From: a bacterium | GTDB taxonomy: Bacteria > UBA8248 > JACPRG01 > G963555815 | Direction: 5' to 3' | DNA length: 64,000 nucleotides | NCBI GenBank assembly: GCA_965261595.1 | Contig: CBDHDG010000002.1 | Coordinates: 32,001 to 96,000 of the forward strand | Shown: positions 1-64,000 of the stretch, piece by piece | Position numbering within the stretch: the first letter of the stretch is position 1 | Layout of the letters: each line of letters begins with the position of its first letter | Notes under the pieces: generated by a model | The model's database searches: none | What the model saw: the letters and a program-made list of their open reading frames with translations, nothing else | What the model was told of the DNA's origin: nothing | Made by a program: the position numbers and the translations under genes

Positions 1-1057
1 CCGCAAGCCAAGCGGAAAGGCCGCGCAACTCCGACACGACGCCGCCGTCATGGCCTGTCATCAGGGCGAGAACCCGCCCGACCGGCAGACCGTCTTCGAT
101 GAGGTCAGCGAGATATCTTGCAGCGAGAAACTCGGCAATCTGCCGGTGTACCGGAGTTACACGGCCCTCGGACGGCGTCTCGAACAGCTTGGTGCCCAAT
201 GCATGACGAAGGATTTGCGGGGCCTCGCCGGGTATCCGCTCCAGTTCGGGAAAGTCGTGATCGCTCTCGTTGCCGGGTAGGGTGTACCCCGCGCCGCCGG
301 TCAGGAGTTGTACCGCGCAAAGCCGCCCCGCGGCGTCCATCAGACCGGGAATATCAACGCAGTCCGGCTTTGCTATCCGATGCTCTTGATTGTGCTCGCC
401 GAGCAATGTCCGGCAGGCCACATCGAACGTTTGCATCCGCGTATCGGGCCAAACGCCCTCACCTGCGACCGCATCCACCAGCATCCGCAAGCTTTGGGGA
501 TTTGCGAGCAAGCCATCTATTCCCCTCTCGCGGGCCGATGCGATGAACCCGTCCGCGTCTTCGATCTTGGTCCACCGGAGGATCTCGCGGATATCACTAT
601 CGGACAGCGGGTCGAGGCGCAGCACCGTGACCTCGCCGTCGCGCGATACGGCTTTCAGATGATCTCTGTCATTGGCTCCGAACCAGTCCGCTTCGCGGCA
701 GGACAGGCGGAACCGAGGGCGTCCCAAACGGTCGAACTTGGCGCGGATGCTATCGAACGGCGTGCGTCCGTCGGCCGATCCCGCCCGAGTCTCGTCGAGC
801 CCGTCGATATACAGCGCCGTGTCCCGCCATTCCGGCCTGTCGCCAAACGTCACGAAGTCACGCGCGGTGACGTAACACCCGCCAGTACACCCAGCTTCCC
901 GCTCGAACGCCCTCGTCTTGCCGGCGCCGGGAGCGCCGAGCAGGACATAGGCATCCGCCTCTCGAAAATTCTCCAGAGGCCGAGACGAGCTTTCCAATCC
1001 GTCCCGAGAGTCGCGTTCGCGAATCTCGGTGCATGTGCGCGCGACGAAATATGTCAT
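1..1057 (-). CDS. STAND/NACHT-type P-loop NTPase, 5' part (runs off the window)
   Basis: Hand translation from ATG 1057 (ATGA overlap with the upstream stop) is open to the window edge. Walker A GAPGAGKT, Walker B LYIDGLDE, then LSCR, NPQSL and HRQIAEFLAARYL. Absent from the ORF track because there is no stop in the window. Confidence 0.85.
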   Translation of the reverse strand, partial: MTYFVARTCTEIRERDSRDGLESSSRPLENFREADAYVLLGAPGAGKTRAFEREAGCTGGCYVTARDFVTFGDRPEWRDTALYIDGLDETRAGSADGRTPFDSIRAKFDRLGRPRFRLSCREADWFGANDRDHLKAVSRDGEVTVLRLDPLSDSDIREILRWTKIEDADGFIASARERGIDGLLANPQSLRMLVDAVAGEGVWPDTRMQTFDVACRTLLGEHNQEHRIAKPDCVDIPGLMDAAGRLCAVQLLTGGAGYTLPGNESDHDFPELERIPGEAPQILRHALGTKLFETPSEGRVTPVHRQIAEFLAARYLADLIEDGLPVGRVLALMTGHDGGVVSELRGLSAWLA

Positions 1058-2346
1058 GGGCTTTCGAACCATTCTCCAGCCGGGACTGACAGAAGCTCCG
1101 AAAGCGGAAGGCCGCCCTCGCCGACGACAATCGAGGCCGTGACGTCGAACCGCTCTCCGAATTCCCCGAGTCCGCTCACGCTCGACCGGCGCACGCCGCT
1201 CTTCACTTCAAAAGCGACGAGCCTCCGGCCGCGCTCCAGAACGAAATCCACCTCGTGGTTTCTGTCCCGCCAGAAATGAAGGCGAGCCTCGGGTGTTTTT
1301 GTATTGAACAGATGCGCCCCAACCGCGCTTTCAACCAGGCGCCCCCAGAAGCTCCGATCGGCTCGCGCCTCCTCGAACGTGTAGCCGGACTGAGCCGACA
1401 TGAGCGCGGTGTTGAGCACGTTGAGCTTGGGGCTCGAAGCCCTGCGGCGGTGAGCACCGCGGGCGTACTTGGAGAGACCCGTGATCAGACCGGCGTCCGA
1501 CAGCAGGTCCAGATAGCGCGCCAGGGTCGTCGTGTTCCCGGCGTCCTGGAGTTGGCCGAGCATCTTGTTATAGGAAAGAATCTGCCCGGAATACTCGGCG
1601 CCGAGTTCGAACAGCCGCTTCAGCAGCGCGGGCTTGTCCACCCGCTGCATTGCGAGAATGTCACGCTCGATATTCGGTTCGACCAGCGAGCCGACGATGT
1701 ATGCACGCCAGCGGTCCTGGTCGCGAACGAGCGATGCGGCGCCCGGATAGCCACCGAAATAGACATAGTGCGGAAGGTCGAAATCGAATGCCGCGGACAT
1801 TTCGGCAAACGACCAATGGGTGAGGTGGATGGTCTCGTACCGGCCAGCCAGGCTTTCGCTCATTCCCCTCTGCATGAGCAGAGGGGCCGAACCGAGCAGA
1901 ACCACATGGAGGGGGCAGCCGTGACGCCTGTCCGCGTCCCACAGTCCCTTGACCGTTTCCGACCAGTTCGGGATCTTCTGGATCTCGTCGATCGCCAGAA
2001 CAAAGCCCCGTTCCGATCTGTCGGCATCCATCCGGGCCTGTTCCCAATGACGCACCAGCCACCGCGTGTCTCTTTCGTCGGCAAAGGGGACAGCGGCCTG
2101 TTCCGGAAACACGGCCGTGTCGCCTTCAGGACCGGGAACGGCAGGGAGCGTAGCCCGATCAGGCTCGTCGACCGGCAGATAACGAGACTGTCGGTCGATC
2201 CGCTCCAGGACCTGCCGGACGAGCGTGGTCTTGCCCGTCTGGCGTGGCCCGGTGACGACGATCAGCCGTTGGGGTTCCTCGTCCAAGCGTTGGAGAAGCG
2301 TCGATTTCTGTGCGCGCTCATAGACATTCATTCTTACATGATACAT
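1054..2346 (-). CDS. AAA_14 ATPase with DUF4143 C-terminal domain
   Basis: GPRQTGKTT, IDEIQ, LGSA, ESLAGR, YFGGYP, and C-terminal EVDF...AFEVKSG. True start may be ATG 2331. Confidence 0.9.
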   Translation of the reverse strand: MYHVRMNVYERAQKSTLLQRLDEEPQRLIVVTGPRQTGKTTLVRQVLERIDRQSRYLPVDEPDRATLPAVPGPEGDTAVFPEQAAVPFADERDTRWLVRHWEQARMDADRSERGFVLAIDEIQKIPNWSETVKGLWDADRRHGCPLHVVLLGSAPLLMQRGMSESLAGRYETIHLTHWSFAEMSAAFDFDLPHYVYFGGYPGAASLVRDQDRWRAYIVGSLVEPNIERDILAMQRVDKPALLKRLFELGAEYSGQILSYNKMLGQLQDAGNTTTLARYLDLLSDAGLITGLSKYARGAHRRRASSPKLNVLNTALMSAQSGYTFEEARADRSFWGRLVESAVGAHLFNTKTPEARLHFWRDRNHEVDFVLERGRRLVAFEVKSGVRRSSVSGLGEFGERFDVTASIVVGEGGLPLSELLSVPAGEWFESP

Positions 2347-2678
2347 TCATGAGTATTTTTGCTCAATGGCGGGATTGACGGTTTCTGAAACCCCAAAACC
2401 ACTCTTTCCTCACGTAAGCGTGGAACAATTCAATGGTGGAGGGCCAGACCCAACATGAAGGCCGGTTCCTGGAGGAGGCCGTCAAGGCCATGATCCGCCG
2501 AGCGGTGGAGGTCACTCACGCTCCCGACGCTTCAAGTGGCGACCACTCTTCGAGGTCGTCTCACCCCGAGGAGGGGAAGCTTGTGCCGGCCTGTGTCCGG
2601 CCGAAACCGGCGCGATGCGTTCAGGAGGGACTTCATGAGGGACTAGTGAGAACCCGCAACGACACCTCCCGATTAGCC

Positions 2679-2858
2679 TTACGGTATGTCCTCCGCGATG
2701 CTCGCGGCGACCCGTTCCGCGGCCTCCTGCGCCGAATCCCGCGCTAGGTGGGCGTAGCACGCCGTCGTTTCGATGTGGGTATGGCCCAACAGCTTGGCGC
2801 GATCATCGGGAGAGTCTCGCCCAGCGCCAGGGCCCTGGACGCGAAGGAGTGGCATAAA
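2679..2858 (-). pseudogene. Tyrosine integrase 3' tail (frameshifted)
   Basis: HSFASRALALGETLPMI / KLLGHTHIETTACYAHLARDSAQEAAERVAASIA, closely matching the C-termini of 4748..5965 and 6176..7351. Confidence 0.85.
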
Positions 2859-2879
2859 TTGCGTTCGCATGACCCTCTT

Positions 2880-4127
2880 TCATATCACAGCGGTTTCGGC
2901 GGTAGCGTCCACGTTCATCAGGGCATCGATCCTGTCGGCGATGCGCTGTGAGGGTTCGCGGAGCTGCTCCACGGTCCAGTCGGCGGCGTAGCCTTCGGTG
3001 ATGTCATCATCACGGGCATGGTTGACCAGCCGCTTGGTCAGCGAGCGCGGCAGCATCAGTTCGCGCTCGGCCACCGTGATGAAGACATTGCGCAGGCCGT
3101 GGAACCAGAACCGGGTCCCGGCGGCGCGCCCGATATCGACGTAGTACTGGTGAATGCCGCCGAGATGGCCCGTCGAACTCATGGAGGAGGGGAACACCCA
3201 GCCGTCCGGGTCCTCTCCGTCCGCCCGGCGGCGCTCGAATATCGCCGCCAACTGCCGGGTGACGGGAAGCTCCAGCGGCTCTCCGGTCTTGGTCTCCTCG
3301 ACTCGCAGGATACGCCGCTCCAGTTCCAGGCGCTCCCATCTGAGCGAGACGATCTCGCCCAGGCGCATACCGGTATAGACCCCGACCAGGAAGATGTCGC
3401 GGTGCGCGGGCGGAAGCCCGACGGCATCCACACCGGCGCGCCAGCGCGGCAGCACCTCGGAAGGGGCGGAGATGCGCCGCCGCCGCTTGTGGTGATAGCG
3501 CCCGCCCCCGGCGAGCCAAAGTTCGACCGGGTTGCGCAAGCCCTCGTGATCGACACAGGACCGGCGGTAGATGGAACGCAACAACGAAATCGTCTGATTG
3601 GCGCCCGCCCAGCCGTGCTCCTCGGTGATGAGGTTGAACCGTCCCTCGATGTCCCGCCGGGTAATGGCGTCGAGCGGACGGTTGCGCCAGCCGTGGAGAT
3701 TGATCCGCATGTTCTGGCGGTAGCGCTCCACCGTCCTTGCCTTGCGATTGGGGTTGGCGGCCATGTAGTCCTCGAACGCTTCTCCGAGGGTCGGCATTCT
3801 CCGCGCTTCTGCGCGTTCGGAGGCGGGGTCGTCCCCTCCGGCGACACGGCCGAGCAGTTCCTGGGCCATGCGCCGCGCCTTGTCGGGGGTGATACGTCCG
3901 TAGCGTCCGAGGGTGACGCGCTTGTTGGGCGCCTTGCGCCCGCCGTCTCCGGCGCGGTAGTTGACGACGAAGGTCCTGGTGCCCGAGGGCTGGACGCGGA
4001 CGCCGAAGCCGGTGAGCTTGTCGTCCCATGCGATCCAGGGTTTGTCGGCGGGCTCGAGGGCCTCGACGGTTCGCTTGGTCAGGGTCAGCTTGACTTTGGC
4101 GATGCGTTTTACGGCGTGATTTTCCAT
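2880..4127 (-). CDS. Tyrosine recombinase/integrase with N-terminal arm-binding (DUF4102-like) domain
   Basis: WDDKLTGFGVRV at the N-terminus; catalytic set TGMR, K, HGLR, NH, EGY all present. Confidence 0.92.
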   Translation of the reverse strand: MENHAVKRIAKVKLTLTKRTVEALEPADKPWIAWDDKLTGFGVRVQPSGTRTFVVNYRAGDGGRKAPNKRVTLGRYGRITPDKARRMAQELLGRVAGGDDPASERAEARRMPTLGEAFEDYMAANPNRKARTVERYRQNMRINLHGWRNRPLDAITRRDIEGRFNLITEEHGWAGANQTISLLRSIYRRSCVDHEGLRNPVELWLAGGGRYHHKRRRRISAPSEVLPRWRAGVDAVGLPPAHRDIFLVGVYTGMRLGEIVSLRWERLELERRILRVEETKTGEPLELPVTRQLAAIFERRRADGEDPDGWVFPSSMSSTGHLGGIHQYYVDIGRAAGTRFWFHGLRNVFITVAERELMLPRSLTKRLVNHARDDDITEGYAADWTVEQLREPSQRIADRIDALMNVDATAETAVI

Positions 4128-4315
4128 GCGGACATTATAACCAACCCCGCGAAATGTTCAACCCGATATTCAACACAATGAAGTAAACCGGTGTCCTGAC
4201 ATTCGCACCAATGGCGAGCGAGGCGGGGCGATCATTTCGGTTAACATACTGAAACACATGTATATACGTCGTCATTCGTCTGTTTATGTGTATCCGTGAC
4301 CAATTCTATTGATGA

Positions 4316-4751
4316 ATGCTGGGACGACGTGGACCGCACGGCGGGCGAGTTGAGGCTCAGGGACGCCAAGTCGGGTCCGCGCATGGCGCCCCTAACCGGG
4401 CACGTGCTGAGAGTGCTTAACGGCATTCCCCGTATCGAAGGCACTCCCTGGGTGCTTGTCGGACAAAGGCCGGGGACCGGTCTGACGAACCTCGACCACT
4501 ACTGGCAACCCATCCGGGCGCAGGCCGGCTTGGATGACGTCCGGATTCACGACATCCGGCACAGCTATGCATCGAGGGCCCTGGCGCTGGGCGAGAGCCT
4601 GCCCGTGATCGGCAAGCTGCTCGGTCACAGTCAAGTATCAACGACAGCACGTTATGCGCACTTGATGCGGGATGCGGAGAAGGAAGCCGCGACCCGGGTG
4701 GGCGACAGCATCGGCGCCCACATCGGGCCGCGGAGCACCGAGGCGGCATGA
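4316..4751 (+). pseudogene. Tyrosine integrase, C-terminal third only
   Basis: WDDVDRTAGELRLRDAKSG...HDIRHSYASRAL...LGH...TTARYAHL; no N-terminal domains; stop overlaps the next ATG. Confidence 0.88.
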
Positions 4752-5965
4752 GGCTGGATGACATGGCGAAGCTGGAATACAAGACGCTCTCGAACCGCAC
4801 GGTCGAGAAGCTGAAGGTAGAAAAAGACACGGTGTTCTGGGATCACGAGCTCACCGGCTTCGGGGTGCGGGTCTATCCCGCGGGCGGCAAGGTCTATGTC
4901 GCCCAGGCCCGGGGACCGGGGGGACCGAAGCGGGTCACGGTGGGCCGGCACGGGGTGCTCGGCGCGGAGCAGGCACGTCAGCGGGCGGCCCTGATCATCG
5001 CCCGGGTCAAGGCCGGCGAGGAGCCGGTGCCCGAGCCCATGGCGGTGAAGCTGTCCGGTGGGCCGACAGTGGGCCAGCTTGCGAGGCGGTTTCTCGAAGA
5101 GCACGTGGCGGTGCGCTACAAGCCGAGCACCATGAAGTCGACCCGGACGGTGGTGAATCGTCATATCGTGCCCGCCCTCGGTCAGCTACCGCTGGAGGCG
5201 GTCAGCCGCGCACGGGTCATGGAGCTGCATGACGAACTCTACGAGACCCCTGCGATGGCGAACATGGTGGTCCGCACCCTGTCGCTGATGTACAGGCTGG
5301 CCGAGAGCTGGGGGCTCGTTCCGGAGGGATGCAACCCCTGCCGGCTGGCGGTCAGGTTTCCCGAGCGCAAGCGGGAAAGGTTTCTGACCGATGGAGAGTT
5401 CACCCGCCTGGGAAAGGTACTGGATGAGGTCGAGACCCGGGGCGGCGCGTCGGCATCCGCGGTGACCGCTCTCCGTCTGCTTATGCTGACCGGATGCCGG
5501 AAGAACGAGATCCTGACCCTGCGGTGGGAGGACGTGGCGCTGGATCAGAACGAATTGAGACTGCCCGACGCCAAGACGGGCGCACGGGTGGTTCCATTGT
5601 CGCCCTCGGCGGTGAGGCTTCTTTCCGGTCTGCCGCGAGAACCGGCCAACCCCTGTGTCATTCCCGGGCGGAAGCCGGGCACGCATATGAGCAACGTGGA
5701 TCAGGCCTGGCAGGTCATCCGGGCGCGGGCCGGCTTGGAGGACTTTCGAATTCATGATCTACGTCATTCGTATGCCAGCCGTGCACTGGCGCTGGGCGAG
5801 AGTTTGCCGATGATCGGAAAGCTGTTGGGCCACAGCCAAGTCGAGACCACGGCGCGCTATGCCCATCTGGCGCGGGATTCGGTGCAGGAGGCCGCAGCCC
5901 GTATCGCCGACAGTATCGCGACCGACATTCTGGGCGAAGGCTGGAGGCCGGCTTCCGGTTCATGA
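4748..5965 (+). CDS. Tyrosine recombinase/integrase (DUF4102-like arm domain)
   Basis: WDHELTGFGVRV; TGCR, DAKTG, HDLRH, LGH, RY intact. Confidence 0.93.
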   Translation: MRLDDMAKLEYKTLSNRTVEKLKVEKDTVFWDHELTGFGVRVYPAGGKVYVAQARGPGGPKRVTVGRHGVLGAEQARQRAALIIARVKAGEEPVPEPMAVKLSGGPTVGQLARRFLEEHVAVRYKPSTMKSTRTVVNRHIVPALGQLPLEAVSRARVMELHDELYETPAMANMVVRTLSLMYRLAESWGLVPEGCNPCRLAVRFPERKRERFLTDGEFTRLGKVLDEVETRGGASASAVTALRLLMLTGCRKNEILTLRWEDVALDQNELRLPDAKTGARVVPLSPSAVRLLSGLPREPANPCVIPGRKPGTHMSNVDQAWQVIRARAGLEDFRIHDLRHSYASRALALGESLPMIGKLLGHSQVETTARYAHLARDSVQEAAARIADSIATDILGEGWRPASGS

Positions 5966-6164
5966 TCTTTGCCACACCTACGCCTCGCGCGCCCTGGCGC
6001 TCGGAGAAAGCCTGACGATGATCGGTCAGCTTCTCGGACATTCCAAGGTCGGCACCACCGCCCGCTATGCGCATCTCGTGCACGACGCCGAGAAGGCCGC
6101 CGCCGCCCGCACCGGCGACAGCATCGGCGCCCATCTCGTGCCGCAAGCCGCCGCGGCGGCGTAA
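5958..6164 (+). pseudogene. Tyrosine integrase 3' tail
   Basis: VHDLCHTYASRALALGESL...LGH...TTARYAHLVHDAEKAAAARTGDSIGAH, a paralogue of the 4316..4751 tail. Confidence 0.88.
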
Positions 6165-6175
6165 GGCCGGACGTT

Positions 6176-7351
6176 ATGGCGATACTGCAATACAGGGCGC
6201 TTTCCAGCCGCACGGTGGCGGCGCTGACCGTCGAGCGCGACACCGTGTTCTGGGACCGCGAGCTCAAGGGGTTCGGGGTCCGGATCCATCCGACCGGCGG
6301 CAAGGTCTATGTCGCCCAGGCGCGGGGGCCGAACGGGCAGAAGCGGGTGACGGTCGGGCGCCACCCGTTGATTGGGGCCGAGCAGGCGCGCCTGCGGGCG
6401 GCGCTCATCATCACGCGCATCAAGGCCGGGGAGGATCCGGTTCCCCTGCCGCTCGCGGCGAAGTTCGCCGGCGGCCCGACCGTGACCGACCTGGCGCGGC
6501 GCTATCTCGAAGAGCATGTCGCGGTCCGCTGCAAGCCGAAGACCGCGCGGACCGCCCGCAGCGTTGTCAACCGCCATATCGTGCCGGCGCTCGGCAGGCT
6601 GCCGCTGGCCGCGGTGGAGCGCCAACACGTCATGGAGCTCCACGAGAGCCTGTGCGAGACCCCTGCGATGGCCAACATGACGGTCAAGACGCTGACCCAC
6701 ATGTATGCCCTTGCCAGGGACTGGGGCATAGCCCCGGAAGACTGCCATCCGTGCCAGTCCATCCCGATGAACCCCAAGCGCAGCCGGGAGCGGTTCCTGA
6801 CCGACGCCGAGTTCACCCGGCTGGGGCAGGTGCTGGACGAGGTTTCGGGCAAGGGCAGCCGCGTATCCGCAGGCGCGGTTGCGACGATCCGTCTCCTGAT
6901 GCTGACGGGCTGCCGCAGAAACGAAATCCTGACCCTGCGCTGGGAGCATGTCGATCTCGACGCGGCCGAGATTCATCTCGCCGACGGGAAGACTGGCGCC
7001 CGGACGGTTCACCTGTCGCCGTCGGCGGTCCGCGTCCTCAAGGCCCTGCCGCGCAAGCCCGGCAATCCCTGGGTGATCCCGGGAAACAAGCCTGGCAGGC
7101 ACATGACCGACATCGACGGGGCGTGGGAGGTCATCCGCACGCGGGCCGGGCTCCGCGACGTGCGCATTCACGATATCCGACACAGCTTCGCCTCGAGGGC
7201 GCTCGCGCTCGGCGAGGGCCTGCCGATCATCGGGCGGCTCCTTGGGCACCGCCAGGTCGAAACCACCGCGCGCTACGCACACCTCGCGCGCGATTCGGTT
7301 GGGGAATCCGCCGAACGGATCTCCGTCAGCATCGCCGCCGAATTCCTCTAG
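6176..7351 (+). CDS. Tyrosine recombinase/integrase, paralogue of 4748..5965
   Basis: Start MAILQYRALSSRTV aligns with MAKLEYKTLSNRTV; TGCR, DGKTG, HDIRH, LGH, RY intact. Confidence 0.93.
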   Translation: MAILQYRALSSRTVAALTVERDTVFWDRELKGFGVRIHPTGGKVYVAQARGPNGQKRVTVGRHPLIGAEQARLRAALIITRIKAGEDPVPLPLAAKFAGGPTVTDLARRYLEEHVAVRCKPKTARTARSVVNRHIVPALGRLPLAAVERQHVMELHESLCETPAMANMTVKTLTHMYALARDWGIAPEDCHPCQSIPMNPKRSRERFLTDAEFTRLGQVLDEVSGKGSRVSAGAVATIRLLMLTGCRRNEILTLRWEHVDLDAAEIHLADGKTGARTVHLSPSAVRVLKALPRKPGNPWVIPGNKPGRHMTDIDGAWEVIRTRAGLRDVRIHDIRHSFASRALALGEGLPIIGRLLGHRQVETTARYAHLARDSVGESAERISVSIAAEFL

Positions 7352-7484
7352 GCGCTTCAATTCGGGTTACGCGGCGACCCTTCCCGCTGCTGGCGTACGC
7401 TGGGTACCTACCTCTACGTGCCATCGGCTGGGCGGAGCCTGATCGAAATGAGATGAGAAGCGCAGACCAAGCCCAACAGGGAGG

Positions 7485-8786
7485 TTGGCTCAGATGCCAA
7501 TGTCGAGAGACGAAAAGTTCGAGAAGGTGCAACGCCTCCTCACAGCGCACAGTAAGACCAAGGAGCTGCTGGAAAACGCGCCGGTCACGTGGGAGGTACA
7601 CCCAGGCACCGACATCGCGCGCAATTGGACGGTGATCACCGCTGCGTACAGCGGGCTCGAGCAAACTATGAAGTATCTAATCGCAGAGGAGAACTCCCAG
7701 AGCATCGCAGAATTGATTAAATTTCGGGAGGGCAAGAACCTCCCGTACCAAACACACGACTTGTTGAAACTGTTCTCGAAGCTCGCAGAGCCGACGCAAG
7801 ACGTCGTCCGAGATTTCTACGGGCGATTCCAATCGCTGCATTCGTACATCAGCGAGGAGACTGTGGGTAAGTTCCTGAGTGTGGTCTCAGAGGCGGACGG
7901 ACACGGATATGAACGATGGCGCTATACGCTGATCGAGGACAGACCGCTTCCGAGGAATAGTCCGGAAGCATTGGTGGCCCTCTGGGGGGTATGCGTCCAA
8001 ATCGCACGGGAGAGGGCCTGGGAGAAACCACGGGTACGAATGCCCAACGAGGCACTGTCATGGGAGTTCTGCAATCAGCTTGAGACTCTGGAACAGAACG
8101 TATCCATCGACCGACAAAACGCGGGCGAACCATTCCAAGACATCGCGGGCGAAACCAGGGAATGGCTATGGAGGACCGGGCACCCCCTGAATGCCTTTGC
8201 CGACGTCTTGTGGCACTTCAGCAGATTCAGCGAACACGGCCAAGCCGACGTATCCAAGTGGTTATCGGATGCACTGACAAGGTGGGCACAGGTCGTTCTG
8301 AAGAACCCTGCCATCGCAGGTGCGACATCGCTGCGAGCGTTCGTAAAACGCGCACAAGGCCAGACACCGGACGGACGAAGCATTCGCTGGGACCGGAACG
8401 CCAATCGCTTCGAAGACGTCCCGTGGTCGTTGGAGAACCGCCATCAGGCCGCATTGGCGCCAGACGCCGTCGTGATCGGCGATCCGACGGGAATGCGACT
8501 ACGCATGCTGTGGCAAGCAGCCAAAGGGAGCGGATACCGAGTACTAGAAAACCGGAGCTTCAAAGGCCCGGCGAACGAAGACCGGTGGTTCTGTACAGTG
8601 GAGGTACAAACCGCCGTTGATGGCGATGAGAGACCAATCCTCTCGATATGGGAGAAACGAAATAACGATGAATTTGAATTCTACATGGTAGAGCAATGTT
8701 CACTCGAAGCAATAGACGCAGACATGCGCACATGGATTGAGATGGTCGCGTTGAAGGCTCAACCGAAGGCCAGCTGGGGTGCGTGA
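7485..8786 (+). CDS. Hypothetical protein with N-terminal HEPN-like domain
   Basis: 433-aa ORF, lower GC, GGAGG at the start; LEQTMKYL...THDLLKLF...RWRY resembles the HEPN E-x3-K / H-x-L / RY pattern. Confidence 0.6.
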   Translation: MAQMPMSRDEKFEKVQRLLTAHSKTKELLENAPVTWEVHPGTDIARNWTVITAAYSGLEQTMKYLIAEENSQSIAELIKFREGKNLPYQTHDLLKLFSKLAEPTQDVVRDFYGRFQSLHSYISEETVGKFLSVVSEADGHGYERWRYTLIEDRPLPRNSPEALVALWGVCVQIARERAWEKPRVRMPNEALSWEFCNQLETLEQNVSIDRQNAGEPFQDIAGETREWLWRTGHPLNAFADVLWHFSRFSEHGQADVSKWLSDALTRWAQVVLKNPAIAGATSLRAFVKRAQGQTPDGRSIRWDRNANRFEDVPWSLENRHQAALAPDAVVIGDPTGMRLRMLWQAAKGSGYRVLENRSFKGPANEDRWFCTVEVQTAVDGDERPILSIWEKRNNDEFEFYMVEQCSLEAIDADMRTWIEMVALKAQPKASWGA

Positions 8787-8889
8787 AGAGTGGCGGATTA
8801 CCGGCTTCGCCCGCCGTCACGCCTGGGCTCACGTTTACGCCGCCGAAGCGACACACCGCGACGATACTCCCGTAGCGGTCCCGGGTGCA

Positions 8890-8990
8890 TTACTCGCACA
8901 CCCTGCCATTCCCGTCCGCATCACGCATGTAGCGGTAGGCCGGGTACGAGCGCGGGATCGGAGCGATCACGTCCCCCTCCGAGGCGTTGA
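8890..8990 (-). pseudogene. Excalibur-like Ca-binding domain remnant
   Basis: Hand translation IAPIPRSYPAYRYMRDADGNGRVCE-stop (DxDGxGxxCE motif). Confidence 0.6.
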
Positions 8991-9094
8991 TGCCGCGGGC
9001 CTGTTGAACACTACCTAACGGCGGCATCGTCGGGAACGAAGCCCGCCGGCGTTCCTACCGCAGGCGTCCGATCGCATATAGCCATCGGCCTGCT

Positions 9095-9195
9095 GCGCTG
9101 CGCCTCGACCGTCCAGGTCTTCGCCGTGGCGCCGTCCGCCGCGGTGACCGTCACCGCGATCGACTGCGTCTGTCCCGACGCCACCGCCACCTGGT
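9095..9195 (-). pseudogene. Cadherin-like beta-sandwich remnant
   Basis: VAVASGQTQSIAVTVTAADGATAKTWTV. Confidence 0.6.
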
Positions 9196-9204
9196 GGCCG
9201 TTGC

Positions 9205-9929
9205 CTGTTCGGGTCGTGGCCGTGATTCTGGAGCGCTGCGGCGAGCGAGCGAAACACGGGAGGCGCGTATTCGGGTGCGACGAGCGGCAGGAGGCGGTGC
9301 ACGTTCTGCACCGCGATGGCCTTGTGACCGATCGCACGAAGATCCCGGATGCCGTATCTGAAGAGGAGCTCGGAGAGTTGGTCCGGCGTCGCGAATCGGG
9401 CGAAATCGAGGATAGCGGGATCGACAGCCCCGAGATCCCAGCGATCCAAGGCATCGATCAAGCTTTTTCGGGCCGCCTCCACCGTCCCGGCTACGGGGTC
9501 CGGCCGCGGACCCATCGTCCAGCCGCTCTGGCGGCGCTCCGCTTCCTGGGCGCGCTTAAAATAGTCGAGCGCCCAGAATACCGGTAGCCAGCGCTCCTTG
9601 TCTGGCAGGTTGAGCGCCGTCAGGTGGACGGATTGCAGCGCAAGCACCGTGTGGTACTTGAAGCCGACATCGGGGAAGGGTTGGACACGGCGTGAAGTCG
9701 CGACGGCCAAAGCGGTCAGGGTCCTGCGGTGATCGAGACCGTCCCTGATCAGGCGCGCAAGCTCAGCGGCGACACGTTCGCGGGGTGTTTCTTCCACGAG
9801 GCGATGCAGGGCACCAACCTCGGGAAGAGTTTGTGCCAGACCCAGCCCGCCACTCAAGCTTAGCGCGGCTGCGCTACCGGTGGCGCGCAGAAACATTCGA
9901 CGATCCACGGTGCTCAATATACGGCCCAT
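9205..9929 (-). pseudogene. Tat-exported hypothetical protein, 3'-truncated
   Basis: DRRMFLR twin-arginine motif with hydrophobic core and GLA-Q site; protein-like sequence ends at NHGHDPN where the cadherin remnant abuts. Confidence 0.6.
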
Positions 9930-10106
9930 TTGCAGGCCAGCCCATGACTTTCGCCACCCGTAGCGAGGCGACGCGATCAAGCTGTATTCGGCAAGCAGGT
10001 CTCGTTTTCTATGTCCGGTCTGAAGCGATCCCCCCGGAGGCCCAGTCGTAAGGCTCGGCGCAGCGACGCTTCTCCCGCCCGCGCGAAGCGCGGCCCCGCT
10101 CAACGC

Positions 10107-10241
10107 TCATTTGCTCGCCTCGGTGTTATCGGCTTGCATTGACGTGCCATGCAGCTCGAACCGGATCGCGCCATGGACGAGGCGGTCAAGAATAGCGTCC
10201 GCGAGGGTGGCCTCATTCAGTTGCTGATGCCAGTCGACCAA
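10107..10241 (-). pseudogene. istB: IS21-family IstB helper ATPase, C-terminal remnant
   Basis: WHQQLNEATLADAILDRLVHGAIRFELHGTSM. Confidence 0.8.
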
Positions 10242-10243
10242 CG

Positions 10244-10633
10244 GAGAACGCCTACCGGGTTGCCCGGGACATCCGCGACATCGGCCTCGTGACCGCCGAC
10301 GCGATCGCCATGAAGCTCGGCATCGATAAGACGGCCATGGTCCGGCTACGCGCTCTGCGAAGCGACGGACGATGGACATTGTGGGCTGCCGGACGAAGAG
10401 CTCGAAGCGCCCGCAGCCAAACTCCTCGAGGTCCCCGCGGAGCTGATCCGGACCGCGCTGGACCTGGAACTGGCCGACGCCGCGGTGGTCGCCGACTCGG
10501 TGGCAGACACGCACTGCATATTCCTTGGCGGCCTGTACCGAGCCGGGTGCGCGATCACCGGTCGTCTTCTCGATATTGCCGCCGGCAAGCCCCCCTGGCC
10601 CTAGATCGACCCGGATAAGGCGCTGCCTCGGGT
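10244..10633 (+). pseudogene. RecD2-like helicase, internal fragment
   Basis: ENAYRVARDIRDIGLVTADAIAMKLGI...DGHCGLP...KLLEVPAELI...FLGGLYRA...PWP-stop-IDPDKAL, with a frameshift and a stop. Confidence 0.75.
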
Positions 10634-10655
10634 CAGCCCCAATACTGCCGGAGAA

Positions 10656-12131
10656 TTATTGCCGGTCGAAAACTGCCTCGAAGCTTGCGAGGGCAGATCG
10701 AAGGTTCTCCATGACCTCTTCAGCCAGCACTTCCGGTTCTGGAAGGTTTTGAAGGTCGGTCATCGAAGAATCGCGGAGCCAGAAGACGTCCAGGCTTGCT
10801 TTGTCGCGCGCCAATAGTTCCTCGCGAGCAAATGTCCGCCAGCGACCATCCGGTGTCTCGTCGCTCCAGGTCGGCTTGCGTTCATGCCGGTTGCCAGGAT
10901 TGTAGCAGGTTACGAAATCCTCGAGGTGGCCATAGGTCAGGGGCTTTTGTTTCAACGTGTGATGAACGTTGGTCCGATAGTCGTAATACCAAACCTTGGA
11001 CGTCTGCGGGTCAGGGCTGGCGGCTCGGTTGTCAAAGAAGATGACATTCGCTTTCACGCCCTGGGCATAGAATATCCCCGTAGGCAGCCGAAGGATCGTG
11101 TGCAGGTCGGTCGTCTGAAGCAGTTTCCGACGGATTATCTCGCCGGCACCACCCTCGAACAGCACATTGTCCGGAATGACGATGGCAGCGCGGCCCGTCG
11201 TCTTGAGCATCGTCTTGCTATGCTGGACGAAGTTCAGCTGCTTGTTCGAGGTTGTCGCCCAGAAATCCTGACGGTTGTAGGTCAGGTCATCTGTTTCATG
11301 CTCCCCTTCGGCATTCGTGAAGCTCATTGAGCTCTTCTTTCCGAAAGGCGGATTTGCCAACACGTAGTCGAAGGTGTCGGATGGTGGAGAAACCAAAGCA
11401 TCGGCGGGGGAAACCAGCGTCTCGCCTGTCATTTTGCCGATTCCATGCAGGAACATGTTCATCAGGCAGAGCCGCCGCGTCCCGGCAACGATTTCGTTGC
11501 CGTAGAATGTCGAGTGCTTGAGGAACGCTCTCTGATCCTTGTCGAGCGAGAAATTCTCTGCATCGGTCAGGAAGTCGTGTACGGCGAGAAAGAACCCGCC
11601 CGTGCCGCAAGCGGGATCGGTAATTGTCTTTCCGGGCTCGGGACGGACGCATTCTACCATTGCGCGGATCAGGGCGCGTGGAGTGAAATATTGGCCTGCG
11701 CCGGACTTTGTATCCTCAGCGTTGCGTTCCAGCAGCCTCTCGTAGATGTCGCCCTTGACATCAGCGTCCAGCGTCACCCATTTGGTGCCGTCTACCATAT
11801 CGATGAGGCGGTAGAGCTTGGCTCGATCGGTAATCTTATTCTGCGCCTTCGTGAAGATCTGGCCGAGCATACCTTTCTGTTCACCCAGCTTACGCAGGAG
11901 CATAATGTAATGAGGCTCAAGCTCCGCGCCCCTCCGGGTGGTCAGGCTGGTCCAATCGCAACCCACTGGGATATCTACGTCACGATTGTAGGGTGGTTCG
12001 GCGTATTCGTACGCCATCTTGAGGAAAATGAGGTAGGTCAGCTGCTCGAGGTAGTCGCCATAACCCACGCCGTCGTCGCGCAGCGTAGTACAGAAGCTCC
12101 AGACTTTCGAAATGATTGACTCTGTGTTCAC
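10656..12131 (-). CDS. hsdM: Type I restriction-modification methyltransferase subunit
   Basis: GQYFTPR, DPACGTGGF, NPPF, LRLPTGIFY. Start (GTG 12131 or ATG 12137) overlaps an IS1380 end. Confidence 0.95.
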   Translation of the reverse strand: MNTESIISKVWSFCTTLRDDGVGYGDYLEQLTYLIFLKMAYEYAEPPYNRDVDIPVGCDWTSLTTRRGAELEPHYIMLLRKLGEQKGMLGQIFTKAQNKITDRAKLYRLIDMVDGTKWVTLDADVKGDIYERLLERNAEDTKSGAGQYFTPRALIRAMVECVRPEPGKTITDPACGTGGFFLAVHDFLTDAENFSLDKDQRAFLKHSTFYGNEIVAGTRRLCLMNMFLHGIGKMTGETLVSPADALVSPPSDTFDYVLANPPFGKKSSMSFTNAEGEHETDDLTYNRQDFWATTSNKQLNFVQHSKTMLKTTGRAAIVIPDNVLFEGGAGEIIRRKLLQTTDLHTILRLPTGIFYAQGVKANVIFFDNRAASPDPQTSKVWYYDYRTNVHHTLKQKPLTYGHLEDFVTCYNPGNRHERKPTWSDETPDGRWRTFAREELLARDKASLDVFWLRDSSMTDLQNLPEPEVLAEEVMENLRSALASFEAVFDRQ

Positions 12132-12847
12132 CCGCATTTCCCATATGGATGATAATTTTTAACGCCCCGAAGGCCGTTTTCTCGTGTAAAATCAAGGTGT
12201 TGGCCTCTCCCTGCCATCATCTTGCGAGGGGACCCGATGGGTGAAGCGAAAAAGAGGCCGTTGAGGCTCCAATTCGACGGTCGGCTCAGGCTGGAGTTTC
12301 ACGGAGCAAAGGTTACGAGTGACGCCGGTTTGCTTGCCTATCGTGAACTGGATGAGGTGTTGGGGCTGACGAAGGCGGCCGAGGGGTTTCTGTCCGATTC
12401 ACGGACGGGCGGGAACACCCGGCACAGCCTCACCGCTTTGGTGCGCCAGTCGGTCTACAGCCGCCTGGCAGGATATAAAGACACCAATGATGCCGAGCGG
12501 CTCTGTGTCGATCCCGCCATGCGTCAGGTGGTTGGGGGGCGAGCGAAGTATCACACCGCTGCCTCCACCAGCCAGATGAGCCGATTCGAGACGCAGACCC
12601 TCACCCGGCCCCTTAACCCCTCAAGGCGCTGAGCGGTCTGCCCGGTGTGTTGGTGGATCGTGTCCGCAAACGCAAGCCGATTCGCAAGCTGATCCTGGAC
12701 ATGGACAGTTCGGTCAGCCCGACCCACGGTGAGCAGGAAGGCTCTTCCTACAACGGCCACTTCGGCTGCACCTGCTATCACCCACTGTTTTGCTTCAACC
12801 AGTTTGGCGATCTGGAGCGGGCGCTGTTGCGCAACGGCAAGGTCCAC
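12131..12847 (+). mobile_element. IS1380-family element, left part (tnp from 12237, frameshifted, truncated by IS3)
   Basis: End CCCGCATTTCCCATATGGAT shared with 46494; TSDAGLL, LDMDSS, YNGHF, YHPL motifs. Confidence 0.88.
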
Positions 12848-14252
12848 TCCCCCGCTCTAGGGTTTTGTTGGACACTCGATTGATCCATGATTCATGGAGA
12901 AAGGGGTGTCGCGATGAACGAACAAAAGCAAGAGGGGGCTTTGGCGGAGGGCGCCCGCAGGGCGAACGGAGCCAAGGCCCCAGGGCATCGCAGTGAGCGG
13001 GGTCGGTTCTCCTGCCAGGCGCAAGCGGGAGGCGGTCCTGCGTCTTTTGCGGGGCGAGAGCCTGGAGACGCTCTGCCGCGAGTTGGGCACGACAGCGGCT
13101 CGGCTTTCCGCCTGGTGCGAGGCGTTCCTTCGCGGGGGCGAGGCGGCGCTCAAAGCCCGCCCGGCGGATGAGCGGGACGAGGAGAACGCCCGGCTCAAGG
13201 CCAAGGTGGGTGAACTCACGATGGAGGGCGAGGTCCTGCGGGAGAAGATCGACCGCCTGGAGGCCGGCCGCCCTTTAGCCGGCAGGAGGTGGAGGCGATG
13301 AGTCAGGCCCGCTTCACCTCCACGGGCAGAGCCTACGGCCTGAAGCGGGTGTGCGCCCTTTGGGGCTTGGCGCGCTCCACGGTCTACGCGCAACGGCGGC
13401 GAGAGGCGGTCCCCGTTCATGAACGCCCCACGCCCAATAAGCGCGGCCCTGTGGGCCCGTGCACCGATGCGGAACTCCTCGGCCACATCCGGCAGGTCCT
13501 GGAGGACTCTCCCTTCCATGGCGAGGGCTACCGCAAGGTGTGGGCGAGGCTGCGCTTCGCGGGCATCCGCACCAGCAAGGAGCGGATGCGTCGCCTGATG
13601 CGGGAGGCGGGGCTTCAGGCCCCCCACCGGGTGGGCAAACCCCGAGGTCCCAAGGCCCACAACGGGACCATCCGCACCGAGCGGCCCGACCGAATGTGGG
13701 GCACGCACATGACGACGACGGTGACCACCGAGGAGGGGATGGCCTCGGTGTTCGTGGCGGTGGATCACTGCTCGGTGGACTGCGTGGGGATCCATGCGGC
13801 CAAGAGCGGCAACCGCTTCGAGGCCCTGGAGCCGATCCGGCAGGGGGTCGCCGAGCGCTTCGCCGGCTTGGAGGCGGACGTCGCCGAGGGGCTTAAAGTT
13901 CGTCACGACCACGGCCCCGCCTATCTGTCCGATGACTTTCAGCGGGAGATCGCCTACCTGGGCATGACCAGTTCGCCCAGCTTCGTGCGGGCGCCCGAGG
14001 GAAATGGCTACTGTGAGTGGTTCATCCGCATCTTGAAGGAGAATCTCCTGTGGGTGCGCTCTTTCGCCACCGTAGAGGAACTGCGGTGGGCGCTGCTTGA
14101 GTTCAAGAACCTGTACAACCATCATTGGATTCTCGAGGGCTACGGCTACCGAACGCCGGCCCAGGCAAGGCAGGAAAAACTCGCTCAAGTTGCGGAGGCC
14201 GCATGAGGTCGAATACCCTCACCCGAGTGTCCAATAACCCAGGGGCGGTCCA
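12848..14252 (+). mobile_element. IS3-family element, copy 1 of 5 (defective)
   Basis: Near-identical to four other copies. orfA has an extra G near 13018; orfB (to 14206) has the first catalytic Asp changed to His (WGTHM). Flanks CCAC/CAGC show no target duplication. Confidence 0.93.
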
Positions 14253-14903
14253 CAGCTTATCTGCGTTTTGCGTGCGCCAGTCGGTGGTGAGGCGGCCTAG
14301 ATACGCAGATGTCAGCAGGGATTGGCGGTAGAGGGCAAGGGTGGTTTTCGCCGTTTGCAGGCTCTTGACCCCCTTGTCGATCTCGTCGAACAGCGCCTCG
14401 ATCTTCCCCACGATTCGGCGTTGTTCGTTGGTGGGGGCGATTGGTACGGGTAGAACGCCGAACGCTGACCCTGAAAGCTCTTTGAAAGTGGTGCCGGTCG
14501 CGCGTTGCTCGGCCAGTTCCTTGGACGCTTTGAGGTAGTGATACAGGTATTCATTGAAAATGCCGGAGCACGGTACGACAGATTTGAAGCCCTGATTTGT
14601 TGCTGCCGGTTCAGTATTGATGGCGACGTATCCCACTGGTGCACGGGACGAAAACATCACGCTTCCGGCTGGCATTATCCGAGCGGATGAATTTGCAAGG
14701 CCTTCCTCGGTCAGCGTCTTTGCGCCGCGCGCTATGAATTTTTGTTTGTAGCCAGTGAGATCGGATGGTGCGAACCAGATAACATCGCCGTCCCAATACT
14801 CCCGTTGTTTCGTCGAGGGCGTGCCGCCGGAAACGACGTTCCCGAGTTCCTTGATTACCGTCCATTCCCAAGTCAAAGGGATTTCCCATAAACACTCCGT
14901 CAT
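14253..14903 (-). pseudogene. hsdS: Type I RM specificity subunit, N-terminal half only
   Basis: IPLTWEW, SGGTPST, SSRAPVGYV, TNQGF, PTNEQRRIVGKIEAL, then GRLTTDWR cut by IS3; second target-recognition domain missing. Confidence 0.9.
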
Positions 14904-15335
14904 GCCGAGAGCGCCTCATTCATCTCGGTTATGATTTCGTCCATCACGTCGCCAAAGTGCGCGTACATCTGCCCCAGCCCGGCCTGGCCGTCAAAGGGGG
15001 CCATTTCCAGATCGTCGCGCTCGATGGTGAAGGAGGTGGCGAGGTGGTCGCGGATCATGCGCAGCCAGTCCATCTGCTCCTCGGTGAATTTCTCGCCTGC
15101 GCCGGAGTGCCGTTTCAGTATCCAGTTCTGAAAGTTGCGCCGCACGCGGTCGGAATGCCGCGTGAGCGACTGGTCGAGCCCGGTGACTCGTCGGATGAGC
15201 GCGACCAGCGCGGTGAGGTCTCCGGCAGGGGTGTCGCCCTTGTAATCGTCGAGATGCGCATAGGCGCCAGACGGTAAGCGGGGCGAGGCGACGGCGATCC
15301 TCGGTCAGTTTCTTCAGCACGTCCTTGCCACATAT
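14900..15335 (-). pseudogene. hsdR: Type I RM restriction subunit, C-terminal remnant (EcoEI-R-C-like)
   Basis: LAPLTVW / AYAHLD...LTALVALIRRV...FTEEQMDWLRMIRDH...PFDGQAGL; stop overlaps the hsdS ATG. Confidence 0.8.
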
Positions 15336-15647
15336 GCAATCGGGCATCCAAGCGGGGAGCGACCAAGCCTGCAACACGGCGGCCCTGCAGGGTTTTCCGA
15401 TCAGCAGCGTAGTAGCGCTCAAAACGGCGGTCATCGTATCGGAATCGGCTGGATTCCATGCCCGTAGCGTGCATGGCGTCGATGGTCGCGATCAAGGGTG
15501 ACCAGACAGTCACGGGCACCCCGCCAAAGTCGACATGGCTTGTGCCGGAAACCGTTGTTCTTCGCCCCAGGTACATGTTCCTGCCTTATTTGCCATCTTG
15601 AAGGTAGCGGTGTCGGCATTCGCCCGTCAACCCGTTGTGTCCCCTTG

Positions 15648-15872
15648 TGTCAGTAGCACAAGGTATGTCCGGAATGTGTAGCACGCGATATGTCCGGTTT
15701 CTTGAAGCGTTCCAAGGAACCGGGGGTATCGATGGATCCGGAGATACGGATTGTGCGCATAGCAGAAGCATTGGGCCGCTATGGCAGCGGCGCGTTGAGC
15801 TGTCTGGAGGCGGCGGAGGTCTTGGGGATGTCGGAGCGTCATTTTCGCCGGCTTCGCGACCGCTACGAGGCC
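15648..15872 (+). mobile_element. ISNCY/IS1202-like element, left-end remnant
   Basis: TGT end with a repeated TAGCAC..ATGTCCGG subterminal motif; HTH start LSCLEAAEVLGMSERHFRRLRDRYEA from ATG 15732. Confidence 0.7.
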
Positions 15873-15982
15873 GCCGTTGCGCCGGGACATTCAGGATCGC
15901 CGTCATCGCACCGAAAGCGTCCGGTTTCAACATCCAGGCTCCCCTGGTCCTCGCTTGACCCTGATCCACGTCTATTCCCAGT

Positions 15983-16270
15983 TCACGACGTGTTGCCGTC
16001 ACTCACGGCATCCTTGAGCGCCTTGCCCGCCTTGAACGCCGGCGCGGTCGAGGCCGGTATCGACAGGCTCTCGCCGGTCTGCGGGTTGCGCCCGGTACGA
16101 GCCGGACGGTTTCTTCTTCCGAAGGTTCCGAATCCCGCGATCCTCACTTCCTCGCCATTTGCCAGGGCCTCGCCCACCGCCTCGAACACAGCCTCCACCG
16201 CGTTCCCGGACGCCGACTGGCTCAAGCCGATCCGGTCTGCCACACGACCGGCGAGGTCCGACTTCTTCAT
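15983..16270 (-). CDS. hup: HU/IHF-family DNA-binding protein
   Basis: MKKSDL...VRIAGFGTF...RTGRNPQTGE...PAFKAGKALKDAV. Confidence 0.95.
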   Translation of the reverse strand: MKKSDLAGRVADRIGLSQSASGNAVEAVFEAVGEALANGEEVRIAGFGTFGRRNRPARTGRNPQTGESLSIPASTAPAFKAGKALKDAVSDGNTS

Positions 16271-16546
16271 GCGGTCACTCCCCAAAGATACGTCCTGCGC
16301 ACCCGCCGCTTTGTCGTTCGATCGACCGACCGCCAGCGCGCCTTTCACAGGTAACACGAAACACTGGCTGCATCGATCTGGTTCGGGATCGGCACACCTG
16401 GCCCTTCCCTTGCCGGCCAGCGCTCCCGGTTCATCGGTCGCCGCGTGTCCGCAGCCAGCCTTCAGGAGTTCGCGGCCGGCGTCGTCCGGGCGAACCCGAG
16501 GGCCGGAGAACGGTCCTCCTGCGCCACCGCCCGGGAGACAGCCGCC

Positions 16547-16786
16547 ATGACCACCAACATTACAGAAGACCATCGCCGCGCGTTCGAGGCCCTGACAACG
16601 GGCAAGGCCGGGAACTTCTGCCTGTTTTCCTGTTTCCTTTCGGGCCGGCCCGCGGCCGCGATCGCCGCCGTGACCGTCTGCCCGCCCAGGGAGGAGGGCA
16701 GCGAACCTGAATACGTCATTTCTCCGCTGTTCAGTTCGATTGCCGACGACATGGTCCTGACCGACCACGACGGCCGCCAGGCATGA
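16547..16786 (+). CDS. Small hypothetical protein
   Basis: GGAG upstream, 79 aa, ATGA overlap with the next gene. Confidence 0.7.
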   Translation: MTTNITEDHRRAFEALTTGKAGNFCLFSCFLSGRPAAAIAAVTVCPPREEGSEPEYVISPLFSSIADDMVLTDHDGRQA

Positions 16787-17575
16787 ACGCGCGGCCCCGC
16801 AGACGCCGGGATCCCGCCCTCGAAGTCCCGGTGCCGCCCGAATGCCGGGAGATGATCCGGCGCGGTGCGCTGGTGTCGGTCTCGACGTCGGGAGGCAAGG
16901 ATTCGCAGGCCATGACGATCCTGCTCGCGCGCATTGTCCCGCGGCATCAGCTCGTGGCGGTTCACGCGCCCCTTGGCGAGGTCGAGTGGCCCGGCACGGT
17001 CGCCAATATCGAGGCGACAATTCCCGAGGGCGTGCCGCTGATCCTTGCCCCCGTTACGTCCGGCAAGTTGCTGCTCGATCGCATAGAGGAACGTGGCCGC
17101 TTCCCATCTCCGTCAGTGAGGTGGTGTACGAGCACGCTTAAACGCGGGCCGATCCAGCGCGAATTGCGCCGCTATCTTAGCGCCCATCCACAATACGGGG
17201 GGGCGGTTGATCAAAGCGATGGGCATGCGCGCCGACGAAAGCCCCGCACGGCCCCGGAAAATCCCCTGGCGGCGTAACGACCGTATGAGCGTCGCTGGGC
17301 GCGAGGTCTTCGACTGGCTGCCGGTCTACGACCTTTCCACCGACGATGTCTTCCGAGTCATCCACGATGCCGGCCAGTCACCGCACTGGATCTACGAGCA
17401 CCTGCCCAGGTGTTCCTGTGCGTTTTGCATATTCTCGTCACCTGAACAGCTGCGCTGCGCGGCCGAACTCCGGCCCGAACTCTACCGCAGGTACGCGGAG
17501 CTTGAGAGACGCATCGGCCACACGCTGTCGCCGTCGCGCGTGCCCTTGACCCAGCTCACGGGCATCCCCCTGTAG
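16783..17575 (+). pseudogene. PAPS-reductase-family (PP-loop) protein, frameshifted in a G7 run
   Basis: SGGKDS and RWCTSTLK in one frame; GMRADES, WLPVY and CSCAFC in another; switch at G7 17197-17203. Confidence 0.85.
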
Positions 17576-17632
17576 CCAGCCGCTGTGGCGGGCCTGAGCA
17601 ACGTGGCCGGCTCGCTCCAGTCATCACGCTGG

Positions 17633-17917
17633 TCAGCCGGGCCTTCCCCTCGAAATCAGGATGTCGCGGAGATGGTCGACGATCGCCATCGTCGCCGCCA
17701 CTTCCGCTTCCTGCGGCAGGTCCCCCTCGATCTCGCCTTCGGCGCGCCTGACGGTCGCCTCGAGCCGGTCCAGCATGTCGCGGATCTCCTCGATCGAGAA
17801 CACGCCTTTTTCGATCAGCCCGTCCATCACGGCGGCCATCACATTACCCATTCCCTTCGCGGCGGCGCCGGCCATCTGGATCCCGGCTTTCGCGAGTTCC
17901 CGATCCCATTGGTCCAT
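17633..17917 (-). CDS. Small helical hypothetical protein
   Basis: AAGGGAGAG before ATG 17917; 94 aa MDQWDRELAKAG...; protein-like composition. Confidence 0.6.
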   Translation of the reverse strand: MDQWDRELAKAGIQMAGAAAKGMGNVMAAVMDGLIEKGVFSIEEIRDMLDRLEATVRRAEGEIEGDLPQEAEVAATMAIVDHLRDILISRGRPG

Positions 17918-18123
17918 TTTTCTCTCCCTTGATCGTGCGTCCGCAGGCCGGTGCGAAGGCGCGGCCTGGCGGACATCCCGCGGGGCGATGCACCCGGAAT
18001 CGCTGGCGTCTCCAGAAGCAAGCCTGCACGCCGGACGGAGCGGGAGTTCCGGCTGCCGGCGGGTCGAAGGCCGGGCTCCCGGAGGGTGCCCGCGCCGCCG
18101 TCCAGCCATTCCGGAGCACGCCC

Positions 18124-19149
18124 ATGACCGACCCCGACACCATCTCCGCCGACTACACGCTGCGCCCCAGCGAACTCGCCGTCACCCTCGCACTTCTGGT
18201 CGAGGCCCGCCAGCCGACCCTGGAATGGGGACCGCCCGGCACTGCAAAATCGATGATCGCCCGGCAGGTCGCCGCCGATGCCGGCCGCCAGTATGTCGAC
18301 GTCCGGGCGCTCCTGCTCGACCCCGTCGACCTGCGCGGCATTCCGTGGCGCGACAGCGCCGACCGCACCCGCTGGGCGCCGCCGGCCTTCCTGCCGCCCA
18401 CCGACGATCCCGGCCGCTGGCTCATCAACCTGGAAGAGCTGCCGTCCGCGGTGCAGATGGTGCAGGCGGCGCTGTATCAGTTGGTGCTCGACCGCAAGGT
18501 GGGCGAATACGAGCTCCCCGAGGGCGCCTCGCTGATCGCCTGCGGCAACCGCGAGTTCGACCGCGGCGTCGTCCACCGCATGCCGACGCCGCTGGCATCG
18601 CGCTTCGTTCATCTGGAGATCAGGGTCGATGCCCAGGACTGGATCGCCTGGGGGGCGGCGAACGGAATCACGCCCGAGGTCCTGTTCTACATCCAGATGC
18701 GCCCCGACATGCTGCACCTGTTCGATCCCCAGTCGCGCGAGAAAGCGTTTTGCTGCCCTCGGACGTGGGAGATGGTTTCCAACATCGTGAACCGGCGGAA
18801 CGGCCTCGATCCGTCCGTCGAACGCGCGCTGTTCCGCGGCACCGTGGGCGAGGCCGCCGCGGTCGAGTTTTCCGCATTTCTGAAGGTCTGGCGCGAGTTG
18901 CCCCATCCGAGGGCCGTCATCGACGATCCCGAGAACGCCGTAGTGCCGGAGAACGCCAGCGCGCTGATCGCGCTCTGCGGCTCGCTCTACCGCATGGCCG
19001 ACGACATCAACCTCGGCGCCATCGTCACCTACGCCACGCGCCTGCGCCGCGAGATCGGCGAGTTCCTCGTCGGTTCCTGCATCCGCCGCGATCCGGACCT
19101 GCAGCGCTCGCCGGCCTTCATCCGCTGGGCCGCCGCCCGCACCCAGTGA
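18124..19149 (+). CDS. MoxR-like AAA+ ATPase
   Basis: WGPPGTAKS (Walker A variant), DLRGIP, INLEEL (Walker B variant), CGNR, PLASRF, PRTWE. Confidence 0.85.
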   Translation: MTDPDTISADYTLRPSELAVTLALLVEARQPTLEWGPPGTAKSMIARQVAADAGRQYVDVRALLLDPVDLRGIPWRDSADRTRWAPPAFLPPTDDPGRWLINLEELPSAVQMVQAALYQLVLDRKVGEYELPEGASLIACGNREFDRGVVHRMPTPLASRFVHLEIRVDAQDWIAWGAANGITPEVLFYIQMRPDMLHLFDPQSREKAFCCPRTWEMVSNIVNRRNGLDPSVERALFRGTVGEAAAVEFSAFLKVWRELPHPRAVIDDPENAVVPENASALIALCGSLYRMADDINLGAIVTYATRLRREIGEFLVGSCIRRDPDLQRSPAFIRWAAARTQ

Positions 19150-19175
19150 CACCGCCATTTTGGGAGATCGACACC

Positions 19176-20087
19176 ATGGACCTCACCCACGACGCCATGC
19201 TGGTCAGCCTGCGCATCAGCGCCTGGTCGGGCCGGCTCTACGACCGCAAGGCGAGCAACCATGTTGCCGTCCACCATGAGGCCTCCGCCAGCGCCGGGCG
19301 CTACAACAAGTGCCTGCTGCCCAAGGCCGCTTTCGCCGCGCTCACCGCCACCATGAGCAAGGCGAGGAGTTCGCATTACGAGCAGACGCTGCCCTGGGAC
19401 GACCAGGGCAGCCGGCTGCTCACCGTCGCCAACTACGGACACTACATGGAACTCCTGGACGGCCTCCGGGAGCGCATGGTGCGCGAGCGCGCCCGCTTCA
19501 TCGAGGACTACGAGGACAACATCGACCAGGCCCGGCTCGATCTCGGCAAGCTGTTCCGCATCGAGGACTATCCCTCGCAGGAAGCGCTGCAGGGAAAGTT
19601 CGGCATCCGCTACCGCATCACGCCCGTCCCGGACGCCGACCACTTCATGGCGAAGCTCGCCTCGGACGACACCGACCGGGTCAAGCGCGACATCGAAAGC
19701 CAGATCGAGGAACGCCTGCACGATGCCGTGGGCGACCTCTACCGGCGCCTCGGCGAGGCGGTCGAGCGGGTCGGCGACCGGCTGCGCGAGGACGGCGAGG
19801 GCAAGCCGCTGGTGTTCCGCGATTCGATGATCCATAACATCCGGGGCCTGGTCGACGTGGTGCCGCGTCTCAACATCTTCGGCGACGACACCCTGGCCCG
19901 TCTCTGCGAGCAGGTGAAGGAGAAGATCGCCGGCGTCGAGCCGGATTCGCTCCGCCCCTCGCGGACCTTCGATCCCGCTGCCCGCGCCCGCGTAAAGCGC
20001 GACGCCGACGCGCTGATGGAGCAGTTCGCGGGGTATTTCGCGCCTGAGGCCGGGACCGCAGTCGAGTCCGAGCGGAAGGCCGCGTGA
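19176..20087 (+). CDS. Conserved-looking hypothetical helical protein (possibly DUF3150-like)
   Basis: GGGAG RBS, 303 aa, strong GC3 bias, sits between the AAA and vWA genes. Confidence 0.75.
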   Translation: MDLTHDAMLVSLRISAWSGRLYDRKASNHVAVHHEASASAGRYNKCLLPKAAFAALTATMSKARSSHYEQTLPWDDQGSRLLTVANYGHYMELLDGLRERMVRERARFIEDYEDNIDQARLDLGKLFRIEDYPSQEALQGKFGIRYRITPVPDADHFMAKLASDDTDRVKRDIESQIEERLHDAVGDLYRRLGEAVERVGDRLREDGEGKPLVFRDSMIHNIRGLVDVVPRLNIFGDDTLARLCEQVKEKIAGVEPDSLRPSRTFDPAARARVKRDADALMEQFAGYFAPEAGTAVESERKAA

Positions 20088-21457
20088 TGGCCGCCCGTGT
20101 GCACAGCGAATCCGCGCGGCGCATCAGCGGTTGCGTGACCGCCTTGCTGCGCGAGCAGCCCTTCTTCGGCAGCCTCGCCTTGAGGCTGCCGATCCGCGCC
20201 GATGCCAGCCGCGAGACCGTGGCCAGCGACGGGCGGGAGATCCGCTATTCGCCCCGGTGGATCGCCGACACCGATGCCCATGTCATCGAGACCGCCATGG
20301 CAAGGATCGTCCTGGCGTGCGCGCTGAAGCACCACACGCGCCGGGGTGAGCGCGATCCGGAGCGCTGGCAGTGCGCCTCCCAGCTGGTGACCCACGGTTT
20401 GCTGAGGGACGCCGGTTTCACCCTGCCACCCGACGCCGAAGCCTGGGACGGCATCAGCGTCGAGCAGGCCTATGACCGCCTGCCGGCGCCGGACCCCGAC
20501 GACGGCGACGGCGACGGCAACGCGCCGTCCGGCGCCGGAGACGCCGGCGCGCCAGATTCGTCACCATCAACTGACTCCGGCGGTGACGATAATTCCGGCG
20601 GGTCCGATGACGGGCCTGGCGACGGGTCGGGCAAAGCGTCGGACAATGGCGATCCGCAGGACGGCGACGGCCAGGATACGGGCCCCGGGGCCGACGCCCT
20701 GCCGAGCCGCGATCCCGCCGGCACCGGCGAGGTCATGGACGCACCCGCCGGTGCCGGGCAGGGCGGCGCCGACCCGTCCCCAGCCGAGATTGCCGAAGAG
20801 GAGCAGGCCTGGGACGAGGCCATGCACCAGGCGGCCAGCCTAGCCAAGGCCCAGGGCAGGATGCCGGGCGCCGTCGAAGAGACGGTCCGGGGCGCCCACG
20901 TCAGCACCGTCGACTGGCGGTCGCTCTTGCGCCGCTACATGACGGACGCCTCGAAGAGCGACTATTCCTGGAGCCTGCCCAACCGGCGCTTCATCGACAG
21001 CGGGTTGTATTTGCCGTCGATCCGCTCGGAGGGCATCGATACGATCGCCGTCATCGTCGACACCTCGGGCTCGCTGCCGGCCAGGACGCTGGCGGAGTTC
21101 TGGGCCGAGGTGCGGGAGGTCACGGCGGAGCTTCAGCCGGAGCGCGTCATCCTTCTGCAGGTCGACGCCGCGGTGCAGGACGCGGCCGAATACGCCGCCG
21201 CCGACCTGCCCGACGAAATCGCGATCAGGGGCCGTGGCGGCACCGACTTCCGTCCGGGCTTTGCCTGGCTCGAAGAGCACGACATCCAGCCCGGCGTCTA
21301 CCTCTACCTCACCGACATGCTGTGTTCGAGCTACCCGGAGGACGAGCCAAGCTTCCCTGTCGTGTGGGTAAATTATGCCCCACCGCCCGGCGACTGGAAC
21401 CGCGAACCCTGGGACGAGCGCATCGACATCGGAACCTCTTCGGGGGCTGCGTCGTGA
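20084..21457 (+). CDS. DUF2201-type metallopeptidase-like plus vWA protein (peptidase motif degenerate)
   Basis: PFFGSL, HHTRRGERDP, D/G-rich linker, PNRR, MIDAS DTSGS, GRGGTDFRP, YLTD. Confidence 0.88.
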   Translation: MMAARVHSESARRISGCVTALLREQPFFGSLALRLPIRADASRETVASDGREIRYSPRWIADTDAHVIETAMARIVLACALKHHTRRGERDPERWQCASQLVTHGLLRDAGFTLPPDAEAWDGISVEQAYDRLPAPDPDDGDGDGNAPSGAGDAGAPDSSPSTDSGGDDNSGGSDDGPGDGSGKASDNGDPQDGDGQDTGPGADALPSRDPAGTGEVMDAPAGAGQGGADPSPAEIAEEEQAWDEAMHQAASLAKAQGRMPGAVEETVRGAHVSTVDWRSLLRRYMTDASKSDYSWSLPNRRFIDSGLYLPSIRSEGIDTIAVIVDTSGSLPARTLAEFWAEVREVTAELQPERVILLQVDAAVQDAAEYAAADLPDEIAIRGRGGTDFRPGFAWLEEHDIQPGVYLYLTDMLCSSYPEDEPSFPVVWVNYAPPPGDWNREPWDERIDIGTSSGAAS

Positions 21458-21678
21458 GCCGGGCGATATACGGTGCCCCAGCCGAGGCGCTCAGGCAGGC
21501 ACTCGACGCCCTGGCCCGGCTCGCCTTCTGGATATCGTGTACCGCCGACTCCGATCTGCGTCCCGATATCCCGGTGAGCATCCGCAACATGCGCGAGGCG
21601 GCGGCCGCGCTCCGCAACGCCGCGGACGTTCTCGATCTGGCCACCGACCGTGCCCACTCACGGCCGCTCCCCCGCTGA
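21454..21678 (+). CDS. Small hypothetical protein
   Basis: GTGA overlap with the vWA gene stop; 74 aa, helical. Confidence 0.5.
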   Translation: MSRAIYGAPAEALRQALDALARLAFWISCTADSDLRPDIPVSIRNMREAAAALRNAADVLDLATDRAHSRPLPR

Positions 21679-21847
21679 CACCTCCGGGGACGGCCGCCGC
21701 CGTTCCGCCATCGCCGCCCATGCCCCGCAACAGCCCCGCCAGGAGCCGGAGCCGGGCCGGGTCCGGGCGGGGCGCGGGACGGCCGGAGAGGGCCGCCTCC
21801 GCCGCACCCGTTCCATCCTTTTCATCACGATATCGAGGGAGATTCGC

Positions 21848-24325
21848 ATGAATCACATCGCCCCCCTGCACGAACCGCTCATCCGGGAGGTTCCGCTGAG
21901 CCGGCTGGCGCTTGCGCCCGAGAACGTGCGCAAGACGCCGGCCGACCCGGTCGCCGAGGCCGAGATGAAGGCCTCCATTGCCACCCATGGCCTGCTGGAG
22001 AACCTGGTCGTTCGCATGGACGGACCGGCCGATGCCGGCGCCTATGCCGTGATCGCCGGCGGACGCCGCCTCGCGGCCATGAAGGCCTTGGCCGAGGACG
22101 GCACGATCGACGCCGACCACCCGGTGCCCTGCCTAGTCGCCGCCGATCCGGCGATGGCGGGCGAGCTGTCGCTGGCGGAGAACATCGTCCGCATCGCCAT
22201 GCATCCCGCCGATCAGGTGATCGCGTTCTCGAAGCTGGCCGACGCCGGCCTATCGGTGGGTTCCATCGCGGCGCGTTTCGGCACGGCCGAGCGCCTGGTC
22301 GAACAGCGCCTGCGCCTCGGCAACGTGGCGCCGGACCTGCTCGACGCCTACCGCGCCCACAAGATCGACCTCGAAGTGCTGAAAGCCTTCTCCGTCACGC
22401 CCGACCATGCCCGCCAGATGGCGGCCTGGGAACAGGTCGCGGGGCAGGGCTACCGGCCCAGCGCGTGGCAGGTGAAACGGTTGCTCACCGAGGAACGGAT
22501 TCCGGGCACCTCGGCGGTCGCGCGCTTCGTCGGCGTCGAGCCCTATGAGGCCGCCGGCGGCAAGGTGCTGCGCGATCTCTTCTCGAACGACGACGACAGC
22601 GCCGTCTGGTTCGACGACCCGGCGCTCCTGAACAATCTCGCCATGGAGAATCTCCGGGTCTTCAAGGACGAGCTCGAGACCCGCTGGAAGTGGGCCACGG
22701 CCATGGTCGAGGTCGACTGGAACACCACCGCCCGCTACGGGCGGATCTATCCCGAGCCGGCCGAGCGCACGCCGGAAGAGCAGGCCGAGATCGAGAAGCT
22801 GGAGGCACGCCAGGGCGTCCTCGCGGAGCTCGACGACGATGCCTGGACCGAGGAGCTGGTCCGCGAGGCCGAGACCATCGAGGAACGCCTCGACGAGATC
22901 GAGGGCGGGATCGAGGCCCGCGCCGTCTACAGGCGCGAGGATTTCGGGATCGCCGGCTGCATCGCCACCATCGGACGCGACGGCACGCTCCAGGTCATCC
23001 ATGGCCTGGTCCGGCCCGAGGACATGCCGAAGGAACCGGAAGCCGCCGGAAACACCGGTGCCAGATCTGGTGACGGCAATGACGGCGACAGCCATACCGC
23101 CGAAGCCGGGACCGGAACCGATGCCGGCCACATCTCCGTCCCGGCAATGTCCGAGCCCATGAACCTGCCGAAGGACCGCGAGGCCGAGGCGCGCAAGGAA
23201 GCGGGCGTCGGCATCGGACTTGCCGACGATCTGCGGTCGATCCGGACAGCGCTCGTCAAGGCGAAGCTCGCCGGGGACTTCGAGGCCGCCTTCGACCTCA
23301 TGCTGTTCCAGCTCGGCCGGTCCGTCTTCACCGACGGATACAAGGCGCACGCGCTCGACATCGCGGTCCGCGAGACCGCCGATCGGCCGACCATGCGCAT
23401 GAACGACGCCGACTTCGCCGCCTGGAGCCCCGGCGAGGCCATGCTGGAGGACCGCTCCGGTCTCAGCTTCGACTGGCTGGAGATCGAGGACGACGGCGAA
23501 TCCTTCGCGGCGCTGCGCGCGCTTTCGCAGGCCGACAAGCAGGCGCTGTTCGCCGCCTGCGTCGCGCGCACGGTGAAGGGGCAGCTCGCCTTCGAGCCCT
23601 TGGCACGCCCGGAACTGGAGGTCACGGTCGCCCGGCTCGATATCGACTTCGCCAGCCATGTGCGCCCCACGGCGGACATGCTGTGGTCGCGGATCAACAA
23701 GGGTCGGATTCTCGACATCGCCCGCTCGGTGCTGAGCCCGGCCTGGGCCTCGGCGCGGTCGAAGAACAAGAAGCCCGATCTCGCCAAGGCGATGGAGAAG
23801 GCCTTCGCGGCCGGCGATCCGCCGCTCGGGCTACATGCCGACGACCATGCGGCGGCGCTCGCCTGGATGCCGCCGGGTTTCGCGGCGTTCGATACCGGCC
23901 GCGTGGAGGACGAGCCGGAAGACGCCGCGGCGGCGGAACCGGCGGCGGAGGCATCCGGTCCCGACCCCGAACCCGTTGCCGGCCCCGCCGCCGATGCGGG
24001 GAGCCCGGAGACGCCCGCCGATCCGCCGCGCACGAACTCCGTGGTCGAGAGCGTCGAGGCGCCGGCGGTCGCCGAACGCCGGGCCGCCGAACGTGCCACC
24101 GGCAACGGTCATGCCACGCCGGCTGCTCCGGAGACCGATTCCGCCGCCGGCGACCACGGGAGCGATGCCAGGGTGGACGGTCCCGAGTCCGGAGCCTCCG
24201 AACCGGCCAAGCCGGCGGATATCGCCGCCCGCCATCCCGGACCGGTGAACGGCCACGATGCCGGCGACGGGCTCGACATTCCCGAGTTCCTGCGCCGCGT
24301 ACCGGGGCATTCCGCCGTCAACTGA
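21848..24325 (+). CDS. parB: Long ParB/RepB/Spo0J-family protein with disordered tail
   Basis: ENVRK, HGLLENLVV, AGGRRLAA, SLAEN, HPADQ, HTH (IAARFG...VEQRLRL); GAGGGAG RBS. Confidence 0.9.
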   Translation: MNHIAPLHEPLIREVPLSRLALAPENVRKTPADPVAEAEMKASIATHGLLENLVVRMDGPADAGAYAVIAGGRRLAAMKALAEDGTIDADHPVPCLVAADPAMAGELSLAENIVRIAMHPADQVIAFSKLADAGLSVGSIAARFGTAERLVEQRLRLGNVAPDLLDAYRAHKIDLEVLKAFSVTPDHARQMAAWEQVAGQGYRPSAWQVKRLLTEERIPGTSAVARFVGVEPYEAAGGKVLRDLFSNDDDSAVWFDDPALLNNLAMENLRVFKDELETRWKWATAMVEVDWNTTARYGRIYPEPAERTPEEQAEIEKLEARQGVLAELDDDAWTEELVREAETIEERLDEIEGGIEARAVYRREDFGIAGCIATIGRDGTLQVIHGLVRPEDMPKEPEAAGNTGARSGDGNDGDSHTAEAGTGTDAGHISVPAMSEPMNLPKDREAEARKEAGVGIGLADDLRSIRTALVKAKLAGDFEAAFDLMLFQLGRSVFTDGYKAHALDIAVRETADRPTMRMNDADFAAWSPGEAMLEDRSGLSFDWLEIEDDGESFAALRALSQADKQALFAACVARTVKGQLAFEPLARPELEVTVARLDIDFASHVRPTADMLWSRINKGRILDIARSVLSPAWASARSKNKKPDLAKAMEKAFAAGDPPLGLHADDHAAALAWMPPGFAAFDTGRVEDEPEDAAAAEPAAEASGPDPEPVAGPAADAGSPETPADPPRTNSVVESVEAPAVAERRAAERATGNGHATPAAPETDSAAGDHGSDARVDGPESGASEPAKPADIAARHPGPVNGHDAGDGLDIPEFLRRVPGHSAVN

Positions 24326-24411
24326 CCGCACGCCACGGTCCTTCATGCGCCCCGCCGGACCGCCGTCCGGCGGGGCGTTTCCGTTTCCGCATCCTTCGGG
24401 GAGCTCCCTGC

Positions 24412-26196
24412 ATGAACCAGATTGCCAGAACGCCGCCGGCGAATATCCGCGCCCGCATCCACGACAACGCGTTGAAGCGCGTCACGAGGGTTTACGCATC
24501 GACGCTCGCCGACGTGCTGACCGAGACGTTGCAGAATTCACGCCGCGGCGGCGCTACCGGGGTCCGCATCTCCGTCGGCACGCTTACCGACCAGCTTGGC
24601 GGCGAAACGCGTTTCACCGTCACCATCGCCGACGACGGAACCGGCATCGCCGATCCCGCCGTCCTGCTGAGCTTCGGCGAGAATGGCTGGTCCGACGACC
24701 TCGTCCGCCGCGAGGACGCCGCCGGCTTCGGTTTCGCGAGCCTGTCGCGCCGCGGCTGCACGGTCGCCTCGCGGCCGCGTTCGCCGGACGGCCATACCTT
24801 GCCCGGCTGGCGGGTCGATCTCGCCCCGGAACATTTCCTGGGTGAGGCGGAGGCCGAGGTTCACGCCGATGACAGCGCGCCGTTCCCTCATGGCACGTCG
24901 ATATCGTTCGAAGCCACCGAATCCGCCGCCGCGATCCGCAATGCGGCCGTGAACGCCGCACGCCACTATCCGTTGCCCGTCATGTTCGACGGGATTCCCC
25001 GCACCGAGCCCGGCGGGGAACAGCTCGACCGCCGGGCCTTCCTCGACGGCGCGATCCATGCCGAGCCGTGGCGCGGCCTCGCCTTCGGCGTCTTCCGGAA
25101 CCGCCATCGCGGCTACAACGACCCCGATCTCAATTTCTTCGGCCTCACCGTGCCGCTCAGCCTGCCCACGGTCGAGAGCGTCCATGGCGGCATCTGGAGC
25201 GTTCGCGCCGATATCGGCGACTGCCCCGATCTGGAACTGGTGCTGCCTGCGCGCAAGGAAGCCGTCGAGAACGATTTCCTGAAGGAGATGCGGAGTGCCG
25301 CCCGGCTTGCCATCTACCGCGCCATGGCTGCCGATCCCGAACCGCGTCCCGCATACGCCGACTGGAAGAGCGCGCGGGACGCCGGCATCGACATGGCGCC
25401 GCCGCCGGCCGTCCTGCGGCCCTGGCGCCCCGGCGTCGCCGATGTCGACGACTGGCGCGAGCCGCCCAAGCTCGCCGCAGCCGTCCGCGAGCCGCTGGTC
25501 ATGGCCTGCGATCCGGAACCGCCCGAGGCGCAAGCGCTCTGGCGCGCCGCCGAACGCGCCGGCATCGCATCCCGCCTGTTCGAGGCCGACCGGCGGCTCG
25601 ACGGGTATGACTGGCATGACGAGATCCATCGGATTACCGGCATCGAAACCGAGATTGCCGCTGAAGTCGCCACCGCGGTCGCCGCAGAGGCGGCTTGGCT
25701 GCCGCTCGACGATTTCCCGCTGCCTGAGCGGGCCGGTGCGCCTGCGGCGCCTTTGCCCGGACGTCCGCAAGCCATCCGTATGACCCTTGCCGTCACGCCC
25801 GCGCGCGGGCCGGGCCGGACACTCGATCTCCCGGCCGATCTCGTGTTCGCGGGCGAGGCCTGGTCCTGGGTCGCCGAGGCCCTGCCGCTGGTGACCGGCG
25901 ACAGCGACTTGCAGCCGCACCAGCTCGCGGAGCTTCTGCGCGCCGGCTTCTTTTCGCCGTCGGACGATGCGGATTCGGACTCCTGGGAGACCCAGCGCGA
26001 CCGCTTCGACCAGGAAGCCTCGCATATAGCCATGAGGCTGCTCGCGTCCGATGACGAGGCCAGAATCGCCTCGATCGCCGAGGCGGTGCGGCGCGAGCTG
26101 TTCTGGCTCGTGCCCCGGGACCGGCCCGTGGAGATTTCCATTTGCCGGCCCGAGGTCCGGGTCACCCTTCGCGATGCCTTGGAGGACGCGTCATGA
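24412..26196 (+). CDS. GHKL (HATPase_c-like) ATP-binding protein
   Basis: ETLQNSRR (N box), DDGTG (G1), AGFGF (G2), HGT; GGGGAG RBS. Confidence 0.82.
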   Translation: MNQIARTPPANIRARIHDNALKRVTRVYASTLADVLTETLQNSRRGGATGVRISVGTLTDQLGGETRFTVTIADDGTGIADPAVLLSFGENGWSDDLVRREDAAGFGFASLSRRGCTVASRPRSPDGHTLPGWRVDLAPEHFLGEAEAEVHADDSAPFPHGTSISFEATESAAAIRNAAVNAARHYPLPVMFDGIPRTEPGGEQLDRRAFLDGAIHAEPWRGLAFGVFRNRHRGYNDPDLNFFGLTVPLSLPTVESVHGGIWSVRADIGDCPDLELVLPARKEAVENDFLKEMRSAARLAIYRAMAADPEPRPAYADWKSARDAGIDMAPPPAVLRPWRPGVADVDDWREPPKLAAAVREPLVMACDPEPPEAQALWRAAERAGIASRLFEADRRLDGYDWHDEIHRITGIETEIAAEVATAVAAEAAWLPLDDFPLPERAGAPAAPLPGRPQAIRMTLAVTPARGPGRTLDLPADLVFAGEAWSWVAEALPLVTGDSDLQPHQLAELLRAGFFSPSDDADSDSWETQRDRFDQEASHIAMRLLASDDEARIASIAEAVRRELFWLVPRDRPVEISICRPEVRVTLRDALEDAS

Positions 26197-26663
26197 GCCG
26201 GCACTTCACGATTCAGTGCTCGTATTCAAGCCACCATGCCAACACCGTCACCGTCGAGGCGGACACCCTCGAAGAGGCCCTCGAAGCCGCCAACGAAGAC
26301 CCTGACGGCTGGCGCTCGACCGATCATGTCAGTGACACGGTCATCGATGCGGTTTGCGAGGGCGCCGATTGCGACCCATGGGGCGAGGGCGCGCTGCCGG
26401 TGCCCGACCGATTCATGGAGCGCGGCGAGCCGCCGGTGGTAACGCTGACCGACCCCGGCCGGCCCGGCGGCGGCGTCGAGGTCTCCGGCGGCCGGGTGCT
26501 CCTCCGCTTCAGGGCCGATGCCGGCACGGTCACGTCGGAGTTGTGCGATCCGCCGCATCCGCCCGGCAACAAACCGCTCGTCACCGTGTCCGTCGGACCC
26601 GACGGCAAACCCCTGGTCAAGCTCGAGGGCGGCAAGGCCGGAATTCGCATTCTGGACAGCTGA
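26193..26663 (+). CDS. Hypothetical protein
   Basis: ATGA overlap with the GHKL gene; GGAGG RBS; 156 aa. Confidence 0.7.
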   Translation: MSRHFTIQCSYSSHHANTVTVEADTLEEALEAANEDPDGWRSTDHVSDTVIDAVCEGADCDPWGEGALPVPDRFMERGEPPVVTLTDPGRPGGGVEVSGGRVLLRFRADAGTVTSELCDPPHPPGNKPLVTVSVGPDGKPLVKLEGGKAGIRILDS

Positions 26664-26823
26664 TCCGGTCGCCGGCCTGGCGCCCTCCGCAATCCATCCA
26701 TCCCGAACATCCGTCCCGCGCCATCCGGAGCCGGGCCCGGCCCTGTCCGGTTGCCGGGCGGCCGGGCCGCGGGAGTGTCCCGGTCTTCCGCGACCGCGCT
26801 TTCAGCAACAAGAGACCCCGCCC

Positions 26824-27063
26824 ATGACCCTCGCCACCGACCATATCCCGCAGACCGCGCCGGTTCCGCGTACCGCCGCCGTCGAAGCCGCACCGGCGCA
26901 ACCCACCGACCAGACCCAGAAGCGGGCCATCGCCGATGCCGTCTGGACCGATCTCCTCTGGCTCATGCCGCCCGACCGCACGGTCACCGTCACCGTCCGC
27001 GGCGGCAACGTTTCGGTCGAGCTCGGCCCGCCGGACCGGGCGGCGTTTCCCGCATCCCACTGA
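26824..27063 (+). CDS. Small protein homologous to the C-terminus of the GHKL protein
   Basis: IADAVWTDLLWLMPPDRTV aligns with IAEAVRRELFWLVPRDRPV. Confidence 0.65.
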   Translation: MTLATDHIPQTAPVPRTAAVEAAPAQPTDQTQKRAIADAVWTDLLWLMPPDRTVTVTVRGGNVSVELGPPDRAAFPASH

Positions 27064-27077
27064 CCGGAGGCCGCACT

Positions 27078-27473
27078 ATGGAACTCGTCACCCCCGAACT
27101 CCGGGAGAAGCTGCTCGCCAACGGCAAGAAACGCGATTGCGATCATGTCCCGGTGGCCCGATGGTTCAACCCGGCCGGCGCGGGAACCTGGCTCGTGAGC
27201 GAGCTGGATCCCGAAGACCCGGACATCGCCCATTGCCTCGCAGATCTCGGAATGGGCTGCCCCGAGATCGGCAGCGTCAGGGTTTCCGAGCTTGAAGCCT
27301 TCCAGGGACCGTTCGGCCTCGGCATCGAGCGCGACCTCTGGTTCAACGCCCGGGGCGTCCCGCTTTCCACCTACGCCGAGGCGGCAAGGTGTGCCGGCCA
27401 TATCGTCGAATTCGGACCTGAAATCGACGCTGCCGCCGCCCGTACTGCCGGGACCGCCGCATCCCCCTCCTGA
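27078..27473 (+). CDS. DUF2958-family protein
   Basis: LLANG...PVARWFNP...TWLVSELDP...DLGMGCPEIGSV...GLGIERDLWF; GGAGG RBS. Confidence 0.88.
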   Translation: MELVTPELREKLLANGKKRDCDHVPVARWFNPAGAGTWLVSELDPEDPDIAHCLADLGMGCPEIGSVRVSELEAFQGPFGLGIERDLWFNARGVPLSTYAEAARCAGHIVEFGPEIDAAAARTAGTAASPS

Positions 27474-27489
27474 GTGCGCCGGTCCTGTC

Positions 27490-27532
27490 CGCGCCCCGTC
27501 CCGTCCTGTCCCGGGGCGGGGCGCTTTCTGTT
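27490..27532 (+). terminator. GC-rich hairpin followed by TTTCTGTT
   Basis: GCGCCCCGTCCC...GGGGCGGGGCGC-TTTCT. A similar hairpin follows parB (about 24347-24385). Confidence 0.5.
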
Positions 27533-27556
27533 CCTCCGGATCGCGGAGTCCCCATC

Positions 27557-27895
27557 ATGCCCGATATCCAGACCGCGGTCCCGGCCGCGCCCGCCGGCCC
27601 GCCGCCGGCCCTGCACCCGATGGACCCGCGGCGGGGCGAACAGCTCTCGCCCATGTTCGCGGCGTTCCTCGCCTGGCTGCTCGATCTGGAACCCATGACC
27701 GACCCGGCCATCGCCGGCATCTGCATTGCCGGCAATTCCGTCCTGGCGGCCACCACCGACAACCCGCTGTTCGACGCCCATCTCGGCAGCCTCGCCGATT
27801 TCGAGCGCAATCTGCGCGGCTGGGGCGAGGCGTGCGGCGCCGAGCCGGCCATGGTGGCGGGCCTCGTCGCCAGGCTCCGGAGGGCGGGCCGATGA
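27557..27895 (+). CDS. Hypothetical protein
   Basis: 112 aa, GGAG RBS, high GC3, co-oriented with neighbours. Confidence 0.65.
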   Translation: MPDIQTAVPAAPAGPPPALHPMDPRRGEQLSPMFAAFLAWLLDLEPMTDPAIAGICIAGNSVLAATTDNPLFDAHLGSLADFERNLRGWGEACGAEPAMVAGLVARLRRAGR

Positions 27896-28046
27896 GCTTT
27901 CCCGATCTTCCGGCGAACGACTGCCGCCACCGGGCCGCCCTCGACATCGTCGATCCGGGCGCATCCAACCCGTACGAGCGCCGCATGGATGTCTCCCGCG
28001 CCCGCACCGCCGAGCGCCCGTATCCGCCAGCCGGGGAGGCCGCCGC

Positions 28047-28796
28047 ATGACCCCGCTCGATGGACCCCACACCGCCGCCGACGACATGCCCCTGTTCACG
28101 CCTGCCGCGGCGCCCTGCATCGCCGGCCGCCGGAACCGCCGCAACGGCCTCCGGGACCGGTTCCTGCGCGCCGGGCGCTACGCGGTCGACGATGCCGAGC
28201 TGCTTCAGCTCCTGCTGTCGGCGTCCCATTCCGCCGCCGACACACAGTCCCTCGCCAAGACCCTGCTGGATACGTTCGGTTCCCCCGGCCGGGTTCTCGC
28301 CGCGGGCACGGACCGGCTCCGCGCCATCGACGGACTCGGCGAGGCCGGCGTCTGCGCGATCAAGACCGCCGAGGCCCTCGGCATCCGCCTCGCTCGGGGC
28401 GAACTGCCGAAGCAGCTCAATCCGGCACTCCACAACTACGACAAGGCGGTCGAATATTGCCGCACGCTCACCGGGCACCGCCCGATCGAGGAATTTCATG
28501 TGTTGTTCCTCGATACCGCCAACAGGCTGATCCGCAGCGAATGCCATCAGATCGGCACGATCAACCATGCGCCGGCCTATCCCCGCGAGATCTGCCGCCG
28601 TGCCCTTGAGCTGCATTCCACGGCCGTACTTCTCTCGCACAATCACCCGTCGGGTAACGTCTTCCCGTCCAATTCCGACATCGAGATGACCGGGCGCATC
28701 CAGAAAGCGCTGAAGACGATCGACGTCACGCTGCACGACCATCTGATCGTCACCGCGCACGACGCGCTCGGCTTCAAGGCCAGGGGCCTCCTCTAG
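28047..28796 (+). CDS. radC: RadC-family JAB-domain protein
   Basis: DAELLQLLL, HhH region, EEFHVLFLD, YPREI, HNHPSG...PSNSD...DHLIV. Confidence 0.93.
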   Translation: MTPLDGPHTAADDMPLFTPAAAPCIAGRRNRRNGLRDRFLRAGRYAVDDAELLQLLLSASHSAADTQSLAKTLLDTFGSPGRVLAAGTDRLRAIDGLGEAGVCAIKTAEALGIRLARGELPKQLNPALHNYDKAVEYCRTLTGHRPIEEFHVLFLDTANRLIRSECHQIGTINHAPAYPREICRRALELHSTAVLLSHNHPSGNVFPSNSDIEMTGRIQKALKTIDVTLHDHLIVTAHDALGFKARGLL

Positions 28797-28977
28797 CCGG
28801 CCCCGCCGGCGCCAACGCGCGCCGGAACACCGCCACCATGTAATCCCTCACCCGTCCCGCTCCGGCCGCCATGAGGCCGGTCAGCCGGTGCCGCGACAGG
28901 CCGCCGGCGCGGCGCGGGAGCACGGGCTTCGCGCCGCCCGCCCGGCGCTTCCCCGCAATTCCAGCACGGAGATCTTC

Positions 28978-31900
28978 ATGCTCGACGCCCATTCGGCGGC
29001 GGACGCGTCCGCACGCCCGCAGCTTCCCCTCGATCCCGCCACCGCATCCGTTTCCGTGCGCCCGGCGCCGTCCGCTTCGGACGCCCTGTTTGCCGCCGCC
29101 AGGACCCTGCTGCCGGTCCTGGAAGCCGGCCGGCCGCTCGATGCCGGGACGCTCAGGGACGCCATGACGCGCGCCTTCGGCGCCACCGATGCCGAGGGCG
29201 CCTGGCTCTGGAAGGATGCCTACGAGGCCGCCGAAGCCGCCGTCGTGCTGTTCGTGCAGCGTTACGGGCGCGCCATGCGCAAGCAGACCGGGGCCGGGCC
29301 GGACGGCCCCCGCCACATGTTGGCAATGCTGGACGCCGTCGCGGCGCTCGAGCCGTCGCACACGAAGCGCTCCGAGGAGCAGATCCGCCTGCAGCAGTTC
29401 TCGACGCCGCTGCCGCTGGCCTATGTCGCGCTCCGCGCCGCCGCCATCCGGCCGGGCGATACCGTGCTGGAGCCGAGCGCCGGCACCGGCATGCTGGCGG
29501 TGATGGCCGAATGCGCGATGGCCAACCGGGCCGCGGGCAGTCTGTATCTCAACGAATACGCCCACACGCGCGCGCATCTCCTGACCCATCTGTTCCCGCA
29601 GGCCGTCACCACCGCCTTCAATGCGGAAGCCATCGCCGACCGGCTGCACGACGTGACGCCCACGGCCGTCATCATGAACCCGCCGTTTTCCGCGACGCCG
29701 GGCGTCGACCGCATCCGCCACGACGCGGATCTGCGCCATATCCGCTCCGCATTTTCGATGCTACCGCCGGGAGGTCGATTGGTGACGATTACCTCGGCGA
29801 ACTGCATCCCCGGCGATGCCGCCTGGCGGGACACCTTCGACTCCGTCGACGGCGGCGCCTGCACCGTCTTCACGATGGCTATCGACGGCCGCGCCTATGC
29901 AAGGCGCGGCACCGGCTTCGACACGCGCCTCACCGTGCTGGAACGCAGCGCCAAGCCGGAAATCGACATCGACCGGGAGGCCCGCGCCGCCGACGCCGCC
30001 GAACTTCTCGACGCCGTCATTGCCAAGGTTCCGCCCAGGCTGCCGATTACGCCGGAGACCGCTCGGCCCATCCCGGCCGGCCCGGCACGGGACCTGTTCG
30101 GCAAGGCGGTCAGGCCGCCGGCCACGAAGGGCAGCACCGGCGCCAATTCCGCTGCCGCGCCCGCGCCCGCCCACGACTGGGGACCTGTCGCCGAGCTCGT
30201 CGTCGAGACCGGCGCCCCCGACACCGTTACGCAAGAATCGGCCACGCAGGCGAATGCCGGCCCCTACGAACCGTGGCGGCCCGGCGTCGCGCGGGTGCCG
30301 GGCGCGATCGCCCATCCCACGCCGCTGGTGCAGTCCGCCGCCATGGCCGCGGTGCCGCATCCCGTGCCGACCTACCGGCCGGTGCTGCCCGAACGCGTGG
30401 TGGCGGACGGGCTCCTGTCGGACGCGCAACTCGAAAGCGTCGTGCTTGCGGGCGAGGCCCACTCCCGCCATCTCGCCGCGGACTACCGCATCGGTGCGGG
30501 CTGGGAGACCGTGCAGCGCTGCCCGGAGGACGACGGCGACGATGACGGCAGTGCCGGCGCCGCCGATCTCACCGACGACGGCGAGGTCCTGTCCACCCCG
30601 GTGCGCTTCCGGCGCGGCTGGATGCTCGGCGACGGCACCGGCGCCGGCAAGGGCCGCCAGGTCGCCGCCATCATGCTCGACCACTGGCTGCGCGGCCGCA
30701 GGCGCGCGCTCTGGCTGTCGCAGTCCGACAAGCTGGTCGAGGACGCAAGGCGCGACTGGTGCGCGCTCGGCGGGCGCGAGGACGACGTCATCCCGCTCGG
30801 CAAGTTCCGCCAGGGGGCCGAGATTCCGATGGCCGAGGGCATCCTCTTTGCCACCTACGCCACGCTGCGCTCGCCGGCCCGCCAGGGCAAGACCTCGCGC
30901 CTCGACCAGATCGTCGCCTGGCTTGCCGGCTCATTGGACGAGGATGACCGCCACGCCTTCGACGGGGCGGTGATCTTCGACGAGGCGCATGCCATGGCCA
31001 ATGCGGCCGGGTCCAAGGGCAACCGCGGCGAGGTCAAGCCGTCCCAGCAGGGCCGCGCCGGCCTGCGGCTTCAGAATGCGCTGCCCGATGCGCGCATCGC
31101 CTATGTCTCGGCCACCGGCGCCACCACCGTCCCCGGCCTCGCCTATGCCGGCAGGCTCGGGCTCTGGGCCGCCGGCGAGACGCCGTTCGAGACCCGCGTC
31201 GAATTTGTCACCGCCATGGAAGCCGGCGGCGTCGCCGCGATGGAGGTGGTCGCTCGCGACCTCAAGGCCCTCGGCCTCTACCAGGCCCGGGCGCTCTCCT
31301 ATGACGGAGTCGAGGTCGAGACCCTCGAACACCCGCTCACCCCCGAGCAGCGGCACATCTACGACGCCTATGCCGGCGCCTTCAAGATCATCCACCGCAA
31401 CATCCAGGAGGCGCTCAAGGCCACCGGCATCGTCGACGGCGAGGACACCCTGAACAGGAACGCCAAGTCGGCCGCGCTCTCGGCCTTCGAGGGCGCCAAG
31501 CAGCGTTTCTTCGGCCATCTGCTGACCGCCATGAAGTGCCCGTCGCTGATCCGCGCGATCGAGGCCGACCTCGATTCCGGGCGCTCCGCCGTCATCCAGC
31601 TGGTCTCCACCGGCGAGGCGCTGATGGAGCGGCGCATCGCCGAGATCCCGGCGTCCGAATGGGACGACCTCTCCGTCGACCTCACGCCAAGGGAGACCGT
31701 GATCGAGTTCCTGGCCCACGCCTTCCCCGTGCAATTGCAGGAGCCCTTCACCGACGAGAGCGGCAACCTGTTCTCGCGGCCAGTGTTCGACGGTGACGGC
31801 AACCCCGTGCTCTGCCAGGAGGCGGTCGCCCGCCGCGACGCGCTGATCGAGAAGCTCGCCGCGCTCCCGCCGGTGCCGTCGGCGCTCGACCAGATCGTGC

Positions 31901-33501
31901 AGCATTTCGGGCACGAGGCGGTCGCGGAAGTGACCGGCCGCTCGCGCCGGGTGCTGAGAATTTCCGATGCGCGCGGCGAGCGCCTGGCGCTGCGCAGCCG
32001 GCCGGCGTCGGCCAACCTCGCCGAGACCGCCGCCTTCATGGATGCCCGGAAACGCATCCTGGTGTTCTCCATGGCCGGCGGGACCGGGCGCAGCTACCAC
32101 GCCGATCTCGGCTGCGCCAACACCGACCGCCGCATCCACTACCTGCTCGAGCCGGGCTGGCGCGCCGACCAGGCGATCCAGGGGCTCGGCCGGACCCACC
32201 GCACGCACCAGGCGTCGGCGCCGCTGTTCCGGCCCGTCACCACGGACGTGAAGGGCGAGCGGCGCTTCATCGCCACCATCGCAAGGCGGCTCGACAGCCT
32301 CGGCGCCATCACCCGCGGCCAGCGCGATTCCCAGACCGCCATGGGCGGCGACGACCAGGCGCTCTTTCGCGAGAGCGACAACCTGGAGAGCCTCTATGCC
32401 AAGGCGGCACTCAGGCGCTTCTACATCGCGCTCTGGCGCGGCAACATCCCGGGCTGGTCGCTCGACCGTTTCGCGGACGCCACCGGCCTCAAGCTGGTCC
32501 ACGAGGGCAACCTCAAGGAGGACCTGCCGCCGATGCCGCGATTCCTCAACCGGCTTCTGGCGCTGCCGATCGACGAGCAGAACCAGCTCTTCGCCGAACT
32601 GGAAGAGCGGATCGCAGCCAACATCGAGCAGGCCATGGAGGCCGGCGCCTACGAGGTCGGGGTCGAGACCGTGCGCGCCGACTCGCTCGCCATCGCCGGC
32701 CGGGAGACGCTCTACGAACATCCCGGCACCGGGGCGGTCACCGAGCTAGTCGAGATCGTGTGGCGCGACAGGCTGGAACCGCTCGATGCCGATACCGCGC
32801 TCGAGATCGGCGCCTGCGAACCCGGACCCGACAAGAAGCCCCGGCTGGCGGTCAACACCCGCTCGAAGCGCGCCGCCGTCATTCTGCCGGCGCCGTCGCG
32901 CATGTTCGACGATGGCGGGGTGCAGGAACGCGTCCGCCTCGTCCGGCCGGCCACACGCGAGACCATGGCCCGCGCCGAGCTCGACGCCTCCAACTGGCGC
33001 CCGGCCGACGAAGCCCGCTGGCGCATGCTATGGGAGCATGAGATCGGCGAGCTGCCGACGCACCGGGAGTCCCGCTTCTGGCTCGCCGCCGGCCTGCTGC
33101 TGCCCGTCTGGGACCGGCTGCCGGCCGAGAACATGCGGGTACGCCGGCTCGCCACGGATACCGGCGAAACGCTGATCGGGCGCGTGCTCGACGCCGAACA
33201 GGTCGCGGCCGTGCGCGCGAGTTTCGGGCTCGACGGCGGGCTCGCCATGACCGGCGCGGAGGCCTTCGAGGCCGTCATGAGCCGCGGCTCGGCACTCGCC
33301 CTTGCCAATGGCTGGCGCCTTGCCCGCCGGCGCATCATGGGCGCCGACCGGGTCGAGATCGAGGGGCCGGCCGATACCGATACCGCGCTCCTGAAGCGCA
33401 TCGGCTGCACGGTCGAGATCGTGTCCTGGCGCGCCCGCGCCTTCGCCCCCGGCGCCGAGGTCCTCGACCGCGTCCTCGAACGCTGGCCGCTCGCCGCCTG
33501 A
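28978..33501 (+). CDS. Strawberry-notch-family methyltransferase/helicase fusion
   Basis: QQFSTP, LEPSAGTG, NPPF (MTase); GDGTGAGKGR, DEAH, SATG, GRTHR (SNO-type SF2 helicase). Confidence 0.93.
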   Translation: MLDAHSAADASARPQLPLDPATASVSVRPAPSASDALFAAARTLLPVLEAGRPLDAGTLRDAMTRAFGATDAEGAWLWKDAYEAAEAAVVLFVQRYGRAMRKQTGAGPDGPRHMLAMLDAVAALEPSHTKRSEEQIRLQQFSTPLPLAYVALRAAAIRPGDTVLEPSAGTGMLAVMAECAMANRAAGSLYLNEYAHTRAHLLTHLFPQAVTTAFNAEAIADRLHDVTPTAVIMNPPFSATPGVDRIRHDADLRHIRSAFSMLPPGGRLVTITSANCIPGDAAWRDTFDSVDGGACTVFTMAIDGRAYARRGTGFDTRLTVLERSAKPEIDIDREARAADAAELLDAVIAKVPPRLPITPETARPIPAGPARDLFGKAVRPPATKGSTGANSAAAPAPAHDWGPVAELVVETGAPDTVTQESATQANAGPYEPWRPGVARVPGAIAHPTPLVQSAAMAAVPHPVPTYRPVLPERVVADGLLSDAQLESVVLAGEAHSRHLAADYRIGAGWETVQRCPEDDGDDDGSAGAADLTDDGEVLSTPVRFRRGWMLGDGTGAGKGRQVAAIMLDHWLRGRRRALWLSQSDKLVEDARRDWCALGGREDDVIPLGKFRQGAEIPMAEGILFATYATLRSPARQGKTSRLDQIVAWLAGSLDEDDRHAFDGAVIFDEAHAMANAAGSKGNRGEVKPSQQGRAGLRLQNALPDARIAYVSATGATTVPGLAYAGRLGLWAAGETPFETRVEFVTAMEAGGVAAMEVVARDLKALGLYQARALSYDGVEVETLEHPLTPEQRHIYDAYAGAFKIIHRNIQEALKATGIVDGEDTLNRNAKSAALSAFEGAKQRFFGHLLTAMKCPSLIRAIEADLDSGRSAVIQLVSTGEALMERRIAEIPASEWDDLSVDLTPRETVIEFLAHAFPVQLQEPFTDESGNLFSRPVFDGDGNPVLCQEAVARRDALIEKLAALPPVPSALDQIVQHFGHEAVAEVTGRSRRVLRISDARGERLALRSRPASANLAETAAFMDARKRILVFSMAGGTGRSYHADLGCANTDRRIHYLLEPGWRADQAIQGLGRTHRTHQASAPLFRPVTTDVKGERRFIATIARRLDSLGAITRGQRDSQTAMGGDDQALFRESDNLESLYAKAALRRFYIALWRGNIPGWSLDRFADATGLKLVHEGNLKEDLPPMPRFLNRLLALPIDEQNQLFAELEERIAANIEQAMEAGAYEVGVETVRADSLAIAGRETLYEHPGTGAVTELVEIVWRDRLEPLDADTALEIGACEPGPDKKPRLAVNTRSKRAAVILPAPSRMFDDGGVQERVRLVRPATRETMARAELDASNWRPADEARWRMLWEHEIGELPTHRESRFWLAAGLLLPVWDRLPAENMRVRRLATDTGETLIGRVLDAEQVAAVRASFGLDGGLAMTGAEAFEAVMSRGSALALANGWRLARRRIMGADRVEIEGPADTDTALLKRIGCTVEIVSWRARAFAPGAEVLDRVLERWPLAA

Positions 33502-33512
33502 ACCGCGCGCGT

Positions 33513-33578
33513 GATACGTATTGCCGGCCCGTCGTCCGCCAGGCGTCCGCAATACGTATCGCCGGCCCGTCGCCCACC
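33513..33578 (+). repeat. 27-bp direct repeat with palindromic core ATACGTAT (also a 12-bp inverted repeat)
   Basis: 33514-33540 vs 33552-33578 differ at 3 positions; GATACGTATTGC / GCAATACGTATC are perfect inverted copies. Confidence 0.8.
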
Positions 33579-33674
33579 GGATTCGCTATTTGAAACGGAG
33601 CATGGCCATGACCATCCAGACCCTGCCGGACGATCCGAACTACGCCTTCTGCCCGAGCTACGACCTCGGCGACG

Positions 33675-35085
33675 TGGAGTTGACCCGTTTTTGTGGACAC
33701 CTTCAGACTGTTCGGAGGAGGTGTTCAGATGCCGAAAACTCATTCACCCTACGCGCCGGAATACCGACGCCAGATGGTTGAGCTGGTTCGCTCGGGCCGT
33801 ACGCCCGGGGAGCTGGCCCGGGAGTTCGAGTGTTCCGCTTCGGCGATTCGCAACTGGGTGCGCCAGGCCGACCGCGACGAGGGCCGTCGTGAGGACGGTC
33901 TGACAAGCTCAGAGTTCGAGGAGCTACGGCGGCTTCGTCGGGACAATCGTCAGCTTCGTGAAGAACGCGAGATACTGGCAAAAGCTACGGCTTGGTTCGC
34001 TCGGGAGACCGGCTCGGTCCGGGCGAAGTCTTCGAGCTCGTGAAGGCGAATCAGGCCTGCCATCGAGTGGCCACGATGTGCCGTCGGCTGGGTGTCTCCC
34101 CCAGCGGATACTACGCGTGGCGAAGCCGTAGGCGTTCGAATCGTGCGAAGCGCGAGGAGGCGTTGCGTGGCACGATCCGGGCCATCCACGAGGTATCTGG
34201 TGGCACCTACGGGGCGCCTCGGGTCCATGCCGAGCTGATGGCCGGCGGCTGCCGGGTGAGCCGCAAACGGGTGGCTCGTCCGATGCGCGAGGCAGGGTTG
34301 GCCGGGGTGAGCCGACGCCGAGGCATGCGCACTACGCGCGTGGACCAGAGCCATTGTGTGGTCCCGGACCGGGTCGAACGCCAGTTCCAGGCCGATGCGC
34401 CGGATCGGCTTTGGGTGGCCGACGTGACCTACGTGCCGACCTGGACGGGGTTCGTGTACCTGGCCATCGTGCTCGACGTGTTCAGCCGCCGGGTGGTGGG
34501 ATGGTCCATGACCCACCATCTTCGCACCGAACTGGTGCTCGGGGCGCTGAACATGGCGTTGGGACAGCGCCGCCCCGACGGGGTCGTGCATCACTCCGAC
34601 CAGGGCTCGCAGTACACTTCGCTCGCCTTCGGCAAGCGGTGCCGGGAGATGGGGGTGGTTCCCTCGACCGGGTCGGCCGGGGATTGCTTCGACAACGCCA
34701 TGGCCGAGAGCTTCTTTGCCACGCTGGAGTGCGAGCTCATCGACCGGCGCTCGTTCCGTACCCAGGCCGAAGCGCACATGGCGATCTTCCAATTCATCGA
34801 AGGCTGGTACAACCCACGCCGTCGTCATTCGGCCCTGGGTTACCTCAGCCCCAACGACTACGAGCGGTCCGCGGCGAAGGAAACGCCACGTGCAGTGCGC
34901 AACGCTCATCGTCCGGCTCGAGCCGTCCCCGGTGCTTCCCGGAGCAGCGAGCCAAAGGTCAAGACATACCCCCCGGGGGCACCCTATCTATCGGATCGGG
35001 AGAAGACTTTACGTCCACCGGCTGTCGCCCACCTCAGGGCTGGGGACGACAGCCATAAACTGTCCACTGAAACGGGGTAACTCCA
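33675..35085 (+). mobile_element. IS3-family element, second type (orfA 33729-34043, orfB to 35080)
   Basis: IRs TGGAGTTGACCCGTTT / AAACGGGGTAACTCCA; WVADVTY, HSDQGSQY, DNAMAESFF; no target duplication. Confidence 0.93.
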
Positions 35086-36073
35086 GTCCCAGCTTCCAGC
35101 CTGATACCGGAAGTCGTGATAGAAGATGATGGGTCTCTTGGGCGGGCGACCGACCGGGCGAGTCAGCAGGAAGTCGATCCGTGGGTAGAGCACTTCGTTC
35201 GCAGGGAGCCGGATGGCGTAGAGGAAGCCACGCTCTTCCAAGTACTCATAGACCTCGGGGCTCGTAAAGGCGGCATCGGCCCGAAAGTAACGGCGAACAT
35301 CAGCGTGCTCATAGCGGGCCGTGATGGGCTCCAACTACTTTCGCCACCCATCGGCGCTGTGAACGTTGCCCGGACGCAACATCGCCCCCTCGCAGTCCCC
35401 AAACTGGTTGAAGCAGAATAAGGGATGGTAGCAGAGGGAACCGAAGTGACCGTTATAGGCAGTCCCTTCCTGCTGTCCGTGCACCCGGCTTTCCGAGCTA
35501 TCCATGTCCAGGATGACCCGCTGATGCGGCGTGCGGCTCATGGCCCGCTCTACCCATTCCGCGTTCAGTTGCCTCAGCCTGCTCAGGTTCTCCTCGCTGC
35601 AGAGAACTTCCGTCTCGAACCGGCTCCATGTGTTGGTACTGGCCGCCTGCTTCTCAAGTGCCCGCCGGCCAACTACGGCTTGCCTGGCAGGGTCTCTCGC
35701 CAATCGCTCGGCATCGTTGGTGTCCTCGTACCCGGCCAGGCGACTATAGAGTGACTGGCGCAATAGCGGCACCAACTCATGCTGGACGTTCCGGCCATGA
35801 CGGATCTCTTGCAAGTGGGCTGGCGCTCTCACCGTCAAACCCAGCACATCATCCAACTCCCGGCAGGCCAGCAATCCTGCATCTGAAGTGATTCTGGCTC
35901 CGTGAAAGTCAAGCCTCAGCCTACGGTTACAATGGACCCTCAATGCCGTCTTTTTCGCTTCACCCATAGGGGTACCCCGCGAGAACGTGGCAGGGGGAAG
36001 CCAACACGCTGATTTTACATGAGAAAGCGCCTTTCGGTCTGTCGAATCTTATGATCTAAATGAGAAATGCGGG
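35086..36073 (-). mobile_element. IS1380-family element, left part (internal stop at 35335, truncated by IS3)
   Basis: End CCCGCATTTCTCAT; TSDAGLL, LDMDSS, RADAAF motifs. Confidence 0.88.
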
Positions 36074-36105
36074 GATAAATGGGGCAGACTATTGGACTAG
36101 ACATA

Positions 36106-36205
36106 GGTGCAGGCCACTGCCCGCTACGTCCACCTCGCGCGTCACACCGAAAAAGCGTTCACTGCCCGAACCGGTGATAGGATCGATGATGCTCTCGTGG
36201 AAAAG
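36106..36205 (+). pseudogene. Tyrosine integrase extreme 3' tail
   Basis: Hand translation VQATARYVHLARHTEKAFTARTGDRIDDAL aligns with TTARYAHLVHDAEKAAAARTGDSIGAHL. Confidence 0.75.
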
Positions 36206-36241
36206 TACGCACGATGACAGCCCGCACACTGCTTCAGAGCT

Positions 36242-36802
36242 ATGTTGGGATTTGAATTAATGGCAATTCACCTAGAGGGACCCGGCGTAAATCCACATTG
36301 GAACATACATCGTTCGTTGGAGATGTTGCAGGGCCTTCAGAAGGCAGCGCTGTTCTTGATTGAAAAGATGGATAATCACATTGCTCAACGTGATTCTGGC
36401 GGCGGGAAGCACCCAGACATGATGGGGAATGCTACGGCAGCAATAATTTTGACCTCGTATACAACAGAAATAGCGATCAAGACCTTACATGCTCAGACTA
36501 AACCAAAGCAAGCTCCTGCACGGGGTCATTACTTACTGGATTTGTATGATACCTTGGACCACGATATAAAGTTGGAAGCCCAACACATGCTTGAGTCTCT
36601 GCCACCCATCGGTGCCCCTACGTGGATAGGACAAAATCTGGACATCCGAGAGCTAATCAAACAAGGGAATTCTAATTTCTCTGACTGGAGATATCTTCCA
36701 GAGAAGCCCAATATGGGCGGCGGTGTCCCCAAGGTGCTAATAAATGTAACAAATGCGTTGCAGGCATTGTGTCTTCGGCACGTAATGACCTTATCAAAAT
36801 AG
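36242..36802 (+). CDS. HEPN-like domain protein
   Basis: Low-GC ORF; TEIAIKTL...GHYLLDLY...FSDWRYLPE. Confidence 0.65.
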   Translation: MLGFELMAIHLEGPGVNPHWNIHRSLEMLQGLQKAALFLIEKMDNHIAQRDSGGGKHPDMMGNATAAIILTSYTTEIAIKTLHAQTKPKQAPARGHYLLDLYDTLDHDIKLEAQHMLESLPPIGAPTWIGQNLDIRELIKQGNSNFSDWRYLPEKPNMGGGVPKVLINVTNALQALCLRHVMTLSK

Positions 36803-37071
36803 CTAACCTAGCAATCGCATAATGGGATGAGATGGCTCCGGTTTGTTGGACAGCCTTGACCTGTCCCCCGGTTTGCCGAACCACGCCTTCCCCGTTCGCG
36901 ACCGGGCCGCCGAGCTCATGCTCGTTCCCGGCAATCGGCGTTTCACCACCGGGAGCTTCCGGTGGATCGCCTTCACCGTATTATCCAGGAACTATTGCAC
37001 TGTGAGTTCGGCGGCAAGTCCAAATTCACGGCCGCCATGGGGCAATCGCCGCCAATTTCGAAGACATCGAG

Positions 37072-38927
37072 TTATTGCGGTATATCCAACCATTTCAATT
37101 TCCTGAACTTTCCAAAGAAATGTTTTTCATAAAACTTCGTGTCCGGAGGCTTCTGCCATTCGCCTGTCCCGAAATCCAGCGCACCGACGATACCGTCAAT
37201 CTCAATCAGTATCGTCTTTATTTCATGCACTTCCTTGAAGTTAAGGGAATTCGCCCGATACCTTAACGCATCGTCTATGTCCCGCATGATATTCTTGAAG
37301 AGATGATATTGAAGGATATCGGCCGGTATGACCTTCTCCCGGTGCTCGAAGCCGGTCTCCCCGATGATTCTGTCGTATCCTCGAGAGATCAGATTCCCCC
37401 GCTCTAGGGTTTTGTTGGACACTCGATTGATCCATGATTCATGGAGAAAGGGGTGTCGCGATGAACGAACAAAAGCAAGAGGGGGCTTTGGCGGAGGGCG
37501 CCCGCAGGGCGAACGGAGCCAAGGCCCCAGGGCATCGCAGTGAGCGGGGTCGGTTCTCCTGCCAGGCGCAAGCGGGAGGCGGTCCTGCGTCTTTTGCGGG
37601 GCGAGAGCCTGGAGACGCTCTGCCGCGAGTTGGGCACGACAGCGGCTCGGCTTTCCGCCTGGCGCGAGGCGTTCCTTCGCGGGGGCGAGGCGGCGCTCAA
37701 AGCCCGCCCGGCGGATGAGCGGGCCGAGGAGAACGCCCGGCTCAAGGCCAAGGTGGGCGAACTCACGATGGAGGGCGAGGTCCTGCGGGAGAAGATCGAC
37801 CGCCTGGAGGCCGGCCGCCCTTTAGCCGGCAGGAGGTGGAGGCGATGAGTCAGGCCCGCTTCACCTCCACGGGCAGAGCCTACGGCCTGAAGCGGGTGTG
37901 CGCCCTTTGGGGCTTGGCGCGCTCCACGGTCTACGCGCAACGGCGGCGAGAGGCGGTCCCCGTTCATGAACGCCCCACGCCCAATAAGCGCGGCCCTGTG
38001 GGCCCGTGCACCGATGCGGAACTCCTCGGCCACATCCGGCAGGTCCTGGAGGACTCTCCCTTCCATGGCGAGGGCTACCGCAAGGTGTGGGCGAGGCTGC
38101 GCTTCGCGGGCATCCGCACCAGCAAGGAGCGGGTGCGTCGCCTGATGCGGGAGGCGGGGCTTCAGGCCCCCCACCGGGTGGGCAAACCCCGAGGTCCCAA
38201 GGCCCACAACGGGACCATCCGCACCGAGCGGCCCGACCGAATGTGGGGCACGGACATGACGACGACGGTGACCACCGAGGAGGGGGTGGCCTCGGTGTTC
38301 GTGGCGGTGGATCACTGCTCGGTGGACTGCGTGGGGATCCATGCGGCCAAGAGCGGCAACCGCTTCGAGGCCCTGGAGCTGATCCGGCAGGGGGTCGCCG
38401 AGCGCTTCGCCGGCTTGGAGGCGGACGTCGCCGAGGGGCTTAAAGTTCGTCACGACCACGGCCCCGCCTATCTGTCCGATGACTTTCAGCGGGAGATCGC
38501 CTACCTGGGCATGACCAGTTCGCCCAGCTTCGTGCGGGCGCCCGAGGGAAATGGCTACTGTGAGTGGTTCATCCGCATCTTGAAGGAGAATCTCCTGTGG
38601 GTGCGCTCTTTCGCCACCGTAGAGGAACTGCGGTGGGCGCTGCTTGAGTTCAAGAACCTGTACAACCATCATTGGATTCTCGAGGGCTACGGCTACCGAA
38701 CGCCGGCCCAGGCAAGGCAGGAAAAACTCGCTCAAGTTGCGGAGGCCGCATGAGGTCGAATACCCTCACCCGAGTGTCCAATAACCCAGGGGCGGTCCAA
38801 GATGCCGTAGGTGATTGACCTGCTTCCGTCTTGCCACACGCCTCGTGGACCACGCGTATATCCCCAGGATGATTGCGATCGTGATGCCGATCGTAACGCC
38901 TTCGACGAACTCGGATAACGAAATCAT
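37072..38927 (-). pseudogene. Membrane-anchored hypothetical protein split by IS3 copy 2
   Basis: Removing the IS and one AGAT joins MISLSEFVEGVTIGITIAIILGIYAW...NHLRHL to ISRGYDRII...WLDIPQ in frame. Confidence 0.8.
37395..38799 (+). mobile_element. IS3-family element, copy 2
   Basis: 4-bp target duplication AGAT; orfA carries the same extra G as copy 1. Confidence 0.95.
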
Positions 38928-39198
38928 TCGTGCCTGAACTTCGAGCACTCGCCTCGACTCCTCGATCGACGTCTACCGGGAGCGGCATGGAACGCCGGCC
39001 TCCCTGGCGCCGTCCGCACGCCCGAAACGCCGGGCCGGACCGCAGGCCCAACGTGCCACGCCTTCGAGCCGATGTCCACAGAATTGACTTCTGCGTCGCG
39101 AGGAGGCCGAGCCGGGCCGTGAGCGGGGCGGCGGACGAATGTCCCGGGAGAGGGCGTCGCCGCCTCTCGCAAACACCGACCCGAAGGAGGACCACACC

Positions 39199-39525
39199 AT
39201 GCACACGGTCCAGACCCATCCCGGCAACGCAAGCACCTTCCTCACTCACCTGTTCGGCCGCGGTCTCGATGACGATCGCTACGTGGTCGAGCGCTTCCAG
39301 TCCATGGCCGACGGCGACATCCGACCCCTGCGCGCCAAGGGGCCGGGGACCAAGGGCCGATCCAAGGCGCCGGGGACGATCGTGTCCCGGCAGGTCGTCC
39401 GGAAGATGCGGCCCGCGCGGGACGAGATCATCGTTGCAACCGGAATCAACCTCCGGAACTCCGGGGTCCAGTACTGGGGCTCGATCGCAACGGGATTGTT
39501 CTGCGACCGCAAGCAGAAGCGCTGA
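39199..39525 (+). CDS. Basic hypothetical protein
   Basis: AAGGAGGA RBS, 108 aa. Confidence 0.7.
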   Translation: MHTVQTHPGNASTFLTHLFGRGLDDDRYVVERFQSMADGDIRPLRAKGPGTKGRSKAPGTIVSRQVVRKMRPARDEIIVATGINLRNSGVQYWGSIATGLFCDRKQKR

Positions 39526-39598
39526 GTGGCGTTTTCCGTGTGGACGTCCGGCCGGCCGACCGTCCTTCGTCTGGACCCCAACCCCGGCAGGGAGAACC

Positions 39599-40417
39599 AT
39601 GCCGATGCCCAATAAGGACCCCGACAAGGCCCGCGGGCATGACCGGGAACGCTACCGCCGGCGCACGGCCGAGCGCCTCGCCAGCGGGATGTGTCCGAAG
39701 TGCGGGAAGGAGCCCCTCCCTCCCGCTCGCAGCTTGTGCGGCTCCTGCGGGGAGAAGCGGCGCAAGTCCGAGCGCGCCCGGTACGCCAAGGCCAAGGCCG
39801 CCGGCAGGCTCTACGGCGGCCGGGACCCGAAGGACCGCCGCAGGATCGGGCGAGAGAGAAGCAGGCGGCACCTCAGGGCACGCCGGGGCGCCGGTCTGTG
39901 CACGCGCTGCGGCCACCGTTCCCCGGTCCGGGGCGGTGCGACCTGCCAGGTTTGCCGTGACGCCCGGCAAGCGGCCGAACGGAAGCAGTATGCCGCTCGG
40001 CGGGCCGGAGGCCGGTGCGGCCGCTGCGGCGGATCGGCCTTTGGAGGCGTCTCGCGCTGCGGTCCCTGCGCGGCCCTCGAGGCCGGGCGCCATCCAAAGA
40101 AGAACGTGGTCAGCCGAAGGCGCTACGCCCACAGGCGCTTGAGGTGGCGTTGCACTGACTGCGGCGAGCCCTCGCAGGGAGCGGCGCGGTGCGTGCCGTG
40201 CGCACACCGGTCCTGGGTGCGCTCGGCCGAGCATCGGGGCCTTCCGATCCTTCCGCCGCGGTACACCGTGATCGAGGTCGCCACCGGCAAGGACCACGGG
40301 ACCTGGGACAGCTGGGAGGAGGTGGCCATGTGCCTGGCCTTCACCCGGCTGTCTCACGACGAGGTGGAAATCATCTCCGATGCCTCATTGATGGCGACCT
40401 TCACCGCGTGGTCATAG
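39599..40417 (+). CDS. Arg-rich protein with four tandem C4 zinc-ribbon repeats
   Basis: GGAGA RBS; eight CxxC arranged in four pairs, each pair preceded by an Arg-rich helix. Confidence 0.8.
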   Translation: MPMPNKDPDKARGHDRERYRRRTAERLASGMCPKCGKEPLPPARSLCGSCGEKRRKSERARYAKAKAAGRLYGGRDPKDRRRIGRERSRRHLRARRGAGLCTRCGHRSPVRGGATCQVCRDARQAAERKQYAARRAGGRCGRCGGSAFGGVSRCGPCAALEAGRHPKKNVVSRRRYAHRRLRWRCTDCGEPSQGAARCVPCAHRSWVRSAEHRGLPILPPRYTVIEVATGKDHGTWDSWEEVAMCLAFTRLSHDEVEIISDASLMATFTAWS

Positions 40418-40532
40418 GCGTTCGACGGCGGCCGCGTGAACGGGCGCTTATCCGTATCGCCGACCTGCCGCCCGCCAGTGGGGGGGAGCGGACGTCCCAC
40501 GGCCCTCATTCGTATGGCCGGCCCGGAGCCGG

Positions 40533-40581
40533 CTAGCGCCACTTCGACCCCGGGGGCGCGGAGCACGTCGAACGCGTGCAT
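40533..40581 (-). pseudogene. Possible ArsR-family regulator N-terminal scrap
   Basis: MHAFDVL starts in TGATG overlap with the SRPBCC stop and ends after 15 codons. Confidence 0.4.
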
Positions 40582-41220
40582 CAGGCGGGTTCGGCCGATT
40601 CGCCAGTGTAGAACGCGGTTGTGCGCCTTGTGGCTGCACGCGCGGCGTCGGGGTCCGTTCCGAGCGGACCGCCGCTTGGCCCCACCCCTCGCTGCTGCCT
40701 GTGATGAACGCCTTGCCGTCCCGTGAAGCGGCAAAAGCGGCTTCGTCGGGCTTCGGCGCGGTCGGTTGCATGAGATGGAGCGCGAGTCCCATGAGACCCA
40801 GCTCCCAGCCGACGCCGACCGCGCTTGGCCCGTACTCTCCCCAGTGTTCCGAAAGGCGCGCGGTGTGCGTGAGCGTAAGCCGCGCGCGTCCGGCTCCATC
40901 GTCCGAGAGACGTACCTCCACCCAACTGACGTCCTCGCCGAACTCCCATGTGAGCGCGAGATGGGATGGTCGTTCGCACGCCGTGATCACGCCCCCTGCG
41001 TTGCCTTCCAACTGATAGCGCCGCCAGGCTCGAGCTGGCCGCTGACCGACAGAAACCAGCGCGGAATACGCTGGCTGTTCGTCACGGCGTCCCACAAGTC
41101 CTCGACGGTCGTCGCGTAGCTGCGGGAAAGAGTGACCGCGCGAGCGGGTTGTCCATCGCGCTCCAGCGGCGACACGGAGCGCTCTACGGCGCCGAGGTGC
41201 CCTTCGACATCGAAGTCCAT
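40581..41220 (-). pseudogene. SRPBCC/AHSA1-like protein, two frameshifts
   Basis: VEDLWDAVT..RIPRWF / RYQLEGNAGG...GVGWELGL / DPDAARAA...FYTGE across three frames. Confidence 0.85.
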
Positions 41221-41588
41221 GTTTCCCCCCACATTTTCAGACACTCACAGTTCCCCCCGTCCGGGAACCCGCTACCGGGGGGGGAGGGGCATCCGTTGCC
41301 CGCGCCACACGTGCCGGATGTCCTCGTCGGTCAGGAGCCGTTTGCACTTGCGCCCGGTCGCCGCGCCGTTCGATCAGTCTCCGTTCATCCCTGCCTCATC
41401 TGATTCGAATCCCGAACCAGGCGCAAGCCCGGGCGGGTGTCCGTGGGCGTCTCCTCACTATCCGCCGCAACGTGTTCCCGCCGTAGAGGCGGAGCGAAGC
41501 AGGAGCCGGGCGAACGCCCGGCATGGGAGAGGGAGACGGTCTCCCGGTTCCGATGCCGGGAACGGCAACCCGAACAGGAGACCAGCCC

Positions 41589-41729
41589 ATGCTCGACCGT
41601 GACTTCGAACCCGACATCCCGACCCATGACGAACTGCTCGCCGAGATCGGCCTCGACTCGCACACGATCCGCAGGATCCTCACCGAAGCGGTCCATGCCG
41701 ACACCGGCGAAGGAGAGGAGCTTTCATAG
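41589..41729 (+). CDS. Small acidic hypothetical protein
   Basis: AGGAGA RBS; 46 aa MLDRDFEPDIPTHDELLAEIG... Confidence 0.55.
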   Translation: MLDRDFEPDIPTHDELLAEIGLDSHTIRRILTEAVHADTGEGEELS

Positions 41730-42094
41730 GGTGAACCGAAGGGGGCCGGGGAGAGAGGACCCCGGTCCCGGTCGCTCCCATCACCCGTTGTCATCCACAC
41801 CCTCAACCCTAAGGAGAACCGTCATGGCATTCGGTTTCAGCATGTGGCCCAACCCTACACCGCTCACTGTCCTGTAACATGCTCATATTGCGTGTGTTTT
41901 AAAGGTCTTGCCTCGGACAACGGATACAGCGTTTCTCCGGAGTCAACACTATGCCAACACGGCGCTTCGACCATAGACAGGCGATGGTCTGACGCCGATT
42001 GTCGATAGCTATTCGGGAAAACCGCCGTAGCGGACGAATCCCGCAGATTGTGGAGCGAAAACCCATACCCGAGGTCCGCGGCGGTTGACGGAAG

Positions 42095-43498
42095 TCCCCC
42101 GCTCTAGGGTTTTGTTGGACACTCGATTGATCCATGATTCATGGAGAAAGGGGTGTCGCGATGAACGAACAAAAGCAAGAGGGGGCTTTGGCGGAGGGCG
42201 CCCGCAGGGCGAACGGAGCCAAGGCCCCAGGGCATCGCAGTGAGCGGGGTCGGTTCTCCTGCCAGCGCAAGCGGGAGGCGGTCCTGCGTCTTTTGCGGGG
42301 CGAGAGCCTGGAGACGCTCTGCCGCGAGTTGGGCACGACAGCGGCTCGGCTTTCCGCCTGGCGCGAGGCGTTCCTTCGCGGGGGCGAGGCGGCGCTCAAA
42401 GCCCGCCCGGCGGATGAGCGGGACGAGGAGAACGCCCGGCTCAAGGCCAAGGTGGGCGAACTCACGATGGAGGGCGAGGTCCTGCGGGAGAAGATCGACC
42501 GCCTGGAGGCCGGCCGCCCTTTAGCCGGCAGGAGGTGGAGGCGATGAGTCAGGCCCGCTTCACCTCCACGGGCAGAGCCTACGGCCTGAAGCGGGTGTGC
42601 GCCCTTTGGGGCTTGGCGCGCTCCACGGTCTACGCGCAACGGCGGCGAGAGGCGGTCCCCGTTCATGAACGCCCCACGCCCAATAAGCGCGGCCCTGTGG
42701 GCCCGTGCACCGATGCGGAACTCCTCGGCCACATCCGGCAGGTCCTGGAGGACTCTCCCTTCCATGGCGAGGGCTACCGCAAGGTGTGGGCGAGGCTGCG
42801 CTTCGCGGGCATCCGCACCAGCAAGGAGCGGGTGCGTCGCCTGATGCGGGAGGCGGGGCTTCAGGCCCCCCACCGGGTGGGCAAACCCCGAGGTCCCAAG
42901 GCCCACAACGGGACCATCCGCACCGAGCGGCCCGACCGAATGTGGGGCACGGACATGACGACGACGGTGACCACCGAGGAGGGGATGGCCTCGGTGTTCG
43001 TGGCGGTGGATCACTGCTCGGTGGACTGCGTGGGGATCCATGCGGCCAAGAGCGGCAACCGCTTCGAGGCCCTGGAGCCGATCCGGCAGGGGGTCGCCGA
43101 GCGCTTCGCCGGCTTGGAGGCGGATGTCGCCGAGGGGCTTAAAGTTCGTCACGACCACGGCCCCGCCTATCTGTCCGATGACTTTCAGCGGGAGATCGCC
43201 TACCTGGGCATGACCAGTTCGCCCAGCTTCGTGCGGGCGCCCGAGGGAAATGGCTACTGTGAGTGGTTTATCCGCATCTTGAAGGAGAATCTCCTGTGGG
43301 TGCGCTCTTTCGCCACCGTAGAGGAACTGCGGTGGGCGCTGCTTGAGTTCAAGAACCTGTACAACCATCATTGGATTCTCGAGGGCTACGGCTACCGAAC
43401 GCCGGCCCAGGCAAGGCAGGAAAAACTCGCTCAAGTTGCGGAGGCCGCATGAGGTCGAATACCCTCACCCGAGTGTCCAATAACCCAGGGGCGGTCCA
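42095..43498 (+). mobile_element. IS3-family element, copy 3 (intact orfA and orfB)
   Basis: Target duplication GAAG; orfA to 42547 and orfB to 43452 joined by an ATGA overlap; WGTDM, HDHG and NGYCE motifs. Confidence 0.95.
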
Positions 43499-43503
43499 GA
43501 AGT

Positions 43504-43791
43504 CTATGCGGCGACGATTCGTTCGACTTTGATCTTCTGTTCCAAATCACGCGAGCGGGCAAGGTCGAAGGCCAACTGCATGCTGAGCCACGTCTCGGGG
43601 GTTGAGCCGAACGCCTTCGATAGCCGGTAGGCCATCTCGATCGAAACGGACGCTTTTTCGTTGACCAGATTGGAAAGTGTCTGACGCCCGACGCCGAGCC
43701 GTTTCGCGGCCTCCGAAATCGACAAACCCAAGGGTTTCAGGCAGTCTTCGCGCACGATGGCGCCGGGATGCACGGGGTTTTTCATGGCCAT
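43504..43791 (-). CDS. higA: HigA-family antitoxin
   Basis: PVHPG...HTH...MAYRLSKAFGSTPETWLSMQ. Confidence 0.92.
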   Translation of the reverse strand: MAMKNPVHPGAIVREDCLKPLGLSISEAAKRLGVGRQTLSNLVNEKASVSIEMAYRLSKAFGSTPETWLSMQLAFDLARSRDLEQKIKVERIVAA

Positions 43792-43802
43792 CTCACGACC
43801 TC

Positions 43803-44117
43803 CTAATGGTAATCGATATAGTCGGCATCCACAGCGTGTCCCTCCTCGAACCGAAACGTCACTCGCCAGTTGGCCGAGACGGAAACCGCGTAGCGACCCT
43901 TCATGCGGCCCTTGAGAGCATGGAGGCGAAAACCTGGAAGGTCCATCCCTTCAGGGCCATCGCTCCGGTCCAAAGCGGTCAGAATGCGCAAGAGTTTCTC
44001 AGCGTGGTCCTGCGCCACTTTCGCAGAGTGTCCACGCTCGTAGAGCTCTTTCAGGCCGCGATGCCGGAACGTCTTGATCACTTGCGTGATTGTACGGTGT
44101 CTATCGACAATGGTCAA
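43803..44117 (-). CDS. higB: HigB/RelE-family toxin
   Basis: IKTFRHRGLKELY...PGFRLHALKG...VSANWRVTFRF...DYIDYH; toxin-first order; true start likely the GTG at VIKT. Confidence 0.92.
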   Translation of the reverse strand: MTIVDRHRTITQVIKTFRHRGLKELYERGHSAKVAQDHAEKLLRILTALDRSDGPEGMDLPGFRLHALKGRMKGRYAVSVSANWRVTFRFEEGHAVDADYIDYH

Positions 44118-44630
44118 TGACCGTTGAACGTCAGGAAACTTCCGGTCGAAAGATTTGACAGGTGGGGTCTTGGTTCATGGAACGAACTCGTCGCTCAAAG
44201 GGACGGATGTCTACTGGCGGCTAACGAGGCGTGGTTCAGATAGTCTCGAGCGCATTTCAAAGGACAGGATGGTTCTATAGGCGCGACCACTCCGGGGTTA
44301 AAGATGCTCCTGCCTGGGCGGCAATGTCCGCTACGTATTTTCCGAGCGTCATGACCAGGAAGTGCGGGGAACAACGCAATGGGGAGACGCGAGCGGCCAG
44401 CGGCGGCGTTGTTCAGATGATCCGTTCCCTGTGTGTATCGGCCAAGTGGTGCCTGCCCGTCCGCGCGGTTGGATCAGGATTTGATCCCGCGCCCGGCCAG
44501 GCAGACGGACTCACGAGGCGGGACACCCGGCGTGCCCCACCGTCGCGCAGCTTGCCGGTCCTTACGGGTTAAGTGCTTCCTGTTCTTCCTATCTGCCAGA
44601 CTAACTTTTTGGATCGACAACGGGAACGTG

Positions 44631-46493
44631 TCACGAGGAACGATCTCTCATATTTCTACCATGCAAACTTACGGCGTGACATGCAAAGAATACCTTATTT
44701 TTTCTTTGCTGTTCTCCCCATTCTGGATGGATATCCAGTACCTTCTTTACCTCTGGATAACGCCTGAGTAAGTCGTCTTCGTCATACATCTGGACCGCCC
44801 CTGGGTTATTGGACACTCGGGTGAGGGTATTCGACCTCATGCGGCCTCCGCAACTTGAGCGAGTTTTTCCTGCCTTGCCTGGGCCGGCGTTCGGTAGCCG
44901 TAGCCCTCGAGAATCCAATGATGGTTGTACAGGTTCTTGAACTCAAGCAGCGCCCACCGCAGTTCCTCTACGGTGGCGAAAGAGCGCACCCACAGGAGAT
45001 TCTCCTTCAAGATGCGGATGAACCACTCACAGTAGCCATTTCCCTCGGGCGCCCGCACGAAGCTGGGCGAACTGGTCATGCCCAGGTAGGCGATCTCCCG
45101 CTGAAAGTCATCGGACAGATAGGCGGGGCCGTGGTCGTGACGAACTTTAAGCCCCTCGGCGACGTCCGCCTCCAAGCCGGCGAAGCGCTCGGCGACCCCC
45201 TGCCGGATCGGCTCCAGGGCCTCGAAGCGGTTGCCGCTCTTGGCCGCATGGATCCCCACGCAGTCCACCGAACAGTGATCCACCGCCACGAACACCGAGG
45301 CCATCCCCTCCTCGGTGGTCACCGTCGTCGTCATGTCCGTGCCCCACATTCGGTCGGGCCGCTCGGTGCGGATGGTCCCGTTGTGGGCCTTGGGACCTCG
45401 GGGTTTGCCCACCCGGTGGGGGGCCTGAAGCCCCGCCTCCCGCATCAGGCGACGCACCCGCTCCTTGCTGGTGCGGATGCCCGCGAAGCGCAGCCTCGCC
45501 CACACCTTGCGGTAGCCCTCGCCATGGAAGGGAGAGTCCTCCAGGACCTGCCGGATGTGACCGAGGAGTTCCGCATCGGTGCACGGGCCCACAGGGCCGC
45601 GCTTATTGGGCGTGGGGCGTTCATGAACGGGGACCGCCTCTCGCCGCCGTTGCGCGTAGACCGTGGAGCGCGCCAAGCCCCAAAGGGCGCACACCCGCTT
45701 CAGGCCGTAGGCTCTGCCCGTGGAGGTGAAGCGGGCCTGACTCATCGCCTCCACCTCCTGCCGGCTAAAGGGCGGCCGGCCTCCAGGCGGTCGATCTTCT
45801 CCCGCAGGACCTCGCCCTCCATCGTGAGTTCGCCCACCTTGGCCTTGAGCCGGGCGTTCTCCTCGTCCCGCTCATCCGCCGGGCGGGCTTTGAGCGCCGC
45901 CTCGCCCCCGCGAAGGAACGCCTCGCGCCAGGCGGAAAGCCGAGCCGCTGTCGTGCCCAACTCGCGGCAGAGCGTCTCCAGGCTCTCGCCCCGCAAAAGA
46001 CGCAGGACCGCCTCCCGCTTGCGCTGGCAGGAGAACCGACCCCGCTCACTGCGATGCCCTGGGGCCTTGGCTCCGTTCGCCCTGCGGGCGCCCTCCGCCA
46101 AAGCCCCCTCTTGCTTTTGTTCGTTCATCGCGACACCCCTTTCTCCATGAATCATGGATCAATCGAGTGTCCAACAAAACCCTAGAGCGGGGGACATCCC
46201 TGATACGCGATTCATTGCCGTTGGTGAAGATGACCACAACCTCTTGATATCTTTTTCTTTCCAGCCCGCTTCCCTGATTACGTCGTATGCAATCTTACCG
46301 CTACAGATCACCAACTCGGGATTGAGTATACTAAGCATTTCACGCCATAGATCTGACGATAAACGTTGCAGATCGCTATCCGGATTGGCGTTTTTGTTAG
46401 GGTTGTCTGGATCTCGCTGAGACCATAGAACGGCGTTAGAAACAGCCGTTTCTTTTGCCTCTACTCCAAACGCTGCTTCAATAGCCAATTTAA
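44631..46493 (-). pseudogene. Low-GC gene (weakly uracil-DNA-glycosylase-like) split by IS3 copy 4 and 5'-truncated by IS1380
   Basis: Removing the IS joins ...NRVSGM to YDEDDLLRRYPE... in frame; LSILNPELVICSGKIAY resembles a UDG-superfamily motif. Confidence 0.6.
44791..46194 (-). mobile_element. IS3-family element, copy 4
   Basis: Target duplication CATC; intact orfA and orfB. Confidence 0.95.
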
Positions 46494-47964
46494 CCCGCAT
46501 TTCCCATATGGATCATAAGTTTTGTCGGACCGAATGCCGTTTTCTCGTGTAAGATCAAGGTGTTGGCCTCTCCCTGCCATCATCTTGCGAGGGGACCCAA
46601 TGGGTGAAGCGAAGAAGGGGGCTTTGAAGATCCGTTTTGACCGTCGGCTGAGGCTTGAGTTTCACGGAACCAGAATCACTTCGGATGCGGGATTGCTGGC
46701 CTGCCGGGAGCTGGATGATGCGCTGGGTTTGACGGTGAGAGCGCCAGTGCAATTGCAAGAGATCCGTCATGGCCGGAACATCCAGCATGAGTTGGCGCCG
46801 CTATTGCGCCAGTCGGTCTATAGCCGCTTGGCAGGGTATGAAGACACCAACGATGCCGAGCGGTTGGCCCAGGACCCCGCGATGCAAGCCGTGGTCGGCC
46901 GCCGAGCGCTTGAGAAGCAGGCGGCGGGCGCCAACACCCTGAGCCGGTTCGAGACCGAGGTTCTCACCAGGGAGGAGAATCTCAAGGGGCCGGAGCGAGC
47001 TGAACCGGGAGTGGGTGGACCGGGCCATGGCACACTCACCCCATCAGCGAATCATCCTGGACATGGACAGCTCGGAAAGCCCCGTCCATGGGGAGCAGGA
47101 AGGTACGGCCTACAACGGCCACTTTCGTTGCACCTGTTATCACCCTCTTTTTTGCTTTAACCAGTTCGGGGACTGCGAAGGGGCGATGTTGCGCCCCGGC
47201 AACGTGCACAGCGCCGATGGCTGGCGCGAGTTGCTTTCGCCCATCGCGGCCCGGTATGAGCGGGCGGGTGTTCGCCGTTACTGCCGAGCCGATGCCGCCT
47301 TTGCGCGCCCGGAGGTCTATGAGTGCCTGGAAGCGCACAGCTTCCTTTACGCCATCCGCCTTCCCGCCAACGACGTGGTGCAGCGAGAGATCGACTTCCT
47401 CCTCACCCGCCCGGTCGGTCGCCCGCCCAAGAGACCCATCATCTTCTATTACGACTTCCGGTATCAGGCTGGAAGCTGGGACCGTTCCCGGCGGGTCGTG
47501 GCGAAGGTGGAATGGCACTCAGGCGAACTCTTCCCTCGCGTCGGATTCATTGTCACGAACCTGACGGCTCGACCCGAGGGGGTCGTGCACTTCTACAACC
47601 AGCGAGGCACAGCCGAGCAATGGATCAAGGAAGGCAAGTACGCCCTGAACTGGACACGCCTTTCCTGTCACCGGTTCGTGTGCAACCAGGTGCGGCTCCT
47701 TCTCTTCGTCCTGGCGTACAACCTGGGCAATTTCCTGCGCAGGCTAGCCTTGCCCAGGGGGCTCAAGCACTGGTCGCTCCGAAGCCTCCAGGTCAAGCTC
47801 ATCAAAATGGGCGGGAGGATTGTGCGGCACGCCCGGCAGATCATCTTTCAATTGGCCGAAGTAGCGGTGTCCAGGGAAGAGTTCGCCATCATCCTGGACC
47901 GAATCAACCGATTACGGCCGGTGCCGGTCTAACCTTGTGCAGAGGGTTCCCGGCAGCATGAGGT
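46494..47964 (+). mobile_element. IS1380-family element (tnp 46600-47932, one frameshift near 46987; right end lost)
   Basis: Left IR present; full tnp motifs including YNQRGTAEQWIKEGK. Confidence 0.9.
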
Positions 47965-49368
47965 TCCCCCGCTCTAGGGTTTTGTTGGACACTCGATTGA
48001 TCCATGATTCATGGAGAAAGGGGTGTCGCGATGAACGAACAAAAGCAAGAGGGGGCTTTGGCGGAGGGCGCCCGCAGGGCGAACGGAGCCAAGGCCCCAG
48101 GGCATCGCAGTGAGCGGGGTCGGTTCTCCTGCCAGCGCAAGCGGGAGGCGGTCCTGCGTCTTTTGCGGGGCGAGAGCCTGGAGACGCTCTGCCGCGAGTT
48201 GGGCACGACAGCGGCTCGGCTTTCCGCCTGGCGCGAGGCGTTCCTTCGCGGGGGCGAGGCGGCGCTCAAAGCCCGCCCGGCGGATGAGCGGGACGAGGAG
48301 AACGCCCGGCTCAAGGCCAAGGTGGGCGAACTCACGATGGAGGGCGAGGTCCTGCGGGAGAAGATCGACCGCCTGGAGGCCGGCCGCCCTTTAGCCGGCA
48401 GGAGGTGGAGGCGATGAGTCAGGCCCGCTTCACCTCCACGGGCAGAGCCTACGGCCTGAAGCGGGTGTGCGCCCTTTGGGGCTTGGCGCGCTCCACGGTC
48501 TACGCGCAACGGCGGCGAGAGGCGGTCCCCGTTCATGAACGCCCCACGCCCAATAAGCGCGGCCCTGTGGGCCCGTGCACCGATGCGGAACTCCTCGGCC
48601 ACATCCGGCAGGTCCTGGAGGACTCTCCCTTCCATGGCGAGGGCTACCGCAAGGTGTGGGCGAGGCTGCGCTTCGCGGGCATCCGCACCAGCAAGGAGCG
48701 GGTGCGTCGCCTGATGCGGGAGGCGGGGCTTCAGGCCCCCCACCGGGTGGGCAAACCCCGAGGTCCCAAGGCCCACAACGGGACCATCCGCACCGAGCGG
48801 CCCGACCGAATGTGGGGCACGGACATGACGACGACGGTGACCACCGAGGAGGGGATGGCCTCGGTGTTCGTGGCGGTGGATCACTGCTCGGTGGACTGCG
48901 TGGGGATCCATGCGGCCAAGAGCGGCAACCGCTTCGAGGCCCTGGAGCCGATCCGGCAGGGGGTCGCCGAGCGCTTCGCCGGCTTGGAGGCGGATGTCGC
49001 CGAGGGGCTTAAAGTTCGTCACGACCACGGCCCCGCCTATCTGTCCGATGACTTTCAGCGGGAGATCGCCTACCTGGGCATGACCAGTTCGCCCAGCTTC
49101 GTGCGGGCGCCCGAGGGAAATGGCTACTGTGAGTGGTTTATCCGCATCTTGAAGGAGAATCTCCTGTGGGTGCGCTCTTTCGCCACCGTAGAGGAACTGC
49201 GGTGGGCGCTGCTTGAGTTCAAGAACCTGTACAACCATCATTGGATTCTCGAGGGCTACGGCTACCGAACGCCGGCCCAGGCAAGGCAGGAAAAACTCGC
49301 TCAAGTTGCGGAGGCCGCATGAGGTCGAATACCCTCACCCGAGTGTCCAATAACCCAGGGGCGGTCCA
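47965..49368 (+). mobile_element. IS3-family element, copy 5
   Basis: Shares diagnostic SNPs with copy 3; flanks AGGT/GGCC show no duplication. Confidence 0.95.
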
Positions 49369-50125
49369 GGCCCATTATCTTCTACCACAGCGTCTCCCCT
49401 ATCAGGCGGCTAGTTGGGAGAAGCCTCGCCGGGTGGTGGTGGCGGTCGAGTGGCACCAGGGCGAGTTGTTTCCAAGAGTCAGCTTCATCGTGACCAACCT
49501 GCACTGGCGGGAAGAGAACGTCGTGAGGTTCTACAACCAGCGTGGGACGGCGGAGCAGTGGATCAAGGAGGGCAAGTACGCCCTGAACTGGACGCGCCTG
49601 TCCTGCCACGGCTTTGAAGAGAACCAGGTTCGCTTGCAACTATTTGCCTTGGCGTACAACCTGGCAAACTTCCTGCGGCGGCTGGCGTTGCCCAGAGCGG
49701 TGAAGCACTGGTCGCTGACGACGTTACGCGAGAAGCTGATTAAGATTGGGGCCAAGGTGGTCACCCACGCCCGGCACACCACCTTCCAGATGGCCGAGGT
49801 GGCCGTGCCGCGTCAACTGTTCAGGGCAATCCTTGAACGAATTCGACGGTTGTGGTTACCGCCTCCCGTACCAGATACCGGATGACGGAGCAGATGGCCC
49901 GGAAGCTTAGTGACGTGGTGGAGACGGGGGATCAGTCTGTGCCGAACTCCCCTGAGTGTGCCGGTAGAGCTGGGTTTTCAAGGGATTGCGGCTTTAGGAC
50001 GGCCGTTGCCCCTCGATTGAGCAGAGGGTTCTGCAAAGAGACCCTGAATCTGTAGTAAAATGGGGTACTTTGATGACACAGGAGGACCGCAGGATGGCTA
50101 AGAGTGGTCATCTGGGAAATCCCGG
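49369..50125 (+). mobile_element. IS1380-family element, right part (tnp C-terminus to 49885 plus right IR)
   Basis: YNQRGTAEQWIKEGK, NQVRLQL; CATCTGGGAAATCCCGG is an imperfect inverse of the left IR. Confidence 0.88.
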
Positions 50126-50149
50126 TTTAAATCAAGACAACTCTTGTAT

Positions 50150-50734
50150 TGACCACCCGTTGCTCTTTAACTCAATTAGAGCCCTCTTTACCGGGGCTGT
50201 CAACACCATTTCGGGCGCCTGAAACCCTGATCGGAGCGGTATCCGCCATTGGAAAACCATGTCAGCGCCGGCGTGTAAACGGGCTTGACCACCAGGTTTG
50301 GAGTCTTCGTCATTTTGCCCTTGTGTGGACTCCGCTTAGGGTCGCTAGACAGGCACCGGGCATCATCGCTTGATTCTCTCCAAGATAAGGGCAAATGTCT
50401 TCCTGGATACACCGACCTCGGCCAACTGGAAGGTGATGTGGCGGGCGTACCGCACGAGCCGGCCGCCCATTTTGAGGAGCTTAAGCTGAAGGCCGCGTAA
50501 CGACCAGTGCTTGATCCCTCTCGGCAGGCCAGCAATCCCGCATCCGAAGTCATTCTGGTTCCGTGAAACTCAAGCCTCAGCCGACGCTCAAAACGGACCT
50601 TCAACGCCCACTTTTTCGCTTCACCCATTGGATTACCCCGCGAGAGGATGGCTCGGGGAGGCTCATGCATTGATTTTACTCCAGAAAATGTCCTCCGGTC
50701 CGACAAAAGTTATGATCCATATGGGATATCTGGG
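50150..50734 (-). mobile_element. Internally deleted IS1380-family derivative
   Basis: Left IR CCCAGATATCCCATATGGAT; tnp N-terminus (..[11 protein letters not shown]) joined directly to the C-terminus (KHWSLR...FQLAEV). Right boundary uncertain. Confidence 0.78.
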
Positions 50735-50792
50735 TATATATGGGTTTCAATGGCATTCAGCGGCGTACTTGCGTTAACGAAGGGAGAAACAT

Positions 50793-52947
50793 GTGATGGG
50801 AATTATCAGGAAAATGTTATTTCCGGCTTTTCTTTTGTGCACTTTGACTTGGCTCCAGCTGTTCAATCACCCAGCGTTGGGCCAGCTTCCCCCCGGCATG
50901 AAACCTTTCGAGACAACCAAGATCGCGGAAGGGGTTTACTCCTTTCGCTTCTTTTTTCACCGTAATATTTTCATCGTCACGGACGACGGTGTGATCGCGA
51001 CGGATCCTTTGAATCCCAAGGCAGCGCCGGCATCCTCATGCGGGAAATCAAAAAGATTACGGACAAGCCTGTGAAGTACCTCGTCTACAGTCACAACCAT
51101 TGGGACCACGTTCTCGGCGGGAAAATATTTCAACAAGCGGGCGCCGGGTGATCAGCCATGAAAATTGCGTCAGGGATTTCAAACGAAACCCCAACCCGGC
51201 GTTGGCCATGCCCGATGGAACGTTCAAAAGGCGGTATGACATCAAGTTGGGCGGGAAGACGTTGGAGCTTCACTATTTTTTTGGCCGCAGTCACGGGAAT
51301 TGCCTGATCGTAATGCGATTGCCGAAGGAAAAGATCCTTTTCACGGTTGACATCGTAGCGCCGAAGCGGGTGGGATTTCGATCCCTGCCGGATTACTATC
51401 CTGTCGATTGGGTGCGGTCCCTCAAAGAAATTGAAAAGCTCGATTTTGGACTTACCCCGGTTTCGTGGAGAGTTAAGCACTTGGGTTTTCAGGGTGTGCG
51501 TTGTTGTCTCCTTTCGTAGTTAACGGGTGACAGGTTGTCGATGGAGGAGTGCCGACGATGCGGGTTGTAGAAGCCCTTGATGAACCCGAACACCTCCATG
51601 CGCGCCTCGGCCCGGGTGCGGAAACTGTGGCGAGCGAGGAGCTCGCACTCCAGCGTGGCGAAAAAGCTCTCACAGAGCGCGTTGTCGTAGCAGTCCCCGA
51701 CCGAACCCATGGAGGGACGCCCGCCCGCCTGCCGGCAGCGCTGCCCAAAGGCGACCGAGGTGTACTGCGTGCCCTGGTCGGAGTGGTGGATGACGGCCCG
51801 GGGACGGCGCTTATACAGCGCCATGTCGAGCGCGTCGAGCACCAACTCGGCCCGCAGGTGTGTGGCCATCGACCACCCCACGATGCGCCGGCTGAACGCA
51901 TCGAGCGCCACGGCCAGATACAAAAACCCCGCCCATGTCGGAACGTAGGTGATGTCGGCCACCCACAGCCGGTCGGGGGCCTCGGCCGTGAAGTTGCGGT
52001 CCACCAGATCAGGGGCCGGCCGCGCCTCCTGCCGGCGCTGCGTCGTGCGCGCTCCCTTGCGCCGACTGACGCCCGCAAGTCCCGCCCCACGCATCAGCCT
52101 GGCGACGCGCTTGCGGCCCACACGCACTCCCTCAGCCTCCAACTCGGCATGGACGCGCGGCACGCCGTAAGTCCCCCGAGAACGCTCGTGGATCGCCTGA
52201 ATGCGTTTGGTGAGCGCCCGATCGGCACACGAGCGGGCACACGGCGCGCGCCTGCGCCACGCGTAGTAGCCGCTGGAGGAGACGCCCAGCACCCGGCACA
52301 TGGTGGCGGTCCGATACATGGCCTGGTTCGCCCTCACGAACCCGTAGATCCGGACGGGATCGAATCGGTATCCCGAGCAAACCAGGCCGCGGCTTTTGCT
52401 AAGATCTCCCGCTCCTGGCGGAGCTGTCGGTTCTCGCGGCGAAGTCGGCGCAACTCCTCCCGCTCATCGCTCGTGAGCCCGTCTTTGCGACGCCCCTCGT
52501 CAACGTCGGCTTGATGGGCCCAGGTGCGGATCGTCTGCGCCGAGGGCTCGAACTCGTGCGCCAGCGCCTCGGGCGTGCGTCCCGCCCGGACCAACTCTAC
52601 CATCTGGCAGCGGAACTCCATTGGATAGCGTGGGTGAGTCTGTGGCATCGTGAACACCTCCTTTACCCCCAAATCATCAGGTGTCCACCAAACCGGGTCA
52701 ACTCCATTTCGACCGTATCGTCCCGGGCCACGGACCTGTTGTTGCGCCTGCGTCCGCCGTCAGGGAGCAACGGGAATTTCTCGAGGATCTCCTTGCCGCC
52801 GTCAAAGACGCCATGATGAAATCGCGAAATTCCAATAAAGTGCGGGAAATGGTCAGGCTTCCCAAGTATGAGAAATGGGCGTTCTACAAAGGGTGGCTCG
52901 GCATGAATGTCGAGCGGATATGGGTTTATTACAGAACGGGTTGGTAA
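50793..52947 (+). pseudogene. Secreted MBL-fold metallo-hydrolase, IS3-disrupted and frameshifted
   Basis: Signal peptide; SHNHWDH near 51090, SHG, VD; LDF-DRIVPGHG restored by removing the IS. Confidence 0.88.
51447..52706 (-). mobile_element. IS3-family element related to 33675..35085
   Basis: TG..CA IRs, 3-bp duplication TTT; orfA to 52334, orfB 51489-52337 with DDE motifs. Confidence 0.95.
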
Positions 52948-53015
52948 GTCATATATGTGTCCGGTTGTTTACATGAAGTCTGGATTGAACGATGAGTAAA
53001 CTTCGGGGGATTCTG

Positions 53016-53431
53016 TTAGCGTTCGTCGCGTTTTTGGCGGCCATTGGCATCGGCGGCGCGTTTATCTACTTGTTGGAATCCCGTCGGGATCAGGAAAAAC
53101 GTCTGGTCGTTGGTGAGTTGGCCGCCGCGCAGGCCTGAAGGGCCTTGTCTTTGGTTTCCGCGTCCAAGCGGCCGGTGACGAGGATGACCTGAAGGCGGGG
53201 ATCCCGGGTCTTGATTAGTTTCAGGTAGGTGATTCCGCACTCACCGGGCAACACGGCGTCGAGCAAAATCAAGTCGGGAGGGTCGTTCGACAGGAACGTC
53301 TCGGCCTCGTCCAGGTTCAAGGCGATATCCACATCAAATTGCTCGCCCAACAGGTCCGCCAGAATTTGGTTGGACAGCTCTTCGTCATCGATGATTAAAA
53401 TGCGGGCTTTGGAAGGCTCCCCCACCAATTG
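53016..53431 (-). pseudogene. Single-domain response regulator with degenerate C-terminus
   Basis: ILIIDD, PDLILLDAVLP, VILVTG; the conserved KPF motif is not recovered in frame. Confidence 0.7.
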
Positions 53432-53775
53432 TTCTCCCTCCTGAGCCAATGAACCCCCATCATGACCCAAATGTGTCGCCAGCCACGCAATGTATCATAC
53501 TTCGGCGCCCGTTGGCTTTTGAATTCCTTTTTCACCTCTGAACCCTTGGGTCGGTGGACCCTTTCCGGAGGAGCGGGCCGGGCGATCGGCCGATGGAATT
53601 CCCCGAGGCGATCCCGGCGGTGGACGCGCTTTGTCAAATGATTATTGTTCCTGTTAATATTCAAAGGGTTGCGGCCGGAGAAGCGTTTTGAGCGGCAAGG
53701 GTGTCCGGGCCGGGTGAAAGTCGGTGCGCTTGCCGGCGGGTTGCGGAAAGCGCCTGGAAGAAAAGGGGATTCGAT

Positions 53776-55539
53776 ATGGGGCCGGGTCAAGGCGGGGGAA
53801 GGGGGGGGGGAGCGCCGGGTCGGACCGGCGCGGAATTCCTTGTGGAGTTCCTTCGTGAAAAGAAGGTGGACACCATTTTCGGGGCCGGCGGCTCCACCCT
53901 CATTTCGCTGACCGATGCCCTGCTGGACGCCCCCGACATCCGTTACATCCTCTCGACCCACGAGTTTTGCACGGTCGCTATGGCCGACGCGTACGCGCGC
54001 GCCTCGAACCGTCCGGGCGTGGCCGCCGTTCACGTGGGGCCGGGAACGATGAACGCCCTCGGCGCCATGTACAGCGCGCTTCGCGAGCGGTCGCCCGTCG
54101 TGATCCTGTGCGGGCAGCGGAGTACGCGAATACTCGGCCGGGACAGCCTCAACGAGGTCCGCGACCTCGCCGAGGTCCCCAGGGAATGCGTCAAGTGGAG
54201 CGTTCAGGTCGAGCGGCCGGATCGGTTGCCCGAGGTCCTGGACCGGGCCTTTCAGATCGCCCTCTCACCGCCCCAGGGGCCTGTTTTCATCTCTCTGCCG
54301 AAAGACGTGATGATGGGAGAAGTTCCCGAAGACGCGAGGCGGACCGGGCTCGGGGAGGAGGAGGGGGGGAAGGGGGAGGCGGTTCCCCGGCTCCGGGGGG
54401 ATCCGGGCCGGGTGAGGGAGGTGTCGGACAGGCTCCGGCGGGCCGCGCGGCCGCTCCTCCTGATGGGAAGCGGCGTCGCCCGAAGCCGGGCGTCGCGGGC
54501 CTTGGTCGGCGTGGCCGAGCGGGTCGGTGCGCCCATCGTGAGCGAGGTCCCCTTTTCGAGTCTCTGGGAATTCCCTACGGACCATCCGCTTTACCAGGGG
54601 GATTTCTCTCCCCGCTCGCCCCTCGTGTTGGAATGCGACCTGATCCTCTCGATCGGCGGGTCGGTCTTCCAGGAAAAGGATTTCACGCCGGAGACCGTCT
54701 TTCCGCCCGGCGTTCCGCTCCTCCAGATCCATCCGGACCCCTGGGAGATCGGCAAGATGTTTCCCGTGGAGGTCGCTGTCGTCGCGGATGAGCGGTCCGC
54801 CCTCGAGGACCTGGCGGCGCTGTTGGACGCGGACCCGATGGACGAAGAGAAGAAGGCCTCCCGGACCGCGGAATGCAGGGAACGCAAGGCGTCGGCCCGG
54901 GCGGCGCTCGAAGAGAAGGCCGAGCTTGGATGGGGGGAGGCGCCCCTCAAGGCCTGGCAGGTCGTTAAAGAGATCATGGACGTCGCCGGGCCGGACGCGA
55001 TCGTAATCGAGGAGTGCGTCACGGCGGCGGAGAGCGTCCGCGCTTTCGGAAACACGGGGACCCTCATCCCCGAGAACCGCGCTGGCCACCTGGGGTGGGG
55101 GGTCTCGGGCGCCATCGGGACGAAGCTCGCCCTCCCGGACCGCCCCGTCGTGGCCTTTCTCGGAGACGGCTCGTTCATGTTCGGCGTCCAGGGCGTGTGG
55201 ACGGCGGCCAAGTTCGGCGTCCCGGTCTTGTTCGTGGTCTTCCGGAATCGGGCGTATATGGTGGATCGCTCTCGCAAGGCGTTGGAGCGGGAGGTTTTTA
55301 TCGGGACCGACCTGGGCAATCCCGACATCCGCTTCGCGGAGCTCGGCCGGAGCCTCGGGGTGGATGGGTTCCGGGTGGAAGACCCCGCGGACCTACGGCC
55401 CACCGCCGAAAAGGCCCTCGCGAGCGGCCGGCCGGCCCTCATCGAGTGCGTCATGGAAGAGAAGAACGCGCGCCGGATCTTCGAGGATATTCAGTGGCAG
55501 CCCTGGCTGGCGATCCACTCATCCGGCGGGCCGGGCTGA
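53776..55539 (+). CDS. Thiamine-pyrophosphate-dependent enzyme (benzoylformate decarboxylase/ALS-like)
   Basis: HE..MADAYAR, HVGPG, GPVFISLPKD, GDGS...N. Confidence 0.92.
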   Translation: MGPGQGGGRGGGAPGRTGAEFLVEFLREKKVDTIFGAGGSTLISLTDALLDAPDIRYILSTHEFCTVAMADAYARASNRPGVAAVHVGPGTMNALGAMYSALRERSPVVILCGQRSTRILGRDSLNEVRDLAEVPRECVKWSVQVERPDRLPEVLDRAFQIALSPPQGPVFISLPKDVMMGEVPEDARRTGLGEEEGGKGEAVPRLRGDPGRVREVSDRLRRAARPLLLMGSGVARSRASRALVGVAERVGAPIVSEVPFSSLWEFPTDHPLYQGDFSPRSPLVLECDLILSIGGSVFQEKDFTPETVFPPGVPLLQIHPDPWEIGKMFPVEVAVVADERSALEDLAALLDADPMDEEKKASRTAECRERKASARAALEEKAELGWGEAPLKAWQVVKEIMDVAGPDAIVIEECVTAAESVRAFGNTGTLIPENRAGHLGWGVSGAIGTKLALPDRPVVAFLGDGSFMFGVQGVWTAAKFGVPVLFVVFRNRAYMVDRSRKALEREVFIGTDLGNPDIRFAELGRSLGVDGFRVEDPADLRPTAEKALASGRPALIECVMEEKNARRIFEDIQWQPWLAIHSSGGPG

Positions 55540-55616
55540 AGGAGGGAGAGAAGTTTTTGTCGTAAAGATCAGGGAGGGGGGGAGAACGTTCCATCATCGA
55601 ACGGAGGAGAGAGGCA

Positions 55617-56888
55617 TTGGAAAGGTCACTGGCCTTAACGGGCGCCCGGCTGATTGATGGCACGGGCCGGGAACCCATCGAGGACGCCTGCGTCCTGATT
55701 GAAGGCGGTGAGATCAAGGCGGCCGGCGGAAAGAGCGAGGTGCGGGTTCCGGACGGCGCGCGGGTGATCCAGGCCGGGGGGAAGACCGTCATGCCCGGCC
55801 TTGTGGATCCCGAAGTCCACCTGAGATCCGGCCCGCCCCCCACCGATGACGCCCCCCTGGAGACCCAGGCGCTCAAAGCCGCCTGCAACGCCGTCCGCAT
55901 TCTCCGGGCGGGGGTGACCACGATCGGGAACGCGGGCTTCGGCGAAAATACGGACGTCAGGATCCGGGACGCCATTGCCGATGGGATTGTCGCCGGGCCC
56001 CGGATTCTCGCATCGGGAAACCCCGTCCAGTGCACGGCGGGCCATGGCTTCATGCGCTCCCCGGGCGTCGCGGGACTTCGGGCCGATGGGGTCGAAGGCG
56101 TGCGCAAGGCCGTGCGCGCCCAGTTCGAGGCGGGCGTGGACTGGATCAAGATAAACGCCTCCGGCGGGATCGAGTGGATGGGCCAGTTGCCGATCCGGAA
56201 CTTTCCATCGTGGTTGAACTTTTCGTTGGCGGAGCTCCGGGCCATCGCGGAGGAGGCCCACGCCTTCGGCATGAAGGTCAACGCGCACGTCCAGTGCAAA
56301 GAAGGGATCAAGCGGTGCCTGGAGGCGGGAATTGACACCTTCGAGCACGGCTCAACCCTGGACGATGAAGACATCGAGAAAATGGTCACGCAGGAGACCT
56401 TCCTGCTGCCCACGTTCGCTCACTGCCGGATGATCCTCGAGAAGTTCGAAGCGGCGGGCGCGCCGGGGCGGGCCCTGGACATCGTGAAGCGGCACAACGA
56501 GGCCCATGCCCGAAGCTTCGAGATGGCGCGGAAGGCCGGGGTGAACTATGCCATGTGCTCGGATTCCGGGAGCAGCCCCGTCCACGGGGCCAACGCCATC
56601 GAGTTGGAGGAGCTGACGCGCCAGGGACTGTCTCCGCTGGAAGCCGTTCACGCGGCCACCGGCCGCGCCGCCGAGGCCCTGGGGCTTCAGGAGCATATCG
56701 GGACGCTGGAAGCGGGAAAACGGGCCGACCTGTTGCTGATCGACGGGTCTCCCCTGGAGGACATCCGGATTCTTCAGGACGCGGACCGGATGCTCATGGT
56801 GATCAAAGACGGAGAGATTGTTTGCGAGGGGGAGGGGGTGAGCGCCTCGCGGTGTCCGCCCCTTCAGGGCTGGCCCGCCGGGGACTGA
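55617..56888 (+). CDS. Metal-dependent amidohydrolase (Xaa-Pro dipeptidase-like subgroup)
   Basis: MPGLVDPEVH, GVTT, KINASGG, AH, EHG, SD, GKRADL. Confidence 0.9.
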   Translation: MERSLALTGARLIDGTGREPIEDACVLIEGGEIKAAGGKSEVRVPDGARVIQAGGKTVMPGLVDPEVHLRSGPPPTDDAPLETQALKAACNAVRILRAGVTTIGNAGFGENTDVRIRDAIADGIVAGPRILASGNPVQCTAGHGFMRSPGVAGLRADGVEGVRKAVRAQFEAGVDWIKINASGGIEWMGQLPIRNFPSWLNFSLAELRAIAEEAHAFGMKVNAHVQCKEGIKRCLEAGIDTFEHGSTLDDEDIEKMVTQETFLLPTFAHCRMILEKFEAAGAPGRALDIVKRHNEAHARSFEMARKAGVNYAMCSDSGSSPVHGANAIELEELTRQGLSPLEAVHAATGRAAEALGLQEHIGTLEAGKRADLLLIDGSPLEDIRILQDADRMLMVIKDGEIVCEGEGVSASRCPPLQGWPAGD

Positions 56889-57037
56889 CTAAGCCCCGGG
56901 CCGTTTTCAGACGTGCGCGTCTCACTGAATCCCCCCCCCTTCCCCTCCGCGTTATCGGCGGGGCCGGGGGTCTTTGAGAGAGCCCCCTCCATTCCCCCCC
57001 GTTGCGGCGGTTTCCCCAACCCGGAGGACGAGTGCGA

Positions 57038-58029
57038 ATGCCGGCCATTGACATGCACTGTCACTTCTTCCCGAAGGCGTACATCGCCGAAGCGCTCCGG
57101 GGGGAGGTGTACGGGGAGGGGGAGGCGGGCCGGGAAGCCGCGTGGAGGGGTCTGCTTCGCCACCGCGTGATGACCGATCCGGCGATGAGCGACGTGGACC
57201 TCCATCTGGAGGCCATGGAGGAGGCGGGGACTGAAATTCAGGTCCTTTCCGTCGTCGGTCCCAGCGTCTATTTTCAGGACCCGGAGCGCAGCCTTTCCCT
57301 GAGCCGTCTTTGCAACGAAACCCTTTCCGGCATTCGCCGAAACATCCGGATCGGTTTCGGGCGTTGGCCTCCGTCCCGATCCATTGCGGCGGCCGCGGTC
57401 TGGACGAGCTGGCCTACGCGTTGGATGACCTGGGGCTGGACGGCGTCCTGCTGGGTTCGAACATCCGCGGCCGCTACCTGGACAGCCCCGAGTTCGCTCC
57501 GTTTTTCGAGGAGGCCGATCGGCGGGGGCTTCTGGTTTTCGTCCACCCGATGGCCCCCCCGGCGGCGGACGTGATGGGAGAGTACAACATGCTGCCCATC
57601 GTGGGGTTCATTTTCGATACGACGCTTTCCGTGACCAGGCTGATCTTCTCCGGCGTCTTTGAGCGGTTTCCCCGGATTCGAATGGTCGTCGCCCACCTCG
57701 GGGCGGCCGTTCCCTACCTGATCGGCCGGATGGACCGGAATTATCATTTGCGGGAAGCCTGCCGGGAACACATCCCCCGCCTCCCGAGCCATTACCTGCG
57801 GCGGCTCTATCTGGACTCGATCGGGAGCGACCCGGAGGCCCTGGCATTCGCCGCCGGGAAGGTGGGCGCGGACCGGATCGTGTTTGGAACGGACTACCCG
57901 TTCGTCAAATCCATCGCCGAGGCCGAAGCGAACGTCCGGGAATCGGGACTGGAGAACGGGGTCTGTGAAGGGATCCTCAAAGGGAACGCCCTCGGCCTTT
58001 TGGGCGGCCTTGAAAGCAACGGGAAATAA
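57038..58029 (+). CDS. Amidohydrolase_2 (ACMSD-like decarboxylase), apparent frameshift near 57338
   Basis: IDMHCH in one frame; HPDRF, FVHP, AHLG and FGTDYP in another. Either a pseudogene or a sequencing error. Confidence 0.85.
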
Positions 58030-58255
58030 CCCTTCAATCCGTTTGATTGCGCCGTTTCGAATGTGAAAGGTCTACGCGCTCCGCGAGCCGGGTGGAGACG
58101 CCGGATTTCGTTGACAGTTATTGGGCCTTCTGTTAGCGCGATCGGCCTTCCGAAGGTGGAATCCTTGCATCCGGTAGGGTTCAGAAATCCGGGCGGAGCG
58201 TTCAAGATTTTCGCCCATGGGAAGCGCTTCGCGAATTTCGTTAAGGAGGGACAGT

Positions 58256-59272
58256 GTGATGATGGCTGGAATGCTGAAGAGAAGTCTCAGGCGTGCGGCG
58301 GTTCTCGTCTTACTTTGGATGGGCGTTTTCTCCATCTCGACATTCACCCAGTGGGGATTCCCGCCGGAGGCGGAAGCGGCTGAATCCGTCACGGTCAGCA
58401 TGTCGTGGCTCTTCTCCGGACGGCACTCCTGGTATTTTGCCGCCATGGATAACGGATATTTCAAGAAAGAGAACCTGACGGTCAAGATCATCCGTGGATA
58501 TGGCGGGGGAGACACCGTGAAGAAACTCAGCACGGGCGCGTTCCAGGCCGCGGAGATTGATGCGGGCAATACGATCATCGCGCGATCGAGGGGCGCCAAG
58601 GTCAAGATGATCAGCGTCCATTTGATTAAGGCCCCCTTTGGGATATTCTCCCTCAAGCCCGCCGGCATTAAAAAGCCCCAAGACCTGCATGGCAAAACCA
58701 TCGGAGCCGGAAAGATCGACGCGATGCGCGTCCTGTTCCCGGCGTTTGCGAAAAAAGCGGGCATTGACGCCTCCAAGGTCACTTGGATGTCCATGATTCC
58801 CTCCGGCAAGGTGGGCGCCCTGAAGCGGAAGAAGTTGCATGCCATCACCGGGTACGTCGACTCCTTCGGCGGCGCGCTGATGGTCAAGGGTTTCAACTTC
58901 CAAATCCTCCGATTCGCCAACTATGGCTTTGACGTCCTTTCCAATGGAATCGTGACCACCGACAAGGTCATCGCGGACCGGTCGTCGATGCTGAAGAGTT
59001 TGACGGGGGCCGTGAATCGGGCAATCGTTTGGACAATGGCCAACCAGAAGGAAGCCGTCCGGATTATGTCCAAGCACCACCCCGAGTCGAACGCCAAGAT
59101 CTTCAGCAAGCAACTGGAAATCACCGCCGAGTTCATGGGTGACATCAACCGGCCTCATTTCGGACGAATCGATCGGGATCGGATGAAGGTCACCCGGGAT
59201 CTGTTGGTGAAGGCGATGAACCTGAAGCCAGTGGCCTTGGACGATATCTACACGAACCGGTTTGTCGATTAG
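58256..59272 (+). CDS. ABC transporter substrate-binding protein, NMT1/THI5-like
   Basis: AAGGAGG RBS, signal peptide, W..SGRH...AMDNGYFKKENL.V...G.GG, DLHGKTIG. Confidence 0.9.
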   Translation: MMMAGMLKRSLRRAAVLVLLWMGVFSISTFTQWGFPPEAEAAESVTVSMSWLFSGRHSWYFAAMDNGYFKKENLTVKIIRGYGGGDTVKKLSTGAFQAAEIDAGNTIIARSRGAKVKMISVHLIKAPFGIFSLKPAGIKKPQDLHGKTIGAGKIDAMRVLFPAFAKKAGIDASKVTWMSMIPSGKVGALKRKKLHAITGYVDSFGGALMVKGFNFQILRFANYGFDVLSNGIVTTDKVIADRSSMLKSLTGAVNRAIVWTMANQKEAVRIMSKHHPESNAKIFSKQLEITAEFMGDINRPHFGRIDRDRMKVTRDLLVKAMNLKPVALDDIYTNRFVD

Positions 59273-59408
59273 ACGGCCGCCGTTTTTCCATCGGCCGAAA
59301 ATCCGCTTCTTGCGCCCGCGGTGCGACGCCCCGGCGGGAAAGGCGCGTGTCCGCTCGGTTCTCCCAGGCGTCTCTCCGTGAACCCCTAGACTTCCCAGGC
59401 CACCGAAG

Positions 59409-61673
59409 ATGCCGACGCCACTGAAGGTCGGGACATCCACTCCCCGGTTTGACGCCTACCCGAAAGCGGAAGGGGCGCCGTTCTTCGGCGGGGACCTGGC
59501 GCCCGCGGGGTCTCTGATCGGCGGGGTCCTTCGGTGTCCGCACCCCTCGGCGGCGGTCCTCCGAATCGAGACGGGTCCCGCGAAGGAGGTGGCGGAGGCC
59601 GTCCTCACCGCCGCCGACATCCCCGGGTTGAACGCTCATGAAAACCGGTTCGGGCCGGACCAGCCGGTTCTGGCCGGGGACCGGGTGAGATTCCGGGGGC
59701 AGGCCGTGGCGCTGGTTGCGGCCAAGACCCGGCCGCTCGTCGAGGAGGCTCTCCGGCGAATCGAGGTTCGATACAAAACGCATCCGGCCGTCTTCGACCC
59801 CGCCGAGGCCATGCGCCCGGAGGCCCCCCCCGTCCACGAAGGCGGGAACGTCGCCCGCCATTGGTCGCTGCGCCGGGGGGACGTCGAGGAGGGTTTCCGC
59901 AAAGCCCGCCGGATTGTCGAGGATACGTACGAGACGCCGTTCGGCGAGCACGCCTTCCTCGAGCCCGAGGCCGGGTCCGCGTGGGTGGAGGCCGACGGGC
60001 GGATCACGGTCCGCCTCGCGACCCAACAGGTGGAGAATCACCGGGCGGTGGCGAAGGTCCTGGGCGTTGGCGCGGATCGGGTCCGCATCCTCGGGACGTT
60101 CGCCGGCGGGGCCTTCGGGGGGAAGGAAGATCCCTGCCTGGAGATCTACCTGACGCTGCTCGCCCGGGAGACGGGAAGGCCCGTTTCCATCACCCTCAGC
60201 CGCGAGGCCTCCTTTCTCGCCCACAGCAAGAAGCATCCTTTCCGGATGAAATACCGGATCGGGGCCGACGCCGAGGGGCGGTTGACCGCCCTGGAGGTCG
60301 AGATGATCGCCGACGTGGGCGCTCATCTCTATCTGAGTCCGATGATCACGCTGAACGCCACCCTCCTGGCCCAGGGGCCTTACCGGGTTCCCGCGGTCTC
60401 GGTGGAGACGTACGCCGTTTTCACGAACAACCTTCCGACGAGCACCATGCGCGGCGTCGGAATCACACAGGTCACCTTCGCCCTCGAGTCTCAGATGGAT
60501 GAGCTGGCGAGGGCGTCGGGGATCGACCCGCTGGAGTTCCGCCGCCGTAACTTTCTCCGCGCCGGGGACTTCATGGCCGCCGGCCAAAAGGTTGCGCGGC
60601 GCCTGCCGCTGGAGGAGACGGCGCGCCGGGCGTGGGAGGCCCTCGGTCCCGCTTCCGGATTCGACGGACGCGCCCGCAAGGTGCGCGTGGGCCGGGGGAT
60701 CGCCTCGAACCTCTCCGGTTACGCCAAGCCCGGACGCGCGGCCGAGGCCGAAGTCTCTTTGGACGCCCGGGGACGGGCCGTCGTCCGGACGAGCGCGACG
60801 GACCTGGGCTCCGGCCAGAGCGCCGCCTGGGTCCAGATTGTGGGCGATACGCTGGGCCTGGGTGAATCCGAGGTTGTTCTGGAGCCTCCGGACAGCGCGG
60901 CGTCTCCGTCGGCCGGGATCACGGCCGGGAGCATGCAGCTCACCAAGGCGGGCAACGCCGTTCTCCGGGCCGCCGCCGAGGTGCGCGGGCGCATCCTGCG
61001 GCGCGCGGCCGAGATGCTCGAGTCCGGAGAGGAGGACCTGATTCTGGAGGGAGGGGAAGTCCGGCACCGGGCCGCGCCGGAGCGGGCCGTCTCGTTGGCC
61101 GAAGTCGCGGCCGCCGAGGCCGGGAAGGGGAAGGGGGAGGGGGAGGGAGGAGAGATCTCCTCCCGGGCCGAATACGCCTTTCCCCCGGGGAGCTTCGACA
61201 AGGCCGGAACGTCGGATGGGAACGGCTGGCTGGATTACACGCCGGGAACCCACGCCGCCGAGGTGGCCGTGGATGAGGAAACCGGAGAAATCGTCGTTTT
61301 GAGGCTGGCCGCCTGCCACGACGTGGGCCGGGCTGTTCATCCCCAGACGGTCGAGGGACAACTCGAAGGCGGGGGTGTCATGGGATTGGGGTACGCCCTG
61401 ATGGAAGAAGTCGTTTTGGAAGAGGGGACGCTCAAGACCGAGAATTTGGAGCAGTTCCTCATCCCCACCGCCCTCGACGCACCGGAGGTCTTGCCCATTT
61501 TGTTGGAGTCCGGCGCCGGCATCGGCCCGTATGGCGCCCGGGGGATCGGGGAGCCTCCTTGCAACGTCCCCGCCGCCGCCGTGGCCAACGCCGTCCGGGA
61601 CGCTGTCGGGGCCCGCGTCACATCTTTGCCCATGACACCGGAGAAGGTGCTTCAGGCGATGCGGAAGGGGTAG
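59409..61673 (+). CDS. Xanthine dehydrogenase-family molybdopterin-binding subunit
   Basis: EHAFLEPE, GGAFGGK, MRG.G, DLGSG, HDVGR, GQLEGG, RGIGEPP. Confidence 0.93.
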   Translation: MPTPLKVGTSTPRFDAYPKAEGAPFFGGDLAPAGSLIGGVLRCPHPSAAVLRIETGPAKEVAEAVLTAADIPGLNAHENRFGPDQPVLAGDRVRFRGQAVALVAAKTRPLVEEALRRIEVRYKTHPAVFDPAEAMRPEAPPVHEGGNVARHWSLRRGDVEEGFRKARRIVEDTYETPFGEHAFLEPEAGSAWVEADGRITVRLATQQVENHRAVAKVLGVGADRVRILGTFAGGAFGGKEDPCLEIYLTLLARETGRPVSITLSREASFLAHSKKHPFRMKYRIGADAEGRLTALEVEMIADVGAHLYLSPMITLNATLLAQGPYRVPAVSVETYAVFTNNLPTSTMRGVGITQVTFALESQMDELARASGIDPLEFRRRNFLRAGDFMAAGQKVARRLPLEETARRAWEALGPASGFDGRARKVRVGRGIASNLSGYAKPGRAAEAEVSLDARGRAVVRTSATDLGSGQSAAWVQIVGDTLGLGESEVVLEPPDSAASPSAGITAGSMQLTKAGNAVLRAAAEVRGRILRRAAEMLESGEEDLILEGGEVRHRAAPERAVSLAEVAAAEAGKGKGEGEGGEISSRAEYAFPPGSFDKAGTSDGNGWLDYTPGTHAAEVAVDEETGEIVVLRLAACHDVGRAVHPQTVEGQLEGGGVMGLGYALMEEVVLEEGTLKTENLEQFLIPTALDAPEVLPILLESGAGIGPYGARGIGEPPCNVPAAAVANAVRDAVGARVTSLPMTPEKVLQAMRKG

Positions 61674-61753
61674 GATCGGCGGAGCGCGTTCCGGCCCTCA
61701 CAAGAGGATGCGGGTCCGGTCAAGAATTCGGTTGTGAAAGCGGAGACCAAGAG

Positions 61754-62470
61754 ATGTCGGACGTCCTGGAGCTGAGAGAAAAGCTGGTGACGTGCCTGAA
61801 GATCTTCGATCACGGAGGGCTTTTGGGGATGTACGGCCACGTCAGCGTCCGGCTGCCCGAGACAGAGGGGGAAGGGGGAGGAGGGGAGTTCCTCATCAAC
61901 CCCGGCGCGGGGTCCGACAAGTCCGCGCTTCGGCCCGAGGACCTGCTGCGTGTGGACTACCGGGGGGAAAAGCTGGAAGGAGAAGGGGGGCTCCCCATGG
62001 AGGTCGTCATGCACACCGCCGTTCATCGCCGGTATGAAGACGCCGTCGCCATCGCCCACCTCCATCCCCCTTGGGCCACGCTCTTTGCCATCGCCCGGAC
62101 GCCCATCCGGCCGGTGGTCCTCCACGGCGCCCTGTTCGGGGACGGGATTCCCGTCTACGACAAAGCGGAGTTCATCATCACCGAGGAGGAAGGCGAGGAC
62201 ATGGCCGAATTCCGGGGCGATCACCGTGTGATCCTCCTGAGGTGCCACGGCACGATTGGGGTGGGGGGATCGCTGGAGGAAGTCGTTTTCACATCGTTCA
62301 CGCTGGAAGAGAACGCCGAGATGCAGTATCGCGCGGCCTCCCTGGGTGAGCTGGACCCCATGCGCCCGCATGAAGTGGAGAAGATCCGTTCCTCTTTAGG
62401 ACAGGAGATCCGCTGGAAGAAGTTCTGGGACTACCATGCCGGCCTGCTTGAGAGCGGCGACTTCGCGTAA
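61754..62470 (+). CDS. Class II aldolase/adducin-family protein
   Basis: GHVSVR, EVVMH, HLH, LLRCHG. Confidence 0.9.
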   Translation: MSDVLELREKLVTCLKIFDHGGLLGMYGHVSVRLPETEGEGGGGEFLINPGAGSDKSALRPEDLLRVDYRGEKLEGEGGLPMEVVMHTAVHRRYEDAVAIAHLHPPWATLFAIARTPIRPVVLHGALFGDGIPVYDKAEFIITEEEGEDMAEFRGDHRVILLRCHGTIGVGGSLEEVVFTSFTLEENAEMQYRAASLGELDPMRPHEVEKIRSSLGQEIRWKKFWDYHAGLLESGDFA

Positions 62471-62663
62471 AGGAGAAATGGGGGGGAGGGGAGGGGGGGG
62501 AGCAGTTCTTCATTTCAATACTTCCCCCCCCCCCATGTTTCAAAGGAGGCGGGCCGCTGCCCCTTCCCGGTTTGCGCGGGACGCTCATTGCCGGCCCCTG
62601 ACGCGCTTCCTATATAATCCTTCCAACGAGCAACCTCCGTCCCCTCAACGTGAAGCGTCAAGG

Positions 62664-63680
62664 ATGAGCCATTCCCCAGGTGAGGTTCCCGAGAAGTCTC
62701 CGGATGGGCAGCGGGCCGGATCCCCTCGAAACGGGGCGGGTTCCGAGCGCGAGACAGAGGTCCTCCGGAATATCCGCGTCGTCCTGGTCGATCCGCAATA
62801 CTCCGGCAACATCGGCTCCTCGGCCCGGGCGATGATGAACATGGGGATCACCGACCTGCGGCTGGTCTTCTCCGGCCCCCCCACCGACCATGTGAACGCC
62901 GAGGCCCGGAAGATGGCGATGGTCGCCAAGGACATGCTCTTCCGCGCACCGGTCTACGCGAGCCTGGCCGAAGCGGTCGCGGATTGCGTCCTGGTGGTCG
63001 GGACGACGCGGCGTCAGGGCAAGTTCCGTCACGTGACGGTCGCCGCCAAGGACATCGCCGGGCAAATCCTCCAATCGGCCCGGCGGCGCCCCGTGGCCCT
63101 GGTTTTCGGTCCGGAGAATTTCGGGCTTTCCAACGACCATCTGCGCTCCTGCCACGAGCTGACGTTCATCCCCGCCCATTCGGATTTCGGTTCTCTGAAT
63201 CTGGGGATGGCCGTCCTCATTCTTTGTTACGAGGTCTACCAGATCGCGAGGAGCGGCGCGGACCCCTCGGCCGCCCCCGCCCCCCCCGTCTCCTCCGCTT
63301 CCGTCGCCACCGCCGAAGAGCTGGCCGGGTTGTTCGGGCACATGAAGGACACCCTTCTGAGAATCAATTTCCTCGACAAACAGAACCCCGAGCGGATGAT
63401 GACGCACTTGAGGCGGCTGTTCTCCCGATCGGATCTGAGCTTCAAGGACGTGAAGGTTCTGCGGGGGATCTTCCGGCAGGTGAACTGGGCGCTGGGGGAG
63501 GGAGAGGGGAGGGGGGAGGGGGAGTTCAAGACCTCCGCCGACGATTTGGATATGGATGAAATCCCGGCCCCCCCGGCCGCCCAGGCTCCCCCGGCCGTCT
63601 CCGCTCTTGAAGAAGAGGAGAGGCCCACGGATGATTCCCGGAGGAGCTTCTTGAAAGACGGCTCCCCGGAGAAAAAATGA
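62664..63680 (+). CDS. trmJ: TrmJ/LasT-like SPOUT RNA methyltransferase
   Basis: GNIGSSARAMMNMG, GTTRR, LVFGPE..GLSN, SLNL..AV...YE. Confidence 0.88.
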   Translation: MSHSPGEVPEKSPDGQRAGSPRNGAGSERETEVLRNIRVVLVDPQYSGNIGSSARAMMNMGITDLRLVFSGPPTDHVNAEARKMAMVAKDMLFRAPVYASLAEAVADCVLVVGTTRRQGKFRHVTVAAKDIAGQILQSARRRPVALVFGPENFGLSNDHLRSCHELTFIPAHSDFGSLNLGMAVLILCYEVYQIARSGADPSAAPAPPVSSASVATAEELAGLFGHMKDTLLRINFLDKQNPERMMTHLRRLFSRSDLSFKDVKVLRGIFRQVNWALGEGEGRGEGEFKTSADDLDMDEIPAPPAAQAPPAVSALEEEERPTDDSRRSFLKDGSPEKK

Positions 63681-64000
63681 TGAACCGGACTCCGACAACG
63701 GGCGACCCGGAGAAACTGGCAGATTTCATCCGCGTGGCGCGCGGGGATAAGCCGGCCGACCTCGTTCTCCGGGGCGGAAAGGTGGTCGACGTCTTCTCCG
63801 GCGAGATCCGGGAGACGGGCGTCGCGGTTTATCGGGGGCGGATCGCCGGGCTGGGCGATTACGAGGGCAAAGAGACCCACGATCTCGAAGGCCGCTGCGT
63901 TTCCCCGGGCTTCATCGACGCCCACTGCCACATCGAAAGCTCCCTGCTGCCCCCGGCCGAGTATGCCCGGGCTGTTGTCCCGCACGGGACGACCACCGTC
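63677..64000 (+). CDS. ade: Adenine deaminase, 5' part
   Basis: Hand translation: ARGDKPADLVL...PGFIDAHCHIESS...HGTTTV; ATGA overlap with the trmJ stop; absent from the ORF track. Confidence 0.9.
   Translation, partial: MMNRTPTTGDPEKLADFIRVARGDKPADLVLRGGKVVDVFSGEIRETGVAVYRGRIAGLGDYEGKETHDLEGRCVSPGFIDAHCHIESSLLPPAEYARAVVPHGTTTV

Follow-up and report, generated by a model that had tools for sequence, protein, structure and literature searches.

This locus raises the question of why a ParB-like protein of a mobile element should end in a peptide resembling the C-terminal peptide of FtsZ, and on what such a peptide might dock. The gene lies in a stretch of 64,000 nucleotides that was analysed as a whole (the window), and its parts and immediate neighbours are as follows.

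20084..21457, + strand: upstream neighbour with DUF2201 metallopeptidase-like and VWA-like domains (domain matches), present in 62 of 79 related loci
21848..24325, + strand: HerB-type (YfjB/ParB2-like) ParB-family gene, ATG at 21848, stop codon at 24323-24325, 825 amino acids
21884..22444, + strand: ParB N-terminal (CTPase-fold) domain and helix-turn-helix, residues 13-199 (Pfam and PDB sequence matches)
22445..23893, + strand: family-specific body, the putative equivalent of HerB D3 and D4 (alignment with the IncF homologue)
23864..23881, + strand: WMPPGF, conserved segment closing the folded body (W673 invariant, G677 at least 90%), aligning with WVPGWM of the IncF protein
23894..24262, + strand: acidic, Ala/Pro-rich linker of disordered type, residues 683-805 (composition and divergence)
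24248..24259, + strand: NGHD, a further short conserved element, lying about 5 residues upstream of the motif (N801 93%, G802 95% in 74 sequences)
24272..24298, + strand: LDIPEFLRR, a short linear motif like the FtsZ C-terminal peptide (exact translation, conservation and matrix score)
24299..24325, + strand: VPGHSAVN, the 8 residues after the motif, and stop codon (translation)
24436..26196, + strand: downstream neighbour, a 586-amino-acid protein with a weak GHKL ATPase signature (Pfam HATPase_c, E 5e-4)

An earlier note, made from the letters of the window alone, had called the protein a mobile-element ParB, and its family membership is borne out by homology: sequence comparison places it in the HerB/YfjB/ParB2 leading-region family. 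Residues 12-669 are covered by the profile phrog_7783 (E 8e-73), and BLASTP against an E. coli IncF homologue flanked by ssb and psiB aligned query residues 12-703 with subject residues 36-666 (28% identity, E 3e-45), so that the family-specific domains D3 and D4, which form the dimerisation core, appear to be covered by both. Pfam ParB_N matched residues 13-81 with an E value of 1e-4, under the gathering score, Spo0J and Noc were matched over residues 14-199 in a PDB sequence search (E 5e-8), and the N-terminal domains bear a weak likeness to Noc in NCBIfam and PDB. A phosphate-binding box of the GxxRxxA type is present (GGRRLAA, residues 71-77, aligned with AGGRRLAA of the IncF protein), and G71, R74 and N112 show no variation across 65 diverse homologues. 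The helix-turn-helix follows the CTPase fold, the Spo0J and Noc matches ending at residue 199 and those to phrog ParB-like families at about residue 243. The family-specific body contains a low-complexity loop (approximately residues 396-445), and many family members terminate soon after the segment equivalent to WMPPGF. As far as HerB/YfjB/ParB2 of F and F-like plasmids are described in PMC13370423 and PMC8406263, they have the same ParB CTPase-fold domain, helix-turn-helix and two family-specific domains, the last of which ends in W-x-P in both bodies. A protein atlas search returned ParB clusters only.

A canonical partition ParB of a ParABS system was ruled out by the missing ParA gene, the short N-terminus and the HerB-type body. 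The earlier remark that no parA is nearby held for the whole contig of the window (C2), on which a profile search found no ParA-type gene (AAA_31 or CbiA); only 12 residues precede ParB_N, in contrast to canonical ParB with its ParA-activating N-terminal peptide; and the C-terminal half is a HerB-type body of about 480 residues, not the short C-terminal dimerisation domain of canonical ParB. To our knowledge, only one HerB-type protein, that of the F plasmid, has been characterised. It is described in PMC13370423 as a clamp that binds CTP, loads after transfer on the chromosome of the host, shows zygotic induction and nucleoid foci, and is a transiently expressed, chromosome-binding reprogrammer of host transcription and no partition protein. 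The suggestion of ParA-independent segregation was accordingly abandoned, since the family is reported there to have no partition role in the F plasmid. The text of that paper, as distinct from its extended data and supplements, contains no mention of FtsZ, and no division phenotype is mentioned in it.

The gene belongs to an F-type integrative conjugative element, of which the window holds a decayed copy that has lost its ssb, relaxase and T4SS genes. There are six paralogous ParB tails with the motif in the host genome, and an intact paralogous element on another contig (C7) carries an F-type conjugation system, a TrwC relaxase (MOBF) and ssb, its ParB gene being separated from ssb by 9 kb and from the TrwC relaxase and F-type T4SS genes by about 30 kb. 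This setting is like that of F-like plasmids in its F-type T4SS, TrwC relaxase and ssb. Unlike F HerB, the window gene is found on integrative elements and beside a GHKL-like gene instead of psiB, and its product is extended by a tail of about 140 residues that bears the FtsZ-like peptide; in the E. coli IncF homologue the terminal tail is short and acidic and lacks the motif. The GHKL-like gene is the next gene downstream in 73 of the 79 related loci and was considered as the partner of the peptide, but the two are uncoupled in plasmid relatives: pCAR3 has a GHKL-like gene without the motif, and plasmids of Yoonia and Ponticoccus have the motif without a GHKL-like gene. Because they occur separately, the GHKL-like gene was dropped as the main rival. 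The ParB, GHKL, 808-amino-acid and DUF2201 proteins had no match in PADLOC, and PDB sequence searches with the GHKL-like and 808-amino-acid neighbours gave nothing meaningful. The upstream spacer of 390 nucleotides contains no F-like ssDNA promoter hairpin, its folding being no better than that of shuffled sequences (z 0.15 and 0.34 for the two strands).

In FtsZ, a disordered linker is followed by a conserved peptide near the C-terminus, whose receptors include FtsA, ZipA, MinC, SlmA, ZapD and ClpX. The earlier note had seen this layout after the folded ParB body, and it was confirmed: a linker of 123 residues (683-805) precedes LDIPEFLRR. Of the linker residues, 59% are A, P, E or D and 7% are hydrophobic, versus 28% in the folded part, and with a net charge of -17 the linker is probably disordered. 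Conservation was assessed in 74 full-length sequences, comprising the window protein and 73 related loci. Over residues 701-800, the linker bins share 16-24% identity with the window protein and have 25-59% gaps, whereas the motif is nearly invariant (P812 100%, R816 100%, F814 99%, L815 99%, E813 95%, I811 82%); bins of 25 amino acids in the folded body are 50-89% identical, with the exception of bin 401-425 (24%). The check that the note had proposed, that the motif is kept in homologues while the linker diverges, was therefore passed. The strict pattern [LIVM][DE][ILV]PxF[LIM][RK] is found in 100 of the 120 closest database homologues (66-98% identity), and another 7 deviate from it at a single residue around the PEFL core, which is thus kept in 107; in the remaining 13 the ends are unrelated and for the most part rich in Arg, with the look of frameshifts or truncations. 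Synonymous codon variation occurs at P, L and F of the motif (52 distinct DNA versions). Together, the contrast between these residues and the linker, the retention of PEFL and the synonymous variation indicate that it is the peptide, and not the linker, that has been under selection. After the motif, most relatives have just two residues (VH, VQ or VR), versus eight in the window protein. Alphaproteobacterial labels are attached to 42 of the 79 related loci, and conservation of the motif spans elements in hosts labelled as several phyla.

The likeness of this peptide to that of FtsZ was quantified against the host genome. The motif fits the FtsZ docking consensus [DE]-[IVL]-P-x-[FY]-[LIM]-[RK], and in the close family 8 of its 9 positions agree with the FtsZ peptide. 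Translating the whole 6.17-Mb genome in six frames gave 10 instances of the strict pattern, 6 of them in the ParB paralogues, which places the match beyond chance; no other open reading frame of the genome has the strict motif at its C-terminus. When 6.07 M six-frame windows were scanned with LDIPEFLRR under a BLOSUM matrix, only nine non-ParB windows scored 30 or more, one of them the FtsZ C-terminal peptide and the sole other near-C-terminal one lying inside a folded dehydrogenase. A scoring matrix was also built from 35 distinct C-terminal peptides out of 59 FtsZ proteins and applied to 6.01 M six-frame windows of the host genome. The terminal FtsZ peptide scored 28.5, an internal second FtsZ copy 24.0 and the six paralogous ParB tails, next after FtsZ, 23.6; the next best window scored 23.3, and the 99th percentile for the last 40 amino acids of 4018 likely genes was 6.6. 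The resemblance claimed in the earlier note is thus that of the best non-FtsZ match to the FtsZ matrix in the host genome.

The FtsZ peptides of hosts that carry homologues have a common core (DIPTFLRK, NIPAFLKR, DIPAFLRK, DIPAYIRR), and ...IP[AT]FLRR is the ending of 23 of the 29 alphaproteobacterial FtsZ proteins that were sampled. L[DE]IPEFLRR thus appears to copy the FtsZ peptide, most closely its alphaproteobacterial form L[DE]IPAFLRR. The two proteins are alike in having a disordered-type linker and then [DE]-[IVL]-P-x-F-L-[RK]-[RK] close to the C-terminus, and they differ in three respects: the peptide is carried here by a DNA-binding ParB-family protein and not by a tubulin-like GTPase, Glu (in 95% of the close family) stands between P and F where the sampled FtsZ proteins have Ala or Thr, and there is an additional conserved NG[HR]D upstream in the ParB tail.

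Short motifs recur by chance, and the FtsZ look of a conserved terminus might have no functional meaning, or the terminus might be a C-terminal degradation tag, which is conceivable given that HerB is reported to be short-lived after transfer (PMC13370423). Such a reading is improbable: background windows that score as high as the ParB tails against the FtsZ matrix make up well below 1 in a million, and the peptide is conserved across elements in hosts labelled as several phyla. Three other identities for the peptide were considered and rejected. The SSB-tip motif (DDDIPF) and the sliding-clamp motif (QLxLF) do not appear to fit in spacing, the former also requiring a free C-terminal Phe and the latter a leading Gln. 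A tag shared by proteins of the element was sought genome-wide as C-terminal [ILVM]Px[FW][LMI] in an acidic context, which yielded the six ParB paralogues and three unrelated open reading frames.

Distant family members have only an [LIV]PxF[LM] core, often followed by acidic residues. Among 150 cluster representatives, 47 have C-terminal [ILVMAF]Px[FW][LMI], in which Q, T, S, E or D often replaces R/K after the core and W sometimes replaces F; only 20 of the 47 score above the 99th percentile for the FtsZ matrix. The peptide may therefore have had an ancestral role unconnected with the partners of FtsZ, and the older, less FtsZ-like motif may serve another partner. This makes docking on a non-division partner, with the likeness to FtsZ being convergent, a serious rival, and a real possibility, if one rated distinctly short of even. 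The candidate partners are a groove in the protein's own D1-D4 body (autoinhibition or clamp closing), a DNA-loading partner, and the conjugation coupling protein, for which the peptide would be a translocation signal. HerB-type bodies close with a W-[LMV]-P-x-x-[LFM] segment that resembles the motif, a hint that the peptide arose, and has its partner, within the family, and the authors of PMC13370423 postulate an as yet unidentified loading partner for HerB. An F-like ParB2 is reported to be itself translocated through the T4SS, at approximately 1e-3 per donor (PMC8406263), and T4SS signals are described as sometimes C-terminal, hydrophobic or positively charged (PMC11288057). The identity with FtsZ at 8 of 9 positions and the rank of top non-FtsZ match in 6 M windows are less expected of a non-division partner, as is the presence of the peptide on no other protein of these elements. 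The motif also spans several backbones, co-occurring with MOBF and F-type systems here, with MOBP and MPF_T in Ponticoccus, and with a merely mobilizable backbone in Yoonia. A translocation signal in particular is disfavoured by the invariant P, F and L, which point to a defined pocket and not to a generic charge or hydrophobicity signal, and by the E. coli homologue, which lacks the motif in the same ssb-psiB position as the translocated ParB2 of pED208 (the comparison being made by the E. coli protein and not by that of pED208). The tail motif is present in none of 34 viral-contig homologues with a complete C-terminus, but such distant relatives give no means of telling the readings apart. 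Searched by itself against the database, the tail (residues 781-825) returned ParB homologues only (48 candidates) and is uninformative on other families.

The distant relatives bear also on whether the terminal peptide could be a short amphipathic membrane-targeting helix of the MinD or FtsA type, tethering the DNA-bound protein as Noc does. IPEFLRRV alternates hydrophobic and basic residues and stands at the end of a long linker, and the ParB relative Noc is reported to couple DNA binding with membrane binding (PMC12704722). Even so, such a helix is most improbable, being only about 8 residues long with an invariant Pro, and the acidic residues after the core in distant relatives (LPAFLEDDE, LPAFLTDDE) make it unsuited to anionic membranes.

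Mimicry of the FtsZ peptide, with docking on FtsZ-peptide receptors and a delay of division, is tentatively preferred as the best explanation of the tail, at a little less than an even chance of being correct. From a family, layout, conservation and quantitative FtsZ likeness that are observed, we infer DNA loading, receptor docking and an effect on division. By homology, the protein would be a dimeric, CTP-binding clamp with a helix-turn-helix that loads on DNA soon after entry of the element; in this lineage it would have gained a flexible, acidic arm, about 125 residues long, with L[DE]IPEFLRR at its tip. The tip may dock in the pocket or pockets that normally take the FtsZ peptide, subdomain 2B of FtsA being the most widely shared candidate. 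Arrays of the DNA-bound protein would display many decoy peptides, which may compete with FtsZ for its anchors and regulators or draw these onto the nucleoid, and septation would be delayed or locally blocked, in the manner of nucleoid occlusion, while the element is established or integrated. Fragments from the very end of the FtsZ C-terminus are reported to inhibit the growth of E. coli in vivo, with predicted binding to FtsA 2B and to the GTPase site of FtsZ (PMC10769210).

Conjugative elements are reported to carry FtsZ- or MreB-inhibiting CbtA domains that are proposed to delay division (PMC5512222). The CbtA/YeeV domains of polyvalent proteins described there are alike in being early-acting factors of mobile elements with a proposed effect on division, and differ in acting on the surfaces of FtsZ or MreB polymers. 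Noc (a ParB paralogue) and SlmA are DNA-bound proteins that interfere with Z-ring assembly, as the window protein may do. SlmA is described as working through the FtsZ C-terminal peptide by binding it (PMC4117426), whereas the window protein would display a copy of it, and Noc has an N-terminal membrane helix, unlike the route proposed here. A literature search found no decoy of the FtsZ docking peptide in print and no paper linking a ParB or HerB-type protein to the FtsZ C-terminal peptide.

The tail thus suggests that the element reaches into the division machinery of its host. In its widest form, the proposal is that, across a large group of conjugative elements whose hosts bear the labels of several phyla, HerB-type clamps form multivalent arrays of FtsZ decoys on DNA, in the new host or in the donor, and capture FtsA and other receptors of the FtsZ peptide, as a transient, element-encoded device for nucleoid occlusion or division delay that protects establishment or integration; in this full form it is rather unlikely. 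On entry of a conjugative element into a cell, genes of the HerB type are among the earliest to be expressed, and if mimicry is correct the HerB family would have a second, directly testable output, namely contact with the division machinery. It would also provide a natural decoy of the FtsZ C-terminal peptide, an idea so far backed only by growth-inhibiting synthetic fragments of FtsZ. Since the peptide is short, its predicted receptors are known and the point mutants are obvious, simple assays can settle the hypothesis.

The ParB-like gene was taken to start at the ATG at 21848 because M1, I4 and A5 are invariant columns in an alignment of 37 close homologues of its product; an alternative, longer ORF would begin at a GTG at 21650. 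The earlier note had described a ParB body followed by a long linker rich in alanine, proline, glutamate and aspartate, with LDIPEFLRR near the stop, and this description is accurate, since the motif position and the length and composition of the linker are as stated. A stretch of 123 residues (59% Ala/Pro/Glu/Asp, net charge -17, 7% hydrophobic) separates the folded body from the motif, and its composition and divergence suggest a disordered linker. The main features of the window are the following, where related loci are DNA loci carrying close homologues:

2880-4124 (-); 4296-4748, 4748-5962 and 5969-7348 (+): three tyrosine recombinase/integrase genes and a fragment, side by side
12993-14206, 37540-38753, 42134-43452, 44837-46155 and 48004-49322: five copies, one inverted, of an IS3-type insertion sequence (102-137-aa HTH ORF and 305-aa rve ORF)
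17661-21457: 808-aa ORF and DUF2201 metallopeptidase-like/VWA-like gene, with a 4-nt overlap at the start of the latter
21848 to stop 24323-24325 (+): ParB-like gene, 825 residues (ORF translation)
23864-23881 (+): WMPPGF, residues 673-678, final conserved element within the folded body
24272-24298 (+): LDIPEFLRR, then VPGHSAVN and the stop
24436-26196: GHKL-like gene, 586 aa, weak HATPase_c signature, also present after the ParB-like gene at 73 of the 79 related loci
28888-33501: strawberry-notch-like helicase, 1537 aa, AAA_34 and Helicase_C_4, methyltransferase-like towards the N-terminus and matching PADLOC mad2 weakly

Pfam returned a sub-threshold ParB_N match and nothing else for the ParB-like protein, NCBIfam gave weak matches to PRTRC-ParB and Noc, and a PDB sequence search matched residues 14-199 to Spo0J and Noc. 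Relatives were found by tblastn in at least 5000 plasmid records, at least 3835 of them conjugative. The homologue of an E. coli IncF plasmid, whose gene sits between ssb and psiB, aligns end to end (query 12-703 with subject 36-666, 28% identity, E 3e-45); it is ParB2 of the ssb-parB2-psiB-psiA cluster, and YfjB of F, renamed HerB (PMC13370423). In the main text of that July 2026 preprint, from which the name comes, HerB is described as zygotically induced and CTP-binding, with an HTH domain plus two novel ones, D3 and D4, the latter serving as the dimer core; it gathers in foci on the nucleoid, binds sites on the host chromosome and reprograms host transcription (PMC13370423). The C-terminal tail is described there merely as a predicted short helix, and a term search of the main text gave no occurrence of FtsZ (PMC13370423).

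The window also carries type I restriction-modification pieces and many IS copies: one IS3-type copy sits between hsdM (10656-12134) and an hsdS gene (14103-14900) of a type I restriction system, and more DDE transposase fragments lie at 33-52 kb. The recombinase cluster at 2880-7348 probably marks the end of the element or of nested elements. No transfer genes were found in the 64-kb window, and no coupling-protein gene on its contig; the absence of a nearby parA, remarked on in the earlier note, extends to any ParA-type gene on the whole contig. The genome encodes six HerB-type paralogues with the same terminal peptide (one in the window, on contig C2, the others at C4:921536, C5:1052510, C6:1324393, C7:59385 and C7:1330406 on four further contigs) and nine coupling proteins, which indicates that related F-type integrative conjugative elements are present many times over. 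On contig C7, a better-preserved copy has F-type T4SS genes (TraC, TraU, TraN, TraH, TraG, TraK) together with a TrwC relaxase and a coupling protein of TrwB type; beyond IS elements follow ssb and the strawberry-notch-like helicase, DUF2958, GHKL-like and ParB-like genes. Because that copy has the full set of parts and the window is without transfer genes, the window's copy is a decayed member of this family, with its ParB-like gene in a leading-region-like block. The helicase, RadC and DUF2958 are typical of an anti-defence or leading-region block. Upstream of the ParB-like gene, the 808-aa ORF, which had no family match, recurs in 49 of the 79 related loci and the DUF2201/VWA-like gene in 62; the 586-aa GHKL-like protein had no match in PADLOC, PHROG, NCBIfam or PDB searches.

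A word-indexed search over 5.8 billion protein sequences, with 8000 candidates scored, gave at least 3163 matches. Among the best 120 (66-98% identity), 100 carry the strict pattern [LIVM][DE][ILV]PxF[LIM][RK] and seven depart from it by a single residue around the PEFL core; in the other 13 the ends are unrelated and mostly Arg-rich, as frameshifts or truncations typically produce in high-GC DNA. In an alignment of 74 full-length proteins translated from DNA (the window and 73 of the 79 related loci), P812 (100%), E813 (95%), F814 (99%), L815 (99%) and R816 (100%) are conserved, as are N801-G802 a few residues upstream (93-95%), and linker bins show 16-24% identity with 25-59% gaps. The expectation that the motif would be kept while the linker diverged was thereby borne out. 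Synonymous codon variation at P, L and F, among 52 distinct DNA versions, fits selection acting on the peptide.

The host FtsZ (394 aa, its gene adjoining ftsA) ends in EEDELDTPTFLRNKAD. Two motifs of C-terminal-peptide type occur in FtsZ of the host (contig C5) and of the whole phylum sample, the internal one (e.g. EDLDIPTNIRRG or SVPAYVRMK) lying some 35 residues upstream of the terminal LD[TVI]PTFLR[KN]. A matrix of 35 distinct 11-mers was built from 59 FtsZ C-termini (the host's phylum, an alphaproteobacterial sample and five genomes carrying ParB-like homologues), and the 6.17-Mb genome was scanned with it as 6.01 million six-frame windows. The terminal FtsZ peptide scored 28.5, its second, internal copy 24.0 and all six tails of the ParB paralogues 23.6; the window ranked next (23.3) was inside an ORF, and over the C-terminal 40 residues of 4018 likely host genes the 99th percentile was 6.6. 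In the reverse scan of LDIPEFLRR with BLOSUM62, nine non-ParB windows scored at least 30, the FtsZ peptide among them; the sole other one near a C-terminus lies within a folded 3-hydroxyacyl-CoA dehydrogenase. The ParB peptide is identical to the alphaproteobacterial FtsZ consensus L[DE]IPAFLRR at eight of nine positions, and FLRR occurs in 23 of the 29 FtsZ proteins sampled from Alphaproteobacteria versus 3 of 26 from the host's phylum. As labelled in public records, the 79 related loci are alphaproteobacterial (42), Binatia (14), Thermodesulfobacteriota (9), Gammaproteobacteria (7), Deltaproteobacteria/Syntrophobacterales (5), Gemmatimonadota (1) and 'bacterium' (1). Minor alternatives are that the resemblance of the ParB peptide to FtsZ is meaningless, that the tail is a degron, or that the peptide is a membrane-targeting helix.

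Across the wider family, the best 150 matches (34-94% identity) among 1.84 billion cluster representatives were examined. The end of the folded body was recognisable in 109, of which 49 end within 30 residues of it, 13 are long-tailed without the motif, and 47 end in [ILVMAF]Px[FW][LMI], mostly LPAFL or VPAFL, a few residues from the C-terminus; R or K is the minority after this core, with Q, T, S, E and D common. The FtsZ-matrix score exceeds the 99th percentile in 20 of the 47 motif-bearing tails and the 95th in 30, versus none of the 62 proteins without the motif. Plasmid proteins of Yoonia (...SSLPAFLSGDAA) and Ponticoccus (...DVDLPAFLTAD...) have the motif without the GHKL-like neighbour, and Novosphingobium pCAR3 has the neighbour without the motif; acidic tails without it occur in Polaromonas, Pseudosulfitobacter, Novosphingobium and E. 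coli plasmid proteins. From this patchy presence, the motif is a module of the HerB family that is both old and optional, with its most FtsZ-like form in the lineage of the window. The folded body of the family ends in W-[LMVI]-P-x-x-[LFMW]-[RK...] (WMPPGF, WVPGWM, WLPALMR, WVPAYLR); its resemblance to the terminal [LIV]PxF[LM] suggests that the tail motif may derive from the body end. The looser ancestral motif and this similar segment favour the main rival reading, which has an appreciable probability, well short of even: that the peptide's partner is unrelated to division, being a loading factor, the coupling protein or the body of the protein itself. Two further points favour it: no division role has been reported for HerB of F, and ParB2 is a T4SS substrate, a ParB2-Cre fusion being translocated via the pED208 system at about 1e-3 per donor (PMC8406263).

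The reading preferred here, tentatively and at a little under an even balance, is that the tail peptide docks into the pockets where the C-terminal peptide of FtsZ binds. Of the receptors concerned, FtsA is the one that the labelled hosts share most widely; a crystal structure of Thermotoga FtsA with the FtsZ peptide has reportedly been solved, and the FtsZ peptide has further binding partners beyond FtsA, ZipA, MinC and SlmA. Dimeric loading on DNA and focus formation, as expected of HerB-type proteins, would yield a DNA-anchored, multivalent decoy of the FtsZ peptide. Such a decoy is plausible because fragments of the extreme FtsZ C-terminus, predicted to bind the GTPase site of FtsZ and subdomain 2B of FtsA, are reported to inhibit E. 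coli growth (PMC10769210), and CbtA-type FtsZ/MreB inhibitors to occur among early effectors of conjugative elements (PMC5512222). It would compete with FtsZ, or pull FtsZ anchors to the nucleoid, and septation would be delayed while the element establishes.
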